64,000 nucleotides of DNA from Candidatus Latescibacterota bacterium (GTDB lineage Bacteria > Latescibacterota > UBA2968 > UBA8231): NCBI GenBank assembly GCA_965206595.1, contig OZ242214.1, positions 1,394,986-1,458,985 of the forward strand, written 5' to 3'. The notes beneath the pieces were generated by a model that was given only the letters and a program-made list of their open reading frames with translations, was not told where the DNA came from and did no database searches. Within the stretch, counting starts at the first letter, position 1. Each line of letters starts with the position of its first letter. This document shows positions 1-64,000 of this stretch, piece by piece. The translations under genes were made by a program, and so were the position numbers.

Positions 1-1196
1 TCACCATCACGTTCTTCTTTTTCGGCTGGTGGATCTATTTCGCCTTCCCCAACGGACCCGGCTTTACCGGGGGCCTCGTCGAGGCGCCTCACGCAGTAGC
101 CTGGAGCCAGCTCATGGGCCCCCACATGGGGGGCGCCGGCGACCCTGACGGTTGGGCGCGCCTCAACGGCGTCTTCTGGGCGGCCTTTCTCCTGTTCTCG
201 TGGACGGCCGCCTCCATCGTCTCGGGTTCGGTCATCGAACGCATCCGCTCCTCGGCCTTCTGGATCCTGGCGATCCTGATCGGATCGGTGTTCTGGGTCA
301 TCGACGCGGCCTGGGGCTGGCACGCCGAAGGCTGGATGGTGCAGCTGCTCGGTTATCACGACGCCTATGCCTCCGGGGTGATCCACGCCATTGCCGGCGG
401 CTTCGCTCTCGGGGTCCTGGTGGTGCTCGGTCCGCGCATCGGCAAGTTCGCCCCCGACGGCACCCCGAGGAGCCTGAATCCCCGCAACCCCTGGCTGGTG
501 ACCATCGGACTGTTCCTGATCTACACTGGCTTCTGGGGGTTCTACGTGGCCTGCAACGTTCCGATGTGGGACGTGCAGAGCGGCGACGGAACTTTCTACT
601 CCGCCACCAACATCTACCTCGCTCCCACGACCTTGTCGGCGATCACCGTGAACTTCCTCATGGCCCTGTCCGGAGGACTTCTCGCGGGTTACGTCATCTC
701 CCGGGGGGACGCCTACTGGACCTATTCCTCCGGCCTCGCCGGGATCATCGCCGCCTCGGCAGGCAACGACCTGTACCATCCGATCCAGGCGATGATCATC
801 GCCGCCCTCGGCGTCCTGTTCATGTACAAGATGCACTACTGGGTCGAAAGGCGGTTCAAGGTCGACGACGCGGTGGGCGCGGTGGCAGTCCACGGCTACG
901 CCGGTTTTTTCGGCGTCGTCATCTGCGGATTCGTGCTCTGGGGCTATCCCTCTTCCCCCAACGGGGACTACGCGTCCATCAATCCGTTGGGTCAGATCGC
1001 CGGCGCCGTGATCATGTTCGCGGTGTTGGGCTTCATCCCGGGGTGGATCGCCGCCAGGATCATCAACGCCCTGGGCGGGCTCCGCATTCCGCGGGAAGTC
1101 GAGCTGGCAGGCCTCGACTTCAGCACCGCCCACGACCGCGCGCAGGAGGAGCAGGGCATCATCCACGCCGAGCGCGAGGAGCTCGGCAGGGTCTGA
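1..1196 (+). CDS. amt: Ammonium transporter (Amt/MEP family), 5'-partial (runs off window start)
   Basis: Frame of ORF 114..1196 stays open back to base 3 (TFFFFGWWIYFAFPNGPGF...). Multi-pass membrane protein with Amt-like segments VHAIAGGFALGVLVVLGPRIGKF and VHGYAGFFGVV. Stop at 1194-1196. Confidence 0.9.
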   Translation, partial: TITFFFFGWWIYFAFPNGPGFTGGLVEAPHAVAWSQLMGPHMGGAGDPDGWARLNGVFWAAFLLFSWTAASIVSGSVIERIRSSAFWILAILIGSVFWVIDAAWGWHAEGWMVQLLGYHDAYASGVIHAIAGGFALGVLVVLGPRIGKFAPDGTPRSLNPRNPWLVTIGLFLIYTGFWGFYVACNVPMWDVQSGDGTFYSATNIYLAPTTLSAITVNFLMALSGGLLAGYVISRGDAYWTYSSGLAGIIAASAGNDLYHPIQAMIIAALGVLFMYKMHYWVERRFKVDDAVGAVAVHGYAGFFGVVICGFVLWGYPSSPNGDYASINPLGQIAGAVIMFAVLGFIPGWIAARIINALGGLRIPREVELAGLDFSTAHDRAQEEQGIIHAEREELGRV

Positions 1197-1264
1197 TTCG
1201 CCTGACGTCCCCTCGAGGGGCGGAGATCGGAACATAGCAGCATACCGGAATACAGGAGAAAGTC

Positions 1265-1498
1265 ATGACTACGGGAAACGTCGAAAGCTGGGGGGGCAAC
1301 ATCTCGGAGATCGGCCCTATGTACCCCTTCGTCGGTTCGGAGGTTCTGCTGTTCGTTGTCGGAATGGCCCTGTGGGTCGTCTGGCACGTCCTGCAGATCC
1401 GCACCGAGACGAGGAGCTACGAGGACGAGATACAGCGTTTCGGCGACAAGGAGACGCTGCAGAAGATCCTAGATGCCGAGGATCCGTACGCTCCCTAA
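1265..1498 (+). CDS. Small hypothetical membrane protein (77 aa, one hydrophobic helix) directly downstream of amt
   Basis: ATG preceded by AGGAGAAAG; GC-rich third positions; hydrophobic stretch LLFVVGMALWVVW. No family recognised. Confidence 0.45.
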   Translation: MTTGNVESWGGNISEIGPMYPFVGSEVLLFVVGMALWVVWHVLQIRTETRSYEDEIQRFGDKETLQKILDAEDPYAP

Positions 1499-1628
1499 GA
1501 GACGGAGGAACAACAACCGACCAGCAGCAGCGCAGCCCGAAACCGGGAGGCCCTGAGCCTCATCCCATCGGCATAGGCCCCTTCGTGCGTGAGCACGTGC
1601 CCGTGTGGGGGGGGCCTTCCCCTCCGGC

Positions 1629-2744
1629 CTACCAGTCCACGACCGACCCGTCGTCCGGGTCGAAGTGAACTCGATAGGGACGCGGTTCGCCGACTTGATC
1701 CATCAGCTTGTCTTCGTCGATGGCGATGCCCCGTGGGCAGGGGTCGGTGGCCGTTGGCGACAGGCGGCAGAGGTTTTGCAAGCAGGTCCTCGTATTCGTT
1801 GCCTCCGCCCTCCTGGGTGAGAAAGTTGGGGATGGCAGCGGCGATCTGCAGACTCGCTGCGAGCGAACAGGGACCTTGGGGGTTGTGCGGGGCCAGCGGC
1901 GAGTAGTAGGCCTCGGCCATGCCGGCGATGATCTTCAATTCCGTGATGCCTCCGGCATAGCAGACATCCGGCTGCAGGATGTGGGCGGCGCGCTTTTCGA
2001 GGATTTCCTTGAATCCCCACTTGGTAAAGATGCGCTCGCCGGTGGCAATGGGGATGTGGGTCTTTTCGGCGAGCTCGGCCATGACATCGACGTTGAGGGC
2101 CTGCACGATTTCCTCGTAGAACCTAGGGATGATACGGTTCGAGCGCCTTGATGAGCAGCGAGGCGGTAGGAGGCTGTACTGCGCCGTGAAAGTCAACGGC
2201 GATATCGACGCCGGAGCCGTGTTGTTCGCGGAGCGCCTTGAAACGCTCGACGATCTCATCGACGAATTTCTGGCCCTCGATGTATTTGAAGGGGGAACGC
2301 GACGTGCCCGGACCCACCTTCATGGCGTTGACGCCGGTCTTTTCGCTCACTTCGCCATATACCCGAATCCGATCGCGCGTTGGGCCGCCGAGCAGCTTGT
2401 ACACGGGCACGTCATAGCATTTTCCGGTGATGTCCCAAAGGGCCATGTCAATGCCGGAGGAGATGGCGGTTTTGATCGGGCCCCCGCGATAGAAGGCGCC
2501 GCGGTGGATGGCCTGCCAGTGATGGGTGACCGGGCGGGGATCCTTTCCTACCAAGATAATCGGCGACTTCGAGGGCGCCGGCGGCACATGCCTTGGCGTC
2601 GTTCTTGAGCATTTCGCCCCAACCGGCGATACCCGCGTCCGTCGAGATCTTGACGAAGACCCAGGAGTTTTTGAGAACGAACGCCTCGATCCTGGTGACC
2701 TTGATCGCATCGTTGGGCCCGATCGGGGCTTGAGCGCTCGACAT
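1629..2744 (-). pseudogene. Enolase-superfamily dehydratase (mandelate racemase/muconate-lactonizing family, D-galactonate dehydratase-like) broken by three 1-nt frameshifts
   Basis: N-terminus in frame of ORF 2448..2744 (VFVKISTDAGIAGWGE), middle in ORF 2123..2752 (AFYRGGPIKTAISSGIDMALWDITGK...DIAVDFHG), C-terminal part in ORF 1495..2259 (HIPIATGERIF...ILQPDVCYAGGITE), last 35 codons back in the first frame (GIAIDEDKLMDQVGEPRPYRVHFDPDDGSVVDW, stop 1629-1631). Shifts near 2550, 2125 and 1740. Start has GAGGA RBS. Confidence 0.7.
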
Positions 2745-2932
2745 GGCAACAATCCTCTGGTTTCTGGGTGATGCTCCGGCCGCCGGCGAATGCTTCTGCG
2801 GCAGCTTCGAGTTTCCTGGAGTACCGGCTCCTGCGGTACCGGAATGGAGCGGCTGGATTTTCCCCCTGGTGCCGAAGGCTACCTCGAGCTTCGGTCAGGT
2901 GCCGTTCCCCGGAGGAATTGGCGTCCGCGGGC

Positions 2933-4048
2933 TCAGCCGCGGTCCGGCCCCGAGGGCAGGGGCGGCAGCTCCCCCAGGCGCCCCCCGTAGAGCTTGTTCA
3001 GCAGGCCGGCGCGCAGGACCTCGGCGTCATCTTCCGGGAACCGGTCCGGGTGGCACCAGCGCGCGACGAGATCGACGGTGAAGATGTACTTCAGGGTCCA
3101 GAAGTCGCAGGAGAACGGATCGGGAAGCTCGTGCACCCTCCCGTTGCGTACCGCCTTGACCGTGCGCCATCCTGACATCTCTCCCAGGTCCCCGGTGTCG
3201 AGCCGGTCGTTGCACCACATGACGATCAGCTCCGGGTTCCAGACGAGGACGTTCTCGAGGTTGACCACCAGCGACTCGAGGTCGCTGCCGGCCGCCACGT
3301 TGGTCCCGCCGGCCAGCTCGATCAGCTCCTGCACGGTGCTGTTGCGGCCGGCGGTCCCCAGCGGCCCCTGGGCCCACATGAAGTAGACGCGCGGCAGGGC
3401 GGATGGCCCTTCTCCTTCGAGGGGGGCGACCCTGCGCCGCACCGCCTCCAGCTCCTCACGGGCGATGGCGAGGAGTTCGTCCGCCCGCTCCCGGGTGCCG
3501 GTCAGCTCGCCGAGGGCGGCGATCTCCCGGTGGATGTCCTCGAAGCGCTCGATGAAGACCCCGAAGACGGGGATCCCCTTCTCCTCGAGGGCGGCTATCG
3601 ACTCCTCCTGGCCGGACCAGACGATCACTAGGTCAGGCTGCAGCGCCACCATGCTCTCGATATTGACGAAGTCCCAGTTGCCCGGCGTCGCCAGGGTGCG
3701 CTCGCGCATGCGCTCGTCCATGGCAGCGTAGTACGGGAAGACGCTCCCTTGGTAGACGTTGGTCGAGATGCCGACGAGGCGGTCCTCGGCCCCGAGCATG
3801 TAGAGTCCGCTGAGGGCGCTTTCGAGCAGGCAGACGATGCGCTCCGCCGGCTTCTCAAGCTCGATGCGCTTGCCGCGGAAATCGGTGACCCTCACCCCTT
3901 CGGTGGCCGCCACCCCTTCCGCGGCCGCAGGATCGCCGGGGAGGAGGAGGGAAAGGGGAAGAAGAAGGAGGAGGTGAAAAAGCAGGGGCCCCGCGGCGGC
4001 CGCTCCCGGTAGGGGGGGCGCCGCGGGGCCGCAAGCTGCAACGGTCAT
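2933..4048 (-). CDS. Periplasmic substrate-binding protein of an iron-siderophore/cobalamin-type ABC transporter (TroA/BtuF/FhuD-like)
   Basis: N-terminal signal-like hydrophobic region (LLFHLLLLLPLSLLL); PBP-type layout (RIVCLLESALSGLYMLGAEDRLVGIS ... LQPDLVIVWSG); 25 bp downstream of the TonB receptor on the same strand. Confidence 0.8.
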   Translation of the reverse strand: MTVAACGPAAPPLPGAAAAGPLLFHLLLLLPLSLLLPGDPAAAEGVAATEGVRVTDFRGKRIELEKPAERIVCLLESALSGLYMLGAEDRLVGISTNVYQGSVFPYYAAMDERMRERTLATPGNWDFVNIESMVALQPDLVIVWSGQEESIAALEEKGIPVFGVFIERFEDIHREIAALGELTGTRERADELLAIAREELEAVRRRVAPLEGEGPSALPRVYFMWAQGPLGTAGRNSTVQELIELAGGTNVAAGSDLESLVVNLENVLVWNPELIVMWCNDRLDTGDLGEMSGWRTVKAVRNGRVHELPDPFSCDFWTLKYIFTVDLVARWCHPDRFPEDDAEVLRAGLLNKLYGGRLGELPPLPSGPDRG

Positions 4049-4073
4049 CGGCTAGTGCCTTCGCGTGCAGGCA

Positions 4074-6137
4074 CTAGAAGCTGACCATCAGACCGCCGTT
4101 GGTCGAGAAGCCGGGATCCTGGAATCCCCAGGGCATCTCGAAGGTCTGGTTGGTGAGGTTGTAGGGCTCGAGGAAGAGGGTCAGATCGTACCCGTCCCGG
4201 GTGCTGACTCCGTACTGGACCCGGGCGTTCACCAGGAAGTACCCGGGGAGGGGGTCGTCAGCGTCCGTGTTTGGATCATCCTTCCTGATGTCCGAGTAGA
4301 TGCCGCTGTAGGATTGGGCCGTGACCGTCGCCCGCAGGCCCTGGGCAAGGGTCAGGTGGACGCCGAGGCCGATGACGCTCTCAGGAACGAAGTTGATCTT
4401 GGCGCCGATCAGATCCTCATTCTCGTGCTCTTTCACCTCGGCGTTGGTGTAGGTGTAGTTGGCGAACCACTCCACCATGTCGCTAAGGCGGTGGGTGACC
4501 TCCAGTTCGGCGCCGTTGGTCGCGGTGTTGCCGGCGTTGATGTCCTGCGACTGGGGCGCGCCTTCTACCTCCACCTGCACGATCTGGTCCTCGAGGGCGA
4601 TGTTGAAGCCCCGCAGGCCGACCTGCAGACCCGCCATGGGCCGGTAGTTCACGCCCAGGTCGATGCTGGTGCCCGCCTCCGGCTTGATGTCCGGATTGGG
4701 CAGGTGGCCGCTGTCCGTGCTACCCAGGGGGACGGTGCCGCCCACCGACTTTTGGGAAGGGGCCTTGAAGCTGGTGCCGAAATTGGTGTACACGGCCAGC
4801 TCGTCGCTGTGGTTGTAGCGGGCCCCGGCGCTGTAGAGGAGCTTGTTCCAGGAGTTGCTCTCTTCTCCCGGAGGAGCGCCGCTCAACAGCTCGATGTCGT
4901 GGGCGATGCTCGTGAAGCGTGCCCCGGCCCGCAGGGTGAGGTTGTTCAGGCGGAACTCCTCCTGGGCGTAGAGGCCCAGGCCGGTGGCGGTGCCCTCGTT
5001 GTTGGTGTTCAGAACGCCCGACTCCGAGGTGTTCTTGTAAGAGGCGAGCTGGTAGTCGGCGCCCACGGTGAGCACGTCTGACTCGCGGGTGATGACGGAG
5101 ACGGAGAAATCGGCCGGCATCACCGACTGGTCGACGCCGTCCTCCGAGCGCAGGGCGAGGCTCTCGGGGATGACCACCCCAAGGGAATCGCGAGCGAAGT
5201 TGTCTTCCTCCCAGCGGCGCACGTAGTCGCGGTAGCCGACCTTTGCGCGGGCGGTGATCTTGTCGGAGACCGGGTGGATGTATCCGGCGTTCAGGGTGGT
5301 GTAGGTGTGGCCGAAGTCCCGGTTCGGGCGGCCGCCATCGCCGGTGTGCCAGGTGCGGTGGGCATAGAGGGAGACCCGCTGGCCGCTGTCGTTGAGGTAG
5401 TAGGTTCCCCGCATGTACATCTTGGTCTTCTCGTAGTTCGGGGAATCGTCCTCGAGCATGTTCAGCCAGGAGTTTCTATTGCCGTCCTCGTCGAAGGTGC
5501 CGTAATAGGTGTAGTCGGAGTCCTCGTGGTGCCCGCCGAAGAAGAGGTGCAGGTTGCCGGCTGCCCTCTGGTGGAAGAAACGGCCGCCGATCGTCTTGTA
5601 GGAACCGCCGTACACCGAGGCGCTGGTGCGGGTGTTCCTGACCCTCTCCCGGAGGATGAAGTTGGCCGTGCCCGCCAGGGGCGACTGGTTGCCGGCGAAG
5701 TCCATGGCGAGGTAGGTCGGATAGAGCACCGAAGCCGAACCGCGCTGGTCCTCTACCCGTTCGAATGCCCAGGGGTCGAGGCTCTGCAGATCGACGAAGG
5801 CGTCGATCGGCAGGCCGTCGAGCATGTAGCCCTTGTAGGTGTGCGCGAGGCCGCCGGAGGACCCCCAGTTGGCGTCGTTGCGGGACAGCACGTTGGCGAA
5901 GTTGCCCGGGCTGTAGGAGAGGATTTCGGCGAGGTTGCCGTTGCCCTGGACCAGGGAGCCGATCTCGTCGGAGGTGATGATGGAGATCTTCTGGGTCACG
6001 TTGCCCGGCGTCTGCGGCAGCTTGGAGCCGGTGACGATGACCTCCTCCATTTCGGTGATATCTTCCTCATGGCTGTCGGCAAAGGCCAGGCCGGCGCCGA
6101 GGCAGAGGAACAGCGGGATGTGAAGAAGTCGCTTCAT
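4074..6137 (-). CDS. TonB-dependent outer-membrane receptor
   Basis: 687 aa; signal peptide MKRLLHIPLFLCLGAGLAFA; plug-like N-terminal region (EEVIVTGSK...), long beta-barrel-like body, C-terminal aromatic residue (...GGLMVSF); GGGAGG RBS. Confidence 0.9.
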   Translation of the reverse strand: MKRLLHIPLFLCLGAGLAFADSHEEDITEMEEVIVTGSKLPQTPGNVTQKISIITSDEIGSLVQGNGNLAEILSYSPGNFANVLSRNDANWGSSGGLAHTYKGYMLDGLPIDAFVDLQSLDPWAFERVEDQRGSASVLYPTYLAMDFAGNQSPLAGTANFILRERVRNTRTSASVYGGSYKTIGGRFFHQRAAGNLHLFFGGHHEDSDYTYYGTFDEDGNRNSWLNMLEDDSPNYEKTKMYMRGTYYLNDSGQRVSLYAHRTWHTGDGGRPNRDFGHTYTTLNAGYIHPVSDKITARAKVGYRDYVRRWEEDNFARDSLGVVIPESLALRSEDGVDQSVMPADFSVSVITRESDVLTVGADYQLASYKNTSESGVLNTNNEGTATGLGLYAQEEFRLNNLTLRAGARFTSIAHDIELLSGAPPGEESNSWNKLLYSAGARYNHSDELAVYTNFGTSFKAPSQKSVGGTVPLGSTDSGHLPNPDIKPEAGTSIDLGVNYRPMAGLQVGLRGFNIALEDQIVQVEVEGAPQSQDINAGNTATNGAELEVTHRLSDMVEWFANYTYTNAEVKEHENEDLIGAKINFVPESVIGLGVHLTLAQGLRATVTAQSYSGIYSDIRKDDPNTDADDPLPGYFLVNARVQYGVSTRDGYDLTLFLEPYNLTNQTFEMPWGFQDPGFSTNGGLMVSF

Positions 6138-6316
6138 TGAGTATGCCTCCCGTGTGTGAAGCGGTGCGAACTACGAACTACGCAGGGTGAGTATATTCCC
6201 GTGACCGGCCCGAAAGCCGGTGTCGAACAAATAATAACTAAAAGGGATTCCCACTTCATCCACAGGCCATTCACTGGCCGGATGAGGATGCGAATCGCAG
6301 CAGAAGGAAAGTGGAT

Positions 6317-7126
6317 ATGAGGTTGCTGGCCATTTTTGCTCACCCGGACGACGAGTCGTTCATCTGCGGCGGGACCTTGGCAAAGGCAGCGTCCGAAGGG
6401 CACGACGTCCACCTGGTCTGCGCCACCCGCGGGGAGGAGGGAGAGATCGTCCACCCCGGGATCGACCCGGACCGCTACCCCAAGGGGGAGGAACGGGGAA
6501 GGCTGCGGTCCGAGGAGCTGGAAAGCGCCGGCGCGATCATGGGAGTCGCCCCGCCGGTCTGGCTCGGCCACTGCGATTCAGGCTTCCCTGTCGAGGTCGG
6601 GCGCGGCAACCCGCGGGCGCTGATGAACCAGGAATCGGTTGCCCTGGAGCGGCAGCTTCTGCCGATCATCGCGGAACTGCGGCCGCAGGTGATGATCACC
6701 TTCGACCCCCACGGGCTTTACCCCCACGCCGACCACGTCGCCATTCACCGCGCCGCGGCCGCGGCGTTCTGGTCGGCCGGCAGCGTCGCGCAGCCGGCGC
6801 CGAGGCGCCTGTACTATCCGGTCTATCCCCTGGAGTTGTTGCGCGAGACGCAGGAAAAGCATTCCGCTGCCCCGATGGCCGACGTCGAGGCGGACCTGTG
6901 CGGGGTGTCGGACGACTCGATCGCGGCCGCAATCGACATTCGCGGCCATGAAGAGCAGAAACTGGCCGCGATCTGCGCCCATGCCTCGCAGTTCGGCACC
7001 GAGGAGCAGGCGCGCGCCCAGATCGAGCAAAGGCCTCAGATGATGGCAGTGGAGCATTACGCTCTCGGTGGCCTGAGGGGAAGCTTCCCGCCGATGCCGG
7101 TCGACTGCCTGTTTTCGGGCTTCTAA
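6317..7126 (+). CDS. PIG-L/LmbE-family N-acetylglucosaminyl deacetylase
   Basis: N-terminal AIFAHPDDESFICGGTLA motif, later HPHADH; ATG at 6317 is 7 nt after GAAGGAAAG (ORF track opens at GTG 6311). Confidence 0.85.
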   Translation: MRLLAIFAHPDDESFICGGTLAKAASEGHDVHLVCATRGEEGEIVHPGIDPDRYPKGEERGRLRSEELESAGAIMGVAPPVWLGHCDSGFPVEVGRGNPRALMNQESVALERQLLPIIAELRPQVMITFDPHGLYPHADHVAIHRAAAAAFWSAGSVAQPAPRRLYYPVYPLELLRETQEKHSAAPMADVEADLCGVSDDSIAAAIDIRGHEEQKLAAICAHASQFGTEEQARAQIEQRPQMMAVEHYALGGLRGSFPPMPVDCLFSGF

Positions 7127-7230
7127 GACTGAGGCGAGTCCCGAAACAACCGCTACCGGGCTGGGCAAGCCCCTGCATGGCGCCCGCTTCGCCGTTCCGT
7201 CCCGAGAAACCCGGGAAGCCCGGGACCCGA

Positions 7231-7693
7231 TCACTCGAAGTCGGACGAACTCTGGTTGAACTGCGTCGGCCAGCCGTTCCCGCATCGGCGTCGAAAACCG
7301 CGAGCCAGACGGTGACGGTCTCCCGCGGTTCGAGGGGCCAGTACCTGGCATCCTGGTGCCAGGGAACCGTCGATTCGTCGTGGGGGAACTTGATGAAGAA
7401 GGCCCCTCCCCACTGGTAGAAGTCGGGGCCGAGAAGGTCCTCGACGTAGTCGAGAACGGCGGGGATGCGGCCCAGCTCATGGACCAGCGGTTCGCCTTGT
7501 GCCAGTTGTTGACGCGGTAGATGTCGACGCTGTCCGGCACGCTGTCGACGAGCTCCGTGAACTCCCGCTGCAGCGTCGCGACCCCCTCCTCGTCGAGCAG
7601 GCGCAGGTTCTTCAGGTAACCGGTCTCGTGGAACTGTTCGATCCGGGCCGGGGTCAGGCGCAGGCCCCTGGCCGCGGCGGCGATTTCAGACAT
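7231..7693 (-). pseudogene. PhyH-family dioxygenase remnant (frameshifted, C-terminally truncated)
   Basis: Starts MSEIAAAARGLRLTPARIEQFHETGYL; after a shift near 7485 the alternate frame continues LVHELGRIPAVLDYVEDLLGPDFYQWGGAFFIKFPHDESTVPWHQDARYWPLEP (H-x-D iron motif); a second shift leads to a stop at 7231, so the distal His and Arg are missing. Confidence 0.6.
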
Positions 7694-7887
7694 GGGAGGT
7701 CTCCTCGTCGGGCTGGTGAAAGGGCCATGGCGAACCGACGCAAGGCCTAAGAGCGGACCCTGATTCTGCGTGCCTCGCGAACCTCACGGAGCCCCGCGCC
7801 GTCAACTCCAGGGATTGCGGACGTCAATTTCCGTTCTCCTGGCGAATCGGACCGCTGACCGGCCGGTCCCTCCGGCAGCGGCTCCGC

Positions 7888-8820
7888 CTACAGAGGGCTG
7901 GTGGTCGCCGCGGCCCCTGCCCGCTCTTCGGCCCACGCCTTGAGCGGGACGTCGTCCCAGTTCGAAGTGATCCAGTACTGGGAGGAGGGGTGGAACTCCG
8001 GCGTCTCCCCGAGGGGAGGCGACCCGGTGGCCAGCGCTCCCAGCAGCTGGCGGCGTATCGGAGAGCTGCGCGCGATCAGCTCGGGGTCCTGCTCGATGTA
8101 GTCGGTGGGCCGCAGCCAGCGGTAGTGGTAGCCGACGTGCATGATCTGGCGCGTCCTCGCCGACAGGTTGGGGCCGACGCAGTGCCAGGTCGCGGTGCGC
8201 CAGAGCACCGCGGTGCCGGGGGGAATCCTCAGCTCGACCGCGTCGTCGGGATCGACCGCGGAACCGTTCCGCAGCTCCTGCGGCCGCCGCAGGTGGCTGC
8301 CGGGCACCACCCAAAGGTTGCCGGAGTTCGACTCGCCGAGGTCGGAGAAGGCATAGAAGATCTTGACCTCCATGAACGGCAGGCGCCCGTCGAGGGAGGG
8401 GGCCTCGAACAGGTAGCTGCCGGCGAGATCGGGGTGCCAGTTGACGTTGCGGTACCCGGCCCGATGATCCTCCCCGTCGCCAAGGCCGACCCCTCCGGTT
8501 CGCATCCGGCGGGGGTAGGGCGGCCGGTAGTCGAGGTGGGAGGTGCGGATCTGGATGTTCCAGCCGATGGCGTCGACGACCAGGGGAAGGGCCTTCGGGT
8601 GATCGATCAGGTCGAGGAAAGCGTCGTGCTGGGCGAGGGCGTTGCGGACGGCAAAAGGCTCTTCGGGACCGAGGCCGGTCGATTCCCGGAGACGGGCGGC
8701 CACCTCGTCGACCGCTTCGAGCAGGCGGCCGACTTCGTACGGCTCGAGGAAGTCGTCGAGGATGACGTACCCCTTCTCCTCGAAGTCCCGCTGCTGCTCT
8801 GCGGTCATGGCGATGGCCAT
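7888..8820 (-). CDS. Phytanoyl-CoA dioxygenase (PhyH) family Fe(II)/2-oxoglutarate-dependent oxygenase
   Basis: 310 aa; N-terminal TAEQQRDFEEKGYVILDDFL, H-x-D (NWHPD), distal His (TWHCVGPN) and Arg. Confidence 0.85.
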   Translation of the reverse strand: MAIAMTAEQQRDFEEKGYVILDDFLEPYEVGRLLEAVDEVAARLRESTGLGPEEPFAVRNALAQHDAFLDLIDHPKALPLVVDAIGWNIQIRTSHLDYRPPYPRRMRTGGVGLGDGEDHRAGYRNVNWHPDLAGSYLFEAPSLDGRLPFMEVKIFYAFSDLGESNSGNLWVVPGSHLRRPQELRNGSAVDPDDAVELRIPPGTAVLWRTATWHCVGPNLSARTRQIMHVGYHYRWLRPTDYIEQDPELIARSSPIRRQLLGALATGSPPLGETPEFHPSSQYWITSNWDDVPLKAWAEERAGAAATTSPL

Positions 8821-8848
8821 CGTTCGGCTCTCGTCGCGCCTTGGGGGG

Positions 8849-9493
8849 TCAGTTCGACCCGGCCCAGCGCACCCCCTGGGTCATCAGCGCCTGCATGGCC
8901 GGACGCTGGAAGGTGCCGGCGGTGTGCCCGAGGGCGGTGTAGAAGACCCGCCCCGCCTTGTACGGCTTGACCCAGGCCATCGGATGCGGCTTGTCGCTCC
9001 ACTCCGCCGTGGCGAGGATGCGGATGGCGGGATCCCAGGCCGACATGTAGATCTCGTCCTCGACCTCGAAGTCGGAGATGCCCCGGGTCACCGGGTGGGT
9101 GCCGTCCTCGATGTTCACGGTGAAAGTCAGGCCGGGAGGATGCCAGTTGGCGTGCCCGCCGAGGAGATCGACAGCGCGCGCCCCGACCCACCAGCCGGTG
9201 CCGTGGACTCCGACCAGGCCCTTGCCGCCGGCGACGAAATCGAACAGCCCGTCCTCCTGTTCCTGGGTGAGGTCGGGCTCCCGCAGCACGCCCCCGTCCG
9301 GCCCCTGGAAGGCGCGGGTGAACCCGGTTCCGAACACGCAGGCGTCGAACTCGCGCAGCGCCGCGGAAGCGAGGATGTCCTTGTCGCCGTCCAGTTGCGC
9401 TTCGAGGTCGCCGGCCGTATTAAGGAATCCGCAGATCACCTCGGCGCTCTGCCCGAAGCCGTGATTTTCGCCCGACAAAACCAGAACCTTCAT
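8849..9493 (-). CDS. ThuA-domain protein (class I glutamine amidotransferase-like fold)
   Basis: 214 aa; MKVLVLSGENHGF ... FYTALGHTAGTF; GGAGGG RBS 9 nt upstream of ATG. Confidence 0.8.
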   Translation of the reverse strand: MKVLVLSGENHGFGQSAEVICGFLNTAGDLEAQLDGDKDILASAALREFDACVFGTGFTRAFQGPDGGVLREPDLTQEQEDGLFDFVAGGKGLVGVHGTGWWVGARAVDLLGGHANWHPPGLTFTVNIEDGTHPVTRGISDFEVEDEIYMSAWDPAIRILATAEWSDKPHPMAWVKPYKAGRVFYTALGHTAGTFQRPAMQALMTQGVRWAGSN

Positions 9494-9608
9494 TCGCAGT
9501 CCCTCCGTTGTGGTGGAATAGCATCCCGATATGGTTGCTCAGCAGGCCAAGGCCTGCCGCAGCCCAGATGGACTTCAGCAACGGGCTGATAACCCGGGGA
9601 AGATAGAT

Positions 9609-10550
9609 ATGGAGCTCGTGAGATATCCAGACAGCCGCATCGAAGTGCTCGACGACCGCTTCGCCCGCTACAAGCTAGCCAACGCCGCCCTCGAGATGCT
9701 GTGGACCGGGGGACGCTGGCTCGAGGGGCCGGTCTGGTTCGGCGACGGTCGCTACCTGCTGTTCAGCGACATCCCCAACGACCGCATCCTCAAGTGGGAG
9801 GAGGAGACCGGGGAGGTGTCCGTTTTCCGCAAGCCCTCCAACAACAGCAACGGCAACACCCGGGACCGTCAGGGCCGCCTGGTCAGCTGCGAGCACCGCA
9901 CCCGCCGGGTCACCCGCACCGGGCACGACGGCACGATCACCGTGCTCATGGACCGCTTCGAGGGGCGGCGGCTGAACGCACCGAACGATATCGTGGTCAA
10001 GTCGGATGGATCGATCTGGTTCACCGACCCGGGGTACGGCATCCTGATGGATTACGAGGGAGGCCGGGCCCCCTTCGAGAACGCCGCCAACGTCTACCGC
10101 CTCGACCAGGAAACCGGAGAGGCGACGGTGGCTGCAGGGGACTTCCGCCGCCCGAACGGCATCTGCTTCAGCCCCGACGAGTCGCTGCTCTACATCGTCG
10201 ACACCGGGCGCTCCGACGGCCCCGAGCACCCGACCCACATCCGCGTCTTCGACGTCGAGGGGGAGCGCCTTGCCAACGGCCGCGTCTTCGCCGACATGGA
10301 GCCGGGCGCCTCGGACGGCATCCGCACGGACCTGGACGGCAACCTGTGGTCGGGGGCCTGTTGGGGGGGAGAGGGGTACGACGGCGTCCACTGCTTCGCC
10401 CCCGACGGCGCCCTGATCGGCAAGGTCCACCTGCCGGCTCCCTGCTCAAACCTCTGCTTCGGCGGCCGCAGGAAGAACCGGCTGTTCATGACCTGCTCGC
10501 AGTCGCTGTTCTCCGTCTACCTCGAGACGAACGGAGCGCAGACTCCGTAG
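9609..10550 (+). CDS. SMP-30/gluconolactonase/LRE-like lactonase
   Basis: Beta-propeller lactonase features (EGPVWFGDGRYLLFSDIPNDRI, NAPNDIVVKSDGSIWFTDP, RPNGICFSPDE). Start set at ATG 9609 (MELVRYPDS), because the ORF track start 9531 would overlap the divergent ThuA gene. Confidence 0.85.
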   Translation: MELVRYPDSRIEVLDDRFARYKLANAALEMLWTGGRWLEGPVWFGDGRYLLFSDIPNDRILKWEEETGEVSVFRKPSNNSNGNTRDRQGRLVSCEHRTRRVTRTGHDGTITVLMDRFEGRRLNAPNDIVVKSDGSIWFTDPGYGILMDYEGGRAPFENAANVYRLDQETGEATVAAGDFRRPNGICFSPDESLLYIVDTGRSDGPEHPTHIRVFDVEGERLANGRVFADMEPGASDGIRTDLDGNLWSGACWGGEGYDGVHCFAPDGALIGKVHLPAPCSNLCFGGRRKNRLFMTCSQSLFSVYLETNGAQTP

Positions 10551-10609
10551 CTCTCCGCCCGGATCCGGGCTCCCCGGTCAACCTGGGACAGCCGCCGGGC
10601 GAGGAGGGC

Positions 10610-12043
10610 TCACTCGATCCAGAAGGAATACAGGCTCGCCCGGTGCAGGTAGAACTTCAGCTGCACCGGTTTTTCGAACACGAGGTCGTGCGGATTCTTC
10701 CAGGCGACCCTGGCGCGGGTCGAGTCGCCGGTGAACGGAGGCGGGCGCTCGGCCGGCACCCAGAAACCGGGGATCGGCCGCCCCGACTCGGCGTCGAGGA
10801 TCTCGGTGTAGATCTCCCCCCAACGCGCGTCGGCGTTGATGTAGACCTCCTCCCCCTTGAGCTCGAACGGCCGCGTCGTGACGACGCCGTTGTCGCTGCC
10901 CTCGAGCGACACGAAGCCGTCGGGCCGCAGCCTGGCCAGCGACAGGGCCCCGCTGTCGGTGAAGTGGCGGGGATCGACCCCCATGCGATGCAGCTCGTCC
11001 AGCTTGTCGCGGCGCTCGTAGTTCTCCAGGGACGTACCCCACCTGAGGCCGTTGTAGTAGCACCAGATCTCGCCGTCGTCGCGGACGACCGGCTGTCCGG
11101 CCATCAGCAGCTGCCCGGTATCGTAGGTTTCCCCGTCGTATGGCTCGACCCCGAGGAAGACGGCGCGGTCGGCGACCCGCTCCCAGTGATGGAGGTCGCG
11201 GGAGACGCTGAGCTCCACCTGGTTGATGCGGTCGAAGTTGGTTGCCGGCGGAGGGTTGGCTCCGAAGGGGTTGAACAGCACCGGGAAGCCGACGTAGAGC
11301 CCCTGGTAGGGGAAGACGGCCATGTTGTAGACCTCGGCGATGTAGTCCTCGCCGTCGACCCCGGCAGGGGTCACGTAGGCCGGATCCTCGACGATTTTGC
11401 GCACCCGCTGCCGGCAGTTCTCGTGGTCGATTTCGTCGGAGTGGAAGATCAGCTTCGGCTCGCTGAACTCCTGAAAGTCGGGGCCGCTCGTCGAAAGGAA
11501 GATCGAGCGCCCCCATTCCGTTCCCTGCTTGACCATCGCCAGGTACTGGCCGCTGTAGGGGTCCCGGGTAAACTGCGACTCGTCGCTGCTGGGGATCGCC
11601 GGGGCGCCGGTCGGCGTCCACCGGAAGCCGTCGGGCGACAGCGCCGGCTGCCGGCCCCAGGCCGCAAGCAGACCCTTGTAGCGCCGCTGCGGATCGGGAT
11701 CTGCGTCGTCCCGCAGGAGGTGGTAGGCCCGCTCGCTGCGGTCGCCGCCCGGGTCAGCGGCGAGGTTGTTCTGCCGCGACCCTTCCCACTCGAACAGGCC
11801 GAGGTCGGGCAAGTCCCAGTGCTCGCCGTCCGCGGAGGTCGCGTAGCGGAGGTGGTCGCCGAAGTACCACCACTCCCATACCTGTTTGCCGGGGTTCCAC
11901 TGCGGCGAGTTGCGGCTCTGCACCCCGCCCGGTATCAGCGGGCCGCACTTCTTCGGCTGGTGCAGGCGCCGGGTTATGCGCTCGCTCGAATGGATGGCGC
12001 CGTCGTCGAGAAAGAGCTGGTGGAACCGCTTCGCCTGGAGCAT
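10610..12043 (-). CDS. Hypothetical cytoplasmic beta-propeller-like protein with Asp-box (BNR-like) motifs; possible glycoside hydrolase
   Basis: 477 aa, no signal peptide; S-x-D-x-G-x-x-W-like motifs (SADGEHWDL, SRDLHHWE); GAGGAG RBS 8 nt upstream of ATG. Confidence 0.6.
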   Translation of the reverse strand: MLQAKRFHQLFLDDGAIHSSERITRRLHQPKKCGPLIPGGVQSRNSPQWNPGKQVWEWWYFGDHLRYATSADGEHWDLPDLGLFEWEGSRQNNLAADPGGDRSERAYHLLRDDADPDPQRRYKGLLAAWGRQPALSPDGFRWTPTGAPAIPSSDESQFTRDPYSGQYLAMVKQGTEWGRSIFLSTSGPDFQEFSEPKLIFHSDEIDHENCRQRVRKIVEDPAYVTPAGVDGEDYIAEVYNMAVFPYQGLYVGFPVLFNPFGANPPPATNFDRINQVELSVSRDLHHWERVADRAVFLGVEPYDGETYDTGQLLMAGQPVVRDDGEIWCYYNGLRWGTSLENYERRDKLDELHRMGVDPRHFTDSGALSLARLRPDGFVSLEGSDNGVVTTRPFELKGEEVYINADARWGEIYTEILDAESGRPIPGFWVPAERPPPFTGDSTRARVAWKNPHDLVFEKPVQLKFYLHRASLYSFWIE

Positions 12044-12283
12044 GGCATTCTCCTCAATGAAGGGGAGGCGGCCGTCTGGTTCACGCGGCCGCCTTGCAGG
12101 GAGCGCGGCAGGTTGTGCGCAGGTCGACGGGAGATCTTCTCAAGGCGATACCAAAGGCTGGTGTCACGGGAACGACCGGGTTCGGGAAGGGTCGAGGCCT
12201 CCCTTGACGATTCGCTTTCCGCAGCGGGAGATCGGGGCAGGAACGGAAGCCTCGAGCTCCGGGGCGGGAAATGGGCCTCCTCC

Positions 12284-12709
12284 TCAATGCGGCTCCGAAC
12301 CGGTGGTCCTCTCCGGCGATGTGCAGCTCTCCGCCTTGGCCAGGGCCTCGAGCCGGGCGGCGATGCCTGCGGCCAGCCCTCCCGGTTTCACGCCGACGAC
12401 CGACAGGTCGCCGCGCCCTGCTGCCGCGGTGAGACTGGAGAGATCCGCCACCCGGAAGAGCCGCGTTCCCGTCCGCCGCCGCCGTCCGAGTTCTCTCCAG
12501 GTGCCGGCGGCCAGGTCCGTAGAAGCGAACAGGCAGGCGAGCTGACGGACGCGCCGCACCGCGGACAGGCCCATCACCGTGTCCCCGGACTGGCAGCCGA
12601 TGCCTATCAGGCGGGATATCGCCGCGACCGCAGCTTCGTCGAGCAACTCGGCCTCGACGGAGGGGGCTGGCCTTTCCTTGTCCCGCTGATTTCGTTTTGA
12701 GGACCCCAC
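12284..12709 (-). CDS. Possible L7Ae/YlxQ-like RNA-binding protein (start uncertain)
   Basis: Core LIGIGCQSGDTVMGLSAVRR ... LACLFASTDLAAGT ... GVKPGGLAAGI resembles the L7Ae/YlxQ fold pattern; first codon is GTG without a clear RBS; an internal TTG (~12649) has GAGG upstream. Confidence 0.3.
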   Translation of the reverse strand: MGSSKRNQRDKERPAPSVEAELLDEAAVAAISRLIGIGCQSGDTVMGLSAVRRVRQLACLFASTDLAAGTWRELGRRRRTGTRLFRVADLSSLTAAAGRGDLSVVGVKPGGLAAGIAARLEALAKAESCTSPERTTGSEPH

Positions 12710-12869
12710 GGCCCGAACCTATCATCCACGCAAGCGCACCGCCAGGGGTGCCCCCCGCGGGTTCGAGCAGGCAAGCGGGTTCAAACTGGGACTCCACTTT
12801 CTCCCGGTAAAACGGATCCGGACTATTCACGAAAGGGCTCTCCATGTCCGTCGATAGACCCAGCCGCCC

Positions 12870-13884
12870 TAGTGTCCTGTCGTATAATTAACTGTACAAA
12901 CAATTGAAGGTGCCGTAGGTTTCTCTTATCCCCCTTCTGAAAGGAGAGACCTATGGTGACGGGGCGTCCATTACCGCCGTTAGAGCTGAGTCCGTCGGAC
13001 CGGGAACGATTGGAATCGATGGCCAAATCCCGGAGCCTTTCCCACGGGTTGGTGCGGCGAGCCGAGATTAGTCTGCTGGCCGCAGAAGGCGGGCCCAATG
13101 AAGCCGTCGCCGCCGCCGTGGGTGTGACGCGTGCTACGGCTTTCTCGAAAACGGGCAAGTGGCGCCGGCGCTTTCTCGAAAACGGGCTCCAGGGCTTGCA
13201 TATGGTTTGCAGCCCCATCGACACAAGCACTTCACGCTTTCCACCGATCCTTTCTTTGTCGACAAAGTACGGGATATCGTCGGCTTATACCTGAATCCCC
13301 CCGAGCACGCCCTGGTGCTGTGCGTCGACGAGAAGAGCCGGATCCAGGCGTTGGAACGAAGTCAGCCCATGCTGCCCCTGGGACTGGGATACGTGGAAGG
13401 GATTACGCACGATTACAAGCGCCATGGCACCACCACCCTGTTTGCCGCCTTGGACGTAGCCACCGGGGAAGTGATGACCCAGTGCAAGCCCCGTCATCGT
13501 CACCAGGAGTTCCTTCAGTTCCTGCGCCACATCGAGGCCCACGTCCCCGCTGACCTCGATATTCATCTCGTCGTCGACAACTACGCCACGCATAAGCATG
13601 CCAAGGTCAAGCGATGGTTGGCACGGCGTCCCCGATTTCACGTTCACTACACCCCCACCTATGCTTCGTGGCTCAATCAGGTGGAGATCTGGTTCAATAT
13701 CCTTACCCGCCAGGCGGTTCGCCGGGACTCGTTCCGCAAGGTGTCGGAGCTCATCGAGCGCATCGAACGCTACACGGCCAAATGGAACGCCAACGCACAC
13801 CCTTTCGTGTGGACGGCTACGGCCGATTCCATCCTCGCGAAAATCAAGAGACTTTGCGAACGAATCTCTGCGACACAACACTAG
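12870..13884 (+). mobile_element. IS630/Tc1-mariner-family insertion sequence, copy 1 (degenerate)
   Basis: Ends shared with copy 2 begin right after a TA on each side (TA|GTGTCCTGTCG ... CGACACAACAC|TA); imperfect 11-bp terminal inverted repeats; about 157 bp shorter than copy 2. Confidence 0.8.
12953..13884 (+). pseudogene. IS630-family DDE transposase, copy 1, inactivated by ~170-bp internal deletion plus a 12-15-bp duplication
   Basis: Split into ORFs 12953..13294 and 13159..13884; relative to copy 2 the segment encoding [16 protein letters not shown]...HRIWRTYGL is missing and CTTTCTCGAAAACGG is duplicated; otherwise near-identical at DNA level. Confidence 0.8.
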
Positions 13885-15768
13885 CCTGTCGAGTCTCCGC
13901 AGGGAGGCGAAATCCCTGCTCGACCGGGCGCGGCGCAAAGAGCATGAAGCGTTGGCCCTCATTGGCGAGCACCACCCGGACCCGGGAGAGTTCAGCACCT
14001 ATCGCGACGCCTTGCTGGTGGTCGCCCGCAAACAGGGGCATGCCGGGTGGGGGGAGTTGCAGCGGGCTTTCGAGGAGGAGGCCGGAGCCTCGGGAAAGCT
14101 CGAAGAACGGGCCGATCTGTTCGCCGAGCTCGCCTGCCTTTCGTATCGCGGCGACGACCACGTCAGCCGCCGAGAGCGCGCCGCCCGCATGCTGGGCGAA
14201 ACTCCTGGGATTTCCAGGGTGAGCCCCTGGGCAGCCGCGGCCGCTTCCGATGTCGAAGCTCTTGGGCAGCTGATCGGGGATGGGGAAAGCGCGGTCGTCC
14301 CCGGCGGGCGGCGCGACTGGCCGCCCCTCCTCTACCTCTGCTTCAGCCGGGTTCCGGATGCCCGGCCGGGGGGCGACGCCCTGGCCGCGGCGGAATTTCT
14401 GCTCGCCGCCGGCGCCCCCGGCGACACCAGCGTCGGCCCGGAGGAACGGGGGGGCTGGAGCTGGTCGGCCCTGACAGGGGTCATGGGGGAAGGGGAGCAT
14501 GGCCTCCTGCAGCAGCCCCCCCACCCGCGGGCCCGCGAGCTGGCGGAGGTGCTGCTCGACGCCGGGGCCGACCCCAACGACTCCCAGGGGCTCTACAACA
14601 CCATGTTCACCCCGGACAACGAGTGGCTCGATCTGCTCCTGTCACGCGGTCTGCAGGCCTCCGCAGTGGTCTATCCCTCCCACGACCCGCCGCTGAGAAC
14701 CCTCGACTACCAATTGTGCTCGGCGGTGAAGAGGGGGGTGGCCGAACGGGTGTCCCTGCTGCTGGGGCACGGCGCCGACGTGGCGGCACCCGATATGTAC
14801 AACGGCCGCTCGAACTACGAGAACGCCGTTCTCGGAGGCTTCCCGGAGATCGCGGAAATGCTGGCCCAGCACGGCGCCGAGGTTGTCGAGCTGTCCCTGG
14901 AGGACCGCTTCACCGCGGCGGTGATGAGCGGCGACGAGAGCAGGGCGAGACAGCTGCTTGAAGAAGCTCCCCGCATGATCGAGAACCCCGAGCTGCTCCA
15001 GGAAGCGGTCACCAATACCGCGGCGACGCGCCTGCTTCTCGACCTCGGGGCCGATCCCGACGCCCCGAACGAGAGGGGACGCGTCCCCCTGCACTGGGCC
15101 GCCTGGGAGAACAGCGGCGAGGTCGTCCGCCTGCTGCTGGCTCGCGGGGCGAACGGCGAGATCCGGGAGCGGGACCACGACGCCACCCCGGTCGGCTTCG
15201 CCAATCACGCCGGCCACTTCGAGCTTCGCGGCCTGCTGCTCGATCACAGCAGGGACGTGTTCGACCTGACCGCCTACGGAAGGGCGGGGCAGCTCGCCGC
15301 GGTCCTGGAATCCGACCCGGACCTGGCGAATGCCCGCCTCGTGGGAGGGCACACCCCGGTTCACGGCGTTGCGGCAGGCCCCGAAGGGGAACAGGTGCTC
15401 GACCTCCTGCTCGCCCACGGCGCCGACATCGACGCCCCTGCAGCCGACGGCACGACTCCGCTGTCCGCGGCGCTCGAGCGCGGGGACGAGGAGCTGGCAG
15501 CCCTTCTGAGGGCGCGCGGCGCCAGGGAACCCGAGGGGGACTGAGGCTCCCGGCGTTCCGGTTCGCCGCCGCAAAACCGACCATCCTGCCGGTTCCTCCA
15601 CTGACCCACCCGGGAGATCGGGTGCATTCGGCCGGGGCAACGAGGTGCCCCCCGGCGGTGAAGCAGCTGTCCGCCGCTTGTTCCGGGTCACCTGTTTGCC
15701 TATTAACGTGTCCGGCAGGCCTCGCCGCGGCGGGGCCGGGAGACCCAGGAGACACGCGGAGAATAGCG

Positions 15769-16644
15769 ATGGCCAAACGCGACCTGAACTTCGATCCCGA
15801 AGAGGGGATCGGCTTCATGAACATCGACGAGACCGACTACGGCGCCATGACCCTGGGGGAGAAGATGCGCCACCTCGAGGTCGAGGGGTACGTCGTCCTT
15901 CCCGGCGTTCTCGACGCCGATCGCATGGACCGCATCAAGCAGGAGATGGCGGACGCGCCGATGGGGACCAAGGACTACAGCGACTGCCAGACCTACCACC
16001 GCGAGCCGCAGTGGTACAGCCCGGCCCTGGCGGAAGCGATCGCCAATCCGCCCGTGGTCGAGTTCCTCGAGGCCCTCTGCGGCGAGGAGATCGTCTTCAC
16101 CCGCGGGCTGTTCACGCGCACCCTGTCCGGGTCCCCACCGATCTCCCTGCACACCGACGGGCAGCCGTTCGGCTCCTCGATCTTCGGGTACGAGGGCAGC
16201 TCGCCGAAGCTGCTGCGGGTGCTCTACTACCTCGACGACCTCACCCCCGAGCGGGCCCCCCTGCGCGTGCTGCCGCGATCCCACCTCTCCTTTCACGCCG
16301 ATGCCAACCCGTACGTGCGTTACAAGTCGCACCCGGGAGAGGTGACCCTTTGCGCAAAGGCGGGGACCGCGGTCGTATTTCCGGTCAACATCTTCCACGG
16401 CACCCACCCCAACCGGTCGGATGCGCTGCGCACCCTGGTGCAGCTGGGGTACCGTCCGGCCTGGGCGGGCCCGATTCAGCCGATGGAGGATTGGGACCCC
16501 GAGCTGGTCGCCGCCGCCCCGGCCGTGGCGCGCCGCTTCCTGCAGAGCCTCAACACCTCCGGGGTCGACTGGGAGCAGCCGCACAAGCCGGCGGGGATGA
16601 GGGCGGACGCGCCGGCGATCGCCCCGGAACGCTGGGAACAATGA
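15769..16644 (+). CDS. PhyH-family Fe(II)/2OG dioxygenase
   Basis: H-x-D (SLHTDGQ), distal His (FHGTHPNRSD), Arg. Start at ATG 15769 (MAKRDLNFDPEE) with GGAG RBS; the ORF track extension from 15622 is not credited. Confidence 0.85.
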   Translation: MAKRDLNFDPEEGIGFMNIDETDYGAMTLGEKMRHLEVEGYVVLPGVLDADRMDRIKQEMADAPMGTKDYSDCQTYHREPQWYSPALAEAIANPPVVEFLEALCGEEIVFTRGLFTRTLSGSPPISLHTDGQPFGSSIFGYEGSSPKLLRVLYYLDDLTPERAPLRVLPRSHLSFHADANPYVRYKSHPGEVTLCAKAGTAVVFPVNIFHGTHPNRSDALRTLVQLGYRPAWAGPIQPMEDWDPELVAAAPAVARRFLQSLNTSGVDWEQPHKPAGMRADAPAIAPERWEQ

Positions 16645-17693
16645 GCCGTCCGAGCCTGCTGCTGGCTTGCAGCAGGGAGGTGCGCGCGGGATGCCTCGCC
16701 CCTGCCGACATCGAGCGGCTCCAACGGTTCGCCGACTGGTCCTGGTTCGAGTGCGAAGGGGGAGGCATCGAGTCGACCAACGAGGACCCCGCCACCGCCG
16801 ACGAACTGATAGCGCAGGTCGGGGACAAGGACGGCCTGATCGTCTGCCACGGATCTCCGACCGTCGACGGCCGCGTCCTCGACGCCGCTCCGAAGCTGCG
16901 CATCGTCGGCGAGCTCGAGGGAGACCGCTTCGCCAGCCGTCTCGATCTCGAGGCCCTGTGGAGGCGCGGGGTGCGTACCGTCGACACCAACAACGCCGCC
17001 TCCTACCCGGTGGCGGACTGGGCCCTTGCCCTGATGCTGATAGCGGTCCGCAACGGCAGCCACCATTACCGCCGCATGATCTCCGGAGAGACAGTAGCCG
17101 ACGCCGCGGTCCTGGAGACCGGGGCCGGCACCCTGATCAACAGGGAGATCGGCCTGATCGGGTGCGGCCACATGGGCCGCCGGCTGATCAGGCTGCTGCA
17201 GCCGTTCGAGCCGGCGCGGATCTGGGTGCACGACCCCTACCTGCCGCGCGAAATGGCCGAGGCCGTGGGGTTCGTGCAGACGTCGCTCGAGCACGTTCTC
17301 GGCCACTGCGACGTCATCGTCTGCCTGGCGCCGCTCACTCCGAGGACGCGGCGCATGGTCGGCCGTGCCGAGCTCGACCTGATCCGGCCGGGGTGCACCT
17401 TCGTCAACGTGTCGCGCGGGCCGATCGTCGATCCGCAGGCCCTGATCGAGCGGCTGAAGAGAGGGGACATCACCGCGGGGCTCGACGTCTTCGATCCGGA
17501 GCCGGTCCCCCCCGACAACGAGATCCTCGAGCTGCCGAACGTGTTCCTGAGCCCGCACATCGGCTGGTACGGTCCCGCGGTGAAGCAGCAGTATTTCACC
17601 CTGATGGTCGATGAGCTCAAGCGCTTCTTCGGCGGCCACGAGACCTGGTTCGACCTGACGCCGCGCTCCCGCGACAACCGCCGGGGCGCCTGA
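16641..17693 (+). CDS. D-isomer-specific 2-hydroxyacid dehydrogenase family (NAD-binding)
   Basis: ATG 16641 overlaps the PhyH stop (ATGA); Rossmann motif GLIGCGHMGRRL; family-typical segments (CLAPLTPRTRRMV, TFVNVSRGPIVD); lies inside long ORF 15645..17693, whose upstream part is not credited. Confidence 0.85.
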   Translation: MSRPSLLLACSREVRAGCLAPADIERLQRFADWSWFECEGGGIESTNEDPATADELIAQVGDKDGLIVCHGSPTVDGRVLDAAPKLRIVGELEGDRFASRLDLEALWRRGVRTVDTNNAASYPVADWALALMLIAVRNGSHHYRRMISGETVADAAVLETGAGTLINREIGLIGCGHMGRRLIRLLQPFEPARIWVHDPYLPREMAEAVGFVQTSLEHVLGHCDVIVCLAPLTPRTRRMVGRAELDLIRPGCTFVNVSRGPIVDPQALIERLKRGDITAGLDVFDPEPVPPDNEILELPNVFLSPHIGWYGPAVKQQYFTLMVDELKRFFGGHETWFDLTPRSRDNRRGA

Positions 17694-17796
17694 TGGGGAT
17701 GGGGATTCTGTTGAAGCTACGTGCAGCAGCCGGGATGCCCGGCCATCGACCGGGGCGACAGCCCGCCTGCGGGGCAGCTCTCCGGGGAGGCCGGCC

Positions 17797-18594
17797 ATGA
17801 GGGGGCCGCGGCTGCCGTACCGGTACGACCACTACACCTGGCCGGAGCTGCGCGACCTCGTGGCGCGGCAGCCGGCGGTGGTGCTGCCGGTCGGCTCGAC
17901 CGAGGACCACGGCCACCACCTGCCGCTCGACGTCGACACCTTCGTCGTCAGCGAGGTCTGCGAGGCCGCGGCGAAACGCATCCCAGACGAAGTGCTGCTG
18001 CTGCCGGCCCTGCCGTACGGCTTCGAGGACCACCACATGGATTTCCCCGGCACCATCACCGTGACGGACGAGCACCTGCTGCATTTCGTCCTCGACATCA
18101 CCCGCAGCGTCGCCCACCACGGCTTCCGCAAGATCCTGATCGTCAACGGCCATGGCTCCAACAGCCCGATCCTCGAGCTGGCGGCGCGGCGCACGGTGAT
18201 AGAGACCGAGGCGCACTGCGGGCTGCTGATGGGGGGCTCGGCCGAGGCCGAGAAGGTGCGCGAGTCCGAGGTGCTGTCGCACGCCGACGAGATCGAAACC
18301 TCGGTGTACCTGCATCTCAACGAGGAGGCGGTGCAGATGGACAAGGCGGCCCGCGACGAGAAGATGCCGGTGGGGCGCTACTACTGGCGCGGCTCCCTGA
18401 AGGGGAAGGGGGCCTCGCCGCTGAAGATGATGGACCACTGGTCGCGGGTCTCCGAAACCGGGGTGATCGGGGACGCCACCCTGGCGACGCGGCAAAAGGG
18501 GGAGCGCGTGTTCGCGGCGGCCGCGGCGCAGCTGGCCGAAATCATCCGGGAGTTCCGCGGTCTCCCGATCGCTGAACGCGTCGACCACCACTGA
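17797..18594 (+). CDS. Creatininase-family (creatinine amidohydrolase-like) metal-dependent amidohydrolase
   Basis: VVLPVGSTEDHGHHLPLDVDT motif and later HGSNSP; GGGGAGG RBS 8 nt upstream of ATG. Confidence 0.85.
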   Translation: MRGPRLPYRYDHYTWPELRDLVARQPAVVLPVGSTEDHGHHLPLDVDTFVVSEVCEAAAKRIPDEVLLLPALPYGFEDHHMDFPGTITVTDEHLLHFVLDITRSVAHHGFRKILIVNGHGSNSPILELAARRTVIETEAHCGLLMGGSAEAEKVRESEVLSHADEIETSVYLHLNEEAVQMDKAARDEKMPVGRYYWRGSLKGKGASPLKMMDHWSRVSETGVIGDATLATRQKGERVFAAAAAQLAEIIREFRGLPIAERVDHH

Positions 18595-18599
18595 TTCCG

Positions 18600-19424
18600 A
18601 TGACGGCTGCTTCACAATGGGAGCCGGTGGAAGCCGGCCGCGGAGAGATTCTCAAGGCCCACGAGCGCCCGCTGGAGCTGCTGGGGCGCGGCGAGGTCCC
18701 TGCCCTGGTTATGCGCCGGGCTTTTGATCCCGCCCACTGCGCCGCCCTCGTCGAGCGCTTCTACGAGCGCCGCCTTTTCTACGACCCGCGGGGCGAGGGG
18801 GAGGCGGTCTCCCGCGTCGACGTCGGGACCAGCCTCGGGCGCCACCGCGGCGACCCCGAGGGGTTCTTCGCCCACGCCCGTCAGACCCAGGACCTCTTCG
18901 AGACCCTTTTCGAGGGGTACGACGATCCGGTCGCCTTCATCTACGAGACCCTGTCGGCGCTCGCCCCCGGAAAGCGGGTCATGGTCGCCCGCGAGCCGGA
19001 CGGCCGTCAGTACGGCCCGGCGATCTTCCGCACCTACTACGAGGGGGTGGGGCACACCCCGCACTTCGACTCCGCCCGCAAGCGGTCGAAGCTGTTCGAC
19101 CTGCAGGTGTCGCGGTTCGAGAAGCAGTTCGCCGCGGTGTTGTGCTTCCAGAACGCCCTCGATGACGAGGAGGGTGGCCACGCCTTCCTCTACCGGCGCC
19201 AGTGGTCGGAGGAACTGACCGAGGAGCTGCCCCGTTTCCGGGAGTACGCGGCCGGGCACGGGATCGAGCGGGTTCGGATCGATCTGCAGCCGGGGGACTT
19301 CTACATCTTCTGCTCCGAGACGATCCACGAGGTGCCGCCGCCGAAAGGGGATCGGCCCCGCATCGTCCTGGCCAGCTTCTTCGCGATGTCCCCGGAGGAC
19401 GACGAGATCTACGTCTGGTCCTGA
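18600..19424 (+). CDS. Putative Fe(II)/2-oxoglutarate oxygenase-like protein (family unassigned)
   Basis: 274 aa; candidate facial triad GVGHTPHFDS (H-x-D), distal His in IFCSETIHEV, Arg in RPRIVLASFF; ATG only 5 nt after the creatininase stop. Confidence 0.55.
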   Translation: MTAASQWEPVEAGRGEILKAHERPLELLGRGEVPALVMRRAFDPAHCAALVERFYERRLFYDPRGEGEAVSRVDVGTSLGRHRGDPEGFFAHARQTQDLFETLFEGYDDPVAFIYETLSALAPGKRVMVAREPDGRQYGPAIFRTYYEGVGHTPHFDSARKRSKLFDLQVSRFEKQFAAVLCFQNALDDEEGGHAFLYRRQWSEELTEELPRFREYAAGHGIERVRIDLQPGDFYIFCSETIHEVPPPKGDRPRIVLASFFAMSPEDDEIYVWS

Positions 19425-19447
19425 GCTTTTCCGGAAAACCGCCGGGC

Positions 19448-20356
19448 TCAGCCCCCGTCCGCGAGCTTCTCCGCCTCGGCGGCGACGTCGATTCCGACCA
19501 TTTCGGTCCAGGCGTCGAGGAGCCGGCCGGTCACCTCGCCCGGCCTGCCGTCGGCGATCGCTTGCCTGTCGACGTGGGTGACCGGCAGGATCGACCAGGG
19601 GGTGCTGGCGAAGAAGGCTTCGTCCGCGGTGTGGATGTCGTACGGCTGAAGGTCTTCCTCGCTTGCGGGAATCCCGGTCTGCGCGGCGAGGTCGAGAACC
19701 GTCTGCCTGGAAACCCCGGCGAGGATGGCGCGGTCGTCCGGGGTGCGGAGGACGCCCCCGGAGACGATGAAGACGTTGTACCCCGACCCCTCGGTGAGGT
19801 TGCCCGCGGCATCGGTCAGGATCGGCCACGCTCCGGGGTCGAGGTCGTTGGCCTCGATTTCCGCCATGGCCATGTTCATGCGGCTGAGGTGCTTGATCTT
19901 GGGGTCGAGGGCGAGGGGATCGTAGCTGCGGGTTTTCGTGACCACCGCGTGCATGCCCTCCCTGTAGTAGCGGGCGACCCATTCGTTGGCGACCGGGGCG
20001 TACTTGATGTAGAGGTTCGGCGGCCCCGCCATCCACGCCCGAGGGCCGCCGGATCCCCGCGTCACCAGCTGCGTTATGATGAAATCGATGCCGGGAGCCC
20101 GCTCGCGATTGCGCCGGATCCCCTCCTCGGTCAGGGAGAGCATTTCCGCGGGGGACAGCTCGAGGTCGATGCGCACGTACTTGAGCGACTTGTACAGCCG
20201 CTCGATATGCTCTTCCAGCCGGAACCCCTTGCCGCCGAAGGTCCGCTCGACGTCGAGCACCTGGTCGCCCAGAAGGGTGCCGCGATCGTTCGGGTCGGGG
20301 AGCATCCGGCTCATCGGCAGCCATTCCCCGTTCTTGCAGCCTACCAGCTCAGGCAT
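19448..20356 (-). CDS. Class IV (branched-chain/D-amino-acid) PLP-dependent aminotransferase family
   Basis: Fold-type IV pattern (FRLEEHIERLYKS, TEGSGYNVFIV, RQTVLDL); start 3 nt after the stop of the upstream PhyH gene. Confidence 0.85.
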   Translation of the reverse strand: MPELVGCKNGEWLPMSRMLPDPNDRGTLLGDQVLDVERTFGGKGFRLEEHIERLYKSLKYVRIDLELSPAEMLSLTEEGIRRNRERAPGIDFIITQLVTRGSGGPRAWMAGPPNLYIKYAPVANEWVARYYREGMHAVVTKTRSYDPLALDPKIKHLSRMNMAMAEIEANDLDPGAWPILTDAAGNLTEGSGYNVFIVSGGVLRTPDDRAILAGVSRQTVLDLAAQTGIPASEEDLQPYDIHTADEAFFASTPWSILPVTHVDRQAIADGRPGEVTGRLLDAWTEMVGIDVAAEAEKLADGG

Positions 20357-20359
20357 TGC

Positions 20360-21226
20360 TCAGGCGACCACTATCGGGCGGTGGAGCAGGGTCTGGCTCT
20401 CGTAGATGGAGCCGCTGCGTCCCGGGCGGATGACAGCCGGCTCGGGCACCGCGGGAACGTCGGTGTGTCGCGGCTTGGCGATCGGCTTCCCCCTGATGAT
20501 GCAGGCGTCGAACGCGGCCATGTCCTCCGGCGGGTTCTTGATGGGCCAGGCATCGGCGGCGCAGTACTGCAGCAGGTAGAGACGGCGCGACCGGGTCTGG
20601 GAAGTGTTGGGTGCCGAGGCGTGCAGCATGGTGCCGTGGTGGATGGTGATCCCGCCCGCCTTCACCTCGACCGGGACCGCGTTCTCCGCGCCGAATTCGT
20701 TATCGGTGACGGCCCCGACGAAGAACTCCTCCTGGTAGTGGTTGTAGATCGGCCCCCGGTGCGATCCGGGGACGACCAGCAGGCAGCCGTTCTCCAGGTT
20801 CATGTCGTCGATGGCCACTCCCACGGCCAGGATGTCTTCGTTGGTGCGCGCGCAGAAGGCGTAGTCCTGGTGCCATTCGACCGGGCTGCCGAACCCGGCC
20901 GACTTCATGTTGAGCTTGCCGCTGAAGTGGCGGATGTCCGGGCCGACCAGCTGCGCGACCTTGTCGAGAATGCGGCTGTCGCGGAAGATGCGGTCGTACG
21001 CCGGGTGCAGCTCCTCGGGATGCTTGAGGCGCCGCAGGCGCGGGGAAGCGGGGCTGTGCCCGGGCTCGAGGTCGAAGTCCTCGTCGTTCTCCGTCACCTG
21101 CCGGGAGCGCTCGACGAACTCGTCGGTTACCCGCCTGAGCTCCTCGATCTCCGGGCCTGAGAAAACCCCTTCCACGCTGGTGTAACCCCGGGCGTGGTAG
21201 GCTTCGACCTGTTCCTGTGTCAGCAT
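20360..21226 (-). CDS. PhyH-family Fe(II)/2OG dioxygenase
   Basis: Canonical N-terminus MLTQEQVEAYHARGY; H-x-D (EWHQDYAF), distal His/Arg (TIHHGTMLHASAPNTSQTRSR). Confidence 0.9.
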   Translation of the reverse strand: MLTQEQVEAYHARGYTSVEGVFSGPEIEELRRVTDEFVERSRQVTENDEDFDLEPGHSPASPRLRRLKHPEELHPAYDRIFRDSRILDKVAQLVGPDIRHFSGKLNMKSAGFGSPVEWHQDYAFCARTNEDILAVGVAIDDMNLENGCLLVVPGSHRGPIYNHYQEEFFVGAVTDNEFGAENAVPVEVKAGGITIHHGTMLHASAPNTSQTRSRRLYLLQYCAADAWPIKNPPEDMAAFDACIIRGKPIAKPRHTDVPAVPEPAVIRPGRSGSIYESQTLLHRPIVVA

Positions 21227-21323
21227 GGATGCTCCTTTTGCTCAAGGTCTGGGGGGTGACGCGATGGAAACAAATACGGGGTCCCGCGGTGGAAAAACAA
21301 CGAGTGCCATGCGCCGGGGCCAA

Positions 21324-22406
21324 TCACTCCAGGGGCGGTATCCCCTGACCCGCGGCGGCGCGCCGATTCCAGGAGACCCTGCCGGCGGCGACGTCTTCGA
21401 GGCTCAACTTCTCGCCGCCCCGCTCGGCCGAGCAGTTCGCTCCCAGCACCGCGACGAGGCTGTTGACGCTCGCCGGGTAGGGCGACCGCGTCGCCGTCGG
21501 ATCTTCGGCCCTGACCGCGGCGATGAAGGCGCGCGCCTGCAGCGCCTGGCAGTTCCGGCCGCCCCTGGCCGCCTCCTCGTCCTCGAAGACCGCGGTTCCG
21601 TTCTCGACCACCCTGTCGCTGCTCCATTCGACAATCGAGTCGTCGCCGACGACGGTCAGGGCGCGGCGTCCGGGGCCGGAGTCGCCGTCGTACAGGACCC
21701 TCGCCGTCGAGGCGTTGGCGAGCAGGCCGGAGGCGAAGCGGAAGTTGGCGGTGTACACGTGCGGCAGGTTCATCGGCTCGGGCCCCTCGCCGGGCCGGCG
21801 CCACTGGTAGAAGGCGGAGACGTCGGCGATGTCGCCGAGCAGGTAGCGCAGCAGGTCGACCATGTGGATGGTGTTCTCGACGAAAGAGCCGCCGCACTCC
21901 TCGTAGCGGCTCGTCCACCAGCGCAGCGGCTTTCCGGAGTAGAACATCTGGATCGAGGCGTGCCGGGGGGTTCGCTGACGCAGGAGCTGCCGGGCGGCCT
22001 TCGCCGAGGGGTGGTAGCGGAACTGGAAGCCGACCTGGCTGACGATGCCGGCGCGCTCGATGACCGCGGCGGTCTCGACCGCCTCGGCGGCGTCGAAGCT
22101 GACCGGTTTCTCGACGAACAGGTGGATCCCCCTTTCGGCGACCTCCCTCACTTCGCCGGTGTGCCAGGTAGGGGGCAGGCAGACGTAGACAGCGTCGAGC
22201 TCCTCGCTGTCGAGCATCTGCCGGTAGTCCCCGTAGGTCGCCGCGGGCCCGTACTCTGCGGCGCGTTCCTTCAGGGCCTCGGGGTCGACGTCGCAGAACG
22301 CCTGCAGAACGACCTCCCCGCTCCCGACCAGGGGGGCGAGCGCCGGAAGGTGCGCCCGCGAGGCGATGTGCCCGGTGCCGATGACTCCCACCCTGACAGC
22401 TCTCAT
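21324..22406 (-). CDS. Gfo/Idh/MocA-family NAD(P)-dependent oxidoreductase
   Basis: Rossmann N-terminus MRAVRVGVIGTGHIA, EKP motif (HLFVEKPVS); start at the internal ATG preceded by AGGAGA (ORF track starts 30 nt upstream at 22436). Confidence 0.85.
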   Translation of the reverse strand: MRAVRVGVIGTGHIASRAHLPALAPLVGSGEVVLQAFCDVDPEALKERAAEYGPAATYGDYRQMLDSEELDAVYVCLPPTWHTGEVREVAERGIHLFVEKPVSFDAAEAVETAAVIERAGIVSQVGFQFRYHPSAKAARQLLRQRTPRHASIQMFYSGKPLRWWTSRYEECGGSFVENTIHMVDLLRYLLGDIADVSAFYQWRRPGEGPEPMNLPHVYTANFRFASGLLANASTARVLYDGDSGPGRRALTVVGDDSIVEWSSDRVVENGTAVFEDEEAARGGRNCQALQARAFIAAVRAEDPTATRSPYPASVNSLVAVLGANCSAERGGEKLSLEDVAAGRVSWNRRAAAGQGIPPLE

Positions 22407-22569
22407 GCTTTCGGTCTCCTGGTCATGCAAAGGCAACCATCCGCCGGCAGGCTCGGAGGCGGTGCCACGGGTTTTCCGGCGCGGCTATGCCGGGGTTGAT
22501 CGCAGCGAGCCGTGCCGTACAATGCAGCCGCGAGGATAAGCAGTTCGACCTGAGACGGGAAGAAGCGAC

Positions 22570-23679
22570 ATGGAAGCGAAGAAGTACCGCGTCGCCGTGG
22601 TCGGCGGCGCCGGCACCTGGGGCCGCTACTACACCCGGGCCTGCGCCGAGCATCCGCAGTGCGAGATCGTCGCCCTCGTCGACAGGGCCCGGGAGAGGCG
22701 GCAGCGGTTCGCCGAGCATTACGGAATCCCCCGCACCTGCGACTCCATCGAGGAGCTGCTGGCCGACGAGGTGCCCGACATCGTCACCGCCAGCATCCCG
22801 GTCGCCTGGATACACGACACCGTCGTCGCCTGCGCCGAGGCCGGGGTCAGGGCGGTGTCGTGCGAGAAGCCGATCGACTACCAGCTGTCCCGCGCCGACG
22901 AGACCGTTAGGATCTGCCGCGAGCGCGGCACCGCCTTCGGCTGCGGCACCGCCCACTGGGGAGAGCCGTTCCTCCCCGAGACCGTCGCCTGGCTGCGGGA
23001 GGGCCACCTCGGAAAGGTGACCGCCGCGGCCATCCCAGGCGGGCTCCCCACCGAGGTCTCGGGAGGCGGCTGCCACATCCTGGCCATGATGCGCTTCGTA
23101 ACAGGTCTCGAGGTGGAGTGGGTCGAGGGAGTCACCCATCCCCCGGAACCGACCTTTGCCGCCGCCGAGGCCGAGAGCGACACCGAGATCGATCGGCCCG
23201 CGTACGGCAGGCTCGGGCTTGCCGGCGGCGCCGTCTGCGCGGCGCTCGATCCGCAGCTCGGGCACCGCGGCTGCATCCTCTCGGTCAGCGGCGAGAACGG
23301 CCGCGTCTGGATCTCGCGGCCGCGGCCGGTGATCGTGCTGGGAACCGGGGCCGAAGCGACCCCGGTCTTTCCCGAGTTTCTCGAAGGGCCGCCGCCGTCT
23401 CCCGGGGCCATGCACATGATCCGCCACGCCATCGACCGGCTCGTCGCAGCCTGCGAGACCGGGAGCAGCGAGGTCTCCTGCAGCGGCGCCGACTACCTGC
23501 GCGCCCTGGAGACCGCCATCGCCCTGAACCACTCGGCCGCCCGCGGCGGGGAGCGCATCGAGCTGCCCCTCGAGGACCGCTCGCTCAAGCTCTACCCGCA
23601 TCCCTACCGGCTCTACGGCGGCGATCAGGCCGGCTGGGAGAGCATCGGCTACAGCGGCCCCCCGGACATCGCGGCGTAG
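22570..23679 (+). CDS. Gfo/Idh/MocA-family oxidoreductase (divergent from 21324..22406)
   Basis: N-terminal YRVAVVGGAGTWGRYY nucleotide-binding motif, CEKP motif. Confidence 0.8.
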   Translation: MEAKKYRVAVVGGAGTWGRYYTRACAEHPQCEIVALVDRARERRQRFAEHYGIPRTCDSIEELLADEVPDIVTASIPVAWIHDTVVACAEAGVRAVSCEKPIDYQLSRADETVRICRERGTAFGCGTAHWGEPFLPETVAWLREGHLGKVTAAAIPGGLPTEVSGGGCHILAMMRFVTGLEVEWVEGVTHPPEPTFAAAEAESDTEIDRPAYGRLGLAGGAVCAALDPQLGHRGCILSVSGENGRVWISRPRPVIVLGTGAEATPVFPEFLEGPPPSPGAMHMIRHAIDRLVAACETGSSEVSCSGADYLRALETAIALNHSAARGGERIELPLEDRSLKLYPHPYRLYGGDQAGWESIGYSGPPDIAA

Positions 23680-23758
23680 CTGACCCCTCGGTTTCCTTCC
23701 CGCCTTTCTCCGGCTCCGGGCACCTTGATCGATCCGCTTCCGAGAAAGGAATAGCCAG

Positions 23759-24808
23759 GTGGATTCGCTGACCCAGGCGGCCCTCGGCGCCGCGGTCGGG
23801 TACGGGGTCCTGGGGCGGCAGGCCGGCCGCAAGGCCCTGGTATGGGGCGCGGTTCTCGGCACCCTTCCCGACCTCGACGTGTTCGTGCCGCTCGGGGACG
23901 ACGTCGCCGACTTCACCCACCATCGCGGCCCCACCCACTCGCTGCTCCTGCACGCCGCCGCAACACCAGTTATCGCCTGGGTAATGGGACGGGTGCAGCC
24001 GTCGATCCTGCCGTTCCGCCTCCGCCGCTGGCTGCTGACCTTTCTCTGCCTGACGACGCACGCCCTGCTCGACGGCTTCACCGCGTACAGCACGCAGCTG
24101 CTCTGGCCCCTGCCGGTGGCGCCGACCGCCTGGTCTACCCTGTTCATCATCGATCCCCTCTACAGCCTGCCGCTGTTCGCAGGGGTGATCGCTGCGATTG
24201 TGTCGACGGGAGAGAGAGCGGCGCGCTGGAACCGCCTGGGTCTGCTGCTGAGCACCGCCTACCTCCTCCTCAGCATAGCGGCCAAACTGCACGTCGACGG
24301 GGCCGTGCGCGAAACCCTGCGGGGGGATCCCGGGGCGGGATCCTTCATCTCGGGTGCCACACCGTTCAACATCCTGCTGTGGCGCGTCGTGGCGATGGAC
24401 AGCGACGGTTATCGGATCGGCTACTACTCTCTCCTCGACGACGCGGACCGCGTCCGCTTCACCCGCTACCCGGACGACCGGGAACTTCTCGAAGCCATCG
24501 CCGAGGAGGAGCCGGTAGCCGACCTGAAGCGGGTGACCAAGGGATTCTACGGGGTGCGCCTCGTCGGCAGCGAAATCCAGGTCGCCGACCTGCGCATGGG
24601 GTTCGAGCCGGCGTACGTGTTCCGCTTCGTGGTCGGGGAGCTACGGGAGGGTCAGGTAAGGCCGGTGCCGAACCGCCGCGCCGGGGGCGGCCCCGACGTC
24701 ATGACCCTGGGCTGGATCTGGCGGCGGATATGGGACGAGTCCCTGTCGCCTCCCCATCCGGGGGAGGGGCGGTCATCCAGCCTCTTCACTACGGGACGCA
24801 AAGGGTAA
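23759..24808 (+). CDS. Membrane-bound metal-dependent hydrolase (YdjM/DUF457-like)
   Basis: N-terminus MDSLTQAALGAAVGYG, PDLD and HRGPTHSLL motifs, several hydrophobic helices. Confidence 0.7.
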   Translation: MDSLTQAALGAAVGYGVLGRQAGRKALVWGAVLGTLPDLDVFVPLGDDVADFTHHRGPTHSLLLHAAATPVIAWVMGRVQPSILPFRLRRWLLTFLCLTTHALLDGFTAYSTQLLWPLPVAPTAWSTLFIIDPLYSLPLFAGVIAAIVSTGERAARWNRLGLLLSTAYLLLSIAAKLHVDGAVRETLRGDPGAGSFISGATPFNILLWRVVAMDSDGYRIGYYSLLDDADRVRFTRYPDDRELLEAIAEEEPVADLKRVTKGFYGVRLVGSEIQVADLRMGFEPAYVFRFVVGELREGQVRPVPNRRAGGGPDVMTLGWIWRRIWDESLSPPHPGEGRSSSLFTTGRKG

Positions 24809-24892
24809 GGATGCGGCGCCAAGCCGTGGCGGGGCGTACCTGGCGTGGGCGAAAATCTTCACACTCCCGTGCGCTGACCAACCCAGTCATAG

Positions 24893-25985
24893 AGCAAGTC
24901 CCCGGAATACAACGGACGCGAGCACGGGTGGTCCGCCCATTACGACGGCGAGTGGGTCTCGGCCGTACTGGCGGTGTTTCTGCGCGTGGTGGGCGGCTGG
25001 TATCGACGTCAGGCGCAGGCCATGGGCCATGACCGCGCGCGGTGGGGCTCGGTGACCTTCGTCCAGCGGTTCGGTTCCTCCCTGAACCTCAATCCCCACA
25101 TGCACGTGCTCATGCTCGACGGGGTCTACGTCGATGGGGAGGACGCTCCGGTTTTCGTAGCGGCCCCGCCGTTGTCGGACCAAGCCGTGCAGCAGATCGT
25201 GGAGACGAGTGCGCGCCGCATCATCCGCTTGTGCACGAAACGCGGCCTGTTGGACGACACCGCCGCCGATCCGCTCGCCGACGAGGAGCCGGTGCTGGCG
25301 GCTCTCACCGCGGCTTCGGTGCGAGGGCTCACCGCCACACCGGGGCCCGCGCCGGCCAACGCCTGCGCCGGGTCCTGAAAGATCCGGCCACCGGGGTGCG
25401 TACGGCGCCCTTGTGCTTTGCTTCGCGCGGCTTTTCGCTGCATGCGGCAACGCGGATCGCAGGCCCTGACCGGCGCGGGCTCGAACGCTTGTGCCGCTAC
25501 GTGGCCCGGCCGCCCTGGCGGGAGGGCGTCTGCGCTTTGTCGATGCCGACCCTCTTTCCTTCGCGCTCAAAACGCCGTGGTCGGATGGGACCCGCCATCT
25601 CCTGCTGTCTCCGATGGACCTGCTGGAGAAGCTGGCGGCTCTGGTTCCCCCGCCCCGGTTTCATCTCCTGCGCTACCACGGGGTCCTGGCGCCCCGGGCC
25701 CGGGCCCGCGAGCGCATCGTGCCGGCCAAGCCGGTTGCCGAGTCGTCGTCGGCGGACGGCTCGGCGAGCGTTGCGTCCTGCGGCCATCGACTGCGGTGGG
25801 CGACCCTGCTGGCGCGGGTGTTTTCCTCCGACCTCAGCGAATGCGCGGCATGCGGCGGTGGCCTGAGAATCATCGCCGCCCTGACCGATCCGGCCTCGAT
25901 CCGGACCTATCCGGAGGGGGTAGGGCTGCCGGCGATGCCCCCGCCGAGGGCCCCGCCTGAGCCGCTGTTCGAGTTCGCCGCCTGA
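24893..25985 (+). pseudogene. IS91-family (HUH, rolling-circle) transposase remnant: 5'-truncated and frameshifted
   Basis: Pieces in three frames: HUH-like NLNPHMHVLMLDGVY (ORF 24974..25378), LCRYVARPPW region (frame of 25042..25866), C-terminal FHLLRYHGVLAP plus Cys-rich CGHRLRW...CAACGG (ORF 25491..25985). Open frame begins only at 24893, directly after the ydjM-like gene, so the N-terminal ~100 aa are missing. Confidence 0.65.
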
Positions 25986-26289
25986 CCTGCCTTCTCGACC
26001 CGTCGCCGTCGCCGGGCGTACGGCGGGGGGTGCCCTCAACGGTCCCTCAGGCCCCGGATTTTGATCCGGATACGGGCCTACAGGCAACCAAACTGTACTG
26101 CGAGCTCGGCCGAAGGACTGGCAAACGATCCTCAGGGAGCTGCCTGACCCTAGCGGTGCGCTCAGCGCCTTGACCCGAGAGTCCAAAAAAGGTGCCTCAT
26201 TTTACCTATACTCAACGACGATGATGGCGCTCATAGCTCACCTCCATCTTTAAGAGACTGTTTCTGCATCGACCTTCTAATCCATTCGA

Positions 26290-26315
26290 CAACCTTGATT
26301 CTCTCGTAAAAACCC
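26290..26315. repeat. IS1182 terminal inverted repeat, outer left copy
   Basis: CAACCTTGATTCTCTCGTAAAAACCC; 20-nt core identical to the reverse complement of 28460-28479. Confidence 0.7.
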
Positions 26316-26445
26316 TACGTCCCCAGAATGCCCGGTTTTTTATACAACATATAGTGTATGCCTTGTCTTAGTTGGCCAATATATAGTGGCGCTCTAGTGT
26401 GCTGAATCGCTGAACATCCTGAAAATGGGGTTAATACGAAGGAGT

Positions 26446-26472
26446 CAACCTTGACTCCCTCGTAACAACCCC
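26446..26472. repeat. IS1182 IR-like repeat, inner left copy (imperfect)
   Basis: CAACCTTGACTCCCTCGTAACAACCCC; 3 mismatches to the core; 165 bp from the transposase stop. Confidence 0.6.
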
Positions 26473-26636
26473 GTTTTCAAGGCAGAGAATTTTTCTTGAA
26501 ACTTTAGTTTCACCAACATGAAAAGAATCGGGAATGCGCCGCTATTCAAGCAGCTTCAGCGCTCTATCGTCCGATGGCCTCGAATCGGGCTTATAAGGCC
26601 TTTTTGCGGCACCGAAAAGGACCTCCGTTCCCTTTT

Positions 26637-28382
26637 TCAGCCCATCGCCGGAGCTATGGCTTCGGGTTTGGGCGTAAGCGCCCGCAGCATTCTCTTGAAA
26701 TTGCAGGCCAGGGCTTTCAGGTAGACGGCCAGCTCCACGCGCCAGCGTCCGCGCACACGCAGGGCGCCCAGCCCGTGTCTTCGTTTCAGTTCCGAGACCG
26801 TGGCCTCGATGCCGGCGCGAATGCGATAGCGCTCCTTGAAGGCGCCGCTGGCGATGGCGCGGCGGCGGCGTTCGAGGTTGACGGCTTTCAGGTCCACGGT
26901 TACGGCGTAGCCGTCCCCGTCCTGGTTCGGCCGCACCGGGCAGAGGGGAAACAGGGCGCAGGTCTGGCAGCTTCGGCGCTCGAAGGTCAGCACCACGTGG
27001 TGCTTCTTCTTCTCATACGACGTTTGCTCTCTAGCCAGGTATCCGGCCGGGCAGATGGCCGGATCCCGGAGACGGGCCTCGACGAGGAAGTCGGCTTCGG
27101 TCACCGTATCGGGGCGCTCCTCGACGTCGACCTGCGGGCCTTTGACCGGGCTGACCAACTCGGTGCCCAGGCGCTCGGCGTTGACGGCGTTGTCGCCGGA
27201 GCCGAAGGCGGTGTCGGCGACCAGCTCGTCGGGTCGTTGCCCGCGCTCTTCGAGGGCCTCCAGCACCGGCATCGTCGCGTGCTCGTCACTGGCGCAGGCA
27301 TCGGTCACCGCTACGTGGGTGATCCTGTTCACGGTGTCGGTCTGGTCGTCGTCGGTCTGGTCGTCGTCGGTCTGGTCGTCGTCAGTCTGGTCGTCGTCAG
27401 TCTCGACGCAGGTCTCGGCGATCTGCACCTCATACCCCTTGCCCTTGCGGCCGTGGTAGGTGGCCTCGGCATCATAGGGGCTTTGCAGCGAGTCGCTGCC
27501 GACCTTCTCAGGCGCCTTCAGCACCACCGGCACGCCGCCTTCGCCGGCGTCGTCGTCCTCGGTCGAGGGGCGCTGCTTGTCCACGATCACCTCACACTGC
27601 TCCCACAGCAGGCGCTGCAGCAGCGCGTAGGATGCCAGGCCCTCCGCCGCCGTGCCCGCAAACAGCTGATGGAGACGGTAGAGGTCGCGGGCGCACACCG
27701 GCAGCCGCCTCTTGCCCGTGCCGGAGGGCGCGTCCTGGTAGGCCGTGGCGCTGCCGTCCTCCTTCAGGTAGCGCTCGCGCAGGCGCTTCGACACCCGCCC
27801 GTACAGGCGCGGATGCTCCGCCGCCAGGGTTTTCAGAAAGTGACGGAGGGTCTCACACAACAGCCCCAGACGCGACAACACCGCGATGTTGCTGAGCACG
27901 TGGGTGGAGTCCAGACGCTGCCGGGTGACCTTCGTACCCAACGCTTGGAGAATGCCATCCGTGGTCGCCTCGAACGCCTGCCGGCCGCGGTCATGGGCCA
28001 GCAAGCGAGCGCGGAAGTTGTGCAGCGTCAGGACGTTGTTAGTCCTCGTCTTCTGCGCCAGGTGGGCCTCCTCCGGGGTCAGCTCCAGGGCGTGCTGCCA
28101 CAGCAGGCTGAACTCCAGCTGCTCCAGCGCCTCGGCGTCGGTCAGAGCGAACATCTCCTTGAGCAGAAGCACGCCCAAGACCGTCGCCACCGGCTGGTTG
28201 GGACGACCGTTGTCGTCGCAATACAAGAGCGCGAACTGTTCTTCGTCGATCAGCGGCAAGGCGTGCGCGCGAAAGCTCTCGGCCCAGCTCGCCTGCAGGC
28301 GCCGCTGCTTGGACGGAGGCACCAGGTTGCGGCTCTCGAACAGGGTGCGTTGCGAATCCTTCGTACGAAACATCAGCCCCAT
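26637..28382 (-). CDS. IS1182-family DDE transposase
   Basis: 581 aa; N-terminal MGLMFRTKDSQRTLFESRNLVPP, C-terminal Cys-rich region (CQTCALFPLCP), acidic linker with (DDDQT)x4. Confidence 0.8.
   Translation of the reverse strand: MGLMFRTKDSQRTLFESRNLVPPSKQRRLQASWAESFRAHALPLIDEEQFALLYCDDNGRPNQPVATVLGVLLLKEMFALTDAEALEQLEFSLLWQHALELTPEEAHLAQKTRTNNVLTLHNFRARLLAHDRGRQAFEATTDGILQALGTKVTRQRLDSTHVLSNIAVLSRLGLLCETLRHFLKTLAAEHPRLYGRVSKRLRERYLKEDGSATAYQDAPSGTGKRRLPVCARDLYRLHQLFAGTAAEGLASYALLQRLLWEQCEVIVDKQRPSTEDDDAGEGGVPVVLKAPEKVGSDSLQSPYDAEATYHGRKGKGYEVQIAETCVETDDDQTDDDQTDDDQTDDDQTDTVNRITHVAVTDACASDEHATMPVLEALEERGQRPDELVADTAFGSGDNAVNAERLGTELVSPVKGPQVDVEERPDTVTEADFLVEARLRDPAICPAGYLAREQTSYEKKKHHVVLTFERRSCQTCALFPLCPVRPNQDGDGYAVTVDLKAVNLERRRRAIASGAFKERYRIRAGIEATVSELKRRHGLGALRVRGRWRVELAVYLKALACNFKRMLRALTPKPEAIAPAMG
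27336..27404. repeat. 15-bp tandem repeat (about 4.5 units, GTCGGTCTGGTCGTC) inside the IS1182 transposase gene
   Basis: Three perfect units at 27336-27380, then a G->A variant and a partial unit; encodes the DDDQT repeat on the minus strand. Confidence 0.85.
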
Positions 28383-28459
28383 CCAGTAAAGAGGAAGTGT
28401 GTGACGGATTGGTATACACCAATATACCAGGAACCCTTGATTATCAGGGCTGTGAGAGA

Positions 28460-28486
28460 GGGGTTTTTACGAGAGAATCACTCTTG
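28460..28486. repeat. IS1182 terminal inverted repeat, right (transposase-proximal) end
   Basis: GGGGTTTTTACGAGAGAATCACTCTTG. Confidence 0.7.
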
Positions 28487-28560
28487 TTAAAAAGTGCGTA
28501 AAGTGGAGGCTACACCCTTTCCTGCTGTGGGGATGTTGGCAGGTACCCGAAGACCCCAAT

Positions 28561-30142
28561 TTGCTCGCGCAAGTCGGTGATGTTCGCATAACTGTCGAGG
28601 TTTTGCAGACCTATGCTGCAAAGGCGCCTACCAACATGGAAGAATTCCAGGTTGAATACCGGGATCTGCTGCAAACTTTAGTGGATCGGGAGGTGCTGCT
28701 GCTGGAAGCCCAAATCCGGGGAATGGCTGAAGACTCCTTGGCCCAGTCACGACTCCGTGAGGATGAAACAGAGCGCCTCGTGCAAGAGATGCTTTCGCCA
28801 AGTTACCGCCAGGCTTTCGGTTACTCCTGAAGAGGTGAGAAGGGAATTCGAAACTGGTGGCTGGGATGACCAGGTCCAGTGCCTCCAGATCTTCGTGTCC
28901 GATTCGGCCAGAGTAGGAATGCTGTTGGACAAGTTGCAGGAGGGGGCCGACTTCGAGGAATTGGGCAGGCGCTGGGCGGAAGACCGCCTTTTCAAAATCC
29001 CGACCGGTTCGGTGCAGAGGTTTTCTTACTCTGCCAAGGACGGACCCCGAAAAGTCGTGGAGGCGGTTTTCGATTTGTCCGCTGGAGAGGTGACTGGGGC
29101 CATCGAGATCGACGGCGGATGGGTCATTGTCAAGGTTTTGGAAAGGCGTCGGGTTCCGTTCGAGGAGGTGAGGGAGAAGGTTCAAAACTGGTTGACCCGT
29201 AGAAAAAAGGAGGCTTTGCGAGACGTCTATTTCATTTCGCTGCGAGAGAGCTTCGAATTGGCTTTGAACCAGGAAGGAATTGACCTGGTACTGCGGATGC
29301 TGAAAGAGGGGGTCCGCGGCCATGGGCTGGCCGCGGAAGAGCGCATGGTGCCGGTGTACACCTACAGGGGAGGAGCGCTAACGGTAGAAGCGGCCCTTTC
29401 GGCGATAAAACAAGGACCTCGAAGTTCGGCCGACCTTTCCGAAGGCCTTGTGATAGAGAAGTTGAGAGAGGTTCTCAAGCGCAGGCTGGTACTGGCTGAC
29501 GCCCGGTCGCGAGGTCTGGATGAGACCGAGGAATTCAGGAAGTGGAGACGGGGGAAGAAGGCGGACCTGATGATCGGCATGTTGCGCTCCCGGGTCCTCG
29601 ATGAAGAACTAACGGTCTCGGAAGAAGAAATCCGGGCCCGTTACGAGGAGCGCAAGGAGCATTTTCGTCAGCCTGCAAGTGCTCGGGTTCTCGACCTCCT
29701 CGTCAAGGATCCCGGAGAAGCGAGAGCATTACGGCGGGAGATCGAAGCCGGCGGGGACATGCGCAGTCTCATACGTCGCCACAGCATCCGGGAAAATTCC
29801 GAGGAGGGGGTCCTGGAGGTTTACGAAGTACAGTCCATGATTTTTGGAGAAGAATGGCTCAACGCGGTCATGAATGCCCCGGTGAACGAACTACGGGGAC
29901 CTGTCGAGAGCAAAGGGGGATTCTCCCTGTTCAAGGTGCTCGAGAGAAGACCCCGCGACTACTTCCAGCTCGAAAACGAACGCGTGCGCATGACCCTGAT
30001 CAGGGAGATCAGGGAAATCAAGGAGCGGGTACTGTTCAATGAGTTCCTGGAGAGCTTGCTGCGCAAGCATTCCGACCTGATCCATGTTTCAGAGGAGAAT
30101 CTCGAGCGCATGGAGGCTGAGAGCAGAACTGAACTACAATAG
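28561..30142 (+). pseudogene. Parvulin-type peptidyl-prolyl isomerase (SurA/PrsA-like), frameshifted and apparently 5'-truncated by the IS1182 insertion
   Basis: ORF 28561..28830 (SurA-N-like ITVEVLQTYAAKAPTNMEEFQVEYRDLLQTLVDREVL) continues in ORF 28757..30142 after a shift near 28800 (parvulin-like VQCLQIFVSD...GADFEELGRRWAED...GAIEIDGGWVIVKV). No signal peptide; the reading frame stays open back into the IS right end. Confidence 0.6.
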
Positions 30143-30565
30143 GTTGATTGGGCAACCACCTAGAGGGAGGATCTGTCCTGACCTCCGGCCCTCAAAAGGC
30201 GGAGATCGAAGCGTTCTTCCGCAGCTTCTACTCTCGCCCGACTCGCCGAGGCCCCGGTTCTGCTGAAGGTTCGCGAGCCGCTCGAAGGGGAGGTAGCCCT
30301 TACCGGCCCCCCGCCGGATCGATGGCGATCAAGGCTGTCGAGCACCTGGCATCGGCCCGGTCCCAACAGGACCGACCGCGCCCGTCGCCCCCGTGCCCTG
30401 CTACTTCTCACGCTCTTGGATAAAGGGGTGGTCGGACTTCCGGCGGACGGTCACCCAGGAAAAGGCGAAAAAGCTGTTTCCGGCCCTCAGGTACCTGCTC
30501 GGCTTCTCGTCCAATCCCAATCGTCAGGGGCTGATCCTGCCCGCGGCGGATTCGGCGCCGATTTT

Positions 30566-32770
30566 TCAGAAATACAGTTTGTGCAGCACCCGCAGGTTGC
30601 TGCCCGGCTCGGGCAGGATCTCCTTGACCCGGTTGAGGTGCCTGCGATAGACCGCGTCGGTGGCGTTTTCCAGGCTGGCCGAAAAGGCGTGCAGACGCCC
30701 GCGCCAATGGGCGAGGTATTGCCCGGACAGATCAAGCACGGCGTAGCCGTCGGTCGGTTCCTCGAACTCGCCGGGACGGCCCTGGGCCGCGGCGAGGCGA
30801 AGCGCGACAGTGCCGCTCAGGGATTCCCGCCCGCCGGTCAGGCTGAAACGGCCCTGCAGTGGAGGCATCCGGGGCAGCGGCTCGTCGTCCCGGTCGCTCA
30901 ACACCCCTCGCACATGGCTCGCGGTGACCGCGGTTTCCCAGCTACGCGACAGCTCCCAGTCGACGGCGACCTCGGCACCGCGCATGCGGGCACGTTCCCC
31001 GACGGTCCGATACAGGAACAGGTCGGCGCGCCGCCGACTCTCCTCGCCGGTGTTCCTGGGAAAGATGAAGCCGTCGATGTCGTTGCGGAAAATGGCGAGG
31101 TGGAGATGTCCCCCGGGGTGGTGGTAGTCGGCGAACAGCTCGAGCCCCCGCCCGCGTTCGCTGTCCAGGGCGCCGTTGCCGACTTCGTAGGAGTACGCAG
31201 CCAGGTGCGGCCCCTCCGAGAACAGCTCTTCGATTCCGGGAGCCCGGAAGGTGCGCATCAGGGTCGCGCCCAGGGTCAACGCTTCGGTGGGGCGATAGTG
31301 AGCGGACAGGCCGCCTGACAATCCCGCGAAGTCCCGCCGCTGTATGCGGCCGACCATCCGGGAATCCCGCTCCTCCCGTGGTCGGACGCTGCGAGCGTCT
31401 AACCGCACGGCCCCGTTAGCGGCCCAGGAACCGCGTTCCCACTCCTGGTAGGTGAAGCAAGCCGCGGCGTACTCGGTTGCCGGAGGGGTGAAGCTGAGGC
31501 CTGCGGCGGCGTAGTTGCGGTATTCGTACCAGACCCCGGCGGCGCCGTTCTCGAAGGGACCGACGGGATTCAGGCGGGCGAGACTGGCGAGGTGGTGGGT
31601 CAGTACCCCGAACTCTATGCCCTTTGATCCGCTGGCCTCGAACTCGCCGTGCTGGTAGCGGGAGAAGGTGTGGTGCAGCTCGAGCTGCCTGATCCGGTCG
31701 GAAACCGCAAGAAGCTCGGCGCGCGTTTCCAGGTGCTGGCGTTCGAGCAGGATCGACACCCCAGACGGGTGGGAGCCGATCGGGTCCGGAGGTATGCCGT
31801 ACTCGGAATCGTAAAGGCTTCCGGAGAAGCCGAAGTGGCCCCAAGGCTTCACCAGACTGACTCCCAGCGATCCGTTGCCGGTGCGGATGTCGGTGTTGGC
31901 AAGGGTGCCTCGCGGAGTCGAGACATCCCCTGCATGACGCAGGCTGCTGTCGAAGCGCAGAGCGAGCGGTCCCAGCGGCTGTTCGAATGCGAGCCCCGCG
32001 GAAAGGCCGCCGGTGACGCTTTCCCCCTGCCAGACGAAGGAACCGTTGCGCTGCTGCGGCTGTTCGGAAGGAACGTACCCGCGGACGACGTTGACCACCC
32101 CTCCCAAAGCATTGGAACCGTAGAGGATGGTCTCCGGGCCCCGGATCACCTCGATGCGTTCCGTGGTCATCGGTTCGATCGCCACGGCGTGGTCCGACGA
32201 TGACGCGGACAGGTCCCCGGTGCGTTCCCCATCTTCGAGCACGAGCAGGCGGTCGCCGCTCAGTCCGCGCAATACGGGGCGGGAGGGCGCCGGGCCCATG
32301 GTTCGCTGCGCCACTCCTGGTTCAAAGTCAATGGTCTCGGCTATGGTGCGGCTGAGATTCTGACGGAGTTTGCTGCCGCTGAAAACGACTTCGGGTTCGT
32401 GAAGCGGGGAGACAGGCCGCTCGTGCTCATCCTCGACAACGGTCTCCTCCATGTGCAGGGCATCATGTCCGATCTGGAGATCGACGTGGGTTGTGTCTCC
32501 CTGCTCGACCCGCACCTCGAATCGCGCATCGCGGTATCCGAGGTGCAGCGTCTGCAGGATGTACATCCCCGGGGTCAGGGCGGGAAAAAGGAAATGCCCT
32601 TCGCTGTCGCTGACGCGGCCGTGGTTGATCCCCTCGATGACCACGGTTGCCCAGGGCACCGGGTCGCCGCTGTCGGCGTCGACGACGTGCCCGGCGAGCG
32701 CCCCTGTTGCAGCGGCGTACAGGGGCGCTGCCGACAGGTATGCAGCAAGAGCAAACGTTCGGAAGATCAA
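30566..32770 (-). CDS. TonB-dependent receptor with N-terminal carboxypeptidase-regulatory-like domain
   Basis: 734 aa; signal peptide, CarbopepD_reg-like segment (GHVVDADSGDPVPWATVVIEGINHGRVSDSEGHFLFPALTPGMYIL), plug and barrel-like body, C-terminal ...VLHKLYF. Start codon appears to be TTG, 4 nt after the lipoprotein stop. Confidence 0.85.
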   Translation of the reverse strand: MIFRTFALAAYLSAAPLYAAATGALAGHVVDADSGDPVPWATVVIEGINHGRVSDSEGHFLFPALTPGMYILQTLHLGYRDARFEVRVEQGDTTHVDLQIGHDALHMEETVVEDEHERPVSPLHEPEVVFSGSKLRQNLSRTIAETIDFEPGVAQRTMGPAPSRPVLRGLSGDRLLVLEDGERTGDLSASSSDHAVAIEPMTTERIEVIRGPETILYGSNALGGVVNVVRGYVPSEQPQQRNGSFVWQGESVTGGLSAGLAFEQPLGPLALRFDSSLRHAGDVSTPRGTLANTDIRTGNGSLGVSLVKPWGHFGFSGSLYDSEYGIPPDPIGSHPSGVSILLERQHLETRAELLAVSDRIRQLELHHTFSRYQHGEFEASGSKGIEFGVLTHHLASLARLNPVGPFENGAAGVWYEYRNYAAAGLSFTPPATEYAAACFTYQEWERGSWAANGAVRLDARSVRPREERDSRMVGRIQRRDFAGLSGGLSAHYRPTEALTLGATLMRTFRAPGIEELFSEGPHLAAYSYEVGNGALDSERGRGLELFADYHHPGGHLHLAIFRNDIDGFIFPRNTGEESRRRADLFLYRTVGERARMRGAEVAVDWELSRSWETAVTASHVRGVLSDRDDEPLPRMPPLQGRFSLTGGRESLSGTVALRLAAAQGRPGEFEEPTDGYAVLDLSGQYLAHWRGRLHAFSASLENATDAVYRRHLNRVKEILPEPGSNLRVLHKLYF

Positions 32771-32776
32771 TCCTTT

Positions 32777-33292
32777 TTAGCCTTCCTCATCGTGATCCTC
32801 GTCGGCGTGGGAGTCCTCAAAGCCCGGACCTCCTTCTTCGACGTGGACTTCAATATCCTTGGAAACGAAGTCGGCGTGGTCGTTGTGGTTGAGCTTGATC
32901 ACCATGGTGGTCTGCCCCTCTTCCAGGCCGGAAATGTGGAATGCCCAGGGGCCGTCTTCCTCGTGCTGTTCGATTTCGGCGATGCTTTCGTCGGCGATTT
33001 CCCAGTCAAGGGCATAGCCGTCGTCCGCGTCCGGGGTGAACAGGTCGCCGTCCTCGGCAATGAAACGCACCGACAGCAGGGGGGTTTCCAGGCCGTGGCC
33101 CACTTTGATGTCACCTTCTGTCTCGCCGTTCTCGTAGCGGACGAGCTCCTCGCCGCTGCCGAAGATGATCAAGCCGAAGGCTTCGGCGTGCTCTTCCCCC
33201 TCATGGGGGTCTACGGGATTGTCGTCGTCGCCACAGCCGGCAAGGAGCAGTGACATGAGAATCGGTGCTGCTGTCGAGATAATCCTGAGCAT
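32777..33292 (-). CDS. His/Asp/Glu-rich lipoprotein; putative metal-binding accessory of the downstream TonB receptor
   Basis: Start at internal ATG 33292 (MLRIISTAAPILMSLLLAGC, lipobox LLAGC) with GGAGAA RBS; very acidic mature protein with His clusters (DPHEGEEHAE, HNDHADF, DSHADEDHDEEG). Confidence 0.65.
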   Translation of the reverse strand: MLRIISTAAPILMSLLLAGCGDDDNPVDPHEGEEHAEAFGLIIFGSGEELVRYENGETEGDIKVGHGLETPLLSVRFIAEDGDLFTPDADDGYALDWEIADESIAEIEQHEEDGPWAFHISGLEEGQTTMVIKLNHNDHADFVSKDIEVHVEEGGPGFEDSHADEDHDEEG

Positions 33293-33513
33293 GGTATGGT
33301 TCTCCAGGTTGATGTCCCTGTGACCCGAAGGTCCCGGGGTTGTGATCAATGTGATACCGGTCGGAACAGGCAGGAGACATGGGCCTACCGCCTGTATCCA
33401 CGCGGGTCGGGTAAGGAGAACGCATCCGCACCCCGCCGATCCAGATGGCGCGGAAGCGTCGGGCGGTGGCGCCAGGATGGCGGAAAGGGACTACGTGAGG
33501 CGAGTGCGGATGC

Positions 33514-33825
33514 TCAGGTGCGGGGTGGGGCGCGATTCCCGAAAGAATAGCCGCGGAAGAAAAGCGGCGGCGGGACGGACCAGATGACCTGGTGGCGGGT
33601 GCGGGGTCCGGCGAGCAGGAGGGCGAGTGCAAGGATGACGCCGACGAGCAGCACCAAGCTGCTCTCGAGCATGCGGGCCGGGCAGTTTTCCGGTTCGGTC
33701 GATCCTGCGTGGAATAGCTGATGACCAAACGGGAGTGTAAGGAAAAGTCCGATCAGCAGGGCGGCAAAGCAGAGCACCGCGAGATTCGCGAGCCCTCGAC
33801 AGCCTCTGTGGTATCCGGTAAGCAA
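33514..33825 (-). CDS. Possible small membrane protein (two hydrophobic segments); weak call
   Basis: 103-aa ORF with hydrophobic stretches LAVLCFAALLIGLFLTL and LVLLVGVILALALLLA; no clear RBS. Confidence 0.25.
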   Translation of the reverse strand: MLTGYHRGCRGLANLAVLCFAALLIGLFLTLPFGHQLFHAGSTEPENCPARMLESSLVLLVGVILALALLLAGPRTRHQVIWSVPPPLFFRGYSFGNRAPPRT

Positions 33826-34474
33826 TGGTCGTCAACCTTGCTGTCAATGTACTCCTGCTGACGGTGAACCGTCAAAGTCGGGCAGGAGGGTCCTCAGTGG
33901 CATCCAGTCGGGCGCGGCCTTACTTCCAACCGGCATCCACCAGGCAGCTCCGTTCGCTCCCGACGCCATTTGGCCAGGGCAGGCTTTGGCAATGCGTAGT
34001 TCGGAAAACCATGGTGCTCGGGGGTGAGAGTCGCTTTGGAGGCGAGAGCGGCCAGCAGACCAAAAGGGGCCACTTAATCTGCTCTGCCAGCGGCGGACAA
34101 AGGGCCGGTCCAGCTGTATGGGAATCCTGCCGGGGACCAACAGCCCCCGGCAATAGTGTTCGTGACCGACGGCATCTACCACACCCTGTCGAGGTTCGCA
34201 CCTGCTGTTGGGGAAATGACCGAGGAGGAGCTGGAGGTTGCCCTGGATGCCATAATGCCTTGCTGAGGGGATTCGATGAAATTCATCAGCGACCGCGCCT
34301 GCTCGGATTTGGCAGCAACAGAGGGAGGCGTTCGTCCCCGCTGTGCCGGCTGCCCTCCCATTGGGCCAGGGCGGCTTTACGGCTGCCTTGTCGTCGCGCT
34401 CAATATCAGTCTGCTACACTATCGGCGATCGGATTTCGAACGGAAAAGAAACGAAACGACTGGAATGGTTTCTC

Positions 34475-35040
34475 ATGCGAAAAGAAACGGAATACTCCTG
34501 GAAGGAGCATCGCGTCCTTCGGGGTGACGGCCGGGGCGGATACGTCGTTCATCCGGCGCAGTACCGGTTCGTGCCCCGCTACCGGGGGGTGAAGGTCCTC
34601 CCCTTCGGGCTGGCCGCCACGGACAACGGGGAGATTCTGCTAACGGGGGCGGCGAGAACCGGCCGCGGTCCGTCGGTGTACGGAGAGACCGTGGCTTCCA
34701 TTAGCGCCGACCTCGGGGTTACCTGGAGCGAGTACGAAACCGCGGGGTTCGGTCCGGCCGTGCGCCTGACCTTGCTCGGCCGCGGCAGGCCTCTTATCGA
34801 GACTGGCTGCGCCCCTTGCTCGCCGAGCTTCCAGGGGCGCGCTTGGCTATCGTCGGGGGATGCCCGTCCCGGGAGGACCTCGAGCGGTTCTTTGCGGGCA
34901 CGCCCACGGTGTTCGTCGGATACCTGCAAGGGGAGGAGCTCGCCCACGCCTACGCCAGCGCCGACCTCTTCGCCTTTCCCTCGGCCAGCGAGACCTTCGG
35001 CAACGTCGTCCTCGAAGCCGCGACCTTCCGGCAGTGGCAG
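34475..35040 (+). pseudogene. Juxtaposed gene remnants: Asp-box (BNR-like) protein N-terminal fragment fused out of frame to a family-1 glycosyltransferase C-terminal fragment
   Basis: ORF 34343..35326 from ATG 34475 (MRKETEYSW ... [12 protein letters not shown] Asp-box); a second frame from ~34780 gives a GT-B C-terminal signature ([25 protein letters not shown]...[37 protein letters not shown]) that stops making sense at ~35030, where the convergent GT39-like gene ends. Confidence 0.4.
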
Positions 35041-35044
35041 GCAT

Positions 35045-37537
35045 TCAATCTGCTTTCGTTTCCTCCGATGCCTCGATCCACGGCGCCAGTTCCGTCCCCA
35101 GTCCGGGATCCAACTCAACGGCTCTTTGGAGGTGGAACAAAGCCTGGTCCCGATGATCCGGGATGGGGGCAAGGATCTGCCCCAGGCCTCCATGGACACG
35201 CGCTTGTTTGTCGTCCAGCTTCAAGGACAGCTCGAGAAACTTAGCAGCATTCTCGTGGCTGTTCTCGCGAAGTGCGATATGCGACAGGAAATTGTACGCC
35301 TTGGGAAGTGGATGAATCCGGATTGACAACGACAGTAGTTCGGCCGCGGTTACCTTTGCTCCGCGGTCGTATAGATTCAGGGATAGAATTGAATATTGAT
35401 TCGCCAGCCAGGATGTATCACTAGTGGGCTGGGAGGCTTGGCGAGCCCCTTCCTCAAGTACGGAAAAGGACAAGCCGGGCAAACCAAGTTCAACCAGACT
35501 CATCCCACTTGCCCAGAAATACAGATACTGAAAGCGATCCACGGTCCCGGTCAGGTACAGTTCCATTGCCTCTTTGTCTGACTGCCCCATCCGCTTCAGA
35601 ACCTCCGCTTCGACGAGATGGGCAACCTTCGACTGGGGCAACTGCCTTTTCGCTTCTGAGATCGCCCGCAGGCTCGCGTTGAGGTCCCCTTCCCGAAGGG
35701 CGGAAGCCGCGGTTTCCAGTAAAGGATCGGCACAATACGGGCTTGTCGGCATCCGCTCCTGAAAATGCGTCCAGGCTGCTTGCCACTCTGTTTCATCCTT
35801 TCTGAAGACCATGACAGCCGGGTGGTCGAAGCCGGTGAACGACGGTTCGCTCCCATCGTCCCGGAATTCCAGGCCGCCGATGGAAGGGTAGTTTTTGAAA
35901 CGGCGGACCAAGTCAAAACCCAGATCGCCCTCCACCAGCGCCTCGTATAATGCCGCCCCGCCCGGAATCAGCTCCGGGACTGCGGTGAAATGCTGATAGC
36001 GGTTGACGTCGGTGATGACGATATAGTCCAGAGCGTCCAACTGCCTCTTCAGCCAATAGAGCTCTCCTTTGCAGGTCGCGAATCCGCGGAATTGGAAGAG
36101 CATCAACGTTTGGAAAGCACCGATTTGGAATTTTGCGGGATCGATCATACCCCGCATGGAGAAGGCGCCCCGTTCGACTCCGATACTGCTGTTGGCCGGG
36201 ACATGGTCGTTTATCCACCGGGCAGTCTGGACGCGGCTGTCCTCACGGGTATAGAGGCTGGCAAAGGCAACGCCGTACAGTGCGCTGTACGCGAACACCG
36301 CGGCGCAGATGCCGACGGCGAGCATGCGCACCCGGACGAAGCGGGGAGAGCGGACGAACCAGACGCAGAAGTCGGCTGCCAATAGGGCGAGGAAAGGGAG
36401 CAGGGGCAGGAGATACCGTATGTGCTTGGTATGCAGGCCGCCGATCAGGAAAAAGTAGATCCCCGCCCAGAGCAGGATAAGTCCATTTCGATGGTTCCTT
36501 TTCCAAAGGCCGCGGGATATCCCGAGAAGGAAGAGGAGGGTAAGAGGCCAGCCCACTCCCAGGGGCCACAGGTGGGTCCAATAATGCAGGTATGGGACGG
36601 TGTGAACATCCACCAGGCTCCAGGGAACGAGACGCTCTCCCCGAGCCACTATCATCGAATATCCCAGGTCGTCGGAGGAATGGGCCCGGAAAATCAGGTC
36701 CCAGTCCGTAACGAGAAACGGCTGGAGCGCCAGCAGGGCCAGCACCGCGGCGAGACCTGCCATCCAAATCCGGGGTGCCAGGACTGCCTTCAGGTGTCGC
36801 TGGCGAACCAGATGGCCGGCCAGCAGCACGAGCCCCACCGACAGGCCGATCAGGCGGACGGCCCCACTGAGCCCTATCAGAAAACCGGACCATATGAACC
36901 ACCGCCTGTCATCCTTTTCTAGTGCATTCAAAAGGGCGTGAACCGCGGCCAGGACAAGCAGAGCGAACAGCCCGTCGACGGTGTAGAAATGGGCGAGCTG
37001 GATCGCCAGCGGGGCTACGGCAACGATGAAGACAGCTAGCAGCCCGGTCAGCTCACCGAACCAGCGAACCCCGGCCAGCCAGACCAGGTACAGCGTCAGG
37101 CAGGAGACCAGCACCGCAAGGGTGCGGGCAGTGAGATATACATACCGGACATCATCGGGCGATTCCTGAGATTTGAAGTCGCGGCCGAGAACGATCCGGT
37201 TGAGCTCCAGGAAGCCCCGCAAGAGATAGACAGGGAGCGTGCCGTAGCTGGTCAGCTCTGGGGCGAACGGGTCGATGGGACCCAGGGCAGCCTGGACGAG
37301 AGTGGTTTCATCCGGATGGAAATGGTAGAATGCTCTGTCGCCTGTGGACTGGTTTGGTCCAGGCAGCACGAAGGAGCTGTCCCCCCGGGTCAACCCTGCG
37401 AAGCGCAGCGAGCAGCCCAGTACGAGGCATATAGCCAGAAAGAGGGAAGGGACTCGGGTTTTCTTTCTATGTCCACTCATGGGTGGTTTTTTACGAACAG
37501 CATGACCGGGGCATGATGGCTGCCGGTTCAGTCCCAT
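35045..37537 (-). CDS. Polytopic membrane glycosyltransferase (GT39/GT83-like, PMT/ArnT fold) with C-terminal TPR-like repeats
   Basis: 830 aa; many hydrophobic helices; DE motif in the first loop ([10 protein letters not shown]); C-terminal helical repeats. Start ambiguous between 37537 and the ATG at 37480. Confidence 0.6.
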
Positions 37538-37769
37538 CGATACGTGGAAAGTCCGCCATCAGTTGCAGTTCTTGTCGGCATTTTTAGCAAGGGTGGCAGG
37601 GCAGCGAACCTCTGGAGGAAGCAGGGCGGATGATGACTGCGGGACATCGGGGGTGGGAGGGACTGAGGGAAAGGGGGGGGACAGCTGCCCGGCGGCAGCC
37701 CTGTCGGGCACAGCTTCGTTTCCGCCCGAGACAGTTAGTGGCGGACCTCGGCGGCAATAGCGATTCCCG

Positions 37770-38522
37770 CTACGCCACCCGCTGGCCGCCCCGCAGCACC
37801 GGCAGCCGATCCCCCCAGGGCTCGCCGGTGCGCACCAGGACCGGGTCGGGCACGTGGTACTGGGGCACATAAGCCCGCCGCGGCCGGTCCCTGGAGGTAT
37901 TGGGACCGCTGCGATGCAACAGCAGCGATGAGAACACCGCCACCTGCCCGGCGCGCATCTCCACCGGAATGGCCCCGTCGTCATCCACCTGGGCGTTCTT
38001 GCCCCCGTAGCGTTGCTCGTCCTCCTCTTCCGTTACGTGCTCGAGCACGCCGCGCCTGTGGGATCCGGGAATGATCCATATGCAGCCGTTCTCGAGGTCG
38101 GAGTCGGAGATCGCCGTCCAGCAGGTGATGTACTCCAGCGGCTCCGTCTTCGTATAGCCTGAATCCTGGTGCCAGTCGAAAACCTTGCCGAGGCCTCCGG
38201 GCATTTTCGTCGTCGCCTGGTTGTAGTAGAGATCCACATCCTCCCCGATTAGGAGGCGGCAGGCTTCCAGGTAAACCGGCTTCCTGAGGAAATCGAGCGC
38301 CACCGGGCTCAGGGTGTGAAACTGGGAGAACGAGCGGCGTCCGCGAGCGCTTTCCACCGCCGGGGCATCCCCAAGGGCCTCCGCCTCGCGCACGTGCTCG
38401 GCGTATACCCGGTCCATCTCCGCCGCCATCGGTTCGAGCTCCCCAGGAGAAAAAACCACGCCGGTAACGAAGTAGCCCAGCTCGCGAAACTGCTGCACTT
38501 CTTCAGTGCTGATCAGGGTCAT
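37770..38522 (-). CDS. PhyH-family Fe(II)/2OG dioxygenase
   Basis: H-x-D (DWHQDSGY), distal His/Arg (LLLHRSGPNTSRDRPR). Start at ATG 38522 (MTLISTEEVQQFRELGYF); ORF track opens at GTG 38561. Confidence 0.8.
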   Translation of the reverse strand: MTLISTEEVQQFRELGYFVTGVVFSPGELEPMAAEMDRVYAEHVREAEALGDAPAVESARGRRSFSQFHTLSPVALDFLRKPVYLEACRLLIGEDVDLYYNQATTKMPGGLGKVFDWHQDSGYTKTEPLEYITCWTAISDSDLENGCIWIIPGSHRRGVLEHVTEEEDEQRYGGKNAQVDDDGAIPVEMRAGQVAVFSSLLLHRSGPNTSRDRPRRAYVPQYHVPDPVLVRTGEPWGDRLPVLRGGQRVA

Positions 38523-38583
38523 GGGGCACCGCTTTTTGAGAGGTTGCTTCCGGTTGGCCACCCGGGCCCGGAGGAGAAAGAGG

Positions 38584-39105
38584 TCAGTCGCGGGCGTCCG
38601 GGGGCGATGAGAAAAATCCCTTCAGGGCGACGGCCAGCACCCACAGCAGGCCGAGGATGCACAGACCTGCCGAAGGCACCGCCAGCCATTGCAGCGAAGC
38701 CTTGGCCACGCCGGTGCCCCCCATACCGGGAGCTCTGAGCCCGGCCCACATCCAGAACAGCGGATACAGGACGGCCCCTGCGCCGAGGGCGAGGGCGGCC
38801 AACCTTCGGGTCCCGGGGGAGGCCGGAAGGCAGGATAGCAGGAGAATGAGGGCGAGGGCGGCGGTGCCCAGGCCGTTGGCATGCAGGTGGGCGCGCTTGA
38901 AGTAGACCCAGGCCTTGTCGATGACTTTCTGCATTTTCGCCGCGTCCCCGCCGTAGGCCTGCGGCAGGACCGCTTCCCCTTCGGCCTTGAGATGGGCCTT
39001 GATGTCCTCTTCGAAGGCGCCGAACACAGCCCCCAATCCGAAGCCGTAGCAGAGGGCCAGGAGGGCAAGGAGCGTCCCGAACTTCATCGGCGTGATTTTT
39101 CCCAT
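38584..39105 (-). CDS. Hypothetical integral membrane protein (about 4 TM helices)
   Basis: Hydrophobic segments FGTLLALLALCYGFGLGAVFGAF, GTAALALILLLSCL, LAALALGAGAVLYPLFWMWA, LCILGLLWVLAVAL. Start at ATG 39105 or 39087; ORF track opens at TTG 39141. Confidence 0.5.
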   Translation of the reverse strand: MGKITPMKFGTLLALLALCYGFGLGAVFGAFEEDIKAHLKAEGEAVLPQAYGGDAAKMQKVIDKAWVYFKRAHLHANGLGTAALALILLLSCLPASPGTRRLAALALGAGAVLYPLFWMWAGLRAPGMGGTGVAKASLQWLAVPSAGLCILGLLWVLAVALKGFFSSPPDARD

Positions 39106-39314
39106 GTCGATCAGATTGGTATCCAGTCGCGCAGGTGTCAAGACGTCGGCGTGACCGATGCTCGTTCCAGCGAGACCCCCTCAACGACAAGGAGCGGCGC
39201 CGGTGCATGAAAAGGGCCGGCCCCGGGAATGAAATCCAGGACCGGCTCTTCTCGCTTCCTCCTTGTAGAGCGGAGGACCCTCCGGGGAGAGAGAGGGAAA
39301 TCGCGAACCGTTAC

Positions 39315-40398
39315 TTACTTGAGCAGTGTCATGCTGCGGGTCTCGATGCCGGCAGGAGACTGCAGACGGTAGAAGTAGGTGCCGCTGGAGAGGCCGTCGC
39401 CGCTGAGCTCGACCCGGTAGGTTCCCGCCTGGCGAAAGTCGCTGACAAGGGTGCCGATGTGCTGGCCGAGGGCATTGTAGAGATTGAGCCGGACCTCTCC
39501 CGGCTGCGGGAGCGAGTACCTGATGGTAGTGGACGGGTTCCAGGGATTGGGATAGTTCTGAACCAGGTAGAAATCGGATGGCGCCCGGAGATCGCGCTTT
39601 CGGAAGCGACTACCGTCTCCACGCCCTGAACGAGGATTCCGAGGTGGTCGAGAAAGGTCCAGCCGGCCATCCAGAGATTGTCGGCGTCGAAGGCCCCGCG
39701 ATATGCGACTGCCTGGAAGAAACCGTCATCCGGGGGCGGCACGGCGCCTGACAGGGCCGGGCTGCCGGACATCGGGCGGGGGTCGAGGGCGCCGTCGTTG
39801 GTGCGGGAGATGCCGGTCAGCTGCACGGTACTGTAGCGATCGCCGAGCCCGCGGATGTAGACGTACTTCCCTTCCATTACAGTTGCGCCGGAAACGTGAG
39901 ACATGGCTTCGGCGGCATTGCCGCTGCCGGCGCGGGAGATGTCCTCGGAGCTGATCGCATCGCTTACCGCTGGCGCCTTCTGCCGTTCCTTGAGCAGCGA
40001 TGCCTCGGTGTTTCGCAGGGCGCGAACCTCGACTACCACCTCGTCGACGGCGATCGCTTCCGAGGTCAGGACGAGATCGAGGCGCAGAACCTCGCCGGCT
40101 GCGACCACTGCCTCGGTTACGGTCACGGTGTTGTAGCCGATCATCGAGCTTTCGATCTCGTAGGTGCCGGCCGGGACGTCGGGGATCCTGAAGTCCCCCT
40201 CGATTCCGGTCACCGTGCCGAACCCGGTCTCCTTGAGGTAGACGTACGCACCGACGAGGGGTCTCCCGTTTCCCCGTCGATGATGTCGCCTGCTACAATA
40301 CCGGTTTGTGCGCCCGCTTCCGAGGGCCCGGCGATGGGAAGCAGGGCGCCGAGAAGCAGTGCGCCGAATACCTGGGTCGATCTGTGATTCTGCCGCAT
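39315..40398 (-). pseudogene. Secreted CarbopepD_reg-domain protein with T9SS (Por) C-terminal sorting domain, interrupted by two frameshifts
   Basis: Signal peptide MRQNHRSTQVFGALLLGALLPIAG (GGGAGAAAA RBS) in ORF 40210..40437; CarbopepD_reg/plug-like region in ORF 39329..40213 (GIEGDFRIPDVPAGTYEI...GKYVYIRGLGDRYSTVQLTGI); a third frame ends with a type-A T9SS CTD (FYLVQNYPNPWNPSTTIRYSLPQPGEVRLNLYNALGQ...GTYFYRLQSPAGIETRSMTLLK, stop 39315-39317). Shifts near 40240 and 39580. Confidence 0.55.
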
Positions 40399-40592
40399 GA
40401 CGGGTGATTTTCTCCCAGGAGGTGAAGTGGATCCCACAGCTTGAGAATTGTAACCGGCAGCGATGGAGGGAGAGTTACGGAATTGTGACGATTGCGTGTC
40501 GCCAAAGCGGCTGGGTGGTTACCACAAGGACGGGCCCCGGCGATCGTAACCGGATCGCTATGAAGAGCCGGGCGCTCCCGCGGTTCAGCGAT

Positions 40593-42602
40593 TCAGTAGG
40601 TAAGCGGAAAGGAGGCTACCGCGGTATCGGTTCCGGAGTCCGCCCTCACGGTAAGGCGCAGCAGGTAAATGCCCGGGGGCAGGAGTCCGCCCGTTTTACG
40701 TCCGCGGCCGTCCCATGAAGCCCAAAAGCGGCCGCTGCCCCTGCCCGAGGTCTCCAGGTCTGCCACCCGCCTGCCCCTCAGGTCCAGGACCTCCAGGCTC
40801 ATGGGCACGTTTCCGGCAAGATTGACCAGCTCGTATTGGATTTCGAGGGCCTCGTTGACCCCGTCCCCGTCGGGAGTGAGGGCCGTGAGGGACAGTTTCT
40901 GGATCGAGCGCTTACGGGGGTTCCGGGCTCTGACGGTCAGCCCCTGCCCATCTGTCCGCGGGTCGACGTCTCCCGGGGCAATCCGATGGCGGACTTCTCT
41001 CGGCCTGGTGCTGTCGAACACCCTGCCGGAGAACAGGGTAGACGCCTGAAAGACCTCGGCGCGAAAGTCGATCTCGATCGGTTCACCGGTGAGCTGAATA
41101 TCGATGAAGGGCAGGCGCACCACGGTGTATCGGCCGTTCCAGGGTTCCACCTCGTACTCGTCGCTGCCGAGGGTTCTCGCTCCGATCCGCACCTCGTCGA
41201 CGGACGGGGCGACCGGCACGTCGAACTGAATGCTGTCAAACCCGGAGTCCTCCTCGGAGACGACGGCAAACAGTTTGTAGGTGAAGGAAGTCACCTCCCC
41301 GAAGCGGGTCTCCGGTGGGACGATTTCAGCGGTGATGAGCGAGGCTACCGGGGGTTGGGTGATTTCGAATTGGAGATAGTCCATTCTGCCGCCGGTGTTG
41401 CTGGTCGAGCGGAAATCGATGGCGAACTGCGCGAACCGGTGCGGCAGGGTGGTGGCGAGATCCAGCCGGCCTGACGCAAACTCCGCGGGAGCAGTCCAGA
41501 ATTTCCAGTTCTGGCTGTCGGGGGTGATGCCGGCCGCTTCCCCTCCTTCGAGACGTCCGTAGGCTTGACGGGTCAATTCCACCCCGCCGGCGTCGAAACG
41601 CGACCTTCGATCTCCCCGGAAAGTATTGCGCCAGTATTGGTGCGGGTCTTCGTCGGTGCCGCTGCGGGCGCTGATCCTTACACTGGCTCCGGGGGATGCT
41701 TCTCCGTTCCAGTACACGGCGTCGAGGCTTGCCCGGCCGCCCAGGTCGATTATGCCCGAGATGTAACCGGCTTCCGGGACGTACCCGTCGCCGTAGATCT
41801 CGAACTCGGCGATCTCCCACAGGTCCAACGGGGCGGTTAGCACGACCGCCTGAACCGCGCGGCCGATTTCAAGTTCGAACTCGGCACTAGTGTTCTCGAA
41901 GTCCTCGAACAGGACGTCGAATTCGAGGTGCCCGACCTGAAGCGGAAGCTCGCGCGTCGGGCCGCCGAACTTGAACCGATTCAGCAGTCCCGGCACTTCT
42001 CCCGGGCGAATGGGACTGCCCTCGGCGACACCTAGTGTCAGCTCGGGTATGAAGCGGTCGTGGGCGTGATCGGGACGGGTTCCGAAGCGGATGCGGCTGA
42101 TGTTGTAGGGATTGCCGAGATTGAAGACGAGGATCTTGTAGTCGACAACGCAGTCGCAGCCGGGATCGTACAGGGCCATGGCGTTGTAGCTGCCCGATTG
42201 CCCCTCCGAAGACCTCTTTCCCGCGGAGCCTTCGTACACGCTCGCGGGATTGCCGTCGAACAGATTGTCGATCTGGGGTTCGTTCTGCAGCCGTCCCGCG
42301 GTGGTGGAAACGCGGACGGAGCCGCCTTTGTCCCGTATCGAGGGGGTCAGGTTTTCGTCGGGAGAAACAAACACCGGGGCGATGGCGCCGTTCTCGAAAG
42401 CGATCAGTCGAGTGGAGCCGAACTCACTGGCGGCGGCCTCCTCCCATGTGATCTGGACCAGATCGACCCCTTCCGGGGCAGGAAGGTCCTGCCCGCCGAC
42501 GCGGACAATCGTCAGTGCCCCAGGGTCCCGGGATGACCACAGGAAAACCGAGAGTGCGACAATGAGTGCAGTTGCCGGGTGTTTCAACCCAACCCCGCGC
42601 AT
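40593..42602 (-). CDS. Secreted protein with discoidin-like N-terminal region and T9SS type-B/FlgD-Ig-like C-terminal domain
   Basis: Start at internal ATG 42602 (MRGVGLKHPATALIVALSVFLWSS signal peptide); DNLFDGNPASVYEG resembles F5/8 type C; C-terminus LTPDGDGVNEALEIQYEL...RFWASWDGRGRKTGGLLPPGIYLLRLTV matches gliding-motility/T9SS type-B-like domains. Confidence 0.55.
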   Translation of the reverse strand: MRGVGLKHPATALIVALSVFLWSSRDPGALTIVRVGGQDLPAPEGVDLVQITWEEAAASEFGSTRLIAFENGAIAPVFVSPDENLTPSIRDKGGSVRVSTTAGRLQNEPQIDNLFDGNPASVYEGSAGKRSSEGQSGSYNAMALYDPGCDCVVDYKILVFNLGNPYNISRIRFGTRPDHAHDRFIPELTLGVAEGSPIRPGEVPGLLNRFKFGGPTRELPLQVGHLEFDVLFEDFENTSAEFELEIGRAVQAVVLTAPLDLWEIAEFEIYGDGYVPEAGYISGIIDLGGRASLDAVYWNGEASPGASVRISARSGTDEDPHQYWRNTFRGDRRSRFDAGGVELTRQAYGRLEGGEAAGITPDSQNWKFWTAPAEFASGRLDLATTLPHRFAQFAIDFRSTSNTGGRMDYLQFEITQPPVASLITAEIVPPETRFGEVTSFTYKLFAVVSEEDSGFDSIQFDVPVAPSVDEVRIGARTLGSDEYEVEPWNGRYTVVRLPFIDIQLTGEPIEIDFRAEVFQASTLFSGRVFDSTRPREVRHRIAPGDVDPRTDGQGLTVRARNPRKRSIQKLSLTALTPDGDGVNEALEIQYELVNLAGNVPMSLEVLDLRGRRVADLETSGRGSGRFWASWDGRGRKTGGLLPPGIYLLRLTVRADSGTDTAVASFPLTY

Positions 42603-42696
42603 CTTTGCATAAAGACCCCGGAAACCGCAAGCCGTGCACTGTTGCATTGGAGCGGGACGGGGGGGTTGCAAACCATTGGGCTGGCCGGCGAAGGTG

Positions 42697-44439
42697 TCAT
42701 TCGTACAGCTCGACCGCCGTTTCCCCGCGGGCAAAGCGCTGCGCCGTCTGCGCGGCCGACTGGGAGCCGATGCTGCGGCGGGCGTCCGTCGCCCAGCGGG
42801 CCAGGCCGACCAGAAGCTGGCCCCGGGCCGGATGCCCTGCGCAGTGCTCCCACTCGTCGAACACGGTGCGCAGCGTGTGCAGCAGCGACCAGCCGTTGTC
42901 GTCCTTGAGAATCGTCAGGCCGAGCTCGGACAGCAGCCGGTTCCCGGAGTGACCGCTGTTGAGGTAGTCTCGGGTCATGCGGCCGATGTCGCGGATCCGG
43001 ATCGACTCGACGGCCTCCAGGATAGCCTGCAGGGCCCCGTCGGCGGCGGGGTTCTCTCCCTGTTCCGGTTCGGAGCCTCGCCCCGGACGCTCGGTAAGTT
43101 TCCTGGTCGAGATGTTGAGCCAGCGGTTGTCGAAGAAGCGCCAGGCCGCGTGATAGCAGGCGCGCGCGGCAATGGCGAAACCGGCCTGTTTCTCAATTGA
43201 CCTGAGGCTCGAACCCAGAGCCATTTCCCATGCCAGGTCGTGCCAGCCAGGGCTCATGCCGACCGGCGTGCGCGCCATGCGGTCGGCCGCCAGCAGCACC
43301 ATGGTCGTGGCGATCCGGTCTATCGAGGCCCCCTGTCTCAAGACCTCGGAAACGGCCCCGAAGGTCGTGGCGATATCCCCGCTCACCAGGGCATCGGAAA
43401 ATGCGTTCTCGTCGAAATCCCCGCCTCCGCCCTGCTTCGATGCCTCTTCGATCACTGCATCGGCGGCGGTGAACAGATCCATGGCCTCGCGCAGCACGTC
43501 CATCGGAACGGGCCGGCCGCGGCCGAGCATCTTTCCGGCGAGGTTGCAGACCAGCTCCTCGCTCAGATCCCATCCGAACTCGTCGAGCAGCTCGGCGAGA
43601 TGGGTGAGGTTCCTCAGGTTGTCCTGTTGCCCCAGGAAGTGGGGCAGCACCGCGCACTCCAGCAGCAGGGGAACGATGGCGCCGTCGTGACCCCGCAGGC
43701 GGCGCGCGGTTATCAGGCACTTCTCGATCCCCTCAGGCATCTTGTCGGAAGCGAAGAAGCGAACCCATCCGGCGAGCTTCGGCCAGTCGACCGGCGGCGG
43801 CAGAGGTTCCACCTGAGGGCGGTCCCCCGCCGTTCCCGCGGCGGCCGAGGCTGCCATCATCAGGGGGATCAGGCGGTCCTCCGGCTCGTAGCGCCGCGCC
43901 ACGTTCAACCCGTTGACGAACTGGGCGACGTCGTGGCCCCCGTTCTCGTGCCGGTGGGTGGTGATGTGCCCGCCCATGTGGCGCACGATCAGCTCCAGGG
44001 TTTCCCGCTCAGACACACCCTTGGCCAGCAGGATGGCGATCGCCTTCGACAGCGTCCAGCTGTCGCCGTTGTTGAGACCCTCCTGCAGCAGCAGGAAGTG
44101 GGCGTCGGGGCGCTTCGAGCCGCCACTGGCCACGTCGACGAAGACAGCCCCGTCCCGCACCTGCACCGGGAAGGTGTCGAGATCGTCGCAGCCCCCCGTA
44201 AAGCAGCCACCGCCCGCCATGTCGTAGCTGTACCCGTGCCAGTCGCAGGTGAGGACGCCTCCGCGGGCGATCCCCCTGGTGAGGGGGTAGCCCATGTGGG
44301 GACATTGGTTGTCGGTCGCATACAGCTCGCCGTCGTGAAGGAACAGGGCGACGCTGTGCCCATCCACCCGCACCGCTTTCGGCTTTCCCTCCTCGACCTC
44401 GGCGAGGTCGGCAACCCTCGCGAAGCTGTCCTTCATCAT
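42697..44439 (-). CDS. Rieske [2Fe-2S]-domain fusion protein, paralog 1 (N-terminal Rieske + ~450-aa domain of unknown function)
   Basis: Rieske ligand boxes CPHMGYPLTRG and CDWHGYSYDM about 17 residues apart; no family recognised for the C-terminal domain; conserved blocks shared with paralog 2 (e.g. LLAADRMARTPV). Confidence 0.8.
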   Translation of the reverse strand: MMKDSFARVADLAEVEEGKPKAVRVDGHSVALFLHDGELYATDNQCPHMGYPLTRGIARGGVLTCDWHGYSYDMAGGGCFTGGCDDLDTFPVQVRDGAVFVDVASGGSKRPDAHFLLLQEGLNNGDSWTLSKAIAILLAKGVSERETLELIVRHMGGHITTHRHENGGHDVAQFVNGLNVARRYEPEDRLIPLMMAASAAAGTAGDRPQVEPLPPPVDWPKLAGWVRFFASDKMPEGIEKCLITARRLRGHDGAIVPLLLECAVLPHFLGQQDNLRNLTHLAELLDEFGWDLSEELVCNLAGKMLGRGRPVPMDVLREAMDLFTAADAVIEEASKQGGGGDFDENAFSDALVSGDIATTFGAVSEVLRQGASIDRIATTMVLLAADRMARTPVGMSPGWHDLAWEMALGSSLRSIEKQAGFAIAARACYHAAWRFFDNRWLNISTRKLTERPGRGSEPEQGENPAADGALQAILEAVESIRIRDIGRMTRDYLNSGHSGNRLLSELGLTILKDDNGWSLLHTLRTVFDEWEHCAGHPARGQLLVGLARWATDARRSIGSQSAAQTAQRFARGETAVELYE

Positions 44440-44449
44440 GATCTCCTCT

Positions 44450-46216
44450 TCAATCGTCGAAGACGCCTACGGTGGTGCGGCCCTCGGCGAACCGCATCGC
44501 CGTGGTCGTGGCCGATCCGCTCTCCGCGTTGGTGCGGATGTCGGTGGCGTAGCGGGCGAGGGCGACCAGCAGCTGGGGCCTCGAGGGATGTCCGCACCCG
44601 GCCGCAGGGTCACCGGAGCCGCCCGCCTCCCACTCCTCCGAGATGGTGCGCAGCGTGGGCAGCAGCTGCGGCCCTGTGTCGTTCCAGAGAATCAGTCGCC
44701 CTAGCTCATGGAGAAGCCGACTGCCGTCGAAACCGGCATGCAGATAGGCGTGGACCTGGTCGCCGACTTGGGCGACCTGCAGGGTTTCCACCGAGCCGGT
44801 GATGGCGGCGATGCCGGCCTCCTCGGTTGCCCAGGCGTGCTCCCGCGCCGGCTCCGGGGTTGCGCTCAGGGGGTGCCTTGAGATGTTGAGCCAGCGATCG
44901 TCGAACAGCTGCCAGGCGAGGTGAAACAGACCCATGACGGCGACGCGATCTCCAGCTTCGGCCTGAGCGGTTCGCAGCGACCGGGCGAGATTCAGTTCCT
45001 GGGTCAGACACCCCCAGCCGGCATCGACGTTGACGGGAGTTCGGGCCATGCGGTCGGCGGCGAGCAGGACAAAGGTGGTGATCAGGCGTTCCAGGCGGAC
45101 CCCGGAGGCCAGGGCCGTGGCGACCCCGTCGAAAGAGCGATCGATGTCGACGCTCAACAGCGCTTCAACCAGGGCATCTTCGTCGTATTCGATCCGGGTG
45201 CGATCGCTTTCCGCGGCGCTGTCGATCGCCTGTCTGAGGGAGATCATCTTGTCGATGGCGTCCCGCTTGAACAGCTGCGGCTCGCCCCGCCGCTGGCCGA
45301 CGGTCTTGGAGCCGAGATTCAGGGTGAGCTCGGAGGCCGCTTCCCAGCCGAAGGATTGGGTCAGCTCGGTCAGGTACCCCAGGGTCTGGAGATTGTCGCT
45401 GAATCCGAGAAAGCCGGGCTGCGCGGCGCATTCGTACAGCAGCGGAAGGATGCGGCCCTCGTCCCCCTTGAGCCGCGCGGTGAAAAGGCACCTCTCGATG
45501 CGGTTATCCTGGCCGTTGCGGGAGAAGAGCCGCACCCAACTGGCGATGCGGTCCCAGGTGACCGGCTCCGGCAGGACGACCACCTCGAGGCGCTCCGACG
45601 CTTCCCCGGCGACGCAGGTGGCCGCGGTGGCCAGCGCCATCAGGCGGTCCTCGCCGTCGTAGCGGCGGCCGATGGCTATCCCGTTGACGAAGCGGGCGAG
45701 ATCGACGCCGGCGCCGGCGCCCCGCGAGCTGGCAACGTGTCTGCCGAAATGCCTGAGGATGACGGCGACGATGTCGCTTTCCGGTACCCGTCCGCGCAGC
45801 ATCAGGGCCATGGCCTTGGAGATCGTCCAGCGGTCCTCGTGCAGTAGTCCTTCACGCAGCAGCCGCAGGTGCTGCTCCCTGCGGCGGTAGGCCCCATCTC
45901 CCGGGCGAATCCAGACCTCCTCGCCGCGAACCTCTACGGGAAACACCTCGAGGTCGTCGCACATGTTGTTGAAACAGCCGCCCCCCTCGAGGTCGAAGCG
46001 GCGTCCGTGCCAGTCGCAGGTGAGAACGCCGTTGCGGATCGCCCCGCGCGTCAGCGGGTATCCCATGTGGGGACACTGGTTGTCGGTGGCGTAAATGCGG
46101 CCCTCGACGTTGAATAGGGCGATGCTGCGCCCTTGGCCGACCCGGACGGCCTTGGCGCCTCCCGGTTCTATCTCTTTCAAAGCCGCTACTCTGGTCCAAC
46201 CGTTTGCCGTTGCCAT
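44450..46216 (-). CDS. Rieske [2Fe-2S]-domain fusion protein, paralog 2 (tandem duplicate)
   Basis: Same architecture: CPHMGYPLTRG ... CDWHGRRFDLEGGGCF, collinear C-terminal domain (TTFVLLAADRMARTPV); 10 bp upstream of paralog 1 on the same strand. Confidence 0.8.
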   Translation of the reverse strand: MATANGWTRVAALKEIEPGGAKAVRVGQGRSIALFNVEGRIYATDNQCPHMGYPLTRGAIRNGVLTCDWHGRRFDLEGGGCFNNMCDDLEVFPVEVRGEEVWIRPGDGAYRRREQHLRLLREGLLHEDRWTISKAMALMLRGRVPESDIVAVILRHFGRHVASSRGAGAGVDLARFVNGIAIGRRYDGEDRLMALATAATCVAGEASERLEVVVLPEPVTWDRIASWVRLFSRNGQDNRIERCLFTARLKGDEGRILPLLYECAAQPGFLGFSDNLQTLGYLTELTQSFGWEAASELTLNLGSKTVGQRRGEPQLFKRDAIDKMISLRQAIDSAAESDRTRIEYDEDALVEALLSVDIDRSFDGVATALASGVRLERLITTFVLLAADRMARTPVNVDAGWGCLTQELNLARSLRTAQAEAGDRVAVMGLFHLAWQLFDDRWLNISRHPLSATPEPAREHAWATEEAGIAAITGSVETLQVAQVGDQVHAYLHAGFDGSRLLHELGRLILWNDTGPQLLPTLRTISEEWEAGGSGDPAAGCGHPSRPQLLVALARYATDIRTNAESGSATTTAMRFAEGRTTVGVFDD

Positions 46217-46263
46217 TTCCTATTTCGATTTGTCGAGGCAGTGCCGGGATTGCCCGCCGGGGA

Positions 46264-47172
46264 TCACCGGGCCGCCTTGACCCCGGGCATGGCCGGGACG
46301 TAGGACTGCCGGCGCCGATTTCCCGATGTCCATGCGGCGTCGGCGGGGTGGTGCTCCTCAAGCCATTCCCGCAGCGGGGCTTCGCCCTTTTCTGGCGCGT
46401 ACGCGCTGTTGTTGCTCGGGTTGTCGCGGAGCAGCTGCCGCCGGATCGAGTCGAGCCCTGGGTAGAGGTGTTGGACGGTCATGTCGTCCTTGGGCAGCAG
46501 CCAGCGGTAGCTGTAGCCCATCATCAGCATCTTGCGCGTCTCGTGCCAGCTGTTGACGCTGCGGCTGTGCCAGATGCGGCGGTCGATGATGACGGAGGTG
46601 CCGGGCGGCACGCACAGGGGAATCGCCCCCTCCGGGCTGGAGCGGCCGTCTTCGGGAACGTCGATTTCGTCGTGCAGGTGCGATCCCGGGACGATAAGTG
46701 TGTTGCCGCGGCCGGTCCCGGACATGTCGCTGACGAAGAAGAAGACTTTGATGGAAAGCCGTGGGCGCGGCGTCGCCTCGATTTCGTCGTTAACCCGCAT
46801 GCTGTCCTGGTGCCAGGCCACGGTGGGGCCCGATCGCCGCCGGTCCGGGTCGCCCGGGGGGGTCACCAACAGGCCGGAGTGGTAGATGCAGATGTTCCAG
46901 CCGAGTATTCCCCAGACCTTGGGGAAGGTGGTCTCCCAGTCGATCAGGTCGAGAAACAGGGGGTTCTGGCCGATGATGTCGGGAATGTCGATGGGGTCGT
47001 GCGGCCCGAATCCATAGGCGCGCTGCTTTGCGGCGACCAGGCGGTCACAGGCATGCCGGAGGGCCTCGGTGCGGTCGGACGGCAGGGCGTCCGGAACGAC
47101 GAGGTAGCCCTGTTCCTCGAACTCGGCGCGCTCCGAATCGGTCAGGCAATGGGCCAGGCAGGAGGGAGTCAT
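46264..47172 (-). CDS. PhyH-family Fe(II)/2OG dioxygenase
   Basis: N-terminal LTDSERAEFEEQGYLVVPD, H-x-D (AWHQDSMR), distal His/Arg (IWHSRSVNSWHETRK); 47 bp upstream of Rieske paralog 2. Confidence 0.85.
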   Translation of the reverse strand: MTPSCLAHCLTDSERAEFEEQGYLVVPDALPSDRTEALRHACDRLVAAKQRAYGFGPHDPIDIPDIIGQNPLFLDLIDWETTFPKVWGILGWNICIYHSGLLVTPPGDPDRRRSGPTVAWHQDSMRVNDEIEATPRPRLSIKVFFFVSDMSGTGRGNTLIVPGSHLHDEIDVPEDGRSSPEGAIPLCVPPGTSVIIDRRIWHSRSVNSWHETRKMLMMGYSYRWLLPKDDMTVQHLYPGLDSIRRQLLRDNPSNNSAYAPEKGEAPLREWLEEHHPADAAWTSGNRRRQSYVPAMPGVKAAR

Positions 47173-47409
47173 GAGCAGAAAGATAGAACCGGGGACGGCC
47201 TATCCAAATAGTGTCAGGGGCAGGGATGCGAGGGCAAGCAGGGCGATGGCCAGGACCCGGAGGTAGCATCCCTTCGCGACTGTCGGCGTGCCATCAGGCG
47301 GTCGACACCTTACCATGATCGCCGCCGGTCCATGCCGCTACAGGCTAGTCCAAAACAGGGCAGGAATGAAACAACTTGGAATGCGGGGGAAACAGTGGTA
47401 CCGTTATGC

Positions 47410-48581
47410 TAGTGTCCTGTCGTATAATTAACTGTACAAACAATTGAAGGTGCCGTAGGTTTCTCTTATCCCCTTTCTGAAAGGAGAGACCTATGGTGAC
47501 GGGGCGTCCATTACCGCCGTTAGAGCTGAGTCCGTCGGACCGGGAACGATTGGAATCGATGGCCAAATCCCGGAGCCTTTCCCACGGGTTGGTGCGGCGA
47601 GCCGAGATTAGTCTGCTGGCCGCAGAAGGCTGGCCCAATGAAGCCGTCGCCGCCGCCGTGGGTGTGACGCGTGCTACGGTCGGCAAGTGGCGCCGGCGCT
47701 TTCTCGAAAACGGGCTCCCGGGCTTGCATGATGAGCTGCGCTCAGGGGCGCCACGATCGAGTACGGATGAACAGGTAGCCGAGGTGGTATACAAGACCCT
47801 GAAGACCAAGCCCAAAGACGAAACACAGTGGTCGGTGCGCTCCATGGGCGAAGAAACCGGCTTGACCAAGGACGCGGTTCATCGCATTTGGCGCACGTAT
47901 GGTTTGCAGCCCCATCGACACAAGCACTTCACGCTTTCCACCGATCCTTTCTTTGTCGACAAAGTACGGGATATCGTCGGCTTGTACCTGAATCCCCCCG
48001 AGCACGCCCTGGTGCTGTGCGTCGACGAGAAGAGCCGGATCCAGGCGTTGGAACGAAGTCAGCCCATGCTGCCCCTGGGACTGGGATACGTGGAAGGGAT
48101 TACGCACGATTACAAGCGCCATGGCACCACCACCCTGTTTGCCGCCTTGGACGTAGCCACCGGGGAAGTGATGACCCAGTGCAAGCCCCGTCATCGTCAC
48201 CAGGAGTTCCTTCAGTTCCTGCGCCACATCGAGGCCCACGTCCCCGCTGACCTCGATATTCATCTCGTCGTCGACAACTACGCCACGCATAAGCATGCCA
48301 AGGTCAAGCGATGGTTGGCACGGCGTCCCCGATTTCACGTTCACTACACCCCCACCTATGCTTCGTGGCTCAATCAGGTGGAGATCTGGTTCAATATCCT
48401 TACCCGCCAGGCGGTTCGCCGGGACTCGTTCCGCAAGGTGTCGGAGCTCATCGAGCGCATCGAACGCTACACGGCCAAATGGAACGCCAACGCACACCCT
48501 TTCGTGTGGACGGCTACGGCCGATTCCATCCTCGCGAAAATCAAGAGACTTTGCGAACGAATCTCTGCGACACAACACTAG
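47410..48581 (+). mobile_element. IS630/Tc1-mariner-family insertion sequence, copy 2 (intact)
   Basis: About 1.17 kb; TA at both junctions; same imperfect 11-bp terminal inverted repeats as copy 1; single intact transposase ORF. Confidence 0.85.
47493..48581 (+). CDS. IS630-family DDE transposase (intact, 362 aa)
   Basis: N-terminal helix-turn-helix-like region, DDE-type core ([15 protein letters not shown] ... [19 protein letters not shown] ... [12 protein letters not shown]); RBS GAAAGGAGAG. Confidence 0.9.
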
Positions 48582-48611
48582 ATGGTATCCTCTCTTCAAG
48601 GAGGTAAACTC

Positions 48612-49097
48612 ATGGAGAAGCGGATGCTGATGGCAGGCGTCGCTCTCGCCTTCGCGAGCGCGGCCTGGGGGCAGTGCCCGAGTTCCGACGTTCTGGCGCC
48701 ATCCCAGGCCACCGTCCAACCCTACGGAAGCCACCAGGATCAGTTCATGCTGGTTTCGTGGGAGTCGGTCGAAGACGCAACGCGTTACACGATTTACTGG
48801 GAGATTTTCGTCGACTACCAGGTCGGTCCCAGTGGAGAGGTCGTCGAGCTCGACGAGCCACGGGTTTCCTTCGTGCCGCTGGGGACGGTGGATGCCCTGC
48901 TCGACAGCGAGATGCAGCGCGCGGTCTTTGGGACCGGGGATTCCGAGCCCACGGGCTGGGGCGTCACCGCCGACATGGATGTCCACGGCGAGTGGGTTTC
49001 GTCGCCGATGACGACTGCAAGCCTGGTCGTTCCCGAGACCACCACCGCTGTCGAAGCGGTGAGTTGGGCGGAGGTCAAGGCGACGGCCGCCGAGTAG
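48612..49097 (+). CDS. Small secreted hypothetical protein
   Basis: ATG 48612 with AAGGAGG RBS; signal peptide MEKRMLMAGVALAFASAAWG; followed by an intrinsic terminator. The IS630 copy 2 right end lies ~30 bp upstream. Confidence 0.6.
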   Translation: MEKRMLMAGVALAFASAAWGQCPSSDVLAPSQATVQPYGSHQDQFMLVSWESVEDATRYTIYWEIFVDYQVGPSGEVVELDEPRVSFVPLGTVDALLDSEMQRAVFGTGDSEPTGWGVTADMDVHGEWVSSPMTTASLVVPETTTAVEAVSWAEVKATAAE

Positions 49098-49122
49098 GCA
49101 CCTGCCACATCAGAAGTTCCGA

Positions 49123-49156
49123 CCCCGTCGAGCCATGCTCGGCGGGGTTTTTTTTA
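49123..49156 (+). terminator. Rho-independent terminator (GC-rich hairpin + T8)
   Basis: CCCCGTCGAGC-CAT-GCTCGGCGGGG followed by TTTTTTTT, 26 nt after the stop of 48612..49097. Confidence 0.65.
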
Positions 49157-49597
49157 CATGCCGAGTGCCCTGGCCCCGGTCCGGGTCAGGCGAGCCGAGG
49201 TCCACTCCGGCTCCCAGGTAAAGTCGACGATGCACTGGCGTACCCCGTCCACGGCGAGCACGCGGTCGCGGATCGGGTTGCCGATGAATTGGTACTTCGG
49301 GCGGCCGCGGTGCGGCATCGTCATCAGGATCCTGGCCACTCCGTCGTCGACCCGCAGATCGTAGATGTACCCCATGTCGACCACGTTGCTGTCGATCGCC
49401 ATCAGCTGATCGTCTTCGACCTGGCGCAGGGCCTCCCATACAGAGCGTTTGAGCGCATGGTCGGCGGCGCCGGCATGGGTCAGGCCGGTCTCGCCCGGGC
49501 GCCCCAACCTTCCGTTGGCGGTTGCCTTCACCTCAGGTAGCTCTCCTTCCGAAACCGAAAGCGGGTTCAGCAGACGACGGCGCAGGTCCTGTACCAT
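49154..49597 (-). CDS. DUF59/MIP18-like (metal-sulfur cluster assembly-type) domain protein
   Basis: C-terminal 147 aa of ORF 49154..50158 from the ATG preceded by GGAGGAGA; domain pattern VWEALRQVEDDQLMAIDSNVVDMGYIYDLRVDDGVARILMTM...VDFTWEPEWT. Confidence 0.55.
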   Translation of the reverse strand: MVQDLRRRLLNPLSVSEGELPEVKATANGRLGRPGETGLTHAGAADHALKRSVWEALRQVEDDQLMAIDSNVVDMGYIYDLRVDDGVARILMTMPHRGRPKYQFIGNPIRDRVLAVDGVRQCIVDFTWEPEWTSARLTRTGARALGM

Positions 49598-50958
49598 TTC
49601 GCGGCCGTTCTCCTCCGGGTAGTGCGAGGCGAAGTATGCGTTCTTTGAAAGAGCGCCGACCCCTCCTGCAAATCCGTCCTGCCGTGGATGGGGGCGCGGC
49701 ACCAGATCTGGCCGCGGCCGAAATAGCTGAGGTTGGGAGGACCGCTGTGGTTCAGGGGGCCGCAGTTTTTCGACCGATGCTCCAGCCAAAGGGCTATGAA
49801 AGCGTCGCGGCTTTCGCGGCGGAAGAACCCGACGCCCCATTGGTCGTTCTCGTGGGAAACTGGCACTTCCCCTTCGTGCAGAATCCCCTCGCGGTCGATC
49901 CAGACGGAGTCGCTGAACGGCATCCCGTAGAACAGCCACTCGTCGTCGCGCACCACGTTGGTCTCGAAGCGCGCCAGCGCATCCATGCGGCTCTCCTTGA
50001 GGAACCAGGGGAGCCCGGCGTAGAAGGTGTAGGTCAGGTCCATGTGCAGCCGGCTCGGCGTAAACACCGGGTGCAGGGAAGAGCGAGGAAACCCCCAGCG
50101 GCGCACCTGCACGCACAAGGGGCCGCGAATCACCTCGTAGTTCGGGCAGCGGGACCACCCGGTTACGCGAAATTTTTGGTAGTTGCCGGAGCCCATGTAG
50201 TCGTGGCCCCAGTCGATTCCCGGAGGTTCGCCGTGCCCTTCTCCCCCGGTGTACAGCTCCAAGGGGGCGCCGTAGGGCACGATCCCGAAGCCGCGTCTGA
50301 ACTGCAGCCGCTGCAGCTGGCCGTTCTGGGCGGAAAGGTGGGCGGTGAAGTGGTTGCTGGCGATGCTGAGGCCGAACTCCTCGCCGCTGACCGCCAAGTC
50401 GGTAGGGTACTCCGGCAACTCGGCGTCGCGGTTGCCGTACAGAATCAGGTACCGGCCGCGGCTGTTGGCCGGCAGATCGACCTGGAGCAGCAGCCGGCAG
50501 CTTCGCACCTCGCCGTCGAACACCTCCCGACAGACCTGGCTCGGCACCTCGCGCAGGGTCCCGCTTTCGTCATCGATCCTGGCGACGCGAAGCTCGCGTC
50601 GCAGATCGGTTACCTGGTCGGCAGCAAATTCGACGACGCTCTCGACAGGCTCCCTCGATCTTTCCAGGCCGGCGCTCTCGGCGATCTCCAGGACCTTGTA
50701 GAAGGCCCATCCCCGCGCCCAGTCCTCCCACGGGTCCGGCAGCCCCGCCACGCGCCCGAAGCTCGAAGCCGGGGAGGGGGCCGCTTCGCCGCTGCCATGG
50801 CCGGACAGGTGCCGCTGGCGTTCGAAGGTCAGCGTCTCCTTGATCGACTCGGCCAGCGACATGGCGACATCGATGTTGCCCTCCCGGTGTGCAGTCTCCA
50901 GGAGGCGCAATTTCACCTCGACGCTGTCGGTACGGTGCCGGTATTCGGTCTCTGGCAT
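49567..50958 (-). CDS. Hypothetical cytoplasmic protein (463 aa, no family recognised)
   Basis: Start at internal ATG 50958 (MPETEYRHRTDSVEV) with AGGAGAAAG RBS; the upstream 216 codons of ORF 49567..51606 are not credited; C-terminal ~25 aa look low-complexity. Confidence 0.5.
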   Translation of the reverse strand: MPETEYRHRTDSVEVKLRLLETAHREGNIDVAMSLAESIKETLTFERQRHLSGHGSGEAAPSPASSFGRVAGLPDPWEDWARGWAFYKVLEIAESAGLERSREPVESVVEFAADQVTDLRRELRVARIDDESGTLREVPSQVCREVFDGEVRSCRLLLQVDLPANSRGRYLILYGNRDAELPEYPTDLAVSGEEFGLSIASNHFTAHLSAQNGQLQRLQFRRGFGIVPYGAPLELYTGGEGHGEPPGIDWGHDYMGSGNYQKFRVTGWSRCPNYEVIRGPLCVQVRRWGFPRSSLHPVFTPSRLHMDLTYTFYAGLPWFLKESRMDALARFETNVVRDDEWLFYGMPFSDSVWIDREGILHEGEVPVSHENDQWGVGFFRRESRDAFIALWLEHRSKNCGPLNHSGPPNLSYFGRGQIWCRAPIHGRTDLQEGSALFQRTHTSPRTTRRRTAAKWYRTCAVVC

Positions 50959-51080
50959 TCTTCTTTCTCCTGTTCGGATCTCCGGCCGGCCGGCTGTCCG
51001 GCCTGGCACCTGGGCCGATCGCTTCAACGCAGTGGCAGGAAATGTCGGCAGAATCGAACCAGTCCCGGTCTCGGGGCTGG

Positions 51081-52112
51081 CTACGACTGCATGCAGGCCT
51101 CTGCTTCGGCTACGTCGTCGGCGCTGCCGATTATCAGGGGAGTGCGTTGGTGGAGGCTGTCCGGCACCAGGTCGAGTATGCGCGTGGTTCCGGTCGAGGC
51201 GCATCCGCCGGCCTGCTCGACGACGAAAGCCAGCGGTGCCGCCTCGTACAGCAGCCGCAGCTTGCCGCTTTCCGATTCGCGATCGCCCGGGTAGAGAAAG
51301 ATCCCCCCCTTGAGCAGGTTGCGATGGAAATCGGACACCAGGGAACCGATGTAGCGCCCCGAGTAGGGGCGGCCCCTGGGCTTGTCGTTGGCCTTCAGGC
51401 TGCTGATGTAGTTTCGGACTCCGGGAAACCACTTGTCGGCGTTTCCCTCGTTGACGCTGTAGATCTTGCCTCGAGAGGGGATGCGGATTTTCTGGTGGGA
51501 GAGCAGGAACTCGCCGAGGGTCGGGTCGAGGGTGAATCCGTGGGTTCCCCTCCCGGTTGTGTAAACGAGCATCGTGCTCGAACCGTAGATGATGTAGCCG
51601 GCGCACACCTGGTCGGTACCCCGCATGAGGAAGTCCCTTTCGGTGGGGCGCCGCCTTCTCCCTTTGCGCCTGTGGCGGTAGATGGAGAATATCGTGCCGA
51701 TGCTGACGTTGACGTCGATGTTGGAAGAGCCGTCCACGGGATCGAAGACGAGGAGGTAATCGCCGCTTGGATGCCTGGCGGGGATGGTGTAGACGTCGTC
51801 CATCTCCTCGGACGCCATGCCGGCCAGGTGGCCCGTGTGGTCGGTGGCATGGATTATCGTGGAATTGGCGAACTCGTCCATGTGCTTGACTTCCTCGCCG
51901 TGGACGTTGACGCGTCCGGTCAGGCCCATCACCTGCGCCAACCCCGCCTTGTTGACTTCGCGGGCGATCAGTTTTCCGGCAATGGCCAGGGCCAGCAACA
52001 GCTCGGAGAATCCTCCCCTGGCCTCGGGGAACCGGCGCTGCTCTTCCGTAATGAACCGGTGGAGGGTGGTCCCTCTTTCCATGCCGGGGAGTGGATCGGA
52101 TGAAGTCGTCAT
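51081..52112 (-). CDS. fbp: Fructose-1,6-bisphosphatase, class 1
   Basis: N-terminal TLHRFITEEQRRFPEARGGFSELL, later LVFDPVDGSSNIDVNVSIGTIFSIY and GKLRLLYEAAPLAFVVEQAGG; start at internal ATG 52112. Confidence 0.85.
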   Translation of the reverse strand: MTTSSDPLPGMERGTTLHRFITEEQRRFPEARGGFSELLLALAIAGKLIAREVNKAGLAQVMGLTGRVNVHGEEVKHMDEFANSTIIHATDHTGHLAGMASEEMDDVYTIPARHPSGDYLLVFDPVDGSSNIDVNVSIGTIFSIYRHRRKGRRRRPTERDFLMRGTDQVCAGYIIYGSSTMLVYTTGRGTHGFTLDPTLGEFLLSHQKIRIPSRGKIYSVNEGNADKWFPGVRNYISSLKANDKPRGRPYSGRYIGSLVSDFHRNLLKGGIFLYPGDRESESGKLRLLYEAAPLAFVVEQAGGCASTGTTRILDLVPDSLHQRTPLIIGSADDVAEAEACMQS

Positions 52113-52220
52113 CTGTGGGGTGCCCTTCTTGCCGAACATAAAGGGGTTGCCGCAGGTGCGGTCAAGGCGGATCCGCCTGGAGTGGGCATTCCTCAATCTT
52201 CAGGAATTCGCGTCCCCAGG

Positions 52221-53234
52221 CTACAGCTCCGCGGCAAGAACCCACATCGGATTCTCTCCCACCTCGTAGCTGTCGAGGAAAGCGAGCTCCCCCGAACCGC
52301 GGTCGATTCCATACGCCGACATCCTGCCGCTGTCGACGCCGGCTGCGAAGACGAACTTCCCTAGCGGGTCGATGTCGAACCCGCGCACGTGGGGTTCGGT
52401 CGGGACGCGACAGATGAGGGTGAGTTCCCCGGAAACCGGATCGATGGCGAAGCAGGCAACCGAATCGTGGCCGCGGTTGGGAGCGTAGAGGAACTTCCCC
52501 GAAGGGTGAACTCGCAGCTGCGAGGTGGTGTTCCCGCCCCGGTCGAAATCGGCGGGCAAGGTCGAGATCGTCTGAAAGGGTGGCGACAGGCGGCCGTCCT
52601 CCGCAACGCGGTATGCCGAAATGCTGCTCCCCTGCTCATCGGTCGTGTACATCACCTCGAGACGGGGATGGAAGCGGATGTGCCGCGGGCCGGTCCTCGC
52701 AGGGGGGACGAGGACGCCGAGATCCTGCAGCGCGATCTCGCCGGTCTCGCCGTCGTAGGTGTACTGGAAGATGGCGTTCTGGGTAATGCAGTGGGGAACG
52801 TACACGTACCGGTTGTTGGGGTGTACCTGGACCGAATGCGCTCCCCGAATCGAATGGACCGTACAGGCCGCGGGGGCGATCAGGGCCCCGTCTTCTCCGA
52901 CGCGATAGCTGCTCGCACGGGCGCCACCGTTGCTCGAGGTGAGCATGAACCTGCCGGTGGCGTCGGAAGTCGCGTACACGGAATCCGACTCTTCGGCGAT
53001 GGTTCCGAGAAGATCCAGGGATCCGTCGCGCGGGTCGATGGCAAAGCTCGCGAACCGGCTGGCCCTGCGCTGGACCACGTAGAGGACCCGTTTTCCCGGC
53101 TCGATGGCGATGGCAGCAGGTCCACCTCCAAGGGGGGTCTGGTGAGCCAGGTCGAGGGCGCCGGTTTCACCATCCATGGAGTAGGCGGCGACCCTGTCCT
53201 CATCCATGATCGAGACGTATATGTAGCAGGCCAT
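52221..53234 (-). CDS. 7-bladed beta-propeller lactonase (6-phosphogluconolactonase/YbhE-like)
   Basis: Repeated propeller blades (HPNNRYVYV, HPRLEVMYT, HPSGKFLYAPNRGHDSV); start at internal ATG 53234 (MACYIYVSIMDED). Confidence 0.7.
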   Translation of the reverse strand: MACYIYVSIMDEDRVAAYSMDGETGALDLAHQTPLGGGPAAIAIEPGKRVLYVVQRRASRFASFAIDPRDGSLDLLGTIAEESDSVYATSDATGRFMLTSSNGGARASSYRVGEDGALIAPAACTVHSIRGAHSVQVHPNNRYVYVPHCITQNAIFQYTYDGETGEIALQDLGVLVPPARTGPRHIRFHPRLEVMYTTDEQGSSISAYRVAEDGRLSPPFQTISTLPADFDRGGNTTSQLRVHPSGKFLYAPNRGHDSVACFAIDPVSGELTLICRVPTEPHVRGFDIDPLGKFVFAAGVDSGRMSAYGIDRGSGELAFLDSYEVGENPMWVLAAEL

Positions 53235-53905
53235 CCTGTCTCCTCTGGTTTGGGTATGGGTTGTCCAGGGCAACCTACGGGAATCCTTCTCCTGCGACCA
53301 ACGCCGCGGGTGGAGCCTCGCGACCCCGTCCCTGGGGATCGGCTCGCATGCGGTAGAAATCCCTTATATCCGGATGCCAGGTACAGGATGGGTTGCGACC
53401 ACGGGCGCTCCCTTTCCCTCGATGCCCACAAACACGGGCCTGGAGGGAAAGGGAGCGGAACGCGCTCTACCTGCCGACACCGTACTACACTCCCGGCGGC
53501 CGTGAATGGGAGGAACTCGACCCCGTGCTGCCTGCCGGCTTCGACCCGGAGGGGCCGGCGGAGTTCGAGGATTTCTGATTTGGGGAAGAGTACGTGTCAG
53601 CTCCCGACGAGGGGGCGGGACCACGAATGCAGCGGTGGCGAAGGACTGCACGTGTTGAAGATCATCATGGGGCTGTTCGAGTCTGCCGCATACGGCCGTC
53701 GAATGGAAATGCCGCAGAAACCGGAGTCATCCCCTGCTGCGCTGGCGCCGGGAACACGGCCTCGGCGATCCAGGACCGTGCCGAGAGACTACGGGGAGTG
53801 GCTGGCGGTCGAGGATGAACGACTTGCCGGGAAGAGCCCGAACGCGTAAGTCCGGGTTCGTACCGAGGGGGCGGATGCCCCCGTAGCCACTGACAGCTGG
53901 GGGGA

Positions 53906-54772
53906 TCAGGCTGCTTCGGACAGGTTCTCCGGCATGTTCTCGAGCCTCGTCATCCAATAGTGGGCGTCGAAATTCCCGTCGCCGGTCAGAAATCGCCACA
54001 GCTTGATCCTGTTGACGATCTCGAGACGCCCGTCGGCCGCCTCGAACCAGGGCTCCTGCCGGTTGAGGATCGTCGGGATGCTGTCCTCTCTGTGGCTCGA
54101 ACCGCCGTAGATGATTTCCGGCCCTCCCCCTTCATCGAGGTCATCGGTGTTCCACAGTCGCAGCTGCCGCACCGTGGGGTTCAGGCGGATCTTGAACATG
54201 TAACGGACCCGGTCGGTCTTGTTCTGCCGGCCGCAGTGCCAGATGCCGTGGTGGACGACCGCCAGGGTGCCCGCTTTGCACACCATCGGCAGCTGTCCGA
54301 GGAAGTTCTGGTAGCGGCCGACGTCGAGCTCGTTGACGCGGCGGAAATGGCTTCCCGGAAGCAGCATGGTGCCGCCCATTTCCAACGGCACGTCGTGGGG
54401 GAAGTACATCAACTGGATGTCGAAGTGCATGCGCATGTCGATGATCGAGTCGCCGTGCAGCCCCTGGGCATGGCCTTCGTTCGGCTGGCGGACGTGAACG
54501 GCCTGATGGTCGAACAGGGGGTCTTCTCCGACCAGGCTCTGGATGATCCCGTGTATTTCCGGCATCCTCAGCATCTTTCCGACAGGAGAGGGGTCGGGGT
54601 AGCATTTCGACAACGGGGTGCCGGCGGGTTGGCTGTCGATGCCGCCGCCGTCGATCTCGGCGATCACCGCCCGATTGATCTCCCCGGGTACGATCTCGTC
54701 CAACTGAAGCACGCCGCGGGCCACGAATTCAGCCATCTGACTCGAGTTGAGCAGGTACTTTTTTTCGACCAT
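53906..54772 (-). CDS. PhyH-family Fe(II)/2OG dioxygenase
   Basis: Start at internal ATG 54772 (MVEKKYLLNSSQMAEFVARG) with GGAGGAGA RBS; H-x-D (LHGDSIID), distal His/Arg (IWHCGRQNKTDRVRY). Confidence 0.85.
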   Translation of the reverse strand: MVEKKYLLNSSQMAEFVARGVLQLDEIVPGEINRAVIAEIDGGGIDSQPAGTPLSKCYPDPSPVGKMLRMPEIHGIIQSLVGEDPLFDHQAVHVRQPNEGHAQGLHGDSIIDMRMHFDIQLMYFPHDVPLEMGGTMLLPGSHFRRVNELDVGRYQNFLGQLPMVCKAGTLAVVHHGIWHCGRQNKTDRVRYMFKIRLNPTVRQLRLWNTDDLDEGGGPEIIYGGSSHREDSIPTILNRQEPWFEAADGRLEIVNRIKLWRFLTGDGNFDAHYWMTRLENMPENLSEAA

Positions 54773-55050
54773 CAGTCGATCTCCTCCAGTTTCTCGAAGA
54801 TGAACTCGTTCTTTTGAAACGAAGTGGTGTACTCGGTGTCGGGGTAGGGAGGGATCAACTGCGGGAACTGGATCACCCTCCACCCGTCGAGCAGGGCGTC
54901 GAGGCCGGTTTCGTACGGCGGTTCGCTGCTGTCGCCGGTGGTGTGGTGCTCTTTTCCGGTGCCGTCGTAGAAGGTCCATCCCTTGACCGGGCTGTCTAGC
55001 GCCGAGTAGGACAAGTAAAGAATCATCACCTTCTGTCTGCGCTCCGGCAT
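54772..55050 (-). CDS. Small hypothetical protein (~90 aa) translationally coupled to the downstream PhyH gene
   Basis: Stop TGA overlaps the PhyH ATG (TGATG); candidate starts at ATG 55062 or 55050 (GGAG 8 nt upstream); sequence MPERRQKVMILYLSYSALDSPVKGWTFYDGTG...; no family recognised. Confidence 0.45.
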   Translation of the reverse strand: MPERRQKVMILYLSYSALDSPVKGWTFYDGTGKEHHTTGDSSEPPYETGLDALLDGWRVIQFPQLIPPYPDTEYTTSFQKNEFIFEKLEEID

Positions 55051-55135
55051 CTCCTTCTCCATCCCCAGAAGTGCTGGGTGTCGGGCAGTCACTCTTCCTG
55101 TTTCACCAAATGATAAGCACTTCCGGGCCCTGCCG

Positions 55136-56341
55136 TCAGGCGGATGCAGGCGCCGCCGGCAGGCTGACCAGGGCCCGGTCCCTGATCGGCAGGTGGACGA
55201 TCGCGGCCGCGACCCCGAGAACGATGGCCCCGACCCAGACAGCATCGTACGATCCGGTGGCATCGTAGATGCGGCCTCCGAGCCAGACCCCGAGGAATCC
55301 ACCGACCTGGTGGCTGAAGAAGACGATCCCATAGAGCGACGAGAGCCTGGCGGGTCCGAAGATCTGGGCGACGGTACCGCTGGTCAGCGGCACTGTCGCC
55401 AGCCAGAGAAACCCGATGGCGCAGGCGAAGATCAGGGCGGTCGCCGTGGTGACGGGCACCACCAGGAAGCCGCTGATGACCAGGGCCCGGGCGAAGTAGA
55501 GGAAGCTGAGAAGGTATTTTTTGCGGTAGCGATCCCCGAGCCGGCCGAAGAGATAGGATCCCCCCATGTTGAACAGCCCGATCAGGGCGAGGGCGGCGGC
55601 AGCGGCCATCTCGGGTAGCCCGTGATCGCCGAGGTAGGCCGGCAGGTGGGTGGCAATGAAAGCGACATGGAATCCGCAGACGAAGAAACCGGCGTTCAGC
55701 AGCAGGTAGCCCGAATGCTTGCCCGCCTGTGACAGGAGGCGGGAAAAGTTGTCCTCGAGGTCGGAGGTGCGGGTACCCTCCCGGGCATGCGATGCCGGAG
55801 GGAATCCGAGTGCGAAGAAGGCGATGGCAGCGACCACGGCGGCGCCGTACAGCAGGGTGGCCTGCCACGATACGGTGTCGATCAGCCACTGGATCAGCGG
55901 GACGAGGGCGAAGGTGCCGAAGGAACCGGCAGCGGTTACGATGCCGAAGGAGGTGACCCTCTTTTCGGCCGGGACCACCCGGCTGACGGCGCCGAGAAGG
56001 ACGACGTAGGACGTGGCGCTGAGAGCCAAACCGACGAGGACCCCGAGGGAGAGGAAGGTGAGCCAGGGACCGGTAGCGACGGCGAGGAGGACGAAGCCGG
56101 CGGTGTACAGCAGAGCCCCGGAGGCCACTACCCGGCGCGGGCCGATGCGGTCGGCGAGCATGCCGGCGATCGGCAGCCCGAACAGGATGTTCTGCAGGGC
56201 CATGGCGAGGCTGAAGGTCTCCCTGCCCGTCGACAGGGATTCCGTCACAGGTTGCAGGAACAGGCCGAAGGACTGCCTGGCTCCCATGGAGATGGCGACC
56301 GTGACCGCGCTGATCAGGATGACGAGGGTGGATTTCTTCAC
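55136..56341 (-). CDS. MFS-family transporter
   Basis: 401 aa; about 12 hydrophobic helices; typical cytoplasmic-loop motifs (GMLADRIGPRRV, GRLGDRYRKK). Confidence 0.85.
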   Translation of the reverse strand: MKKSTLVILISAVTVAISMGARQSFGLFLQPVTESLSTGRETFSLAMALQNILFGLPIAGMLADRIGPRRVVASGALLYTAGFVLLAVATGPWLTFLSLGVLVGLALSATSYVVLLGAVSRVVPAEKRVTSFGIVTAAGSFGTFALVPLIQWLIDTVSWQATLLYGAAVVAAIAFFALGFPPASHAREGTRTSDLEDNFSRLLSQAGKHSGYLLLNAGFFVCGFHVAFIATHLPAYLGDHGLPEMAAAAALALIGLFNMGGSYLFGRLGDRYRKKYLLSFLYFARALVISGFLVVPVTTATALIFACAIGFLWLATVPLTSGTVAQIFGPARLSSLYGIVFFSHQVGGFLGVWLGGRIYDATGSYDAVWVGAIVLGVAAAIVHLPIRDRALVSLPAAPASA

Positions 56342-56580
56342 GACGAGGCGATCCGCAGGGATTCAGGACATCTGCCGCGGCTTGTGGCCGGGGATCGGCG
56401 ATGGCTACAATCCGCATCCGGCCGATTGCGGAAGGAACCCGGAAACCGCGCCAGCCTTCGTAAATTCAGGGAGAAAGGGGACCGGGAGGCGGGGTGGTCG
56501 GGCGGGGCAAGGGAAGATCAGGGCAATCCGCTTTCAGGCAGGCCGCCGGGGAGGTAACCGTCCGCATGAGTTCTCTACCG

Positions 56581-57450
56581 CTAAGCGAAATACATCTCCC
56601 CGGAAAAAGGCAGGGGTTGCGAAGGCCGTTCGTAGTGGATCTGTTTCGGAGTCCTTTCGAGGGCCGCTGCCCACTGGTCGCGCCAGTCCTCGTAGCGGGT
56701 TTCCGACCCCGGGTCGCGACGGCTGCGAACCACGCTGCTGGGCCACTCCGGCCGCGGTGAGGGCTCCCCGGCCTTCTGGTAGCGCAGATCCATGCTCCAG
56801 CGCACGCCGTCGGTGTTGTTGGGGCCGGAGCCGTGCGGGGTCAGCTTGTGCACGAACAGCACGTCCCCCTTCTTCATCGGCAGCGTCACCTTCTCGACAT
56901 CGGGCAGGTCGTGGTGGTAGGTCCAGTAGACCATGCGGTTGCGGTGCACGCGGGGCAGAACCTGGAGGCAGCCGTTCTCCTCGGTGGCGTTGACGAGGGG
57001 CACCCAGACCGTCACCTGCAGGATCCCGGCAGCTTCCTGGGTGGTGAATACGGCGTCCTGATGGAAGATGACGTCCGTCGACGGCATCTTCGGGCGCACG
57101 TGAGAAACCGCGTTGCAGCTGATTTCGGGACCGATAAAGGGCTCGATGAGATCGACGAGGTTCTCGTTGCGCAGGAACTCGAAGGTGGCGCGGCGGCGAG
57201 TGACGCCGATATCGGGACAGCCGTCGACTTTCTTGGAGTCCTCGCCAAGCCGGGCAAGTCGGGTTTCGAATGGCTCCTCTGCGTGGAGATCGTCGATCTC
57301 CCCGCGGGCGTGAAGGTCCCTGGCGATCCCGTCGACGATGGCGATGTGGTCCTGGATGAGGGGTTCGAAATCGGCGTCGGTAAGTCCCCCTTCGACAACG
57401 ACGTACCCTTCTTCCTTGAAGAACTCGAGATGTTCGTCGGTGGTTTTCAT
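56581..57450 (-). CDS. PhyH-family Fe(II)/2OG dioxygenase
   Basis: Start at internal ATG 57450 (MKTTDEHLEFFKEEGYVVVEG); H-x-D (IFHQDAVF), distal His/Arg (KLTPHGSGPNNTDGVRWS). Confidence 0.85.
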   Translation of the reverse strand: MKTTDEHLEFFKEEGYVVVEGGLTDADFEPLIQDHIAIVDGIARDLHARGEIDDLHAEEPFETRLARLGEDSKKVDGCPDIGVTRRRATFEFLRNENLVDLIEPFIGPEISCNAVSHVRPKMPSTDVIFHQDAVFTTQEAAGILQVTVWVPLVNATEENGCLQVLPRVHRNRMVYWTYHHDLPDVEKVTLPMKKGDVLFVHKLTPHGSGPNNTDGVRWSMDLRYQKAGEPSPRPEWPSSVVRSRRDPGSETRYEDWRDQWAAALERTPKQIHYERPSQPLPFSGEMYFA

Positions 57451-57563
57451 GTCGGCTCCGGCGTTTCTGTGAACTCGAGAATTGTCAGGCTTGGATTGTT
57501 GGCAAACCATCATCTGAAAATAGCGAAATTGCGTTCTGCGCCACCAAACCGAAGGAGCATACG

Positions 57564-58349
57564 ATGCCAGATCCACATTCCCTGGAAGGAAAGAAAGCAC
57601 TCGTGACCGGCGGCCGGCGCCGCATCGGCAGGGGGATCGCCCTGTCGCTGGCGGAGGCGGGCTGCGATGTCGGAATCAACGACCTCGAAGAAGACGCCGA
57701 CGCCCTGGAGACCCTGCGCCTGATCGACGAGCGGGGCCGCAAAGCCGCGTTCTTTGCCGGCGACATCTCCAACAGCGCCCGGGTCGAGAGCATGTTCGCC
57801 GCATTCCTCGAACGCTTCGGCCGCATCGACATACTGGTGAACAACCCCTACGGCGGCACCGGACAGCCGTTTCTCGAGCTCACCGAGGAGAACTGGGATG
57901 CCAATCTCGATATCGGCCTGAAGGGATTCTTCCTGTGCAGCCAGCAGGCTGCCCGGGCAATGGTGGAACAGGGGGACGGGGGCTGCATCGTCAGCACCTC
58001 CTCCGTTCACGGGGTGCGCGCCTGGAAGGAAGACACCCCCTACGGCGCTGCCAAGGCCGGCGTCCTGCGCCTCACCGAGAGCATGGCCGTCGACCTCGGC
58101 GAGCACGGTATCCGCTGCAACGCCATCATGCCCGGCCACATGGACACGACCCACACGATCGGCACGCCCCCGCCGGAACGGGGAAGCATCGAGGAGGATC
58201 TGTACGCTTCGGTGCCTCTGCGCCGGCGCGGCACCCCGGAGGATATCGGCCGCGCTGTCGCCTTTCTCTGCTCTCCTGCCGCAGCCTGCATAACCGGGGT
58301 ATCGCTGGCGGTCGACGGCGGCCTGCTGGCAACTGCACCGGGAGACTAG
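57564..58349 (+). CDS. Short-chain dehydrogenase/reductase (SDR) family oxidoreductase
   Basis: KKALVTGGRRRIGRGIA (TGxxxGxG), NNPYGG, catalytic YGAAK; RBS GAAGGAG. Confidence 0.9.
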   Translation: MPDPHSLEGKKALVTGGRRRIGRGIALSLAEAGCDVGINDLEEDADALETLRLIDERGRKAAFFAGDISNSARVESMFAAFLERFGRIDILVNNPYGGTGQPFLELTEENWDANLDIGLKGFFLCSQQAARAMVEQGDGGCIVSTSSVHGVRAWKEDTPYGAAKAGVLRLTESMAVDLGEHGIRCNAIMPGHMDTTHTIGTPPPERGSIEEDLYASVPLRRRGTPEDIGRAVAFLCSPAAACITGVSLAVDGGLLATAPGD

Positions 58350-58351
58350 CC

Positions 58352-60535
58352 ATGGGGAAGGCGGTGATCGCGGACAACTCCTGGATGCAGTTGCGCAGCA
58401 GGGACAAGGAGTACGGGGCCACATTCGAAAAACCGTTTCCCGTCGGCACCGAGTACTACCGCCCGCCGACCCCGACCCAGGAATTCTGGGACGCCGACTT
58501 TCGCCGCATAAGCGCCGCGGGCATGAGCATCGTGCGTGTCTGGTACAGCTGGAACTGGGTCGAGACGCTCCCGAACCGGTACGAGTTCGACGACCTCGAC
58601 CTGCTGTTCGAAACGGCCGCGAAATACCGGCTCAAGGTGTGGCTCGACACTCCTCTGGGCACCCACATGGCCGCCCCTGCCTGGATGTTGCGCGAACACC
58701 CCGACATGCGCGCTGTCTGGCGGGACGGCAGCGTGCAGCAGGACGTGGCCGGGGACTTTTCTCCCCATGGCAGCATGACCCACAACTTCGACCACCCGAT
58801 GTGGCGGGTGTACGTCGAACGCTACCTGCGCCAGCTGGTGCCGCGTTACAGGGACCACGAGGCGATGGGTATCTGGGGCACCTGGGACGGGATCGGCTAT
58901 GCCGCGGCCTGGACGGCGCCCGAGCCGTACCCGCCGTACAACGACTACACAATCGCCAAGTACAAGGACTGGCTGTACCGGCGCTATACCCTCGACGAGC
59001 TCAACGAGAAGTTGCTGCGTCGCTACCGCTCCTGGGAAGACGTGCAACCGCCGCGCAGCAACGCCGCCATCGTCGAGATGCTGTTGTACAGGCAGTTCCA
59101 CTGCGAGAACATGGCCGACCACCTCGGTTGGATGGCCGCCCTCGTCGACGAGCTCGACGGCCGCCACGAGCAGCGCTCGCACGGCGGCTCCTACCCGATG
59201 CCCCACCACGAAACAGTGAGTCCGGCGATCGACAGCTGGGGGCTGTCCCACCACTCGGCGGACCGCCTGACCAGCGGCGATCCGTACAGCCTGGCCTGCG
59301 AGGCCTACGGCTTTCACTGGTGCCGCCCCATGGGGCGGGACGGCCGCTGGTGGAACGAGGAGATCTACGGCAGCTTCGTCGGCGGCCTCATGCCGCGCGA
59401 GAAGATGACGATCGGTGAAGAGTCGGCCATGCACATCTGGCTGACCCTAATCGAAGGGGGTGCCGGCGCCATGTTCTGGCAGTACCGGCCCGAGTACATG
59501 ACCTTCGAGGCTCCCGGGCTCAGCATCATGGCACTCGACGGCGGCCCGACCGTCCGCTTCGCCGCCGCGGAGCGGACGATCGCGCAGATCGATGCGATCT
59601 CCGACCACTTGCCGCTGTCGATCCCGCGCTCCGACATGGCCATCGCCTACAGCGGCAGCAGCCACCAGGTTTTCGACTTCAACGACGCCGGCTTCAAGTT
59701 CCTCCAGCACCACCGGGGCATGTACCGGGCGCTGTGGCCTCACAGCGTCGCCGTCGATCTCGTCACCGCGAAGACGGACTGGTCCGGGTACGGGCTGGTG
59801 TACCTTCCCAACTTTGCGGTCATGGAGGAGGAGGCCCTGGCGCGGCTGCGGGGAGTGCTCGAGGACGAGCAGGGGCCGCGCCTCCTGGCCGACGGGTACT
59901 TCGCCACCTTCGCCGGCAAGGGACACTGGAGCTTCAGTCCTCCCGATGGGCTCGGCGACCTGATCGACTGCCGCATCGCCGACCTCGACATGGTCAACGA
60001 GCAGGATGTCGCAGCGGCAAGAAACCTCCTTGCAACCCCATACGGAGAATTCCGGCTGCCCGCGGGTACCTCGTACTGCATCATCGAGCCGGGCAGCGGC
60101 ATGGAGGCCGTCGGCACTATCGGAGGCCGGGTCGTCGGGGTGCAGTCGGCAGGCCAACGGATGACCTGGTACGGCGTCTCCCTGGCGGCGACCGGCTCCT
60201 CCACCGTGACCGGGCAGCCGGGCGGGCCCTCGCCGGTCCCGGTGGTCGATGAGAGCGTGGCCCTGGCCATCGCCAGGGAGGCCGGGGTCGAGTCCCGGTT
60301 CGATATCGGCGGGGACCGCGTGGTCGCGTACCGGCGCCAGTCCAGACGCGGCGGGTCGCTGGTGTTTCTGTTGAACCTCGAAGAGCGGACCGCGAGGACG
60401 ACGGTGGGGTTGCGCTGGAAGGTAGACGAGGCCCGGGATCTGCTCGCCGGACGGCCACTTGCCCTGGTCAACGGCACCTTCCAGTTGGAACTCGCTTTCG
60501 GCGAAGTGGCAGTGATTCACTGCACTGACGCCTGA
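58352..60535 (+). CDS. Glycoside hydrolase family 42-like protein (beta-galactosidase-like fold; catalytic competence unverified)
   Basis: Start ATG 58352, 2 nt after the SDR stop; N-terminal region collinear with GH42 TIM-barrel proteins (EYYRPPTPTQEFWDADFRRISAAGMSIVRVWYSWNWVETLPNRYEF...KVWLDTP...AAPAWM); the N-terminal 139 codons of ORF 57935..60535 overlap the SDR gene and are not credited. Confidence 0.5.
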   Translation: MGKAVIADNSWMQLRSRDKEYGATFEKPFPVGTEYYRPPTPTQEFWDADFRRISAAGMSIVRVWYSWNWVETLPNRYEFDDLDLLFETAAKYRLKVWLDTPLGTHMAAPAWMLREHPDMRAVWRDGSVQQDVAGDFSPHGSMTHNFDHPMWRVYVERYLRQLVPRYRDHEAMGIWGTWDGIGYAAAWTAPEPYPPYNDYTIAKYKDWLYRRYTLDELNEKLLRRYRSWEDVQPPRSNAAIVEMLLYRQFHCENMADHLGWMAALVDELDGRHEQRSHGGSYPMPHHETVSPAIDSWGLSHHSADRLTSGDPYSLACEAYGFHWCRPMGRDGRWWNEEIYGSFVGGLMPREKMTIGEESAMHIWLTLIEGGAGAMFWQYRPEYMTFEAPGLSIMALDGGPTVRFAAAERTIAQIDAISDHLPLSIPRSDMAIAYSGSSHQVFDFNDAGFKFLQHHRGMYRALWPHSVAVDLVTAKTDWSGYGLVYLPNFAVMEEEALARLRGVLEDEQGPRLLADGYFATFAGKGHWSFSPPDGLGDLIDCRIADLDMVNEQDVAAARNLLATPYGEFRLPAGTSYCIIEPGSGMEAVGTIGGRVVGVQSAGQRMTWYGVSLAATGSSTVTGQPGGPSPVPVVDESVALAIAREAGVESRFDIGGDRVVAYRRQSRRGGSLVFLLNLEERTARTTVGLRWKVDEARDLLAGRPLALVNGTFQLELAFGEVAVIHCTDA

Positions 60536-60573
60536 ATCGTTGCGTAGGGGGCACACACGGTCCGGGGCAGCAT

Positions 60574-60606
60574 CCGGCAGGGAACATCCTGCCGGATCTG
60601 TTTGCT
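60574..60606 (+). terminator. Candidate intrinsic terminator downstream of the GH42-like gene
   Basis: Perfect 8-bp stem CCGGCAGG-GAACAT-CCTGCCGG followed by ATCTGTTTGCT (weak T tract), ~40 nt after the stop. Confidence 0.35.
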
Positions 60607-60980
60607 GAAATCGATATTGCCGTTCCGGGCCCCCATCCTCGCGCCGACCGGGGCCAGTGGCTTCCCGCCTAGATCGAGCGGACAACACCCGTCAGCACCC
60701 CGACTATCCCGCATGAGGGAAGGGGACGGCGGCAAGGGTGATCCCCGCGTCCGGAAGCGGATCAGCGACCAACCGGCCGCTATGGAACGTCACGTCCCGA
60801 AGGAATGGGTCGGCTCTCCGCGAGGGAGGAGCGAGCCCGTTCCCCGGCTACGTACCCTCCCGCGAAGTCGGTCCAGATACCGGGGTACTGCGAAGGTCAT
60901 GGAGACGCGGTCGATCGGTGTTCTTTCGTCCCGTACTCTTCGCCGGAAGTGCTGAAACCGGGAGCCGGGAAAGGAGAATC

Positions 60981-61940
60981 ATGAGGCGTGTAGCCAAACC
61001 GGAGGGCCTGCACAACATCGTCGTCGAGGAAGTGGAGACTCCTCGGATTTCTCCCACGGAGGTCCGCGTAAAGACGCAGCGCACTCTGATCAGCCGTGGC
61101 TCGGAGATCGGCGCCCGCTACACCCGGGAGGGCCCTGTCGACCCGGCCATCATGGGGTACTCGCAGGCCGGCGTCGTCGTCGAGGTGGGCGCCGAGGTCG
61201 ACGGGTACTCCGCGGGGGACCGCATCGCTTCGGTGCGGCCGCATGCCGAATACGTCGTCGTCGACGTCGAGCGCCACAGCGGCGACATCATCCCGCTTCC
61301 CGACGGGGTCAGCTTCGAGACCGCTACCTTCTGGCCGCTGACGACCAGCTCGGTCCGGTGGATGCAGGAGGCGGGTATCGCCCGGGGGGAGACCCTCGTG
61401 ATCCTGGGACAGGGGCTGGTGGGGAGCCTGTGCATGCAGGTCGCGAGGAAGCTGTACGCTCCCCGGATCATCGCCGTCGACGCGCTGCCGCTGCGCTGCG
61501 ACCTGGCGCGGGCCCTGGGTGCCGACGAGGTGGTCGCCGCCGCCGCGGAGGATCCGGTCGAGGCGATCCGCGGTCTCACCGGAGAAGGGGCCGACGTCGT
61601 CGTCGAAGCGGTTGGCGGACCGGGCGGCGTCCGGGCTTTCGAGCAGGCCCAGGAGATGCTGAAACGGGGTGGCCTTCTGCACGTTTTGGGTCTGTACGAA
61701 AACGAGCCGCTTCCCCTCTATTCCAACCGGATCCAGGGCCGGCGGCTGCTGGGAGGGTACATCGACCTCGATGCCAGGAAGGCGAGCTCGGTGGAGGCGA
61801 TGTCCCTGCTGGAGAGCGGGGCCATCGCCACGGAACGGATGATCACCCACCGCTTCCCGTTCACCGAGGCCAAGGAGGCGTTCGACCTGCTTTACGGCCG
61901 GCCCGGAGAAACGATGGCCGTCATCCTGACTTGGGGCTAG
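60981..61940 (+). CDS. Medium-chain dehydrogenase/reductase (MDR, alcohol-dehydrogenase-like) family oxidoreductase
   Basis: ATG 60981 with AAAGGAGAA RBS; GroES-like N-terminal part and Rossmann motif LVILGQGLVGSLCMQVA; upstream part of ORF 60738..61940 not credited. Confidence 0.75.
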   Translation: MRRVAKPEGLHNIVVEEVETPRISPTEVRVKTQRTLISRGSEIGARYTREGPVDPAIMGYSQAGVVVEVGAEVDGYSAGDRIASVRPHAEYVVVDVERHSGDIIPLPDGVSFETATFWPLTTSSVRWMQEAGIARGETLVILGQGLVGSLCMQVARKLYAPRIIAVDALPLRCDLARALGADEVVAAAAEDPVEAIRGLTGEGADVVVEAVGGPGGVRAFEQAQEMLKRGGLLHVLGLYENEPLPLYSNRIQGRRLLGGYIDLDARKASSVEAMSLLESGAIATERMITHRFPFTEAKEAFDLLYGRPGETMAVILTWG

Positions 61941-62034
61941 CCGGTTTGGAGCCCCCGGACAGATCGGCACCGGTTCATTTTTTCCAGGGGAGCCAGGCGC
62001 GGGAATCCCGTTTGACAGCCTCGGGAACGGGGCC

Positions 62035-63102
62035 TTGTTTCCAAGCGATTACCCTGCCTCTGGACCGCCCACAGTGAATATCCCGACCCCAGCCATTTTC
62101 CGAGTCGCACTCCTTTTCCTCATTTCCTGCGCACCGCTCACGAAACCGGTGCCCGAACCCGATTCCGCTGCCACCGAGCCGGAGGAGGCGCAGGAAACCC
62201 CCCTTGAGCGTTACCTGCAAAGCAGGCCGGCGGAGGAGACCGAGACCAAAAGCAAAAAGCCCTGGATCGCCGTCCTGCCGATGAAAGACGAGTCTGGATT
62301 TCGCGAAGGTGTGTGGGATATAGAAAACGAGCTTCCAGCCCTGCTGACCGAGGAACTGGGCTCGCAGGATGTCTGGCGCTCCGTTCCGTACGACGCAGTG
62401 CGGCAGGTCGCAGGCGGTGCGCGCGATCACTGGCCCGACGAGGAGCTTATACGCGTCGCCGTTCTGTTGCGCGCCGACATCCTTCTGAAGGGAACGGTTC
62501 TCGACTACAACATGGAACGGTTCCATGTCGGAGATCCGCTCCTCGCCGGGTACAAATCCTTCAGCGGCATCGCCGAACTGGAGCTTAGCGCAATGCGGGG
62601 AGGGGACCTGTCGACGCTCGGAAGGCTGTATTCGAAGAAGGAGACGACCGACCGCGACCTCGGACTCGACCTGTTCGGCAAGCCGCGCGAGCAGGACTTC
62701 CAGTACGTCAATCTCGACAAGATGGCGTTCGGCTCCGACGAATTCCGCGCCACTCCCATAGGTGAGGCAACCGTGCAGGCGCTCGTCGAGGTGGGGGACA
62801 AGCTCTCCGAGCTGATTCGCCCGGGGAACATTCGCCTGGGAAGCGAACCGGCGAAGATCCTGTCGGTGTACGGCGACGAGATATTCATCAACCTCGGGAG
62901 CGAGAACGCCGTGCACAGGGGGTACCGCTTCGAAATCTACCCCGGGCCGGAGCGGGCAATCGAGAAAGAGCTGGACACCTTGGTGAGCGTGGGCTTGGTC
63001 GAGGTTGCCGACGTCGTCGGGGCGCGCGTATCTCGAGTCGTGATGATCGGCAACGGGGAAATCGCCTCCGGTGACCGCCTGAAATTCGTACAACCCCAGT
63101 AG
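62035..63102 (+). CDS. Putative lipoprotein (CsgG/LpoB-like motif IAVLPMKDESG); start uncertain
   Basis: Lipobox-like LLFLISCAP; ORF track opens at TTG 62035, an in-frame GTG at 62074 gives a shorter signal peptide (MNIPTPAIFRVALLFLISC); no family assigned confidently. Confidence 0.5.
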   Translation: MFPSDYPASGPPTVNIPTPAIFRVALLFLISCAPLTKPVPEPDSAATEPEEAQETPLERYLQSRPAEETETKSKKPWIAVLPMKDESGFREGVWDIENELPALLTEELGSQDVWRSVPYDAVRQVAGGARDHWPDEELIRVAVLLRADILLKGTVLDYNMERFHVGDPLLAGYKSFSGIAELELSAMRGGDLSTLGRLYSKKETTDRDLGLDLFGKPREQDFQYVNLDKMAFGSDEFRATPIGEATVQALVEVGDKLSELIRPGNIRLGSEPAKILSVYGDEIFINLGSENAVHRGYRFEIYPGPERAIEKELDTLVSVGLVEVADVVGARVSRVVMIGNGEIASGDRLKFVQPQ

Positions 63103-63123
63103 TCGAGAGAGGAAAGCCGGAAG

Positions 63124-64000
63124 GTGGAGGGAGTTGTCAAATACCAGCGGGGCCGCGGGTTCGTGGAGCTTCGCGACGTCGAGGAGCAGCCTCCCGGGCC
63201 CTCGCAGGTGAAGATCGAAGTGAAGGCGAGCGGGATCTGCGGATCCGATCTGCACATCCTGCACGACACGATCAACTACAACATCCGCACCCCGGTGGTC
63301 ATGGGCCACGAGTTCAGCGGCGTCGTGATCGAAAAAGGGGCCGGGGTCGGCGAGGGGGTGGCAATCGGCGATCGCGTCACGGGTGAACCGAGCATCGAGA
63401 TCTGCGGCAGCTGTTCCTACTGCCTGAGCGAACACTACAACCTCTGTCCTGGCCGCAGGGTGATGGGCTACTACCACAACGGCTGCTTCGCCCCGTACGT
63501 CAACGCCCGTTTTGTCCATCGCCTGCCGGACAACGTCAGCTTCAAGGCGGGGGCGGTAACCGAGCTCCTGGCGTGCTGCGTTCACTCCGTAATCGAACAG
63601 GCGGGGGTGGCTGCCGGTGACTTCGTCGCCGTCATCGGACCAGGGCCGGTCGGTTTGTTCTCGGCGCTGGTAGCGAAGGCGGAGGGTGGAACGGTGATGG
63701 TTTGCGGCACTTCCAGGGATCGCGAACGTCTCCGATTTGCCGAAGAGCTGGGGATCGATGAGACCGCGGTCGTCGACGGGACCGACGTCGCAGGGCGGGC
63801 GCGCGAGTTGACCGGGGGCTACGGCGCAGATGTCGTTGTCGAATGCGCCGGGGTGGCACCGGCCATCGACCTCGCTCTCGACATGGTGCGCAAACGGGGC
63901 AAGGTGTCGCAGATGGGGCTGCCCGGGAAGCCGGTGCAGGTCGACTTCGAGAAGGTGGCCTACAAGGAACTGCAGGTGAGCGGGGGGATCGGACAGAGGC
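63124..64000 (+). CDS. Zinc-dependent alcohol/polyol dehydrogenase (MDR family, sorbitol/threonine dehydrogenase-like), 3'-partial
   Basis: GTG start 63124 with GAGAGGAAAG RBS; catalytic-zinc motifs GICGSDLH and GHEFSGVV, structural-zinc Cys cluster CGSCSYCLSEHYNLC, Rossmann GPGPVGL; runs off the window end. Confidence 0.85.
   Translation, partial: MEGVVKYQRGRGFVELRDVEEQPPGPSQVKIEVKASGICGSDLHILHDTINYNIRTPVVMGHEFSGVVIEKGAGVGEGVAIGDRVTGEPSIEICGSCSYCLSEHYNLCPGRRVMGYYHNGCFAPYVNARFVHRLPDNVSFKAGAVTELLACCVHSVIEQAGVAAGDFVAVIGPGPVGLFSALVAKAEGGTVMVCGTSRDRERLRFAEELGIDETAVVDGTDVAGRARELTGGYGADVVVECAGVAPAIDLALDMVRKRGKVSQMGLPGKPVQVDFEKVAYKELQVSGGIGQR

Follow-up and report, generated by a model that had tools for sequence, protein, structure and literature searches.

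A candidate zinc-uptake cassette of leader peptide, acidic lipoprotein and TonB-dependent transporter in Latescibacterota and related bacteria

We describe a three-gene cassette in a 64,000-nucleotide stretch of DNA from a Candidatus Latescibacterota bacterium (GCA_965206595.1, OZ242214.1:1394986-1458985; hereafter, the window) that probably takes up a divalent transition metal, with Zn2+ the likeliest, under the control of a nascent peptide. Reasoning from sequence and from likeness to characterised systems, we set the probability of this interpretation at roughly 0.55. The three open reading frames (ORFs) all lie on the minus strand (Table 1) and encode a leader peptide, a lipoprotein and a TonB-dependent transporter (TBDT). 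This gene order is shared by the window and almost all of some 60 loci belonging to the FCB group (Fibrobacteres-Chlorobi-Bacteroidetes), which come from metagenome-assembled genomes of Latescibacterota, Zhuqueibacterota, Cytophagia and organisms labelled Gemmatimonadota, and also from Calditrichota and Bacteroidota; in the single Calditrichota locus and one Bacteroidota locus, the lipoprotein-TBDT pair alone was detected. The relatives are uncultured organisms throughout. Some loci carry the lipoprotein gene in tandem, with 1-5 copies per array, each with its own leader. The homologous clusters are many and the lipoprotein histidines are conserved, which places these features above chance. 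A sequence-only reading of the window had suggested that the lipoprotein and TBDT form a module for capturing a metal or metallophore, and the transporter ligands, lipoprotein residues and neighbouring genes presented below support that proposal.

Table 1. Cassette features in the window, with positions counted from its first nucleotide.
Feature	Position	Strand	Description
TBDT gene	30566-32770	minus	734 aa, TTG start; CarbopepD_reg N-terminal domain, Plug, 22-strand-type barrel
Lipoprotein gene	32777-33292	minus	171 aa; ATG at 33292, stop TAA at 32777-32779
H136-N-D-H139-A-D141 codons (HxxHxDF)	32870..32887	minus	near-invariant in close and distant alignments
Lipoprotein start AUGCUCAG	33285-33292	minus	complementary to leader stop region
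Shine-Dalgarno GGAGAAC of lipoprotein gene	33299..33305	minus	from folding
Intergenic RNA	33293..33513	minus	221 nt, C-rich, structured; between leader and lipoprotein genes
Anti-Shine-Dalgarno GUUCUCC	33415..33421	minus	immediately 3' of hairpin
Hairpin 3' arm GUGCGGAUGC	33422..33431	minus	pairs with 5' arm
Hairpin 5' arm GCAUCCGCAC	33504..33513	minus	begins directly past leader stop codon
Leader stop region CUGAGCAU	33510..33517	minus	complementary to lipoprotein start
Leader ORF	33514-33825	minus	103 aa, TTG start, probably DUF2946/CruR-like; hydrophobic segments ~12-31 and ~55-73, putative sensor loop between; C-terminus ...NRAPPRT-stop
R98-A-P-P101 codons	33523..33534	minus	arrest-type motif, 2 residues ahead of stop
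H35-QLF-H39...E-N-C48-P codons	33682..33723	minus	putative metal-sensing loop, from alignment and survey of 74 leader ORFs
Promoter-like TTGACG-N18-TACATT	33846..33875	minus	upstream of leader ORF; consensus scan

The transporter most closely resembles ZnuD of Neisseria meningitidis. ZnuD is its nearest solved structure (7.4e-32 with the single sequence, 1.7e-69 with the family profile), ranking above OprC and the haem receptors, and its top NCBIfam match (NF038289; E 1.3e-44), although overall similarity is low, with a score of 152.9 bits that falls far under the 950-bit cut-off. The buried high-affinity zinc site of ZnuD is formed by Asp99, His100, Glu340 and His499 (PDB 4RDR; PMC4557270). 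These four ligands align with D193, H194, E376 and H522 of the window TBDT, residues that do not vary among 22 family members; the PDB chain and mature ZnuD numbering are offset by 14, consistently at all three aligned stretches. An Asp-His-Glu-His site of this kind would also be compatible with Cu(II), Co, Ni or Cd. The His/Asp/Glu-rich loop 3 of ZnuD, its ‘fishing net’, has no counterpart in the TBDT, where chain residues 255-316 are represented by about 10 profile positions. Unlike ZnuD, the TBDT carries an N-terminal CarbopepD_reg domain and is accompanied by a dedicated lipoprotein and a leader peptide. The CarbopepD-type architecture and the TTG start had been recognised earlier, and no in-frame start other than TTG is available upstream of the conserved N-terminus. 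This TTG lies 6 nt (AAAGGA) past the lipoprotein stop, rather than the 4 nt given before. The closest GTDB relative (L005) likewise has a TTG start after 6 nt, and in several other loci TTG lies 3 nt past the lipoprotein stop.

The lipoprotein has the signal peptide MLRIISTAAPILMSLLLAG ahead of its lipidated Cys20, a canonical lipobox (LLAGC), and a C-terminus that reads ...DSHADEDHDEEG. At 152 residues, the mature protein has a pI of 4.05, 30% Asp plus Glu, 6.6% His and a net charge of about -40, in agreement with the acidic, His-bearing lipoprotein first noticed; it contains one Met, and Cys20 is its sole Cys. C20-GDDDNPV is followed by an acidic linker with H35, an Ig-like beta-sandwich (residues 40-152) and an acidic, His-bearing tail (153-171). 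Homologues fall into 147 clusters at 90% identity and 890 at 50% identity (E<=1e-3). Among distant relatives (30-47% identity), H35, H136, H139 and D141 are near-invariant, and HxxHxDF, at the junction of predicted strands 126-136 and 139-143, is the most conserved motif of the family. Structure prediction gave, with confidence, an all-beta Ig-like fold (pLDDT 83.6), for which Foldseek returned SbsC, the lambda gpV C-terminal domain and NUP210 Ig domains (E ~1e-4, TM 0.4-0.48). Profile searches found no Pfam, NCBIfam or PDB relative for the family, and the sequence-only reading had likewise recognised no defined family; Big_2, Big_1, NUP210-Ig and T2SS-T3SS_pil_N matched a few relatives, below threshold only. 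That reading had taken assignment to a non-metal family as the result that would speak against a metal role, and no such family matched. As modelled, the lipoprotein probably shares its fold class with bacterial Ig-like domains and is a distinct family. A longer ORF in the mechanical list, starting at TTG-33349, is a mere upstream extension of the lipoprotein ORF.

We infer that the lipoprotein is displayed on the outer membrane, where it would capture metal for the transporter. CGDDD follows the lipidation site in 57 of 76 copies and resembles published signals for lipoprotein export (SDDDD in Bacteroides fragilis, with Asp at +3/+4; SDDFE; K-(D/E)2): a polar residue is followed by acidic residues at +3 to +5, with Gly, not Ser or Lys, at +2. 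This signal has been validated solely in Bacteroidota, and the carriers of the cassette belong to the same superphylum. Alternatively, the lipoprotein could face the periplasm as a metallochaperone, taking metal from the TBDT or docking on its CarbopepD_reg domain before passing it to an inner-membrane importer. The periplasmic N-terminal extension of the TBDT would suit this arrangement, as would the inner-membrane transporters (ZIP, PF03773) near some loci, and the most conserved motif after Cys20 is N-P-V, which lies outside the published export signal. We nevertheless consider it somewhat unlikely, in view of the acidic run and of the missing ZnuD loop: a TBDT that does without this extracellular loop would still need an external capture device.

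The leader is a real and conserved gene. A single-sequence query recovered homologues in 35 clusters and a profile search recovered 125, and it stands upstream of the lipoprotein and TBDT genes in every case. The doubt attached to the small membrane ORF in the earlier description thus falls away. Hydropathy and alignment show a positively charged N-terminus and then a conserved hydrophobic segment (~12-31), and H35, H39, C48, P49 and P101 are invariant in the alignment. The R[AG]PP motif occurs in 73 of 74 leader ORFs (the exception has RPPP) and, in 60 of the 74, is separated from the stop by 2 residues. In leaders with a scored sensor cysteine, CPxx and R[AG]PP are separated by 44-46 residues, mostly 46, as in the window. 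A regulatory role for the small ORF did not feature in the sequence-only reading.

By analogy, the leader is probably an arrest-peptide regulator of the DUF2946/CruR type. CruR (Bp2923, DUF2946) is the leader of cruR-bfrG-bp2921 in Bordetella pertussis; it has RAPP 45 residues past CXXC and a few residues from its end, is followed by a 162-nt spacer, and is described as acting through Rho termination (PMC9426467). The window leader is likewise short and first in its operon, and it combines an export or hydrophobic segment at the N-terminus with a Cys metal motif and a C-terminal RAPP; the Cys-RAPP spacing (46 residues) is nearly the same, and a TBDT operon follows a spacer of 221 nt. There are clear differences. 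The window leader has CPAR rather than CXXC, plus an invariant HxxxH, and its family is found in FCB phyla, whereas CruR is proteobacterial. The gene that follows is for a lipoprotein instead of a TBDT, and the cassette lacks a PepSY_TM gene. Zinc rather than copper is the probable metal, and the window RNA additionally pairs so as to mask a ribosome-binding site (RBS). The Pfam relationship is also distant: the window leader does not match PF11162 (DUF2946; gathering score 23.7 bits), and 12 of 22 relatives, all CxxC bearers, score consistently below threshold, in end-to-end alignments, at 15-20 bits over profile positions 54-117 of 117, while one (P0329) has a precomputed match. CutF, the leader of cutFOG in Rhodobacter capsulatus, undergoes a copper-induced stall at a C-terminal proline motif, which acts on an mRNA structure shielding the RBS of the next gene (bioRxiv 10.1101/2025.02.05.636593).

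These parallels bear on the identity of the metal. CruR and CutF, the only characterised DUF2946 leaders, both sense copper (PMC9426467; bioRxiv 10.1101/2025.02.05.636593), and the cassette could be a copper-acquisition system like cruR-bfrG with a copper-sensing leader, a Cu(II)-binding lipoprotein and a copper-importing TBDT. The operon that CruR leads also includes a TBDT gene and a long spacer, many leader relatives carry CPxC, Cu(II) can sit at His-rich sites, and among solved structures the TBDT matches OprC of Pseudomonas aeruginosa (PDB 6FOK) second best, chiefly over the C-terminal barrel. We nonetheless judge this alternative unlikely. In the CxxxM half of the OprC copper site, which is the half compared, Cys143 and Met147 face Ser189 and Ser192 of the TBDT, while the four ZnuD zinc ligands are invariant. 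The mature lipoprotein has a single Met and no Cys beyond the lipid-modified one, and the second Cys of the leader CXXC is unconserved: relatives have C, H, Y, S, G or R at this fourth position. The neighbours recognisable as metal-related are ZIP, COG0523 and Czc-type genes. ZIP, COG0523, PF03773 or Czc-type genes adjoin 12 of 38 related loci (PF03773 permease at 6, COG0523 GTPase at 5, ZIP at 3, Czc-type efflux at 3), and no copper family is among the 25 commonest neighbour families. In the window itself, no zinc-homeostasis gene is a neighbour, and a search of the locus for a Zur-like operator found none.

The RNA between leader and lipoprotein genes is rich in C (0.38, against G 0.26) and more structured than expected (minimum free energy z-score -3.05); in relatives, the spacer has a median length of 137 nt. 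Regulator boxes responsive to metal had been suggested for 33293-33520, but we found neither a protein-operator box nor a known riboswitch there, and no Rfam family matches the intergenic RNA. What is present is base pairing. The hairpin directly after the leader stop is maintained across sequence types, with pairing in 95% of alignment cells and covariation, as changes on both sides, in 3 of 10 pairs. The adjacent GUUCUCC pairs with the lipoprotein Shine-Dalgarno sequence in both the single-sequence minimum free energy structure and the RNAalifold consensus of 12 loci, where three helices form islands of conservation within spacers of 115-231 nt. The leader stop region is complementary to the lipoprotein start: the duplex is predicted at -15.8 kcal/mol in the window and at a mean of -16.5 kcal/mol over 50 non-redundant loci, compared with -8.8 for shuffled sequences. 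Cognate duplexes exceed both shuffled and non-cognate pairings in strength, and the pairing is built from differing sequences in 13 classes and in different lineages.

Masking of the Shine-Dalgarno sequence and start codon in this way recalls the RBS-shielding structure of CutF. CutF controls a copper-detoxifying oxidase and bears CxxxC and PPP motifs, whereas the window target is an uptake system, so a switch of opposite sign is expected. Imposing a ribosome footprint in folding raised the unpaired fraction of the lipoprotein start modestly on average over loci, from 0.32 to 0.39. In the window, it fell from 0.27 to 0.17; for this sequence class, folding with a footprint does not reproduce an opening in silico and therefore does not demonstrate RBS unmasking.

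Alternatively, the small ORF could encode an ordinary small membrane protein that serves the system as a structural or accessory part, with the RNA complementarity reflecting translational coupling or mRNA stability only. Its two clear hydrophobic segments, conserved His and Cys residues and sub-threshold DUF2946 membership, and the footprint folding of the window's sequence class, leave room for such a role. We regard this as very unlikely in view of an R[AG]PP motif held at a fixed distance from both the stop and the cysteine, where arrest motif and spacing are functionally required in CruR (PMC9426467); a first position always followed by a long structured spacer; last codons complementary to the next gene’s start in several unrelated sequence versions; and a separate leader for each lipoprotein copy in tandem loci.

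We therefore return to nascent-peptide control of an uptake cassette, for which the following scheme can be envisioned. When the ribosome reaches RAPP, the HxxxH...CPxx loop of the leader would already have emerged from it and probably face the periplasm, and metal bound there may alter how long translation stalls, as in CruR and CutF. The stalled ribosome would cover the last codons and stop of the leader, a stretch complementary to the lipoprotein start region, at a site abutting the hairpin and then the anti-Shine-Dalgarno element. Since the ribosome would occupy the pairing stretch, its occupancy would set expression of the downstream genes, either by unmasking the RBS, by obstructing Rho along the C-rich spacer, or both. 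In low metal, the stall would persist and the genes would be on; in high metal, release of the stall would turn them off, the logic expected of an uptake system. The lipoprotein, anchored in the outer membrane, may bind metal at a putative His3Asp site (H35, H136, H139, D141), assisted by its acidic, His-bearing linker and tail, and hand it to the TBDT, which would hold it at the ZnuD-type site for TonB-driven import. In this way, the lipoprotein would provide in trans the capture that loop 3 provides to ZnuD in cis.

A more specific proposal, which we hold only tentatively, is that the leader is the first zinc-responsive nascent-chain sensor of the CruR/CutF kind and the lipoprotein the founder of an Ig-like family that captures zinc with His3Asp. 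If both are true, sensing falls to an HxxxH...CPx loop flanked on either side by a membrane segment, the leader acts through RNA pairing of its own stop region with the start of the next gene, and 1-5 tandem lipoproteins replace the ZnuD capture loop in trans across the FCB superphylum.

In the Bacteroidota surface-lipoprotein pairs HmuY-HmuR, BtuG-BtuB and SusD-SusC, a lipoprotein gene also adjoins the gene of a TBDT extended by CarbopepD_reg, and the superphylum and the acidic run after the lipidated Cys add to this likeness. In hmuYR, the lipoprotein gene precedes the TBDT gene, as it does here. The window lipoprotein differs in consisting of one small Ig-like domain of insufficient size to cap a barrel, in being unrelated by sequence or specific fold to HmuY, BtuG or SusD, and in its presumed ligand, a metal ion. 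That the two proteins form a haem-uptake pair like HmuY-HmuR, with a bis-His, hemophore-like lipoprotein and a haem receptor, is barely credible despite this gene order and the haem and haemoglobin receptors among TBDT matches (second and third in NCBIfam at 5e-38 and 3e-35; PhuR and ShuA in PDB): the HmuY Pfam model does not match the lipoprotein, whose top Foldseek PDB matches are generic Ig-like domains and do not include HmuY; the residues it conserves are a His3Asp set, with acidic tails; the TBDT family keeps Asp and Glu invariant among its ligands, and the same ligand arrangement is reported to give a pocket too narrow for haem in the ZnuD study (PMC4557270); and no haem-related family is among the 25 commonest neighbours.

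Transcription of the cassette may start from the promoter-like site upstream of the leader. The consensus scan returned 2 sites where 0.4 were expected, and the closest relative (L005) keeps TTGAC[GT]-N18-TACATT despite different flanks.

The best-supported reading of this cassette is divalent-metal uptake, most likely of zinc. An acidic, histidine-bearing lipoprotein would capture the metal ion, a ZnuD-like TonB-dependent transporter (TBDT) with no capture loop of its own would import it, and a nascent leader peptide similar to CruR of Bordetella and CutF of Rhodobacter would set expression through the spacer RNA. Conserved anatomy and these two published prototypes are the basis on which we infer metal binding, stalling and the switch's direction.

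Three minus-strand ORFs fill the region 30566-33825 (table). TTG is the sole in-frame start of the TBDT, and the closest relative and several further lineages have it too. The sequence-only reading had described the lipoprotein-TBDT pair by its lipobox, its acidity and histidine content and its TTG-start TBDT. Because the ORF layout, the TTG start and the lipoprotein composition are confirmed, that description is right save for the length of the gap between the two genes, which it put at 4 nt and which is 6 nt.

Features of the cassette, its relatives and its surroundings (window coordinates unless a related locus is named)
Feature	Position	Strand	Remarks
Leader ORF, two hydrophobic segments	33514-33825	-	103 aa, TTG start
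Leader polyproline, residues 85-87	33562-33570		V-P-P-P-L
Spacer between leader and lipoprotein gene		-	221 nt
Lipoprotein gene	ATG 33292 to stop 32777-32779	-	171 aa; signal peptide ending in lipobox LLAG/C
TBDT gene	30566-32770	-	734 aa; starts 6 nt (AAAGGA) after lipoprotein stop
Tandem loci	L003 6378-8507; L008, L009, L012, L013, L033, L035, L037-L039, L041, L044-L046, L049		related GTDB loci
DDE transposase	26637-28382	-	DDE_Tnp_1_6, DUF772
ORF opposite transposase	26574-28490	+	638 aa
Cassette to PMT_2/TPR gene	33826-35044		no convincing gene
Glycosyltransferase fragment	34816-35244	+	142 aa
Second TBDT-like ORF	39329-40213	-	294 aa
CHU_C protein	40593-42734	-	713 aa

The mature lipoprotein has a pI of 4.05, 30% Asp plus Glu, 6.6% His and one Met, and its sole cysteine is the lipid-modified Cys20. 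As had been proposed from the sequence, no family is recognisable: Pfam and NCBIfam scans of the protein and of 50-60 distant relatives returned only signal-peptide noise and sub-threshold Ig-like matches, and searching PDB sequences with the family profile gave no match. Our literature search on this family and on Latescibacterota metal TBDTs found nothing relevant. The protein is strongly conserved, with homologues in 147 clusters at 54-90% identity, all labelled 'hypothetical', and an exhaustive profile search extends the family to 890 clusters at 50% identity, with the domain repeated 2-5 times in many. An AlphaFold2 model built on a 43-sequence alignment has a confident all-beta core (residues 40-152, pLDDT 83.6), which Foldseek groups with generic Ig-like domains in the PDB (SbsC, the lambda gpV C-terminal domain, NUP210), with no metalloprotein among the matches. 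Close relatives show little or no variation at H35, H110, D113, W116, H119, H136, H139, D141 and H150. Relatives at 30-47% identity retain C20, H35, H136, H139, D141 and F142 along with structural Gly, Phe and Val residues; because H35, H136, H139 and D141 survive at this distance, we take the family core to be His3Asp. H136-x-x-H139-x-D141 sits where two predicted strands meet, and H35 may cluster with it in space to form a candidate metal site. The acidic, His-bearing C-terminal tail is confined to the Latescibacterota clade, and other members instead have acidic or His-rich stretches before H35.

The sequence after the lipidated cysteine reads G-D-D-D-N-P-V. CGDDD, present in 57 of 76 copies, resembles the Bacteroides fragilis export signal SDDDD (Asp at +3/+4). 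However, N-P-V is better conserved than CGDDD and is no part of that signal, and a lipoprotein facing the periplasm is a serious alternative. The domain also occurs in other settings among the profile-search homologues: as 2-5 tandem copies within one protein (P0121-P0150), as five copies with a C-terminal dockerin domain (P0121, 695 aa), and as a single copy fused to unrelated N-terminal regions (P0130, P0144).

The small upstream ORF is probably the regulator of the cassette. The sequence-only reading had called this ORF uncertain, a doubt that falls away with its conserved motifs and its homologues, which number 35 clusters when one sequence is the query and 125 when a profile is. In their alignment two hydrophobic segments stand out, H35, H39, C48 and P49 are invariant, and the C-terminus carries N-R-A-P-P. 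The 74 copies from related loci read HxxxH ... E-P-E-x-C-P-x-[C/H/Y/S/G/R] and then R[AG]PP (RPPP in one), the latter motif ending 2 residues before the stop in 60. Where the sensor cysteine was scored, 44-46 residues, mostly 46, lie between its motif and R[AG]PP. In CruR, a DUF2946 peptide, CXXC and RAPP are 45 residues apart, and copper relieves the arrest, leading to Rho termination upstream of the TBDT gene (PMC9426467). In CutF, also DUF2946, copper-induced stalling opens a stem-loop masking the ribosome-binding site (RBS) of the next gene (bioRxiv 10.1101/2025.02.05.636593). The window leader shares the architecture, spacing, arrest motif and operon position of such leaders, but is without a CXXC and without a threshold-level profile match. 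Sub-threshold DUF2946 matches that reach the end of the Pfam model occur in 12 of 22 leader relatives, only in copies with CxxC, and a PF11162 match is precomputed for one relative; the window leader (CPAR) gives no match to Pfam DUF2946. We regard it as DUF2946-like on these motifs, its membership being unproven.

About 11 residues before RAPP, the window has V-P-P-P-L where relatives have V-P-L-P-L, and this polyproline is a possible second pause site. In the tandem loci, leader 1 reads HQLFHE...CPAY and leader 2 HQLCHE(G/S)H...CPAC, sometimes with extra HES/HGS repeats. The difference is systematic, and the paired leaders may be two sensors of differing metal affinity or specificity.

Our scan of GTDB species representatives recovered 61 loci, all in FCB-group MAGs. 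Most are Latescibacterota, and the rest are Gemmatimonadota-labelled, Zhuqueibacterota, Calditrichota, Cytophagia and Bacteroidetes; the window is closest to a Latescibacterota MAG whose lipoprotein is 85% identical. The order leader, lipoprotein, TBDT holds in nearly all loci, and in ~17 related loci the leader-lipoprotein unit occurs in tandem twice before one TBDT. The cassette is self-contained, since neighbouring genes otherwise vary between loci. Among the two nearest ORFs per side at 38 loci, PF03773 permeases are the most frequent family (8 ORFs in 6 loci); a COG0523 CobW-type GTPase gene is found at 5 loci, a ZIP transporter gene at 3 and a Czc-type efflux gene at 3, and together with PF03773 these account for 12 of the 38. 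COG0523 and ZIP genes mark zinc homeostasis. At L015, L030, L031, L033, L041 and L045, the PF03773 (ArsP_1) 'predicted permease' gene is either divergent from the cassette, adjoining a ZIP gene in 3 of these 6 loci, or immediately downstream of the TBDT, with a COG0523 GTPase gene next. At L041 and L045, TBDT, permease and COG0523 gene follow one another on the same strand. The permease is a candidate inner-membrane partner of the cassette.

The TBDT comprises CarbopepD_reg, Plug and barrel domains by Pfam. Its best NCBIfam model is that of the zinc transporter ZnuD (1.3e-44, far under the cut-off), and ZnuD is also the nearest solved structure (7.4e-32 with a single sequence, 1.7e-69 with a 22-member family profile), followed by OprC, PhuR and others. 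The buried high-affinity zinc site of ZnuD is formed by Asp99, His100, Glu340 and His499 (PMC4557270), which align to D193, H194, E376 and H522 of the window TBDT (the PDB chain and the mature numbering differ by 14, consistently across all three aligned stretches). None of the four varies within the family. ZnuD loop 3, whose His/Asp/Glu clusters serve as a 'fishing net' (PMC4557270), has no counterpart in the window TBDT, where ~10 positions stand against ~62 ZnuD residues. Copper may be the metal instead, given that CruR and CutF, the characterised DUF2946 leaders, both respond to copper and that Cu(II) can bind a His/Asp/Glu site; yet an OprC-type copper site is rejected for the TBDT, as the Cys and Met of OprC align with serines, and none of the 25 commonest neighbour families at the 38 loci is specific to copper or haem. 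A haem receptor/hemophore pair, haem receptor models being next after ZnuD in NCBIfam, is unlikely and is rejected on the invariant ZnuD-type ligands, the findings of the ZnuD study and the lack of any family match for the lipoprotein.

No known riboswitch is present in 30000-35500, as an Rfam search there at E<=1 gave no match. The spacer is C-rich (C 0.38, G 0.26) and folds better than its shuffles (z = -3.05). Three helices are predicted: (i) the leader stop region CUGAGCAU pairs with lipoprotein AUGCUCAG; (ii) a hairpin, GCAUCCGCAC...GUGCGGAUGC, begins directly 3' of the leader stop codon; and (iii) the lipoprotein SD, GGAGAAC, pairs with an anti-SD, GUUCUCC, that directly follows the hairpin on its 3' side. 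Exactly these helices are the invariant islands found by RNAalifold in 12 loci of the window's sequence class (spacers 115-231 nt), an invariance that neither supports nor opposes pairing. Across classes the partners co-change: GGUGCUAG/CUAGCACC, CACGUUUCAU/AUGAAACGUG, CCUUCAG/CUGAAGG and CCUCCUUCUC/GAGAAGAGG. In 50 non-redundant loci, the cognate helix (i) duplex averages -16.5 kcal/mol versus -8.8 (sd 2.8) with shuffled 5' segments. Among 13 class representatives, cognate pairs average -13.4 versus -8.8 (sd 3.1) for non-cognate pairs, and the cognate partner comes first in its row in 5 classes and first or second in 8. In the hairpin, 95% of cells are paired, 3 of 10 pairs have changed on both sides and the covariation score exceeds all 500 shuffles, the 3' arms having been chosen as best complement, a bias towards pairing. 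Pairing between the leader end and the start region is well supported.

Arrest at RAPP would place the ribosome over the leader's final codons and stop codon, which form the 5' partner of helix (i). Such a stall would set downstream expression via RBS unmasking, Rho or both, with a sign that could be either. Folding under an imposed ribosome footprint leaves more of the start region unpaired in several distant classes (e.g. fractions of 0.08 to 0.40 and 0.17 to 0.51), and in the window's class the start region is not opened (0.27 to 0.17). Mean unpaired fractions are 0.32 in the free state, 0.39 in the stalled state and 0.42 when the upstream sequence is shuffled.

Upstream of the leader, a search for an operator or Zur/Fur-like palindrome found promoter-like hexamers only. 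At L003 (7549), L008 (5725), L037 (5815) and similar loci, a promoter-like TTGCGT-N16-TAAAAT ends ~8 nt before the leader ATG, and the leader mRNA may therefore be (nearly) leaderless. A conserved GC-rich hairpin (GCGGGACCGGAGGCAAACTCCGGTCCCGY) occupies long lipoprotein-TBDT gaps (~120-230 nt) at L009, L012, L013, L029, L043-L047 and L049, and may be an attenuator governing the ratio of lipoprotein to TBDT. It is absent from the window, whose gap is 6 nt.

Taken singly, the parts of the cassette resemble known kinds: a ZnuD-type TBDT, a DUF2946-type leader and an FCB lipoprotein-TBDT pair. Novelty lies in the combination: its FCB distribution, its degenerate CXXC with an added HxxxH, its masking RNA and a lipoprotein family unrecognised by the libraries tested. 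To our knowledge, nascent-peptide metal sensing has only two examples, CruR and CutF, both copper-responsive and proteobacterial. The cassette would carry this mode of sensing to another superphylum, probably to another metal, and with a different sensor motif. Its spacers form a natural RNA design series, from an anti-SD inside the last codons of the leader to a three-helix junction, that is open to direct comparison. The lipoproteins, a large family with a clear candidate metal site and no Pfam, NCBIfam or PDB relative, give a testable answer to how ZnuD-like transporters without a capture loop get metal. Because the uncultured Latescibacterota and their relatives abound in marine, sediment and sponge-associated metagenomes, the cassette is also a candidate marker there for trace-metal limitation.

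The window's own neighbours, a DDE transposase, a PPIase, a glycosyltransferase fragment and a PMT_2/TPR protein, are uninformative. The transposase, part of an insertion element ~2 kb downstream of the cassette, has a four-fold DDDQT tandem repeat, and the ORF opposite it looks like a shadow ORF. The glycosyltransferase fragment matches the middle of glycosyltransferase group 1 and is probably a pseudogene remnant. The second TBDT-like ORF is apparently truncated, with partial CarbopepD_reg and Plug domains, and the 713-aa protein near it bears a CHU_C type IX secretion signal, which fits an FCB-group organism.

Follow-up and report, generated by a model that had tools for sequence, protein, structure and literature searches.

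The locus considered here raises two linked questions, namely whether four neighbouring genes of a Candidatus Latescibacterota bacterium form one redox system, and what the two Rieske proteins encoded among them do. In the window (the whole 64-kb stretch of DNA that was analysed, 64,000 nucleotides), the ORF list shows four co-oriented ORFs on the minus strand, in the order PhyH, Rieske-A, Rieske-B and a secreted-protein ORF. The earlier note had read them as an operon and as the best candidate for an undescribed redox/oxygenase system in the window. The features are as follows.

47493-48581, plus strand: IS630-like transposase (DDE_3 and HTH, Pfam)
46264-47172, minus strand: PhyH-family Fe(II)/2-oxoglutarate dioxygenase, 302 aa (Pfam PhyH, 51 bits)
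44450-46216, minus strand: Rieske-fusion paralog A, 588 aa (ORF; Pfam Rieske, 60.5 bits)
~45893-46216 and 44453-45892, minus strand: domains of A, Rieske (residues ~1-108) and predicted all-alpha C-domain (residues ~109-588)
44440-44449, minus strand: A-B junction of 10 bp, reading TGA of A, AGAGGAGATC, then ATG of B
42697-44439, minus strand: Rieske-fusion paralog B, 580 aa (ORF; Pfam Rieske, 61.2 bits)
~44125-44439 and 42700-44124, minus strand: Rieske domain and C-domain of B, the same two-domain architecture as in A
40593-42602, minus strand: predicted secreted protein, 669 aa from the ATG at 42602, within an ORF that extends over 40593-42734

The four genes are present as described, with gaps of 47 bp (PhyH-A), 10 bp (A-B) and 94 bp (B-secreted protein), and no terminator-like site was found in these gaps. 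Upstream, the co-oriented block ends at the transposase gene, which lies directly next to PhyH and is divergent from it. A second, damaged copy of this transposase lies at 12953-13881. Within the A-B gap, the motif AGAGGAG is a ribosome-binding site for B. At another locus (L082), A and B overlap by 4 bp.

Comparison across genomes shows that the conserved unit is the two-gene A/B pair, not the set of four. An A-type gene is followed on the same strand by a B-type gene at 75 of the 80 genome loci compared, an order confirmed with independent gene calls. These neighbourhoods rest on tblastn positions and contig gene calls, our own ORF calling being unreliable in high-GC loci. The pair is present in at least five bacterial phyla, with carriers in Poribacteria, Latescibacterota, Dehalococcoidia, Gemmatimonadota and Acidobacteriota. 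Mean identity within each type is ~66%, B-type orthologs are 59-89% identical to the B protein of the window, and between phyla the pair keeps ~60-74% identity. Judged from isolate names, many carriers appear to be sponge or coral symbionts.

The flanking genes behave differently. The full set was recovered at a single one of the 80 loci, L001, which comes from a Latescibacterota MAG, the closest relative, and shows the four genes in the order of the window. Only there does PhyH stand beside the pair, and only there was a homolog of the secreted protein found (64% identity). The PhyH gene itself, 47 bp from the Rieske pair, was correctly recognised by the earlier note: it scores 51 bits on PF05721, where the cutoff is 22, and the match covers residues 113-203 only. 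At other loci with PhyH within 10 kb, its position differs and its strand is often the opposite one. Because the density of PhyH genes in this genome is very high, with five paralogs in the 64-kb window, a specific association between PhyH and A/B was rejected. As for the secreted protein, its start is most plausibly the ATG at 42602, which gives a signal-peptide-like N-terminus (MRGVGLKHPATALIVALSVFLWSS). Its proposed T9SS type-B-like end proved weaker, since the C-terminus matches CHU_C with 23 bits (E=8.8e-5), below the cutoff of 27, and FlgD_ig with 17 bits, also sub-threshold. No NCBIfam match was obtained, whether to the type A (TIGR04183) or the type B (TIGR04131) sorting domain, and the discoidin-like region is likewise weaker, with no discoidin/F5_F8 match even at E<=1. 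It could still be proposed that PhyH, the two Rieske fusions and a T9SS-type secreted protein act as one redox/oxygenase system, as the co-orientation, the short gaps devoid of terminator-like sites and the identical order in L001 would suggest. Nevertheless, since the flanking genes accompany the pair only in L001 and PhyH is present five times in the window, the four-gene set is not a conserved system; moreover, the secreted protein is extracytoplasmic whereas A and B are cytoplasmic. The idea is thus largely refuted by synteny and we hold it to be very improbable. The two flanking genes are neighbours specific to this lineage, not components, and what stands of the proposed system is the A/B pair, conserved and uncharacterised.

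Aligned end to end, A and B share 46% identity (BLASTP E=5e-172), and both carry the CPHMGYPLTRG...CDWHG motif, so that the description of two adjacent Rieske-fusion paralogs 10 bp apart was accurate. Their matches to the Pfam Rieske profile (PF00355) far exceed the cutoff of 20.3 bits and are confined to residues ~7-104, and the N-terminal domain has the Rieske beta-sandwich fold. The cluster ligands C48, H50, C67 and H70 do not vary among 79 sequences of type A and 76 of type B, and they are also kept across the whole superfamily. In sequence as in structure, the best matches of residues 1-108 are Rieske-type ferredoxins of oxygenase systems and NirD; the domain type is that of a soluble ferredoxin or of NirD. 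Neither protein has a signal peptide.

The remainder of each protein is less easily placed. Residues ~110-588 have no match in Pfam, NCBIfam or PDB sequences, 28 diverse members have no match to their C-domain in Pfam at E<=10, and nothing was retrieved for this domain when PDB was searched by sequence and with two different profiles. The claim of a ~450-aa C-terminal domain that matches no recognisable family is borne out by these searches, the domain being ~470 aa long. It is predicted to be entirely helical. A Foldseek search of the PDB with the full-length model was dominated by Rieske matches and gave no information on the C-domain, whose sole whole-domain fold relatives, on the predicted structure, are enzymes. 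In the model, the C-domain adopts the BTG13/PaD (DUF4243) fold, known from atypical non-heme-iron dioxygenases; like DUF4243 (PF14027, "questin oxidase-like"), it is all-alpha with ~22 helices.

In these A-type and B-type sequences, 106 positions are fixed in both types. In the helical domain they include four His, two Cys and numerous acidic residues and arginines; among the residues shared by both paralogs are H116, H156, H432, H543, E241, D388, E407, D513, D559 and several Arg. Such a pattern is more in keeping with an active site. The four His are conserved in the A/B clade only. Because only K134, E241, R389, R441, D513 and R555 persist in the wider superfamily, a universal catalytic site is not evident. 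Literature searches retrieved no description of the Rieske-A/B family, and we regard A/B as a family that has yet to be characterised, new in its domain architecture.

Our preferred reading, to which we give slightly less than an even chance, is that A and B together make up a heteromeric redox enzyme fed by the Rieske domain, probably an oxygenase. The two subunits would be ancient paralogs, inherited together and co-transcribed, that probably assemble as a cytoplasmic hetero-oligomer. Each has an N-terminal ferredoxin-type [2Fe-2S] cluster on C48, H50, C67 and H70, and a ~470-residue all-alpha domain with the predicted BTG13/PaD fold. A donor whose gene lies elsewhere would supply the cluster with electrons, and the cluster would pass them to a catalytic pocket of the helical domain; by analogy with Rieske oxygenases, this handover could cross the A/B interface. 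The pocket, with a putative metal site, may be lined by the four His, E241, D388, E407, D513, D559 and several Arg, and O2 or another oxidant would be activated there on a probably anionic small-molecule substrate. Domain architecture, Rieske ligands, similarity of fold and the conservation and pairing of A with B are observed, whereas the heteromer, the C-domain metal site, the oxygenase chemistry and the direction of electron flow are inferred. Counting against this model, no sequence-level link to DUF4243 was detected (Pfam at E<=10; PDB profile searches), the HxxK motif is missing, the His spacing is unlike that of BruN and PaD, the four His are restricted to the A/B clade, and no reductase or other partner is conserved near the pair among the loci examined. 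A bolder version, possible but doubtful, would make A/B the founder of a new class of Rieske-dependent oxygenases, built on a BTG13-like all-alpha scaffold with a lineage-specific poly-histidine metal site, working as an obligate two-paralog hetero-oligomer and spread horizontally among uncultured phyla.

A serious rival to the enzyme reading, though an unlikely one in our estimation, is a redox or O2 sensor and signal transducer. In such a protein the Rieske cluster would sense, the helical scaffold would change conformation or partners, and A/B would be a regulatory heterodimer acting on other proteins; it would represent an unusual Rieske-based signalling module. The universal Rieske ligands, set beside the lack of a catalytic-looking residue set superfamily-wide, are consistent with this role. 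So are same-strand ankyrin-repeat proteins, encoded at 32 loci either 10 bp downstream of A or immediately upstream of it, and the PilZ protein inserted between A and B at L083, where a response-regulator-cyclase gene adjoins. Moreover, among distant Rieske-plus-helical relatives, one fusion partner is an ECF sigma factor (P0218) and another an adenylate/guanylate cyclase (P0194). However, such fusions concern only 2 of ~150 clusters, both from the distant branch. A and B themselves lack an output domain, and the genes beside the pair include no conserved regulator. The 106 invariant positions and the exclusively enzymatic whole-domain fold relatives also argue for catalysis rather than sensing.

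Alternatively, A and B may be dedicated electron-transfer proteins, that is, Rieske ferredoxins whose helical domains merely dock to an enzyme or complex encoded elsewhere. The ferredoxin or NirD type of the Rieske domain and a C-domain without catalytic motif of a known family point this way, but a 470-residue, extremely conserved domain goes far beyond what a docking module needs, and no candidate acceptor enzyme is conserved nearby. A sulfite-oxidase-type Mo enzyme follows B at 12 loci; its TAT signal places it in the periplasm, whereas A and B lack any signal peptide. We regard this explanation as quite improbable. This Mo enzyme, AmtB/PII, FGE-sulfatase, an SHMT-like protein, ATP sulfurylase, polA, an alpha/beta hydrolase and others were considered as partners, and none is general across loci.

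Unusual oxidative chemistry is known both from Rieske oxygenases and from the BTG13-type dioxygenases, a recent discovery. To our knowledge, no natural protein that joins a Rieske electron-delivery domain to a BTG13-like scaffold has been described before, and here the fusion is duplicated into an obligate-looking A/B pair. The MAG lineages in which the family is concentrated (Poribacteria, Latescibacterota, Dehalococcoidia, Gemmatimonadota, Acidobacteriota) have almost no experimental biochemistry; a compact, expressible two-gene target would therefore open a direct way to an uncharacterised function of these organisms. The A/B pair merits experimental work.

Among known systems, BphA3/BphF, the NDO ferredoxin, CarAc, T4moC and NirD share the CxH...CxxH ligands with residues 1-108 of A and B. 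These proteins are stand-alone, of ~100-110 aa, whereas the Rieske domain of A/B is fused to a 470-aa domain and has an additional invariant Cys pair, C81 and C86. Like A and B, the alpha subunits of Rieske non-heme-iron oxygenases (naphthalene dioxygenase NdoB, dicamba monooxygenase DdmC, SxtT) combine an N-terminal Rieske domain and a larger C-domain in one polypeptide, and the way they pass electrons from cluster to active site, across subunit interfaces, may hold here too. Assignment of A/B to these subunits was nevertheless rejected, as the Ring_hydroxyl_A/PaO-type 2-His-1-carboxylate C-domain is absent. No Pfam or NCBIfam match extends past residue ~105, the predicted C-domain is all helical, and Rieske-oxygenase structures align with A/B over ~110-124 residues only; the earlier note had rightly set the proteins apart from classical alpha subunits.

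The likeness to DUF4243 lies in the fold. BTG13, GedK, PaD and BruN are only 9-11% identical to the A/B C-domain, the PF14027 profile matches none of 28 diverse members at E<=10, and 7y3w and 8z4q are absent from the PDB profile-search matches at E<=10. A full-text search found no paper in which DUF4243 and Rieske occur together. The reaction typical of DUF4243 enzymes is an Fe- and O2-dependent C-C cleavage of a hydroquinone. Their iron site consists of four His and a carboxylated Lys, with a C-terminal HxxK; the ligands are H63/H166/H317/H394/K397 in PaD and H63/H166/H308/H386/Kcx389 in BruN (PMC11371914, PMC11575538). This site is not found in A/B, where P-x-R/S/A follows H543 and the four His are spaced differently from those published for BruN and PaD. 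The ~100-residue MgsA_C-like subdomain inside the C-domain further distinguishes A/B from BTG13, GedK, PaD and BruN. DUF4243 proteins belong mostly to fungal and plant secondary metabolism, whereas A and B are bacterial, Rieske-fused and paired paralogs. Compared with classical Rieske oxygenases, the proposed class would use a poly-histidine, all-alpha site in place of a beta-rich 2-His-1-carboxylate domain.

The four minus-strand ORFs described in the earlier note were recovered, co-oriented and with the reported spacing. The features of the window are as follows.

7888-8820, minus strand: PhyH-family paralog
12953-13881, plus strand: second copy of an IS630-like (DDE_3) transposase
20360-21226, minus strand: PhyH-family paralog
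37770-38561, minus strand: PhyH-family paralog
39329-40213, minus strand: TonB-dependent receptor fragment
40593-42734, minus strand: ORF downstream of B in its longest form, overlapping the end of B
42697-44439, minus strand: Rieske-B (B), ORF of 580 aa
44450-46216, minus strand: Rieske-A (A), ORF of 588 aa
46264-47172, minus strand: PhyH1, PhyH-family dioxygenase, ORF of 302 aa
47493-48581, plus strand: intact IS630-like (DDE_3) transposase (Pfam), directly upstream of PhyH1
56581-57600, minus strand: PhyH-family paralog

The intergenic gaps measure 47 bp between PhyH1 and A and 10 bp between A and B; from an in-frame ATG at 42602, the downstream gene encodes a predicted secreted protein of 669 aa with a signal-peptide-like N-terminus, 94 bp away from B. 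An AGAGGAG motif lies within the 10-bp A-B gap, just 5' of the B ATG. Consensus scans, whose overall signal was at background level, found neither terminator-like nor sigma-70-like sites in these gaps. G+C ranges from 57 to 70% across the window (2-kb windows) and does not change abruptly at the locus; neither tRNA genes nor Rfam families at gathering threshold were found in the entire 64 kb. The second IS630-like copy is identical to the intact one over residues 136-362, its N-terminal part being degraded or in another frame. The ORF at 39329-40213, located between the genes of the secreted protein and of a 185-aa membrane protein, comprises just two N-terminal domains, CarboxypepD_reg and Plug, without a barrel; it has no counterpart in the syntenic locus L001 and probably represents what is left of a gene.

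Over their whole length A and B share 46% identity (E=5e-172). Each scores above the Pfam Rieske threshold at residues ~7-104, a domain whose closest matches are NirD and the stand-alone Rieske ferredoxins from oxygenase systems. Residues ~110-588 (the C-domain) match no Pfam or NCBIfam model; in 28 diverse family members searched against Pfam at E<=10, only single weak matches and no recurrent non-Rieske model appeared, and PDB sequences gave no C-domain match with single-sequence or profile queries. On these results the earlier view holds: the C-domain cannot be placed in a recognised family and is distinct from the catalytic domain of classical Rieske oxygenases. An extra invariant Cys pair, C81/C86 (GGGCFxxxCDD; window A numbering, codons within ~45959-45976), lies 11-16 residues past the second Rieske box. 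It is found at the same positions in B and is kept in near relatives, T/A replacing it in the distant branch; the position is not that of the bc1-type disulfide. Among the neighbours, PhyH1 scores above its Pfam threshold. The C-terminus of the secreted protein shows sub-threshold CHU_C (23 bits vs 27) and FlgD_ig matches, and the discoidin-like region formerly proposed was not supported, with no discoidin-type match at E<=1.

With the C-domain alone as query, at least 592 clusters (90% identity) were recovered; almost all have an N-terminal Rieske domain and a length of 575-595 aa, and the only names given to them are 'Rieske (2Fe-2S) protein' and 'nitrite reductase/ring-hydroxylating ferredoxin subunit'. 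Scanning one genome per species gave 281 encoding stretches, the best 80 of which were analysed: 45 are from Poribacteria, 8 Acidobacteriota, 7 Latescibacterota, 5 Dehalococcoidia, 5 Gemmatimonadota, 9 unclassified bacteria and 1 a 'Clostridia' MAG. For many, the isolate name suggests an origin in a sponge or coral holobiont metagenome, and for some in soil or groundwater. The closest of these 80 loci is L001, from a Latescibacterota MAG (86% identity for A, 89% for B), which makes it probable that the window too is from Latescibacterota. Window A is 74% identical to Dehalococcoidia copies and 58-66% to other Latescibacterota and Gemmatimonadota copies; for A and B together, the values are 74-77% to Dehalococcoidia (L002-L004) vs 58-66% to other Latescibacterota (L009, L011, L039). 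That the window copies are nearer to Dehalococcoidia than to other Latescibacterota suggests that the pair moved horizontally between phyla with a common habitat.

The order A-type then B-type, on one strand, recurs in 75 of the 80 loci, with identities of 56-86% to window A and 59-89% to window B, respectively; among the five exceptions are loci truncated by a contig end. Each gene shares only 43-50% identity with the other type. Independent gene calls confirm the pair, with a 4-bp overlap in L082. The A-to-B distance is below 225 bp in 50 loci, the remainder carrying a 0.4-6.5 kb insertion. Among 79 A and 76 B sequences, A-A pairs average 66% identity, B-B pairs 67% and A-B pairs 47%. The two identity matrices correlate with r=0.95 overall and 0.79 among distant pairs; the two genes are therefore passed on together, and it is the A/B pair that is conserved.

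Other genes accompany the pair in particular lineages. A ~400-440-aa family with C-terminal ankyrin repeats (representative, L002:13680-14999; also L008, L015, L033, L052-L080 and others) stands beside A/B on the same strand in 32 of the 80 loci (Poribacteria, Dehalococcoidia). Its gene lies 96-674 bp ahead of A or else separates A from B, beginning 10 bp past the A stop. In these lineages the protein may be a third component; the window module is without it. In L039 (13617-14912) and 11 similar loci, of Gemmatimonadota and Latescibacterota type, a TAT-signal sulfite-oxidase-family molybdoenzyme (Oxidored_molyb and Mo-co_dimer) is encoded ~35 bp downstream of B in the same orientation, and a PhyH gene of opposite orientation comes just after it. 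One Acidobacteriota-like locus has a PilZ gene between A and B (L083:9800-10561).

An exhaustive profile search gave 407 clusters at 50% identity. Close relatives make up only some three of these (A-type P0039; B-type P0122 and P0123). The others are distant relatives, mostly Rieske fusions too (540-600 aa), homologous to the A/B C-domain with an hhalign probability of 99.8%; the two with recovered gene context (P0184, P0161) are single genes, not tandem pairs. Several relatives are fused to further domains (P0218, 843 aa; P0194, 734 aa; P0231; P0247): of the distant ones with the Rieske-helical architecture, P0218 carries an N-terminal ECF sigma-70 factor and P0194 a C-terminal adenylate/guanylate cyclase, and in relatives that have no Rieske domain the partner is a WD40 or 3-keto-disaccharide-hydrolase-like domain.

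The earlier note had proposed a PhyH-Rieske-Rieske-secreted protein system. The window order is matched in L001 (PhyH-A-B-secreted-...-PhyH2), the only one of the best 80 loci with homologs of PhyH1, the secreted protein, the 185-aa membrane protein and a PMT glycosyltransferase. Elsewhere the flanks vary: polA, AmtB with PII, Sel1, WD40, FGE-sulfatase, ATP sulfurylase, alpha/beta hydrolase, RND pumps, IS elements, toxin-antitoxin genes and the TAT-exported Mo enzyme. PhyH genes occur within 10 kb in about one third of the loci, but where they lie varies and they are often encoded on the other strand. The PhyH family is strongly expanded in this genome, and with five Pfam-confirmed paralogs in 64 kb, adjacency to A/B is what chance would give. 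The flanking genes are outside the A/B unit, and a four-gene operon is very improbable.

The best-supported reading, held tentatively, is that A/B form a cytoplasmic hetero-oligomeric redox enzyme, in which a Rieske domain feeds a BTG13-like helical domain. Beyond the architecture, ligands, fold and pairing observed, we infer that the ferredoxin-type cluster would pass electrons to a pocket in the helical domain, plausibly a lineage-specific metal site of invariant His and carboxylates, where an oxidant would be activated to act on a substrate; the numerous invariant Arg residues hint that the substrate is anionic. The main rival, a redox sensor, is less probable; it draws on the sigma-factor (P0218) and cyclase (P0194) fusions, the PilZ insertion, the same-strand ankyrin-repeat genes close to A, and the lack of any catalytic residue set conserved superfamily-wide. 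Distant relatives always retain the Rieske ligands but not the four C-domain His residues, and only K134, E241, R389, R441, D513 and R555 persist. A pure electron-carrier role is less likely again. We rate A/B as a Rieske-dependent redox protein built on another scaffold. As a family it is robust, conserved across many lineages and tractable for experiment.

The structure prediction that the earlier note had proposed was run with AlphaFold2 (26-sequence alignment; pLDDT 87, pTM 0.83) and gave a model in which about 22-24 helices come after a Rieske beta domain, the helical part having the fold of DUF4243 proteins. No functional name was found in any source searched, and a full-text literature search returned no paper naming DUF4243 together with Rieske; as far as these searches show, the Rieske plus BTG13-like architecture and the conserved A/B pairing are undescribed. 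The DUF4243 enzymes BTG13, GedK, PaD and BruN are all-alpha non-heme-iron dioxygenases with a 4-His and carboxylated-Lys site (PaD H63/H166/H317/H394/K397; BruN H63/H166/H308/H386/Kcx389), acting on hydroquinones made by a partner reductase or dithionite (PMC12173810, PMC11371914, PMC11575538). A and B share this fold but neither the sequence nor the ligand motif. Four C-domain His are invariant in both paralogs (H116, H156, H432, H543), as are K134, E241, C243, C263, D388, R389, E407, R415, D513, E528, D559, R555 and R561. However, PaD and BruN space their His residues differently and, unlike in the DUF4243 ligand motif, H543 is followed by P-x-(R/S/A), with Lys never found at +3.

Follow-up and report, generated by a model that had tools for sequence, protein, structure and literature searches.

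A conserved 92-residue protein as the probable partner subunit of a subfamily of PhyH-type Fe(II)/2-oxoglutarate oxygenases

Why should a PhyH-family oxygenase be encoded in overlap with a small protein of unfamiliar sequence? The question is raised by a locus within a 64,000-nucleotide stretch of contig OZ242214.1 from a Candidatus Latescibacterota bacterium, referred to here as the window. Fe(II)/2-oxoglutarate (Fe(II)/2OG) oxygenases are generally regarded as self-sufficient single-chain catalysts. The original prediction, made from the DNA letters, proposed that the small protein either partners the oxygenase stoichiometrically or serves as its substrate. The analysis described below strongly supports a partnership between the two proteins and leans towards a partner rather than a substrate. 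One subfamily of PhyH Fe(II)/2OG oxygenases probably has the small protein as its dedicated partner subunit, and in one lineage carries it as the N-terminal domain of the enzyme.

The organization of the locus is summarized in Table 1. The small open reading frame, originally put at about 90 residues, is a real gene. Translation from another ATG further upstream, at 55062, would yield 96 residues, and the ATG at 55050 was taken as the start because homologues open with M-P/S/A-x-x-RQK and are 91–93 residues long. The 3′ end of the gene reads GAG ATC GAC TGA, and the predicted overlap of this TGA with the PhyH ATG was borne out. The GGAGGAG sequence of the PhyH gene is contained within the LEE codons, among the last of the small gene, 8 nt 5′ of the ATG. 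A conserved PhyH start upstream of the overlap, the outcome that could have undone the coupling, was looked for and not found: alignments of PhyH homologues to the window PhyH begin at residue 1–2, and the conserved start is therefore the one at the overlap. A 357-residue reading frame opened at 54979 was rejected as a mere upstream extension of the PhyH frame. The MFS transporter gene described as lying directly upstream on the same strand is indeed found there, 85 nt from the small gene, and may be co-transcribed with the pair at this locus. A promoter and terminator scan gave a single weak sigma-70-like site between the MFS and small genes (0.4 expected), and an Rfam scan of the window gave no match. 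The second PhyH-family oxygenase nearby, PhyH2, has no small partner gene of its own and showed weak NCBIfam similarity to sporadic-carbohydrate-cluster oxygenase and PhnY-like models, all far under their cut-offs.

Table 1. Features of the locus, in window positions.
Feature	Position	Strand	Details
Small protein gene	54772..55050	−	92 aa, MPERRQKV...EKLEEID; stop TGA 54774..54772; family without annotation
PhyH-family Fe(II)/2-oxoglutarate oxygenase gene	53906..54772	−	288 aa; ATG 54772..54770; PF05721
TGATG stop/start overlap of small gene and PhyH gene	54770..54774	−	One base common; context CTGATGG; from sequence
GGAGGAG of PhyH gene, Shine-Dalgarno-like	54781..54787	−	From sequence; putative function
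MFS transporter gene	55136..56341	−	401 aa; PF07690, E 1.4e-39
PhyH2, second, conventional PhyH-family oxygenase gene	56581..57450	−	PF05721, 78.6 bits; local context

Conservation of the small protein in related genomes was strong, with 396 homologues at E ≤ 0.01, the best 120 of which were 72–93% identical, and 321 representatives of 50%-identity clusters at E ≤ 1e-3. The dN/dS of the gene was 0.03–0.09, and in the close alignment the protein was conserved over its whole length with a mean column identity of 78%. The family signature is RQ-x2-hLhL ... W-x2-YD ... PPY-x5-A-x2-DGWR ... EFhFE(K/R)L. Invariance across the family as a whole is limited to Q6, L11, A52, G56 and W57, with P45, Y46, D55 and R58 each varying in some members. 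Within the close subfamily, W, Y, D, E, R, Q, T and S are abundant among the invariant positions. No histidine or cysteine is conserved, nor is there an acidic cluster of the kind that would point to metal handling. The predicted fold is β-rich, consisting of four strands and one short helix, and the conserved loops are modeled at low confidence.

The description of the small protein as lacking a recognizable family stood up to the searches made. The window protein gave no Pfam match at E ≤ 0.1, 21 diverse members gave nothing meaningful in Pfam at E ≤ 1, and NCBIfam and PADLOC scans were equally uninformative. Profile searches of PDB sequences with the close and diverse alignments returned only noise at E > 0.4, and no likeness to any enzyme family or fold emerged from these searches. 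The protein is labeled 'hypothetical protein' by every source. Its hosts include cultured organisms that could be used for experiments, among them Streptomyces scabiei 87.22, whose small protein is CBG68779.1.

The window PhyH scored 35.3 bits with PF05721, above the gathering score of 22, over positions 67–211 of the 213 in the model, and its orthologues and the fusions described below carry precomputed PF05721 annotation. The double-stranded β-helix fold was found, and H106, D108, H179 and R190 were invariant in 42 orthologues. These residues form a predicted H106-x-D108...H179 facial triad and a predicted 2OG-binding arginine located 11 residues beyond the distal histidine, roles that we take to be the same as in human PhyH. 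Outside the Pfam domain the protein carries a conserved C-terminal helical extension of approximately 90 residues. The sole NCBIfam match scored 22.9 bits against a cut-off of 200, and the searches turned up no close homologue that has been characterized; among PDB sequences the best match had an E value of 0.06. The closest solved PhyH-family structures were KanJ, HygX, PhyH, PHYHD1 and EctD, which are named for small-molecule chemistry, and SyrB2, which acts on a carrier-tethered substrate. None of the solved PhyH-family enzymes returned by the fold searches showed a comparable small partner, so the role proposed here for the small subunit is without precedent among them.

Co-occurrence with this PhyH subfamily was examined from both directions. 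Searches with the small protein led to 79 genome loci, and in all of them a PhyH orthologue adjoins the small gene on the same strand. Of the metagenome loci reached independently from PhyH, all 78 that have room upstream of it contain the small gene, giving an overall adjacency of 157/157; the pairing looks obligate. The junction is an overlap of 1, 4, 8 or 11 nt, or a gap of at most 2 nt, in 71 of the 79 orthologous loci, indicating that the overlap in the window is not due to chance. In actinomycetes the gene order is inverted and ATGA overlaps are kept, which argues for selection on the adjacency and against mere inheritance of synteny. Members that share only ~35% identity with the window protein are paired as well, as seen in L087, the P0250 contig, L086 and a second pair in L008. 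The two proteins diverge from their window counterparts in step (r = 0.81 for the identities), the small protein being more conserved than PhyH in 136 of 155 pairs and less conserved in some distant ones, as in the L087 pair (34% vs 46%). The pair was found in at least seven bacterial phyla, with hosts that include soil Streptomyces and ocean SAR11. The Pelagibacteraceae copy falls in a 90%-identity cluster of 662 sequences, individual members occurring on up to 346 contigs. A literature search gave no description of the pair.

The two proteins also occur as a single chain. Fifteen distinct full-length natural fusions of 402–439 residues were identified, all from one lineage, in which the small protein is followed by a linker and then PhyH. 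They were 55–83% identical to the fusion P0147, which itself shares 47% identity with the window PhyH over 287 residues, and their genes are on contigs of up to 668 kb. The linker is ~30–70 residues and varies in both length and sequence. An AF2 model of one natural fusion had a pLDDT of 82.5 and a pTM of 0.72; the small-domain loops were still of low confidence, in blocks at 55–60, and were not raised by the fusion context, and the model revealed no docking of the two parts. The partnership put forward in the original prediction is strongly supported by the reciprocal adjacency in both gene orders and by the fusions, and of the two roles that it left open the partner is favored over the substrate.

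The neighborhood of the pair was compared over 131 flanking genes from 34 loci. There was no conserved third gene; the commonest flanking family was MR_MLE (6/131), and MFS accounted for only 4/131, therefore the MFS transporter was rejected as part of the module. Its orthologues are lineage-specific, being restricted to six loci from Latescibacterota and Gemmatimonadaceae, upstream in L001 and L002 and downstream in L004–L007, so that the MFS gene named in the original prediction is a feature of this locus and not of the module. The contexts lean to carbohydrate and sugar-acid catabolism, as a tendency and not a rule. In the window the neighbors are GH42, SDR, lactonase, Zn-ADH and MFS, and a fusion-bearing cluster (L081) contains MR_MLE, SDR, rhaM, AKR, Aldedh and FAA_hydrolase. 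AKR, one to three MR_MLE, Amidohydro_2, AP_endonuc_2 and GFO_IDH genes surround the pair in L085 and L010, LacI with an ABC transporter in L082–84, CUT1 ABC transporters with a sulfatase in the Pelagibacteraceae (SAR11) locus, and AraC with GH2 in L087. The Streptomyces pairs stand alone next to regulators. PF05721 enzymes have been shown to O-demethylate the ribose of 2′-O-methyl nucleosides, with PHYHD1/FJS as precedent (PMC12709175).

These observations suggest a two-part enzyme. Both genes would be translated from one mRNA through the stop/start coupling, which favors equimolar synthesis, and the products would assemble into a 1:1 complex as the functional enzyme. The PhyH subunit would bring the whole catalytic apparatus, consisting of the H-x-D...H iron triad and the arginine for 2-oxoglutarate, and the small subunit may either stabilize it or complete or gate the substrate pocket. 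Likely contact elements are the DGWR and PPY motifs and the conserved, poorly modeled loops of the small subunit, which may dock on the C-terminal helical extension specific to this PhyH subfamily. Judging from genomic context, the substrate may be a carbohydrate-derived small molecule such as a modified sugar, sugar acid or lactone. The reaction, a hydroxylation or a hydroxylation-driven O-dealkylation, probably belongs to sugar breakdown, and the pathway may be one of oxidative, non-phosphorylative sugar catabolism. We propose more tentatively that the small protein is the first member of a new family of dedicated partners or effectors for mononuclear Fe(II)/2OG oxygenases, and that it makes up part of the active site in a PhyH subfamily or gates it. 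The pair would then be the first two-component PhyH-type enzyme, and its target would be a so far unrecognized carbohydrate modification.

Tight operons and fusions also arise between consecutive enzymes of a pathway, or between an enzyme and its protein substrate, and this counts against the partner subunit. The small protein could accordingly be a separate enzyme or ligand-binding module, similar to a mutarotase, isomerase or tautomerase, that handles the same metabolite just before or after the oxygenase, the coupling and fusions then reflecting pathway channeling. Rosetta-stone fusions are common for consecutive enzymes, a long variable linker is expected of autonomous domains, the residues invariant in the close subfamily are typical of sugar-binding sites, and the gene contexts are sugar-catabolic. 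We nevertheless consider this unlikely, since the searches revealed no likeness to an enzyme, the five family-wide invariants make a poor catalytic constellation, and consecutive enzymes are not usually encoded as tightly as this, side by side at all loci and mostly with overlapping junctions. The L081 fusion cluster, moreover, already has its own RhaM mutarotase.

The small protein could instead act during maturation, as a folding or solubility chaperone or iron-delivery factor for PhyH following MbtH-like logic, and take no part in the working active site. Its genomic signature is that of MbtH-like proteins with adenylation domains, but the lack of conserved histidine, cysteine or an acidic cluster does not suit iron delivery, and permanent fusion with 1:1 translational coupling argues for a stoichiometric rather than a catalytic-chaperone role. 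This makes a purely maturational function distinctly unlikely, although it overlaps heavily with the partner-subunit explanation, from which it is indistinguishable by sequence data. It is quite improbable that the oxygenase has the small protein as its substrate, hydroxylating it for example at P45, Y46, D55, W57 or R58 to yield a modified-protein product or a switch that depends on O2, Fe or 2OG. The very strong conservation would fit such a substrate, as would conserved loops modeled at low confidence in the manner of flexible substrate segments. However, a 1:1 fusion would give a single-turnover enzyme, W57 is the only hydroxylatable side chain conserved family-wide, the closest solved PhyH-family structures point to small-molecule or carrier-tethered substrates, and catabolic operons are ill-suited to a signaling switch.

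On the best reading, the small protein serves a PhyH-type Fe(II)/2OG oxygenase as a partner subunit, or domain, of a kind not previously described. If this is true, an obligate partner of ~90 residues would represent a new architectural class of these oxygenases, and the need for it could account for failed expression or assay of this PhyH subfamily alone. The gene neighborhoods suggest an unrecognized oxidative step in modified-sugar catabolism, with a bearing on marine and soil carbon turnover. The data also allow a new entry for a protein family or domain to be cleanly defined, and supply a rule by which the small gene and the PhyH gene are annotated together.

Several known identities were considered for the small protein and rejected. 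A carrier protein was rejected on the serine of the 'ALDS' motif (S20), which is alanine in P0233, P0198, P0398 and P0401 and glycine in P0277, and on the lack of a Pfam match. A RiPP precursor or RRE (PqqD-like) was rejected on the conservation of the whole length, no PqqD Pfam match and DUF692 in only 2 of the 131 flanking genes, and a sugar mutarotase (RhaM/FucU/RbsD) on no profile or fold match. An MbtH-like protein (PF03621) was rejected as there was neither a profile match nor the conserved tryptophan signature, and a defense-system reading was also rejected.

The closest known enzymes to the PhyH subunit are the PF05721 Fe(II)/2OG dioxygenases human PhyH, PHYHD1, KanJ, HygX, EctD and TlxI. 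The pair resembles SyrB2/SyrB1 and CurA Hal in combining a PhyH-fold oxygenase with a separate protein or domain of ~90 residues, SyrB2 and CurA both being among the structures that the fold search returned, but the small protein is β-rich rather than a four-helix bundle and has no PP-binding Pfam match; phosphopantetheinyl transferase and adenylation genes were absent from the commonest neighbor families. MbtH-like proteins are highly conserved, 70–90 residues long, co-encoded with the enzyme that needs them and occasionally fused to it. The small protein shares these traits by analogy only, since it has no sequence or Pfam relation to them, another class of partner enzyme and another predicted fold. 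To our knowledge no effector-type component of this sort is known for Fe/2OG enzymes. The MmoB/DmpM effectors and the beta subunits of Rieske oxygenases are small non-catalytic proteins that bind their oxygenase stoichiometrically and shape or gate its active site. Those systems use diiron or Rieske centers rather than mononuclear Fe/2OG and have no homology to the small protein, which is likened to them, as a working analogy, as a stoichiometric oxygenase partner.

The original prediction of an ORF of about 90 codons whose TGA overlaps the ATG of a PhyH gene was borne out: the small protein is 92 aa long, and the two codons have one base, an A, in common. The homologues of the small protein, which are 91–93 aa long and begin just ahead of a conserved RQK, place the start of the small ORF at the ATG at 55050. 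A GGAGGAG sequence is situated 8 nt ahead of the PhyH1 ATG, within Leu-Glu-Glu codons of the small ORF. The GAG GAG codons of the conserved small-protein C-terminus (...EKLEEID) double as this putative PhyH1 Shine-Dalgarno sequence, so that the conservation of the C-terminus may partly reflect nucleotide-level constraint. A single weak sigma-70-like site runs across the MFS stop codon into the beginning of the spacer that precedes the small gene; as 0.4 such sites were expected by chance, it provides no evidence of an internal promoter. The closest genome match was a Candidatus Latescibacterota MAG, with small and PhyH1 proteins 100% and 96% identical to those of the window. The gap between PhyH1 and the lactonase gene contained no convincing ORF and no Rfam match, and its longer equivalent in the near-identical locus L001, from the closest genome, reveals an indel between the two. 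Elsewhere in the window, two large tandem proteins each have a Rieske [2Fe-2S] domain at the N-terminus and are unannotated over the rest of their length, and two candidate long ORFs gave no Pfam match at E≤1e-4.

Positions of features in the window and at related loci (L-numbers)
Feature	Position	Strand	Remarks
PhyH2, conventional PhyH gene	57450..56581	-	PF05721, 78.6 bits
MFS transporter	56341..55136	-	PF07690
Sigma-70-like site	55110-55139	-	CTGACG-18-TATCAT, 9/12 matches
Small ORF	55050..54772	-	85-nt spacer between MFS and small ORF
GGAGGAG	54787..54781	-	
TGA of small ORF	54774..54772	-	
PhyH1, second divergent PhyH gene	54772..53906	-	PF05721, 35.3 bits (cut-off 22)
ATG of PhyH1	54772..54770	-	
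Gap, PhyH1 to lactonase gene	53274-53905		~630 nt
Equivalent gap	L001:7146-8660		~1.5 kb
Tandem Rieske proteins (580, 588 aa); IS630-type DDE_3 transposase gene downstream	42697-46216; 47493-48581	-; +	
Candidate long ORF	49567-51606	-	679 aa
Candidate long ORF	61975-63585	-	536 aa
Second small + PhyH pair, Gemmatimonadaceae	L008:9898-10254, 10299-10904		5 kb from first pair
PhyH2-like gene, Anaerolineae	L026:4177-4707		
PhyH2-like genes, Pelagibacteraceae	L077:323-1270; L078:2063-2887		

A search of 5.8 billion proteins gave 396 homologues of the small protein, the best 120 of which were 72–93% identical to it and lacked any Pfam domain. HMMER, run exhaustively over 1.84 billion cluster representatives, gave 321 at E≤1e-3. 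The dN/dS against close relatives was 0.03–0.09, and the small gene differed from that of L001 by 9 synonymous and 0 non-synonymous changes; it is a real gene under strong constraint. Pfam-A gave no meaningful match to the window protein or to any of 21 diverse members of the family, NCBIfam and PADLOC gave none to the window protein, and alignments of close or diverse members matched no PDB sequence. All public names in the family are "hypothetical" or "uncharacterized" protein. Residues Q6, L11, A52, G56 and W57 are invariant across the family and W25, P45, Y46, D55, R58 and E86 nearly so. The AF2 model was moderately confident (pLDDT 79.7, pTM 0.69) and comprised four strands and one short helix, with the lowest confidence in the two most conserved loops (approximately residues 30–47 and 62–80). 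A giant protein of 2447 aa (P0174) with Ig-like repeats (...TATYNNGT..V.GW.V.GFDS...) contained 11 stretches matching positions 32–68 of the small-protein profile, a resemblance that probably stems from composition or a chance motif and not from homology.

The small protein recovered 80 genome loci, one of which was cut by a contig end. A PhyH1 orthologue directly adjoined the small gene on the same strand in all of the remaining 79. The loci are distributed over seven phyla: Latescibacterota, Gemmatimonadota, Chloroflexota, Deinococcota, Armatimonadota, Actinomycetota and Pelagibacteraceae (SAR11). The genes overlapped by 1, 4, 8 or 11 nt, or were separated by at most 2 nt, in 71/79 loci. The gene order is reversed in actinomycetes, where PhyH precedes the small gene and ATGA overlaps are kept, indicating that adjacency was re-created or preserved through rearrangement. 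When a PhyH1 alignment was used as the query against an independent metagenome collection, the small gene was present in 78/78 loci with upstream room; the two loci without it both stop at a contig edge. The pairing is obligate, and family members with as little as ~35% identity to the window protein were still paired and overlapping. The second pair in L008 (35% and 27% identical to the window small protein and PhyH1) shows that duplication and divergence affected the module as a whole. Identity to the window small protein and identity to PhyH1 were correlated over 155 pairs (r = 0.81), the small protein being the more conserved in 136 (means 71% vs 65%), with some distant pairs reversed (P0246, 34%; its PhyH partner, 46%). 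No conserved third gene was found among 131 flanking genes of 34 loci, the commonest family reaching 6/131. An orthologue of the window MFS transporter occurred only in Latescibacterota and Gemmatimonadaceae loci (L001, L002, L004–L007), on either side of the pair, and the originally proposed MFS link is incidental.

Longer proteins surfaced in the cluster-representative search with the small-protein family, and a follow-up search gave 15 distinct full-length fusions of 402–439 aa, 55–83% identical to the natural fusion P0147. In each, an Ala/Gly/Pro-rich linker of ~30–70 residues, variable in length and sequence, joins the small domain to the PhyH domain that follows it; the PhyH domain of P0147 is 47% identical to PhyH1 over 287 residues. 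The fusions were recovered repeatedly, from several samples and on contigs as long as 668 kb, and are thus not assembly artefacts. They constitute classical Rosetta-stone evidence for a functional, and probably physical, link.

In PhyH1, H106-x-D108, H179 and R190 are invariant among 42 orthologues, R190 being 11 residues past the distal histidine, which is also the spacing of human PhyH. The PhyH part of an AF2-modelled fusion had pLDDT mostly >90. PhyH1 also contains a conserved helical C-terminal extension of ~90 aa (W..RLE..R..LWR.LTGD..F...Y...RLEN); neither this nor the small domain had a counterpart among the solved PhyH-family structures returned by fold searches, and NCBIfam and PDB sequence searches gave no characterised close homologue of PhyH1.

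The neighbourhoods of the pair differ, with carbohydrate and sugar-acid catabolism as a recurring theme. The window encodes a GH42-like glycosidase, SDR, seven-bladed lactonase, FBPase, Zn-ADH and MFS transporter. The fusion locus L081 contains an L-fucose/L-rhamnose-type non-phosphorylative set (enolase-superfamily dehydratase, SDR, RhaM mutarotase, AKR, ADH, aldehyde dehydrogenase and FAA-family hydrolase). L085 has AKR, the small gene, PhyH, MR_MLE, AP_endonuc_2 and 2x GFO_IDH, and L010 has an ABC transporter, AKR, three MR_MLE, Amidohydro_2, AP_endonuc_2 and two GFO_IDH, all on one strand. Other loci carry LacI and a sugar ABC transporter (L082–84), AraC and two GH2 (L087), or two CUT1 ABC systems and a sulfatase (L077, Pelagibacteraceae); in Streptomyces the pair is stand-alone, beside XRE, AraC or LacI regulators and GH6. 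In the window PhyH2 is situated just upstream of the MFS gene, and similar genes are found a few kb from the pair in one Anaerolineae locus and 2/5 Pelagibacteraceae loci, a hint that one pathway may include two oxygenase reactions. DUF692 (MbnB/TglH/ChrH), a RiPP-modifying enzyme family, was strongly matched by 2/131 flanking genes (best E 1e-89). Single-protein PF05721 enzymes O-demethylate the ribose of 2'-O-methyl nucleosides (PMC12709175), which sets a precedent for sugar-directed chemistry in PF05721 and is not evidence on the substrate of the PhyH1 subfamily.

The most economical reading, which we favour with some reserve, is a two-part enzyme of a catalytic PhyH and a dedicated 92-aa partner. 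Translational coupling would supply the two in equimolar amounts, and the partner would stabilise the PhyH active site or help to build or gate it. The co-occurrence, overlapping junctions and fusions support the "stoichiometric partner" originally proposed; the AF2 model of the natural fusion is compatible with docked and undocked small domains alike. The sequence data fit equally a maturation chaperone, a role we consider quite unlikely. It is also unlikely that the small protein is an enzyme or ligand-binding module in its own right, coupled to the oxygenase through a shared metabolite. The other role originally suggested, a protein substrate or switch, is the least probable: the 1:1 fusions count against it, family precedent favours small-molecule substrates, and W57 is the only universally conserved hydroxylatable residue.

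We found no literature description or database annotation of the small protein family, its obligate pairing with PhyH, the lineage of fusions or the C-terminal extension specific to the subfamily, all of which seem to be undescribed. PhyH1 itself belongs to a known superfamily and is unremarkable within it; the novelty would be that an Fe/2OG oxygenase has a partner of its own, as a subunit or a domain.
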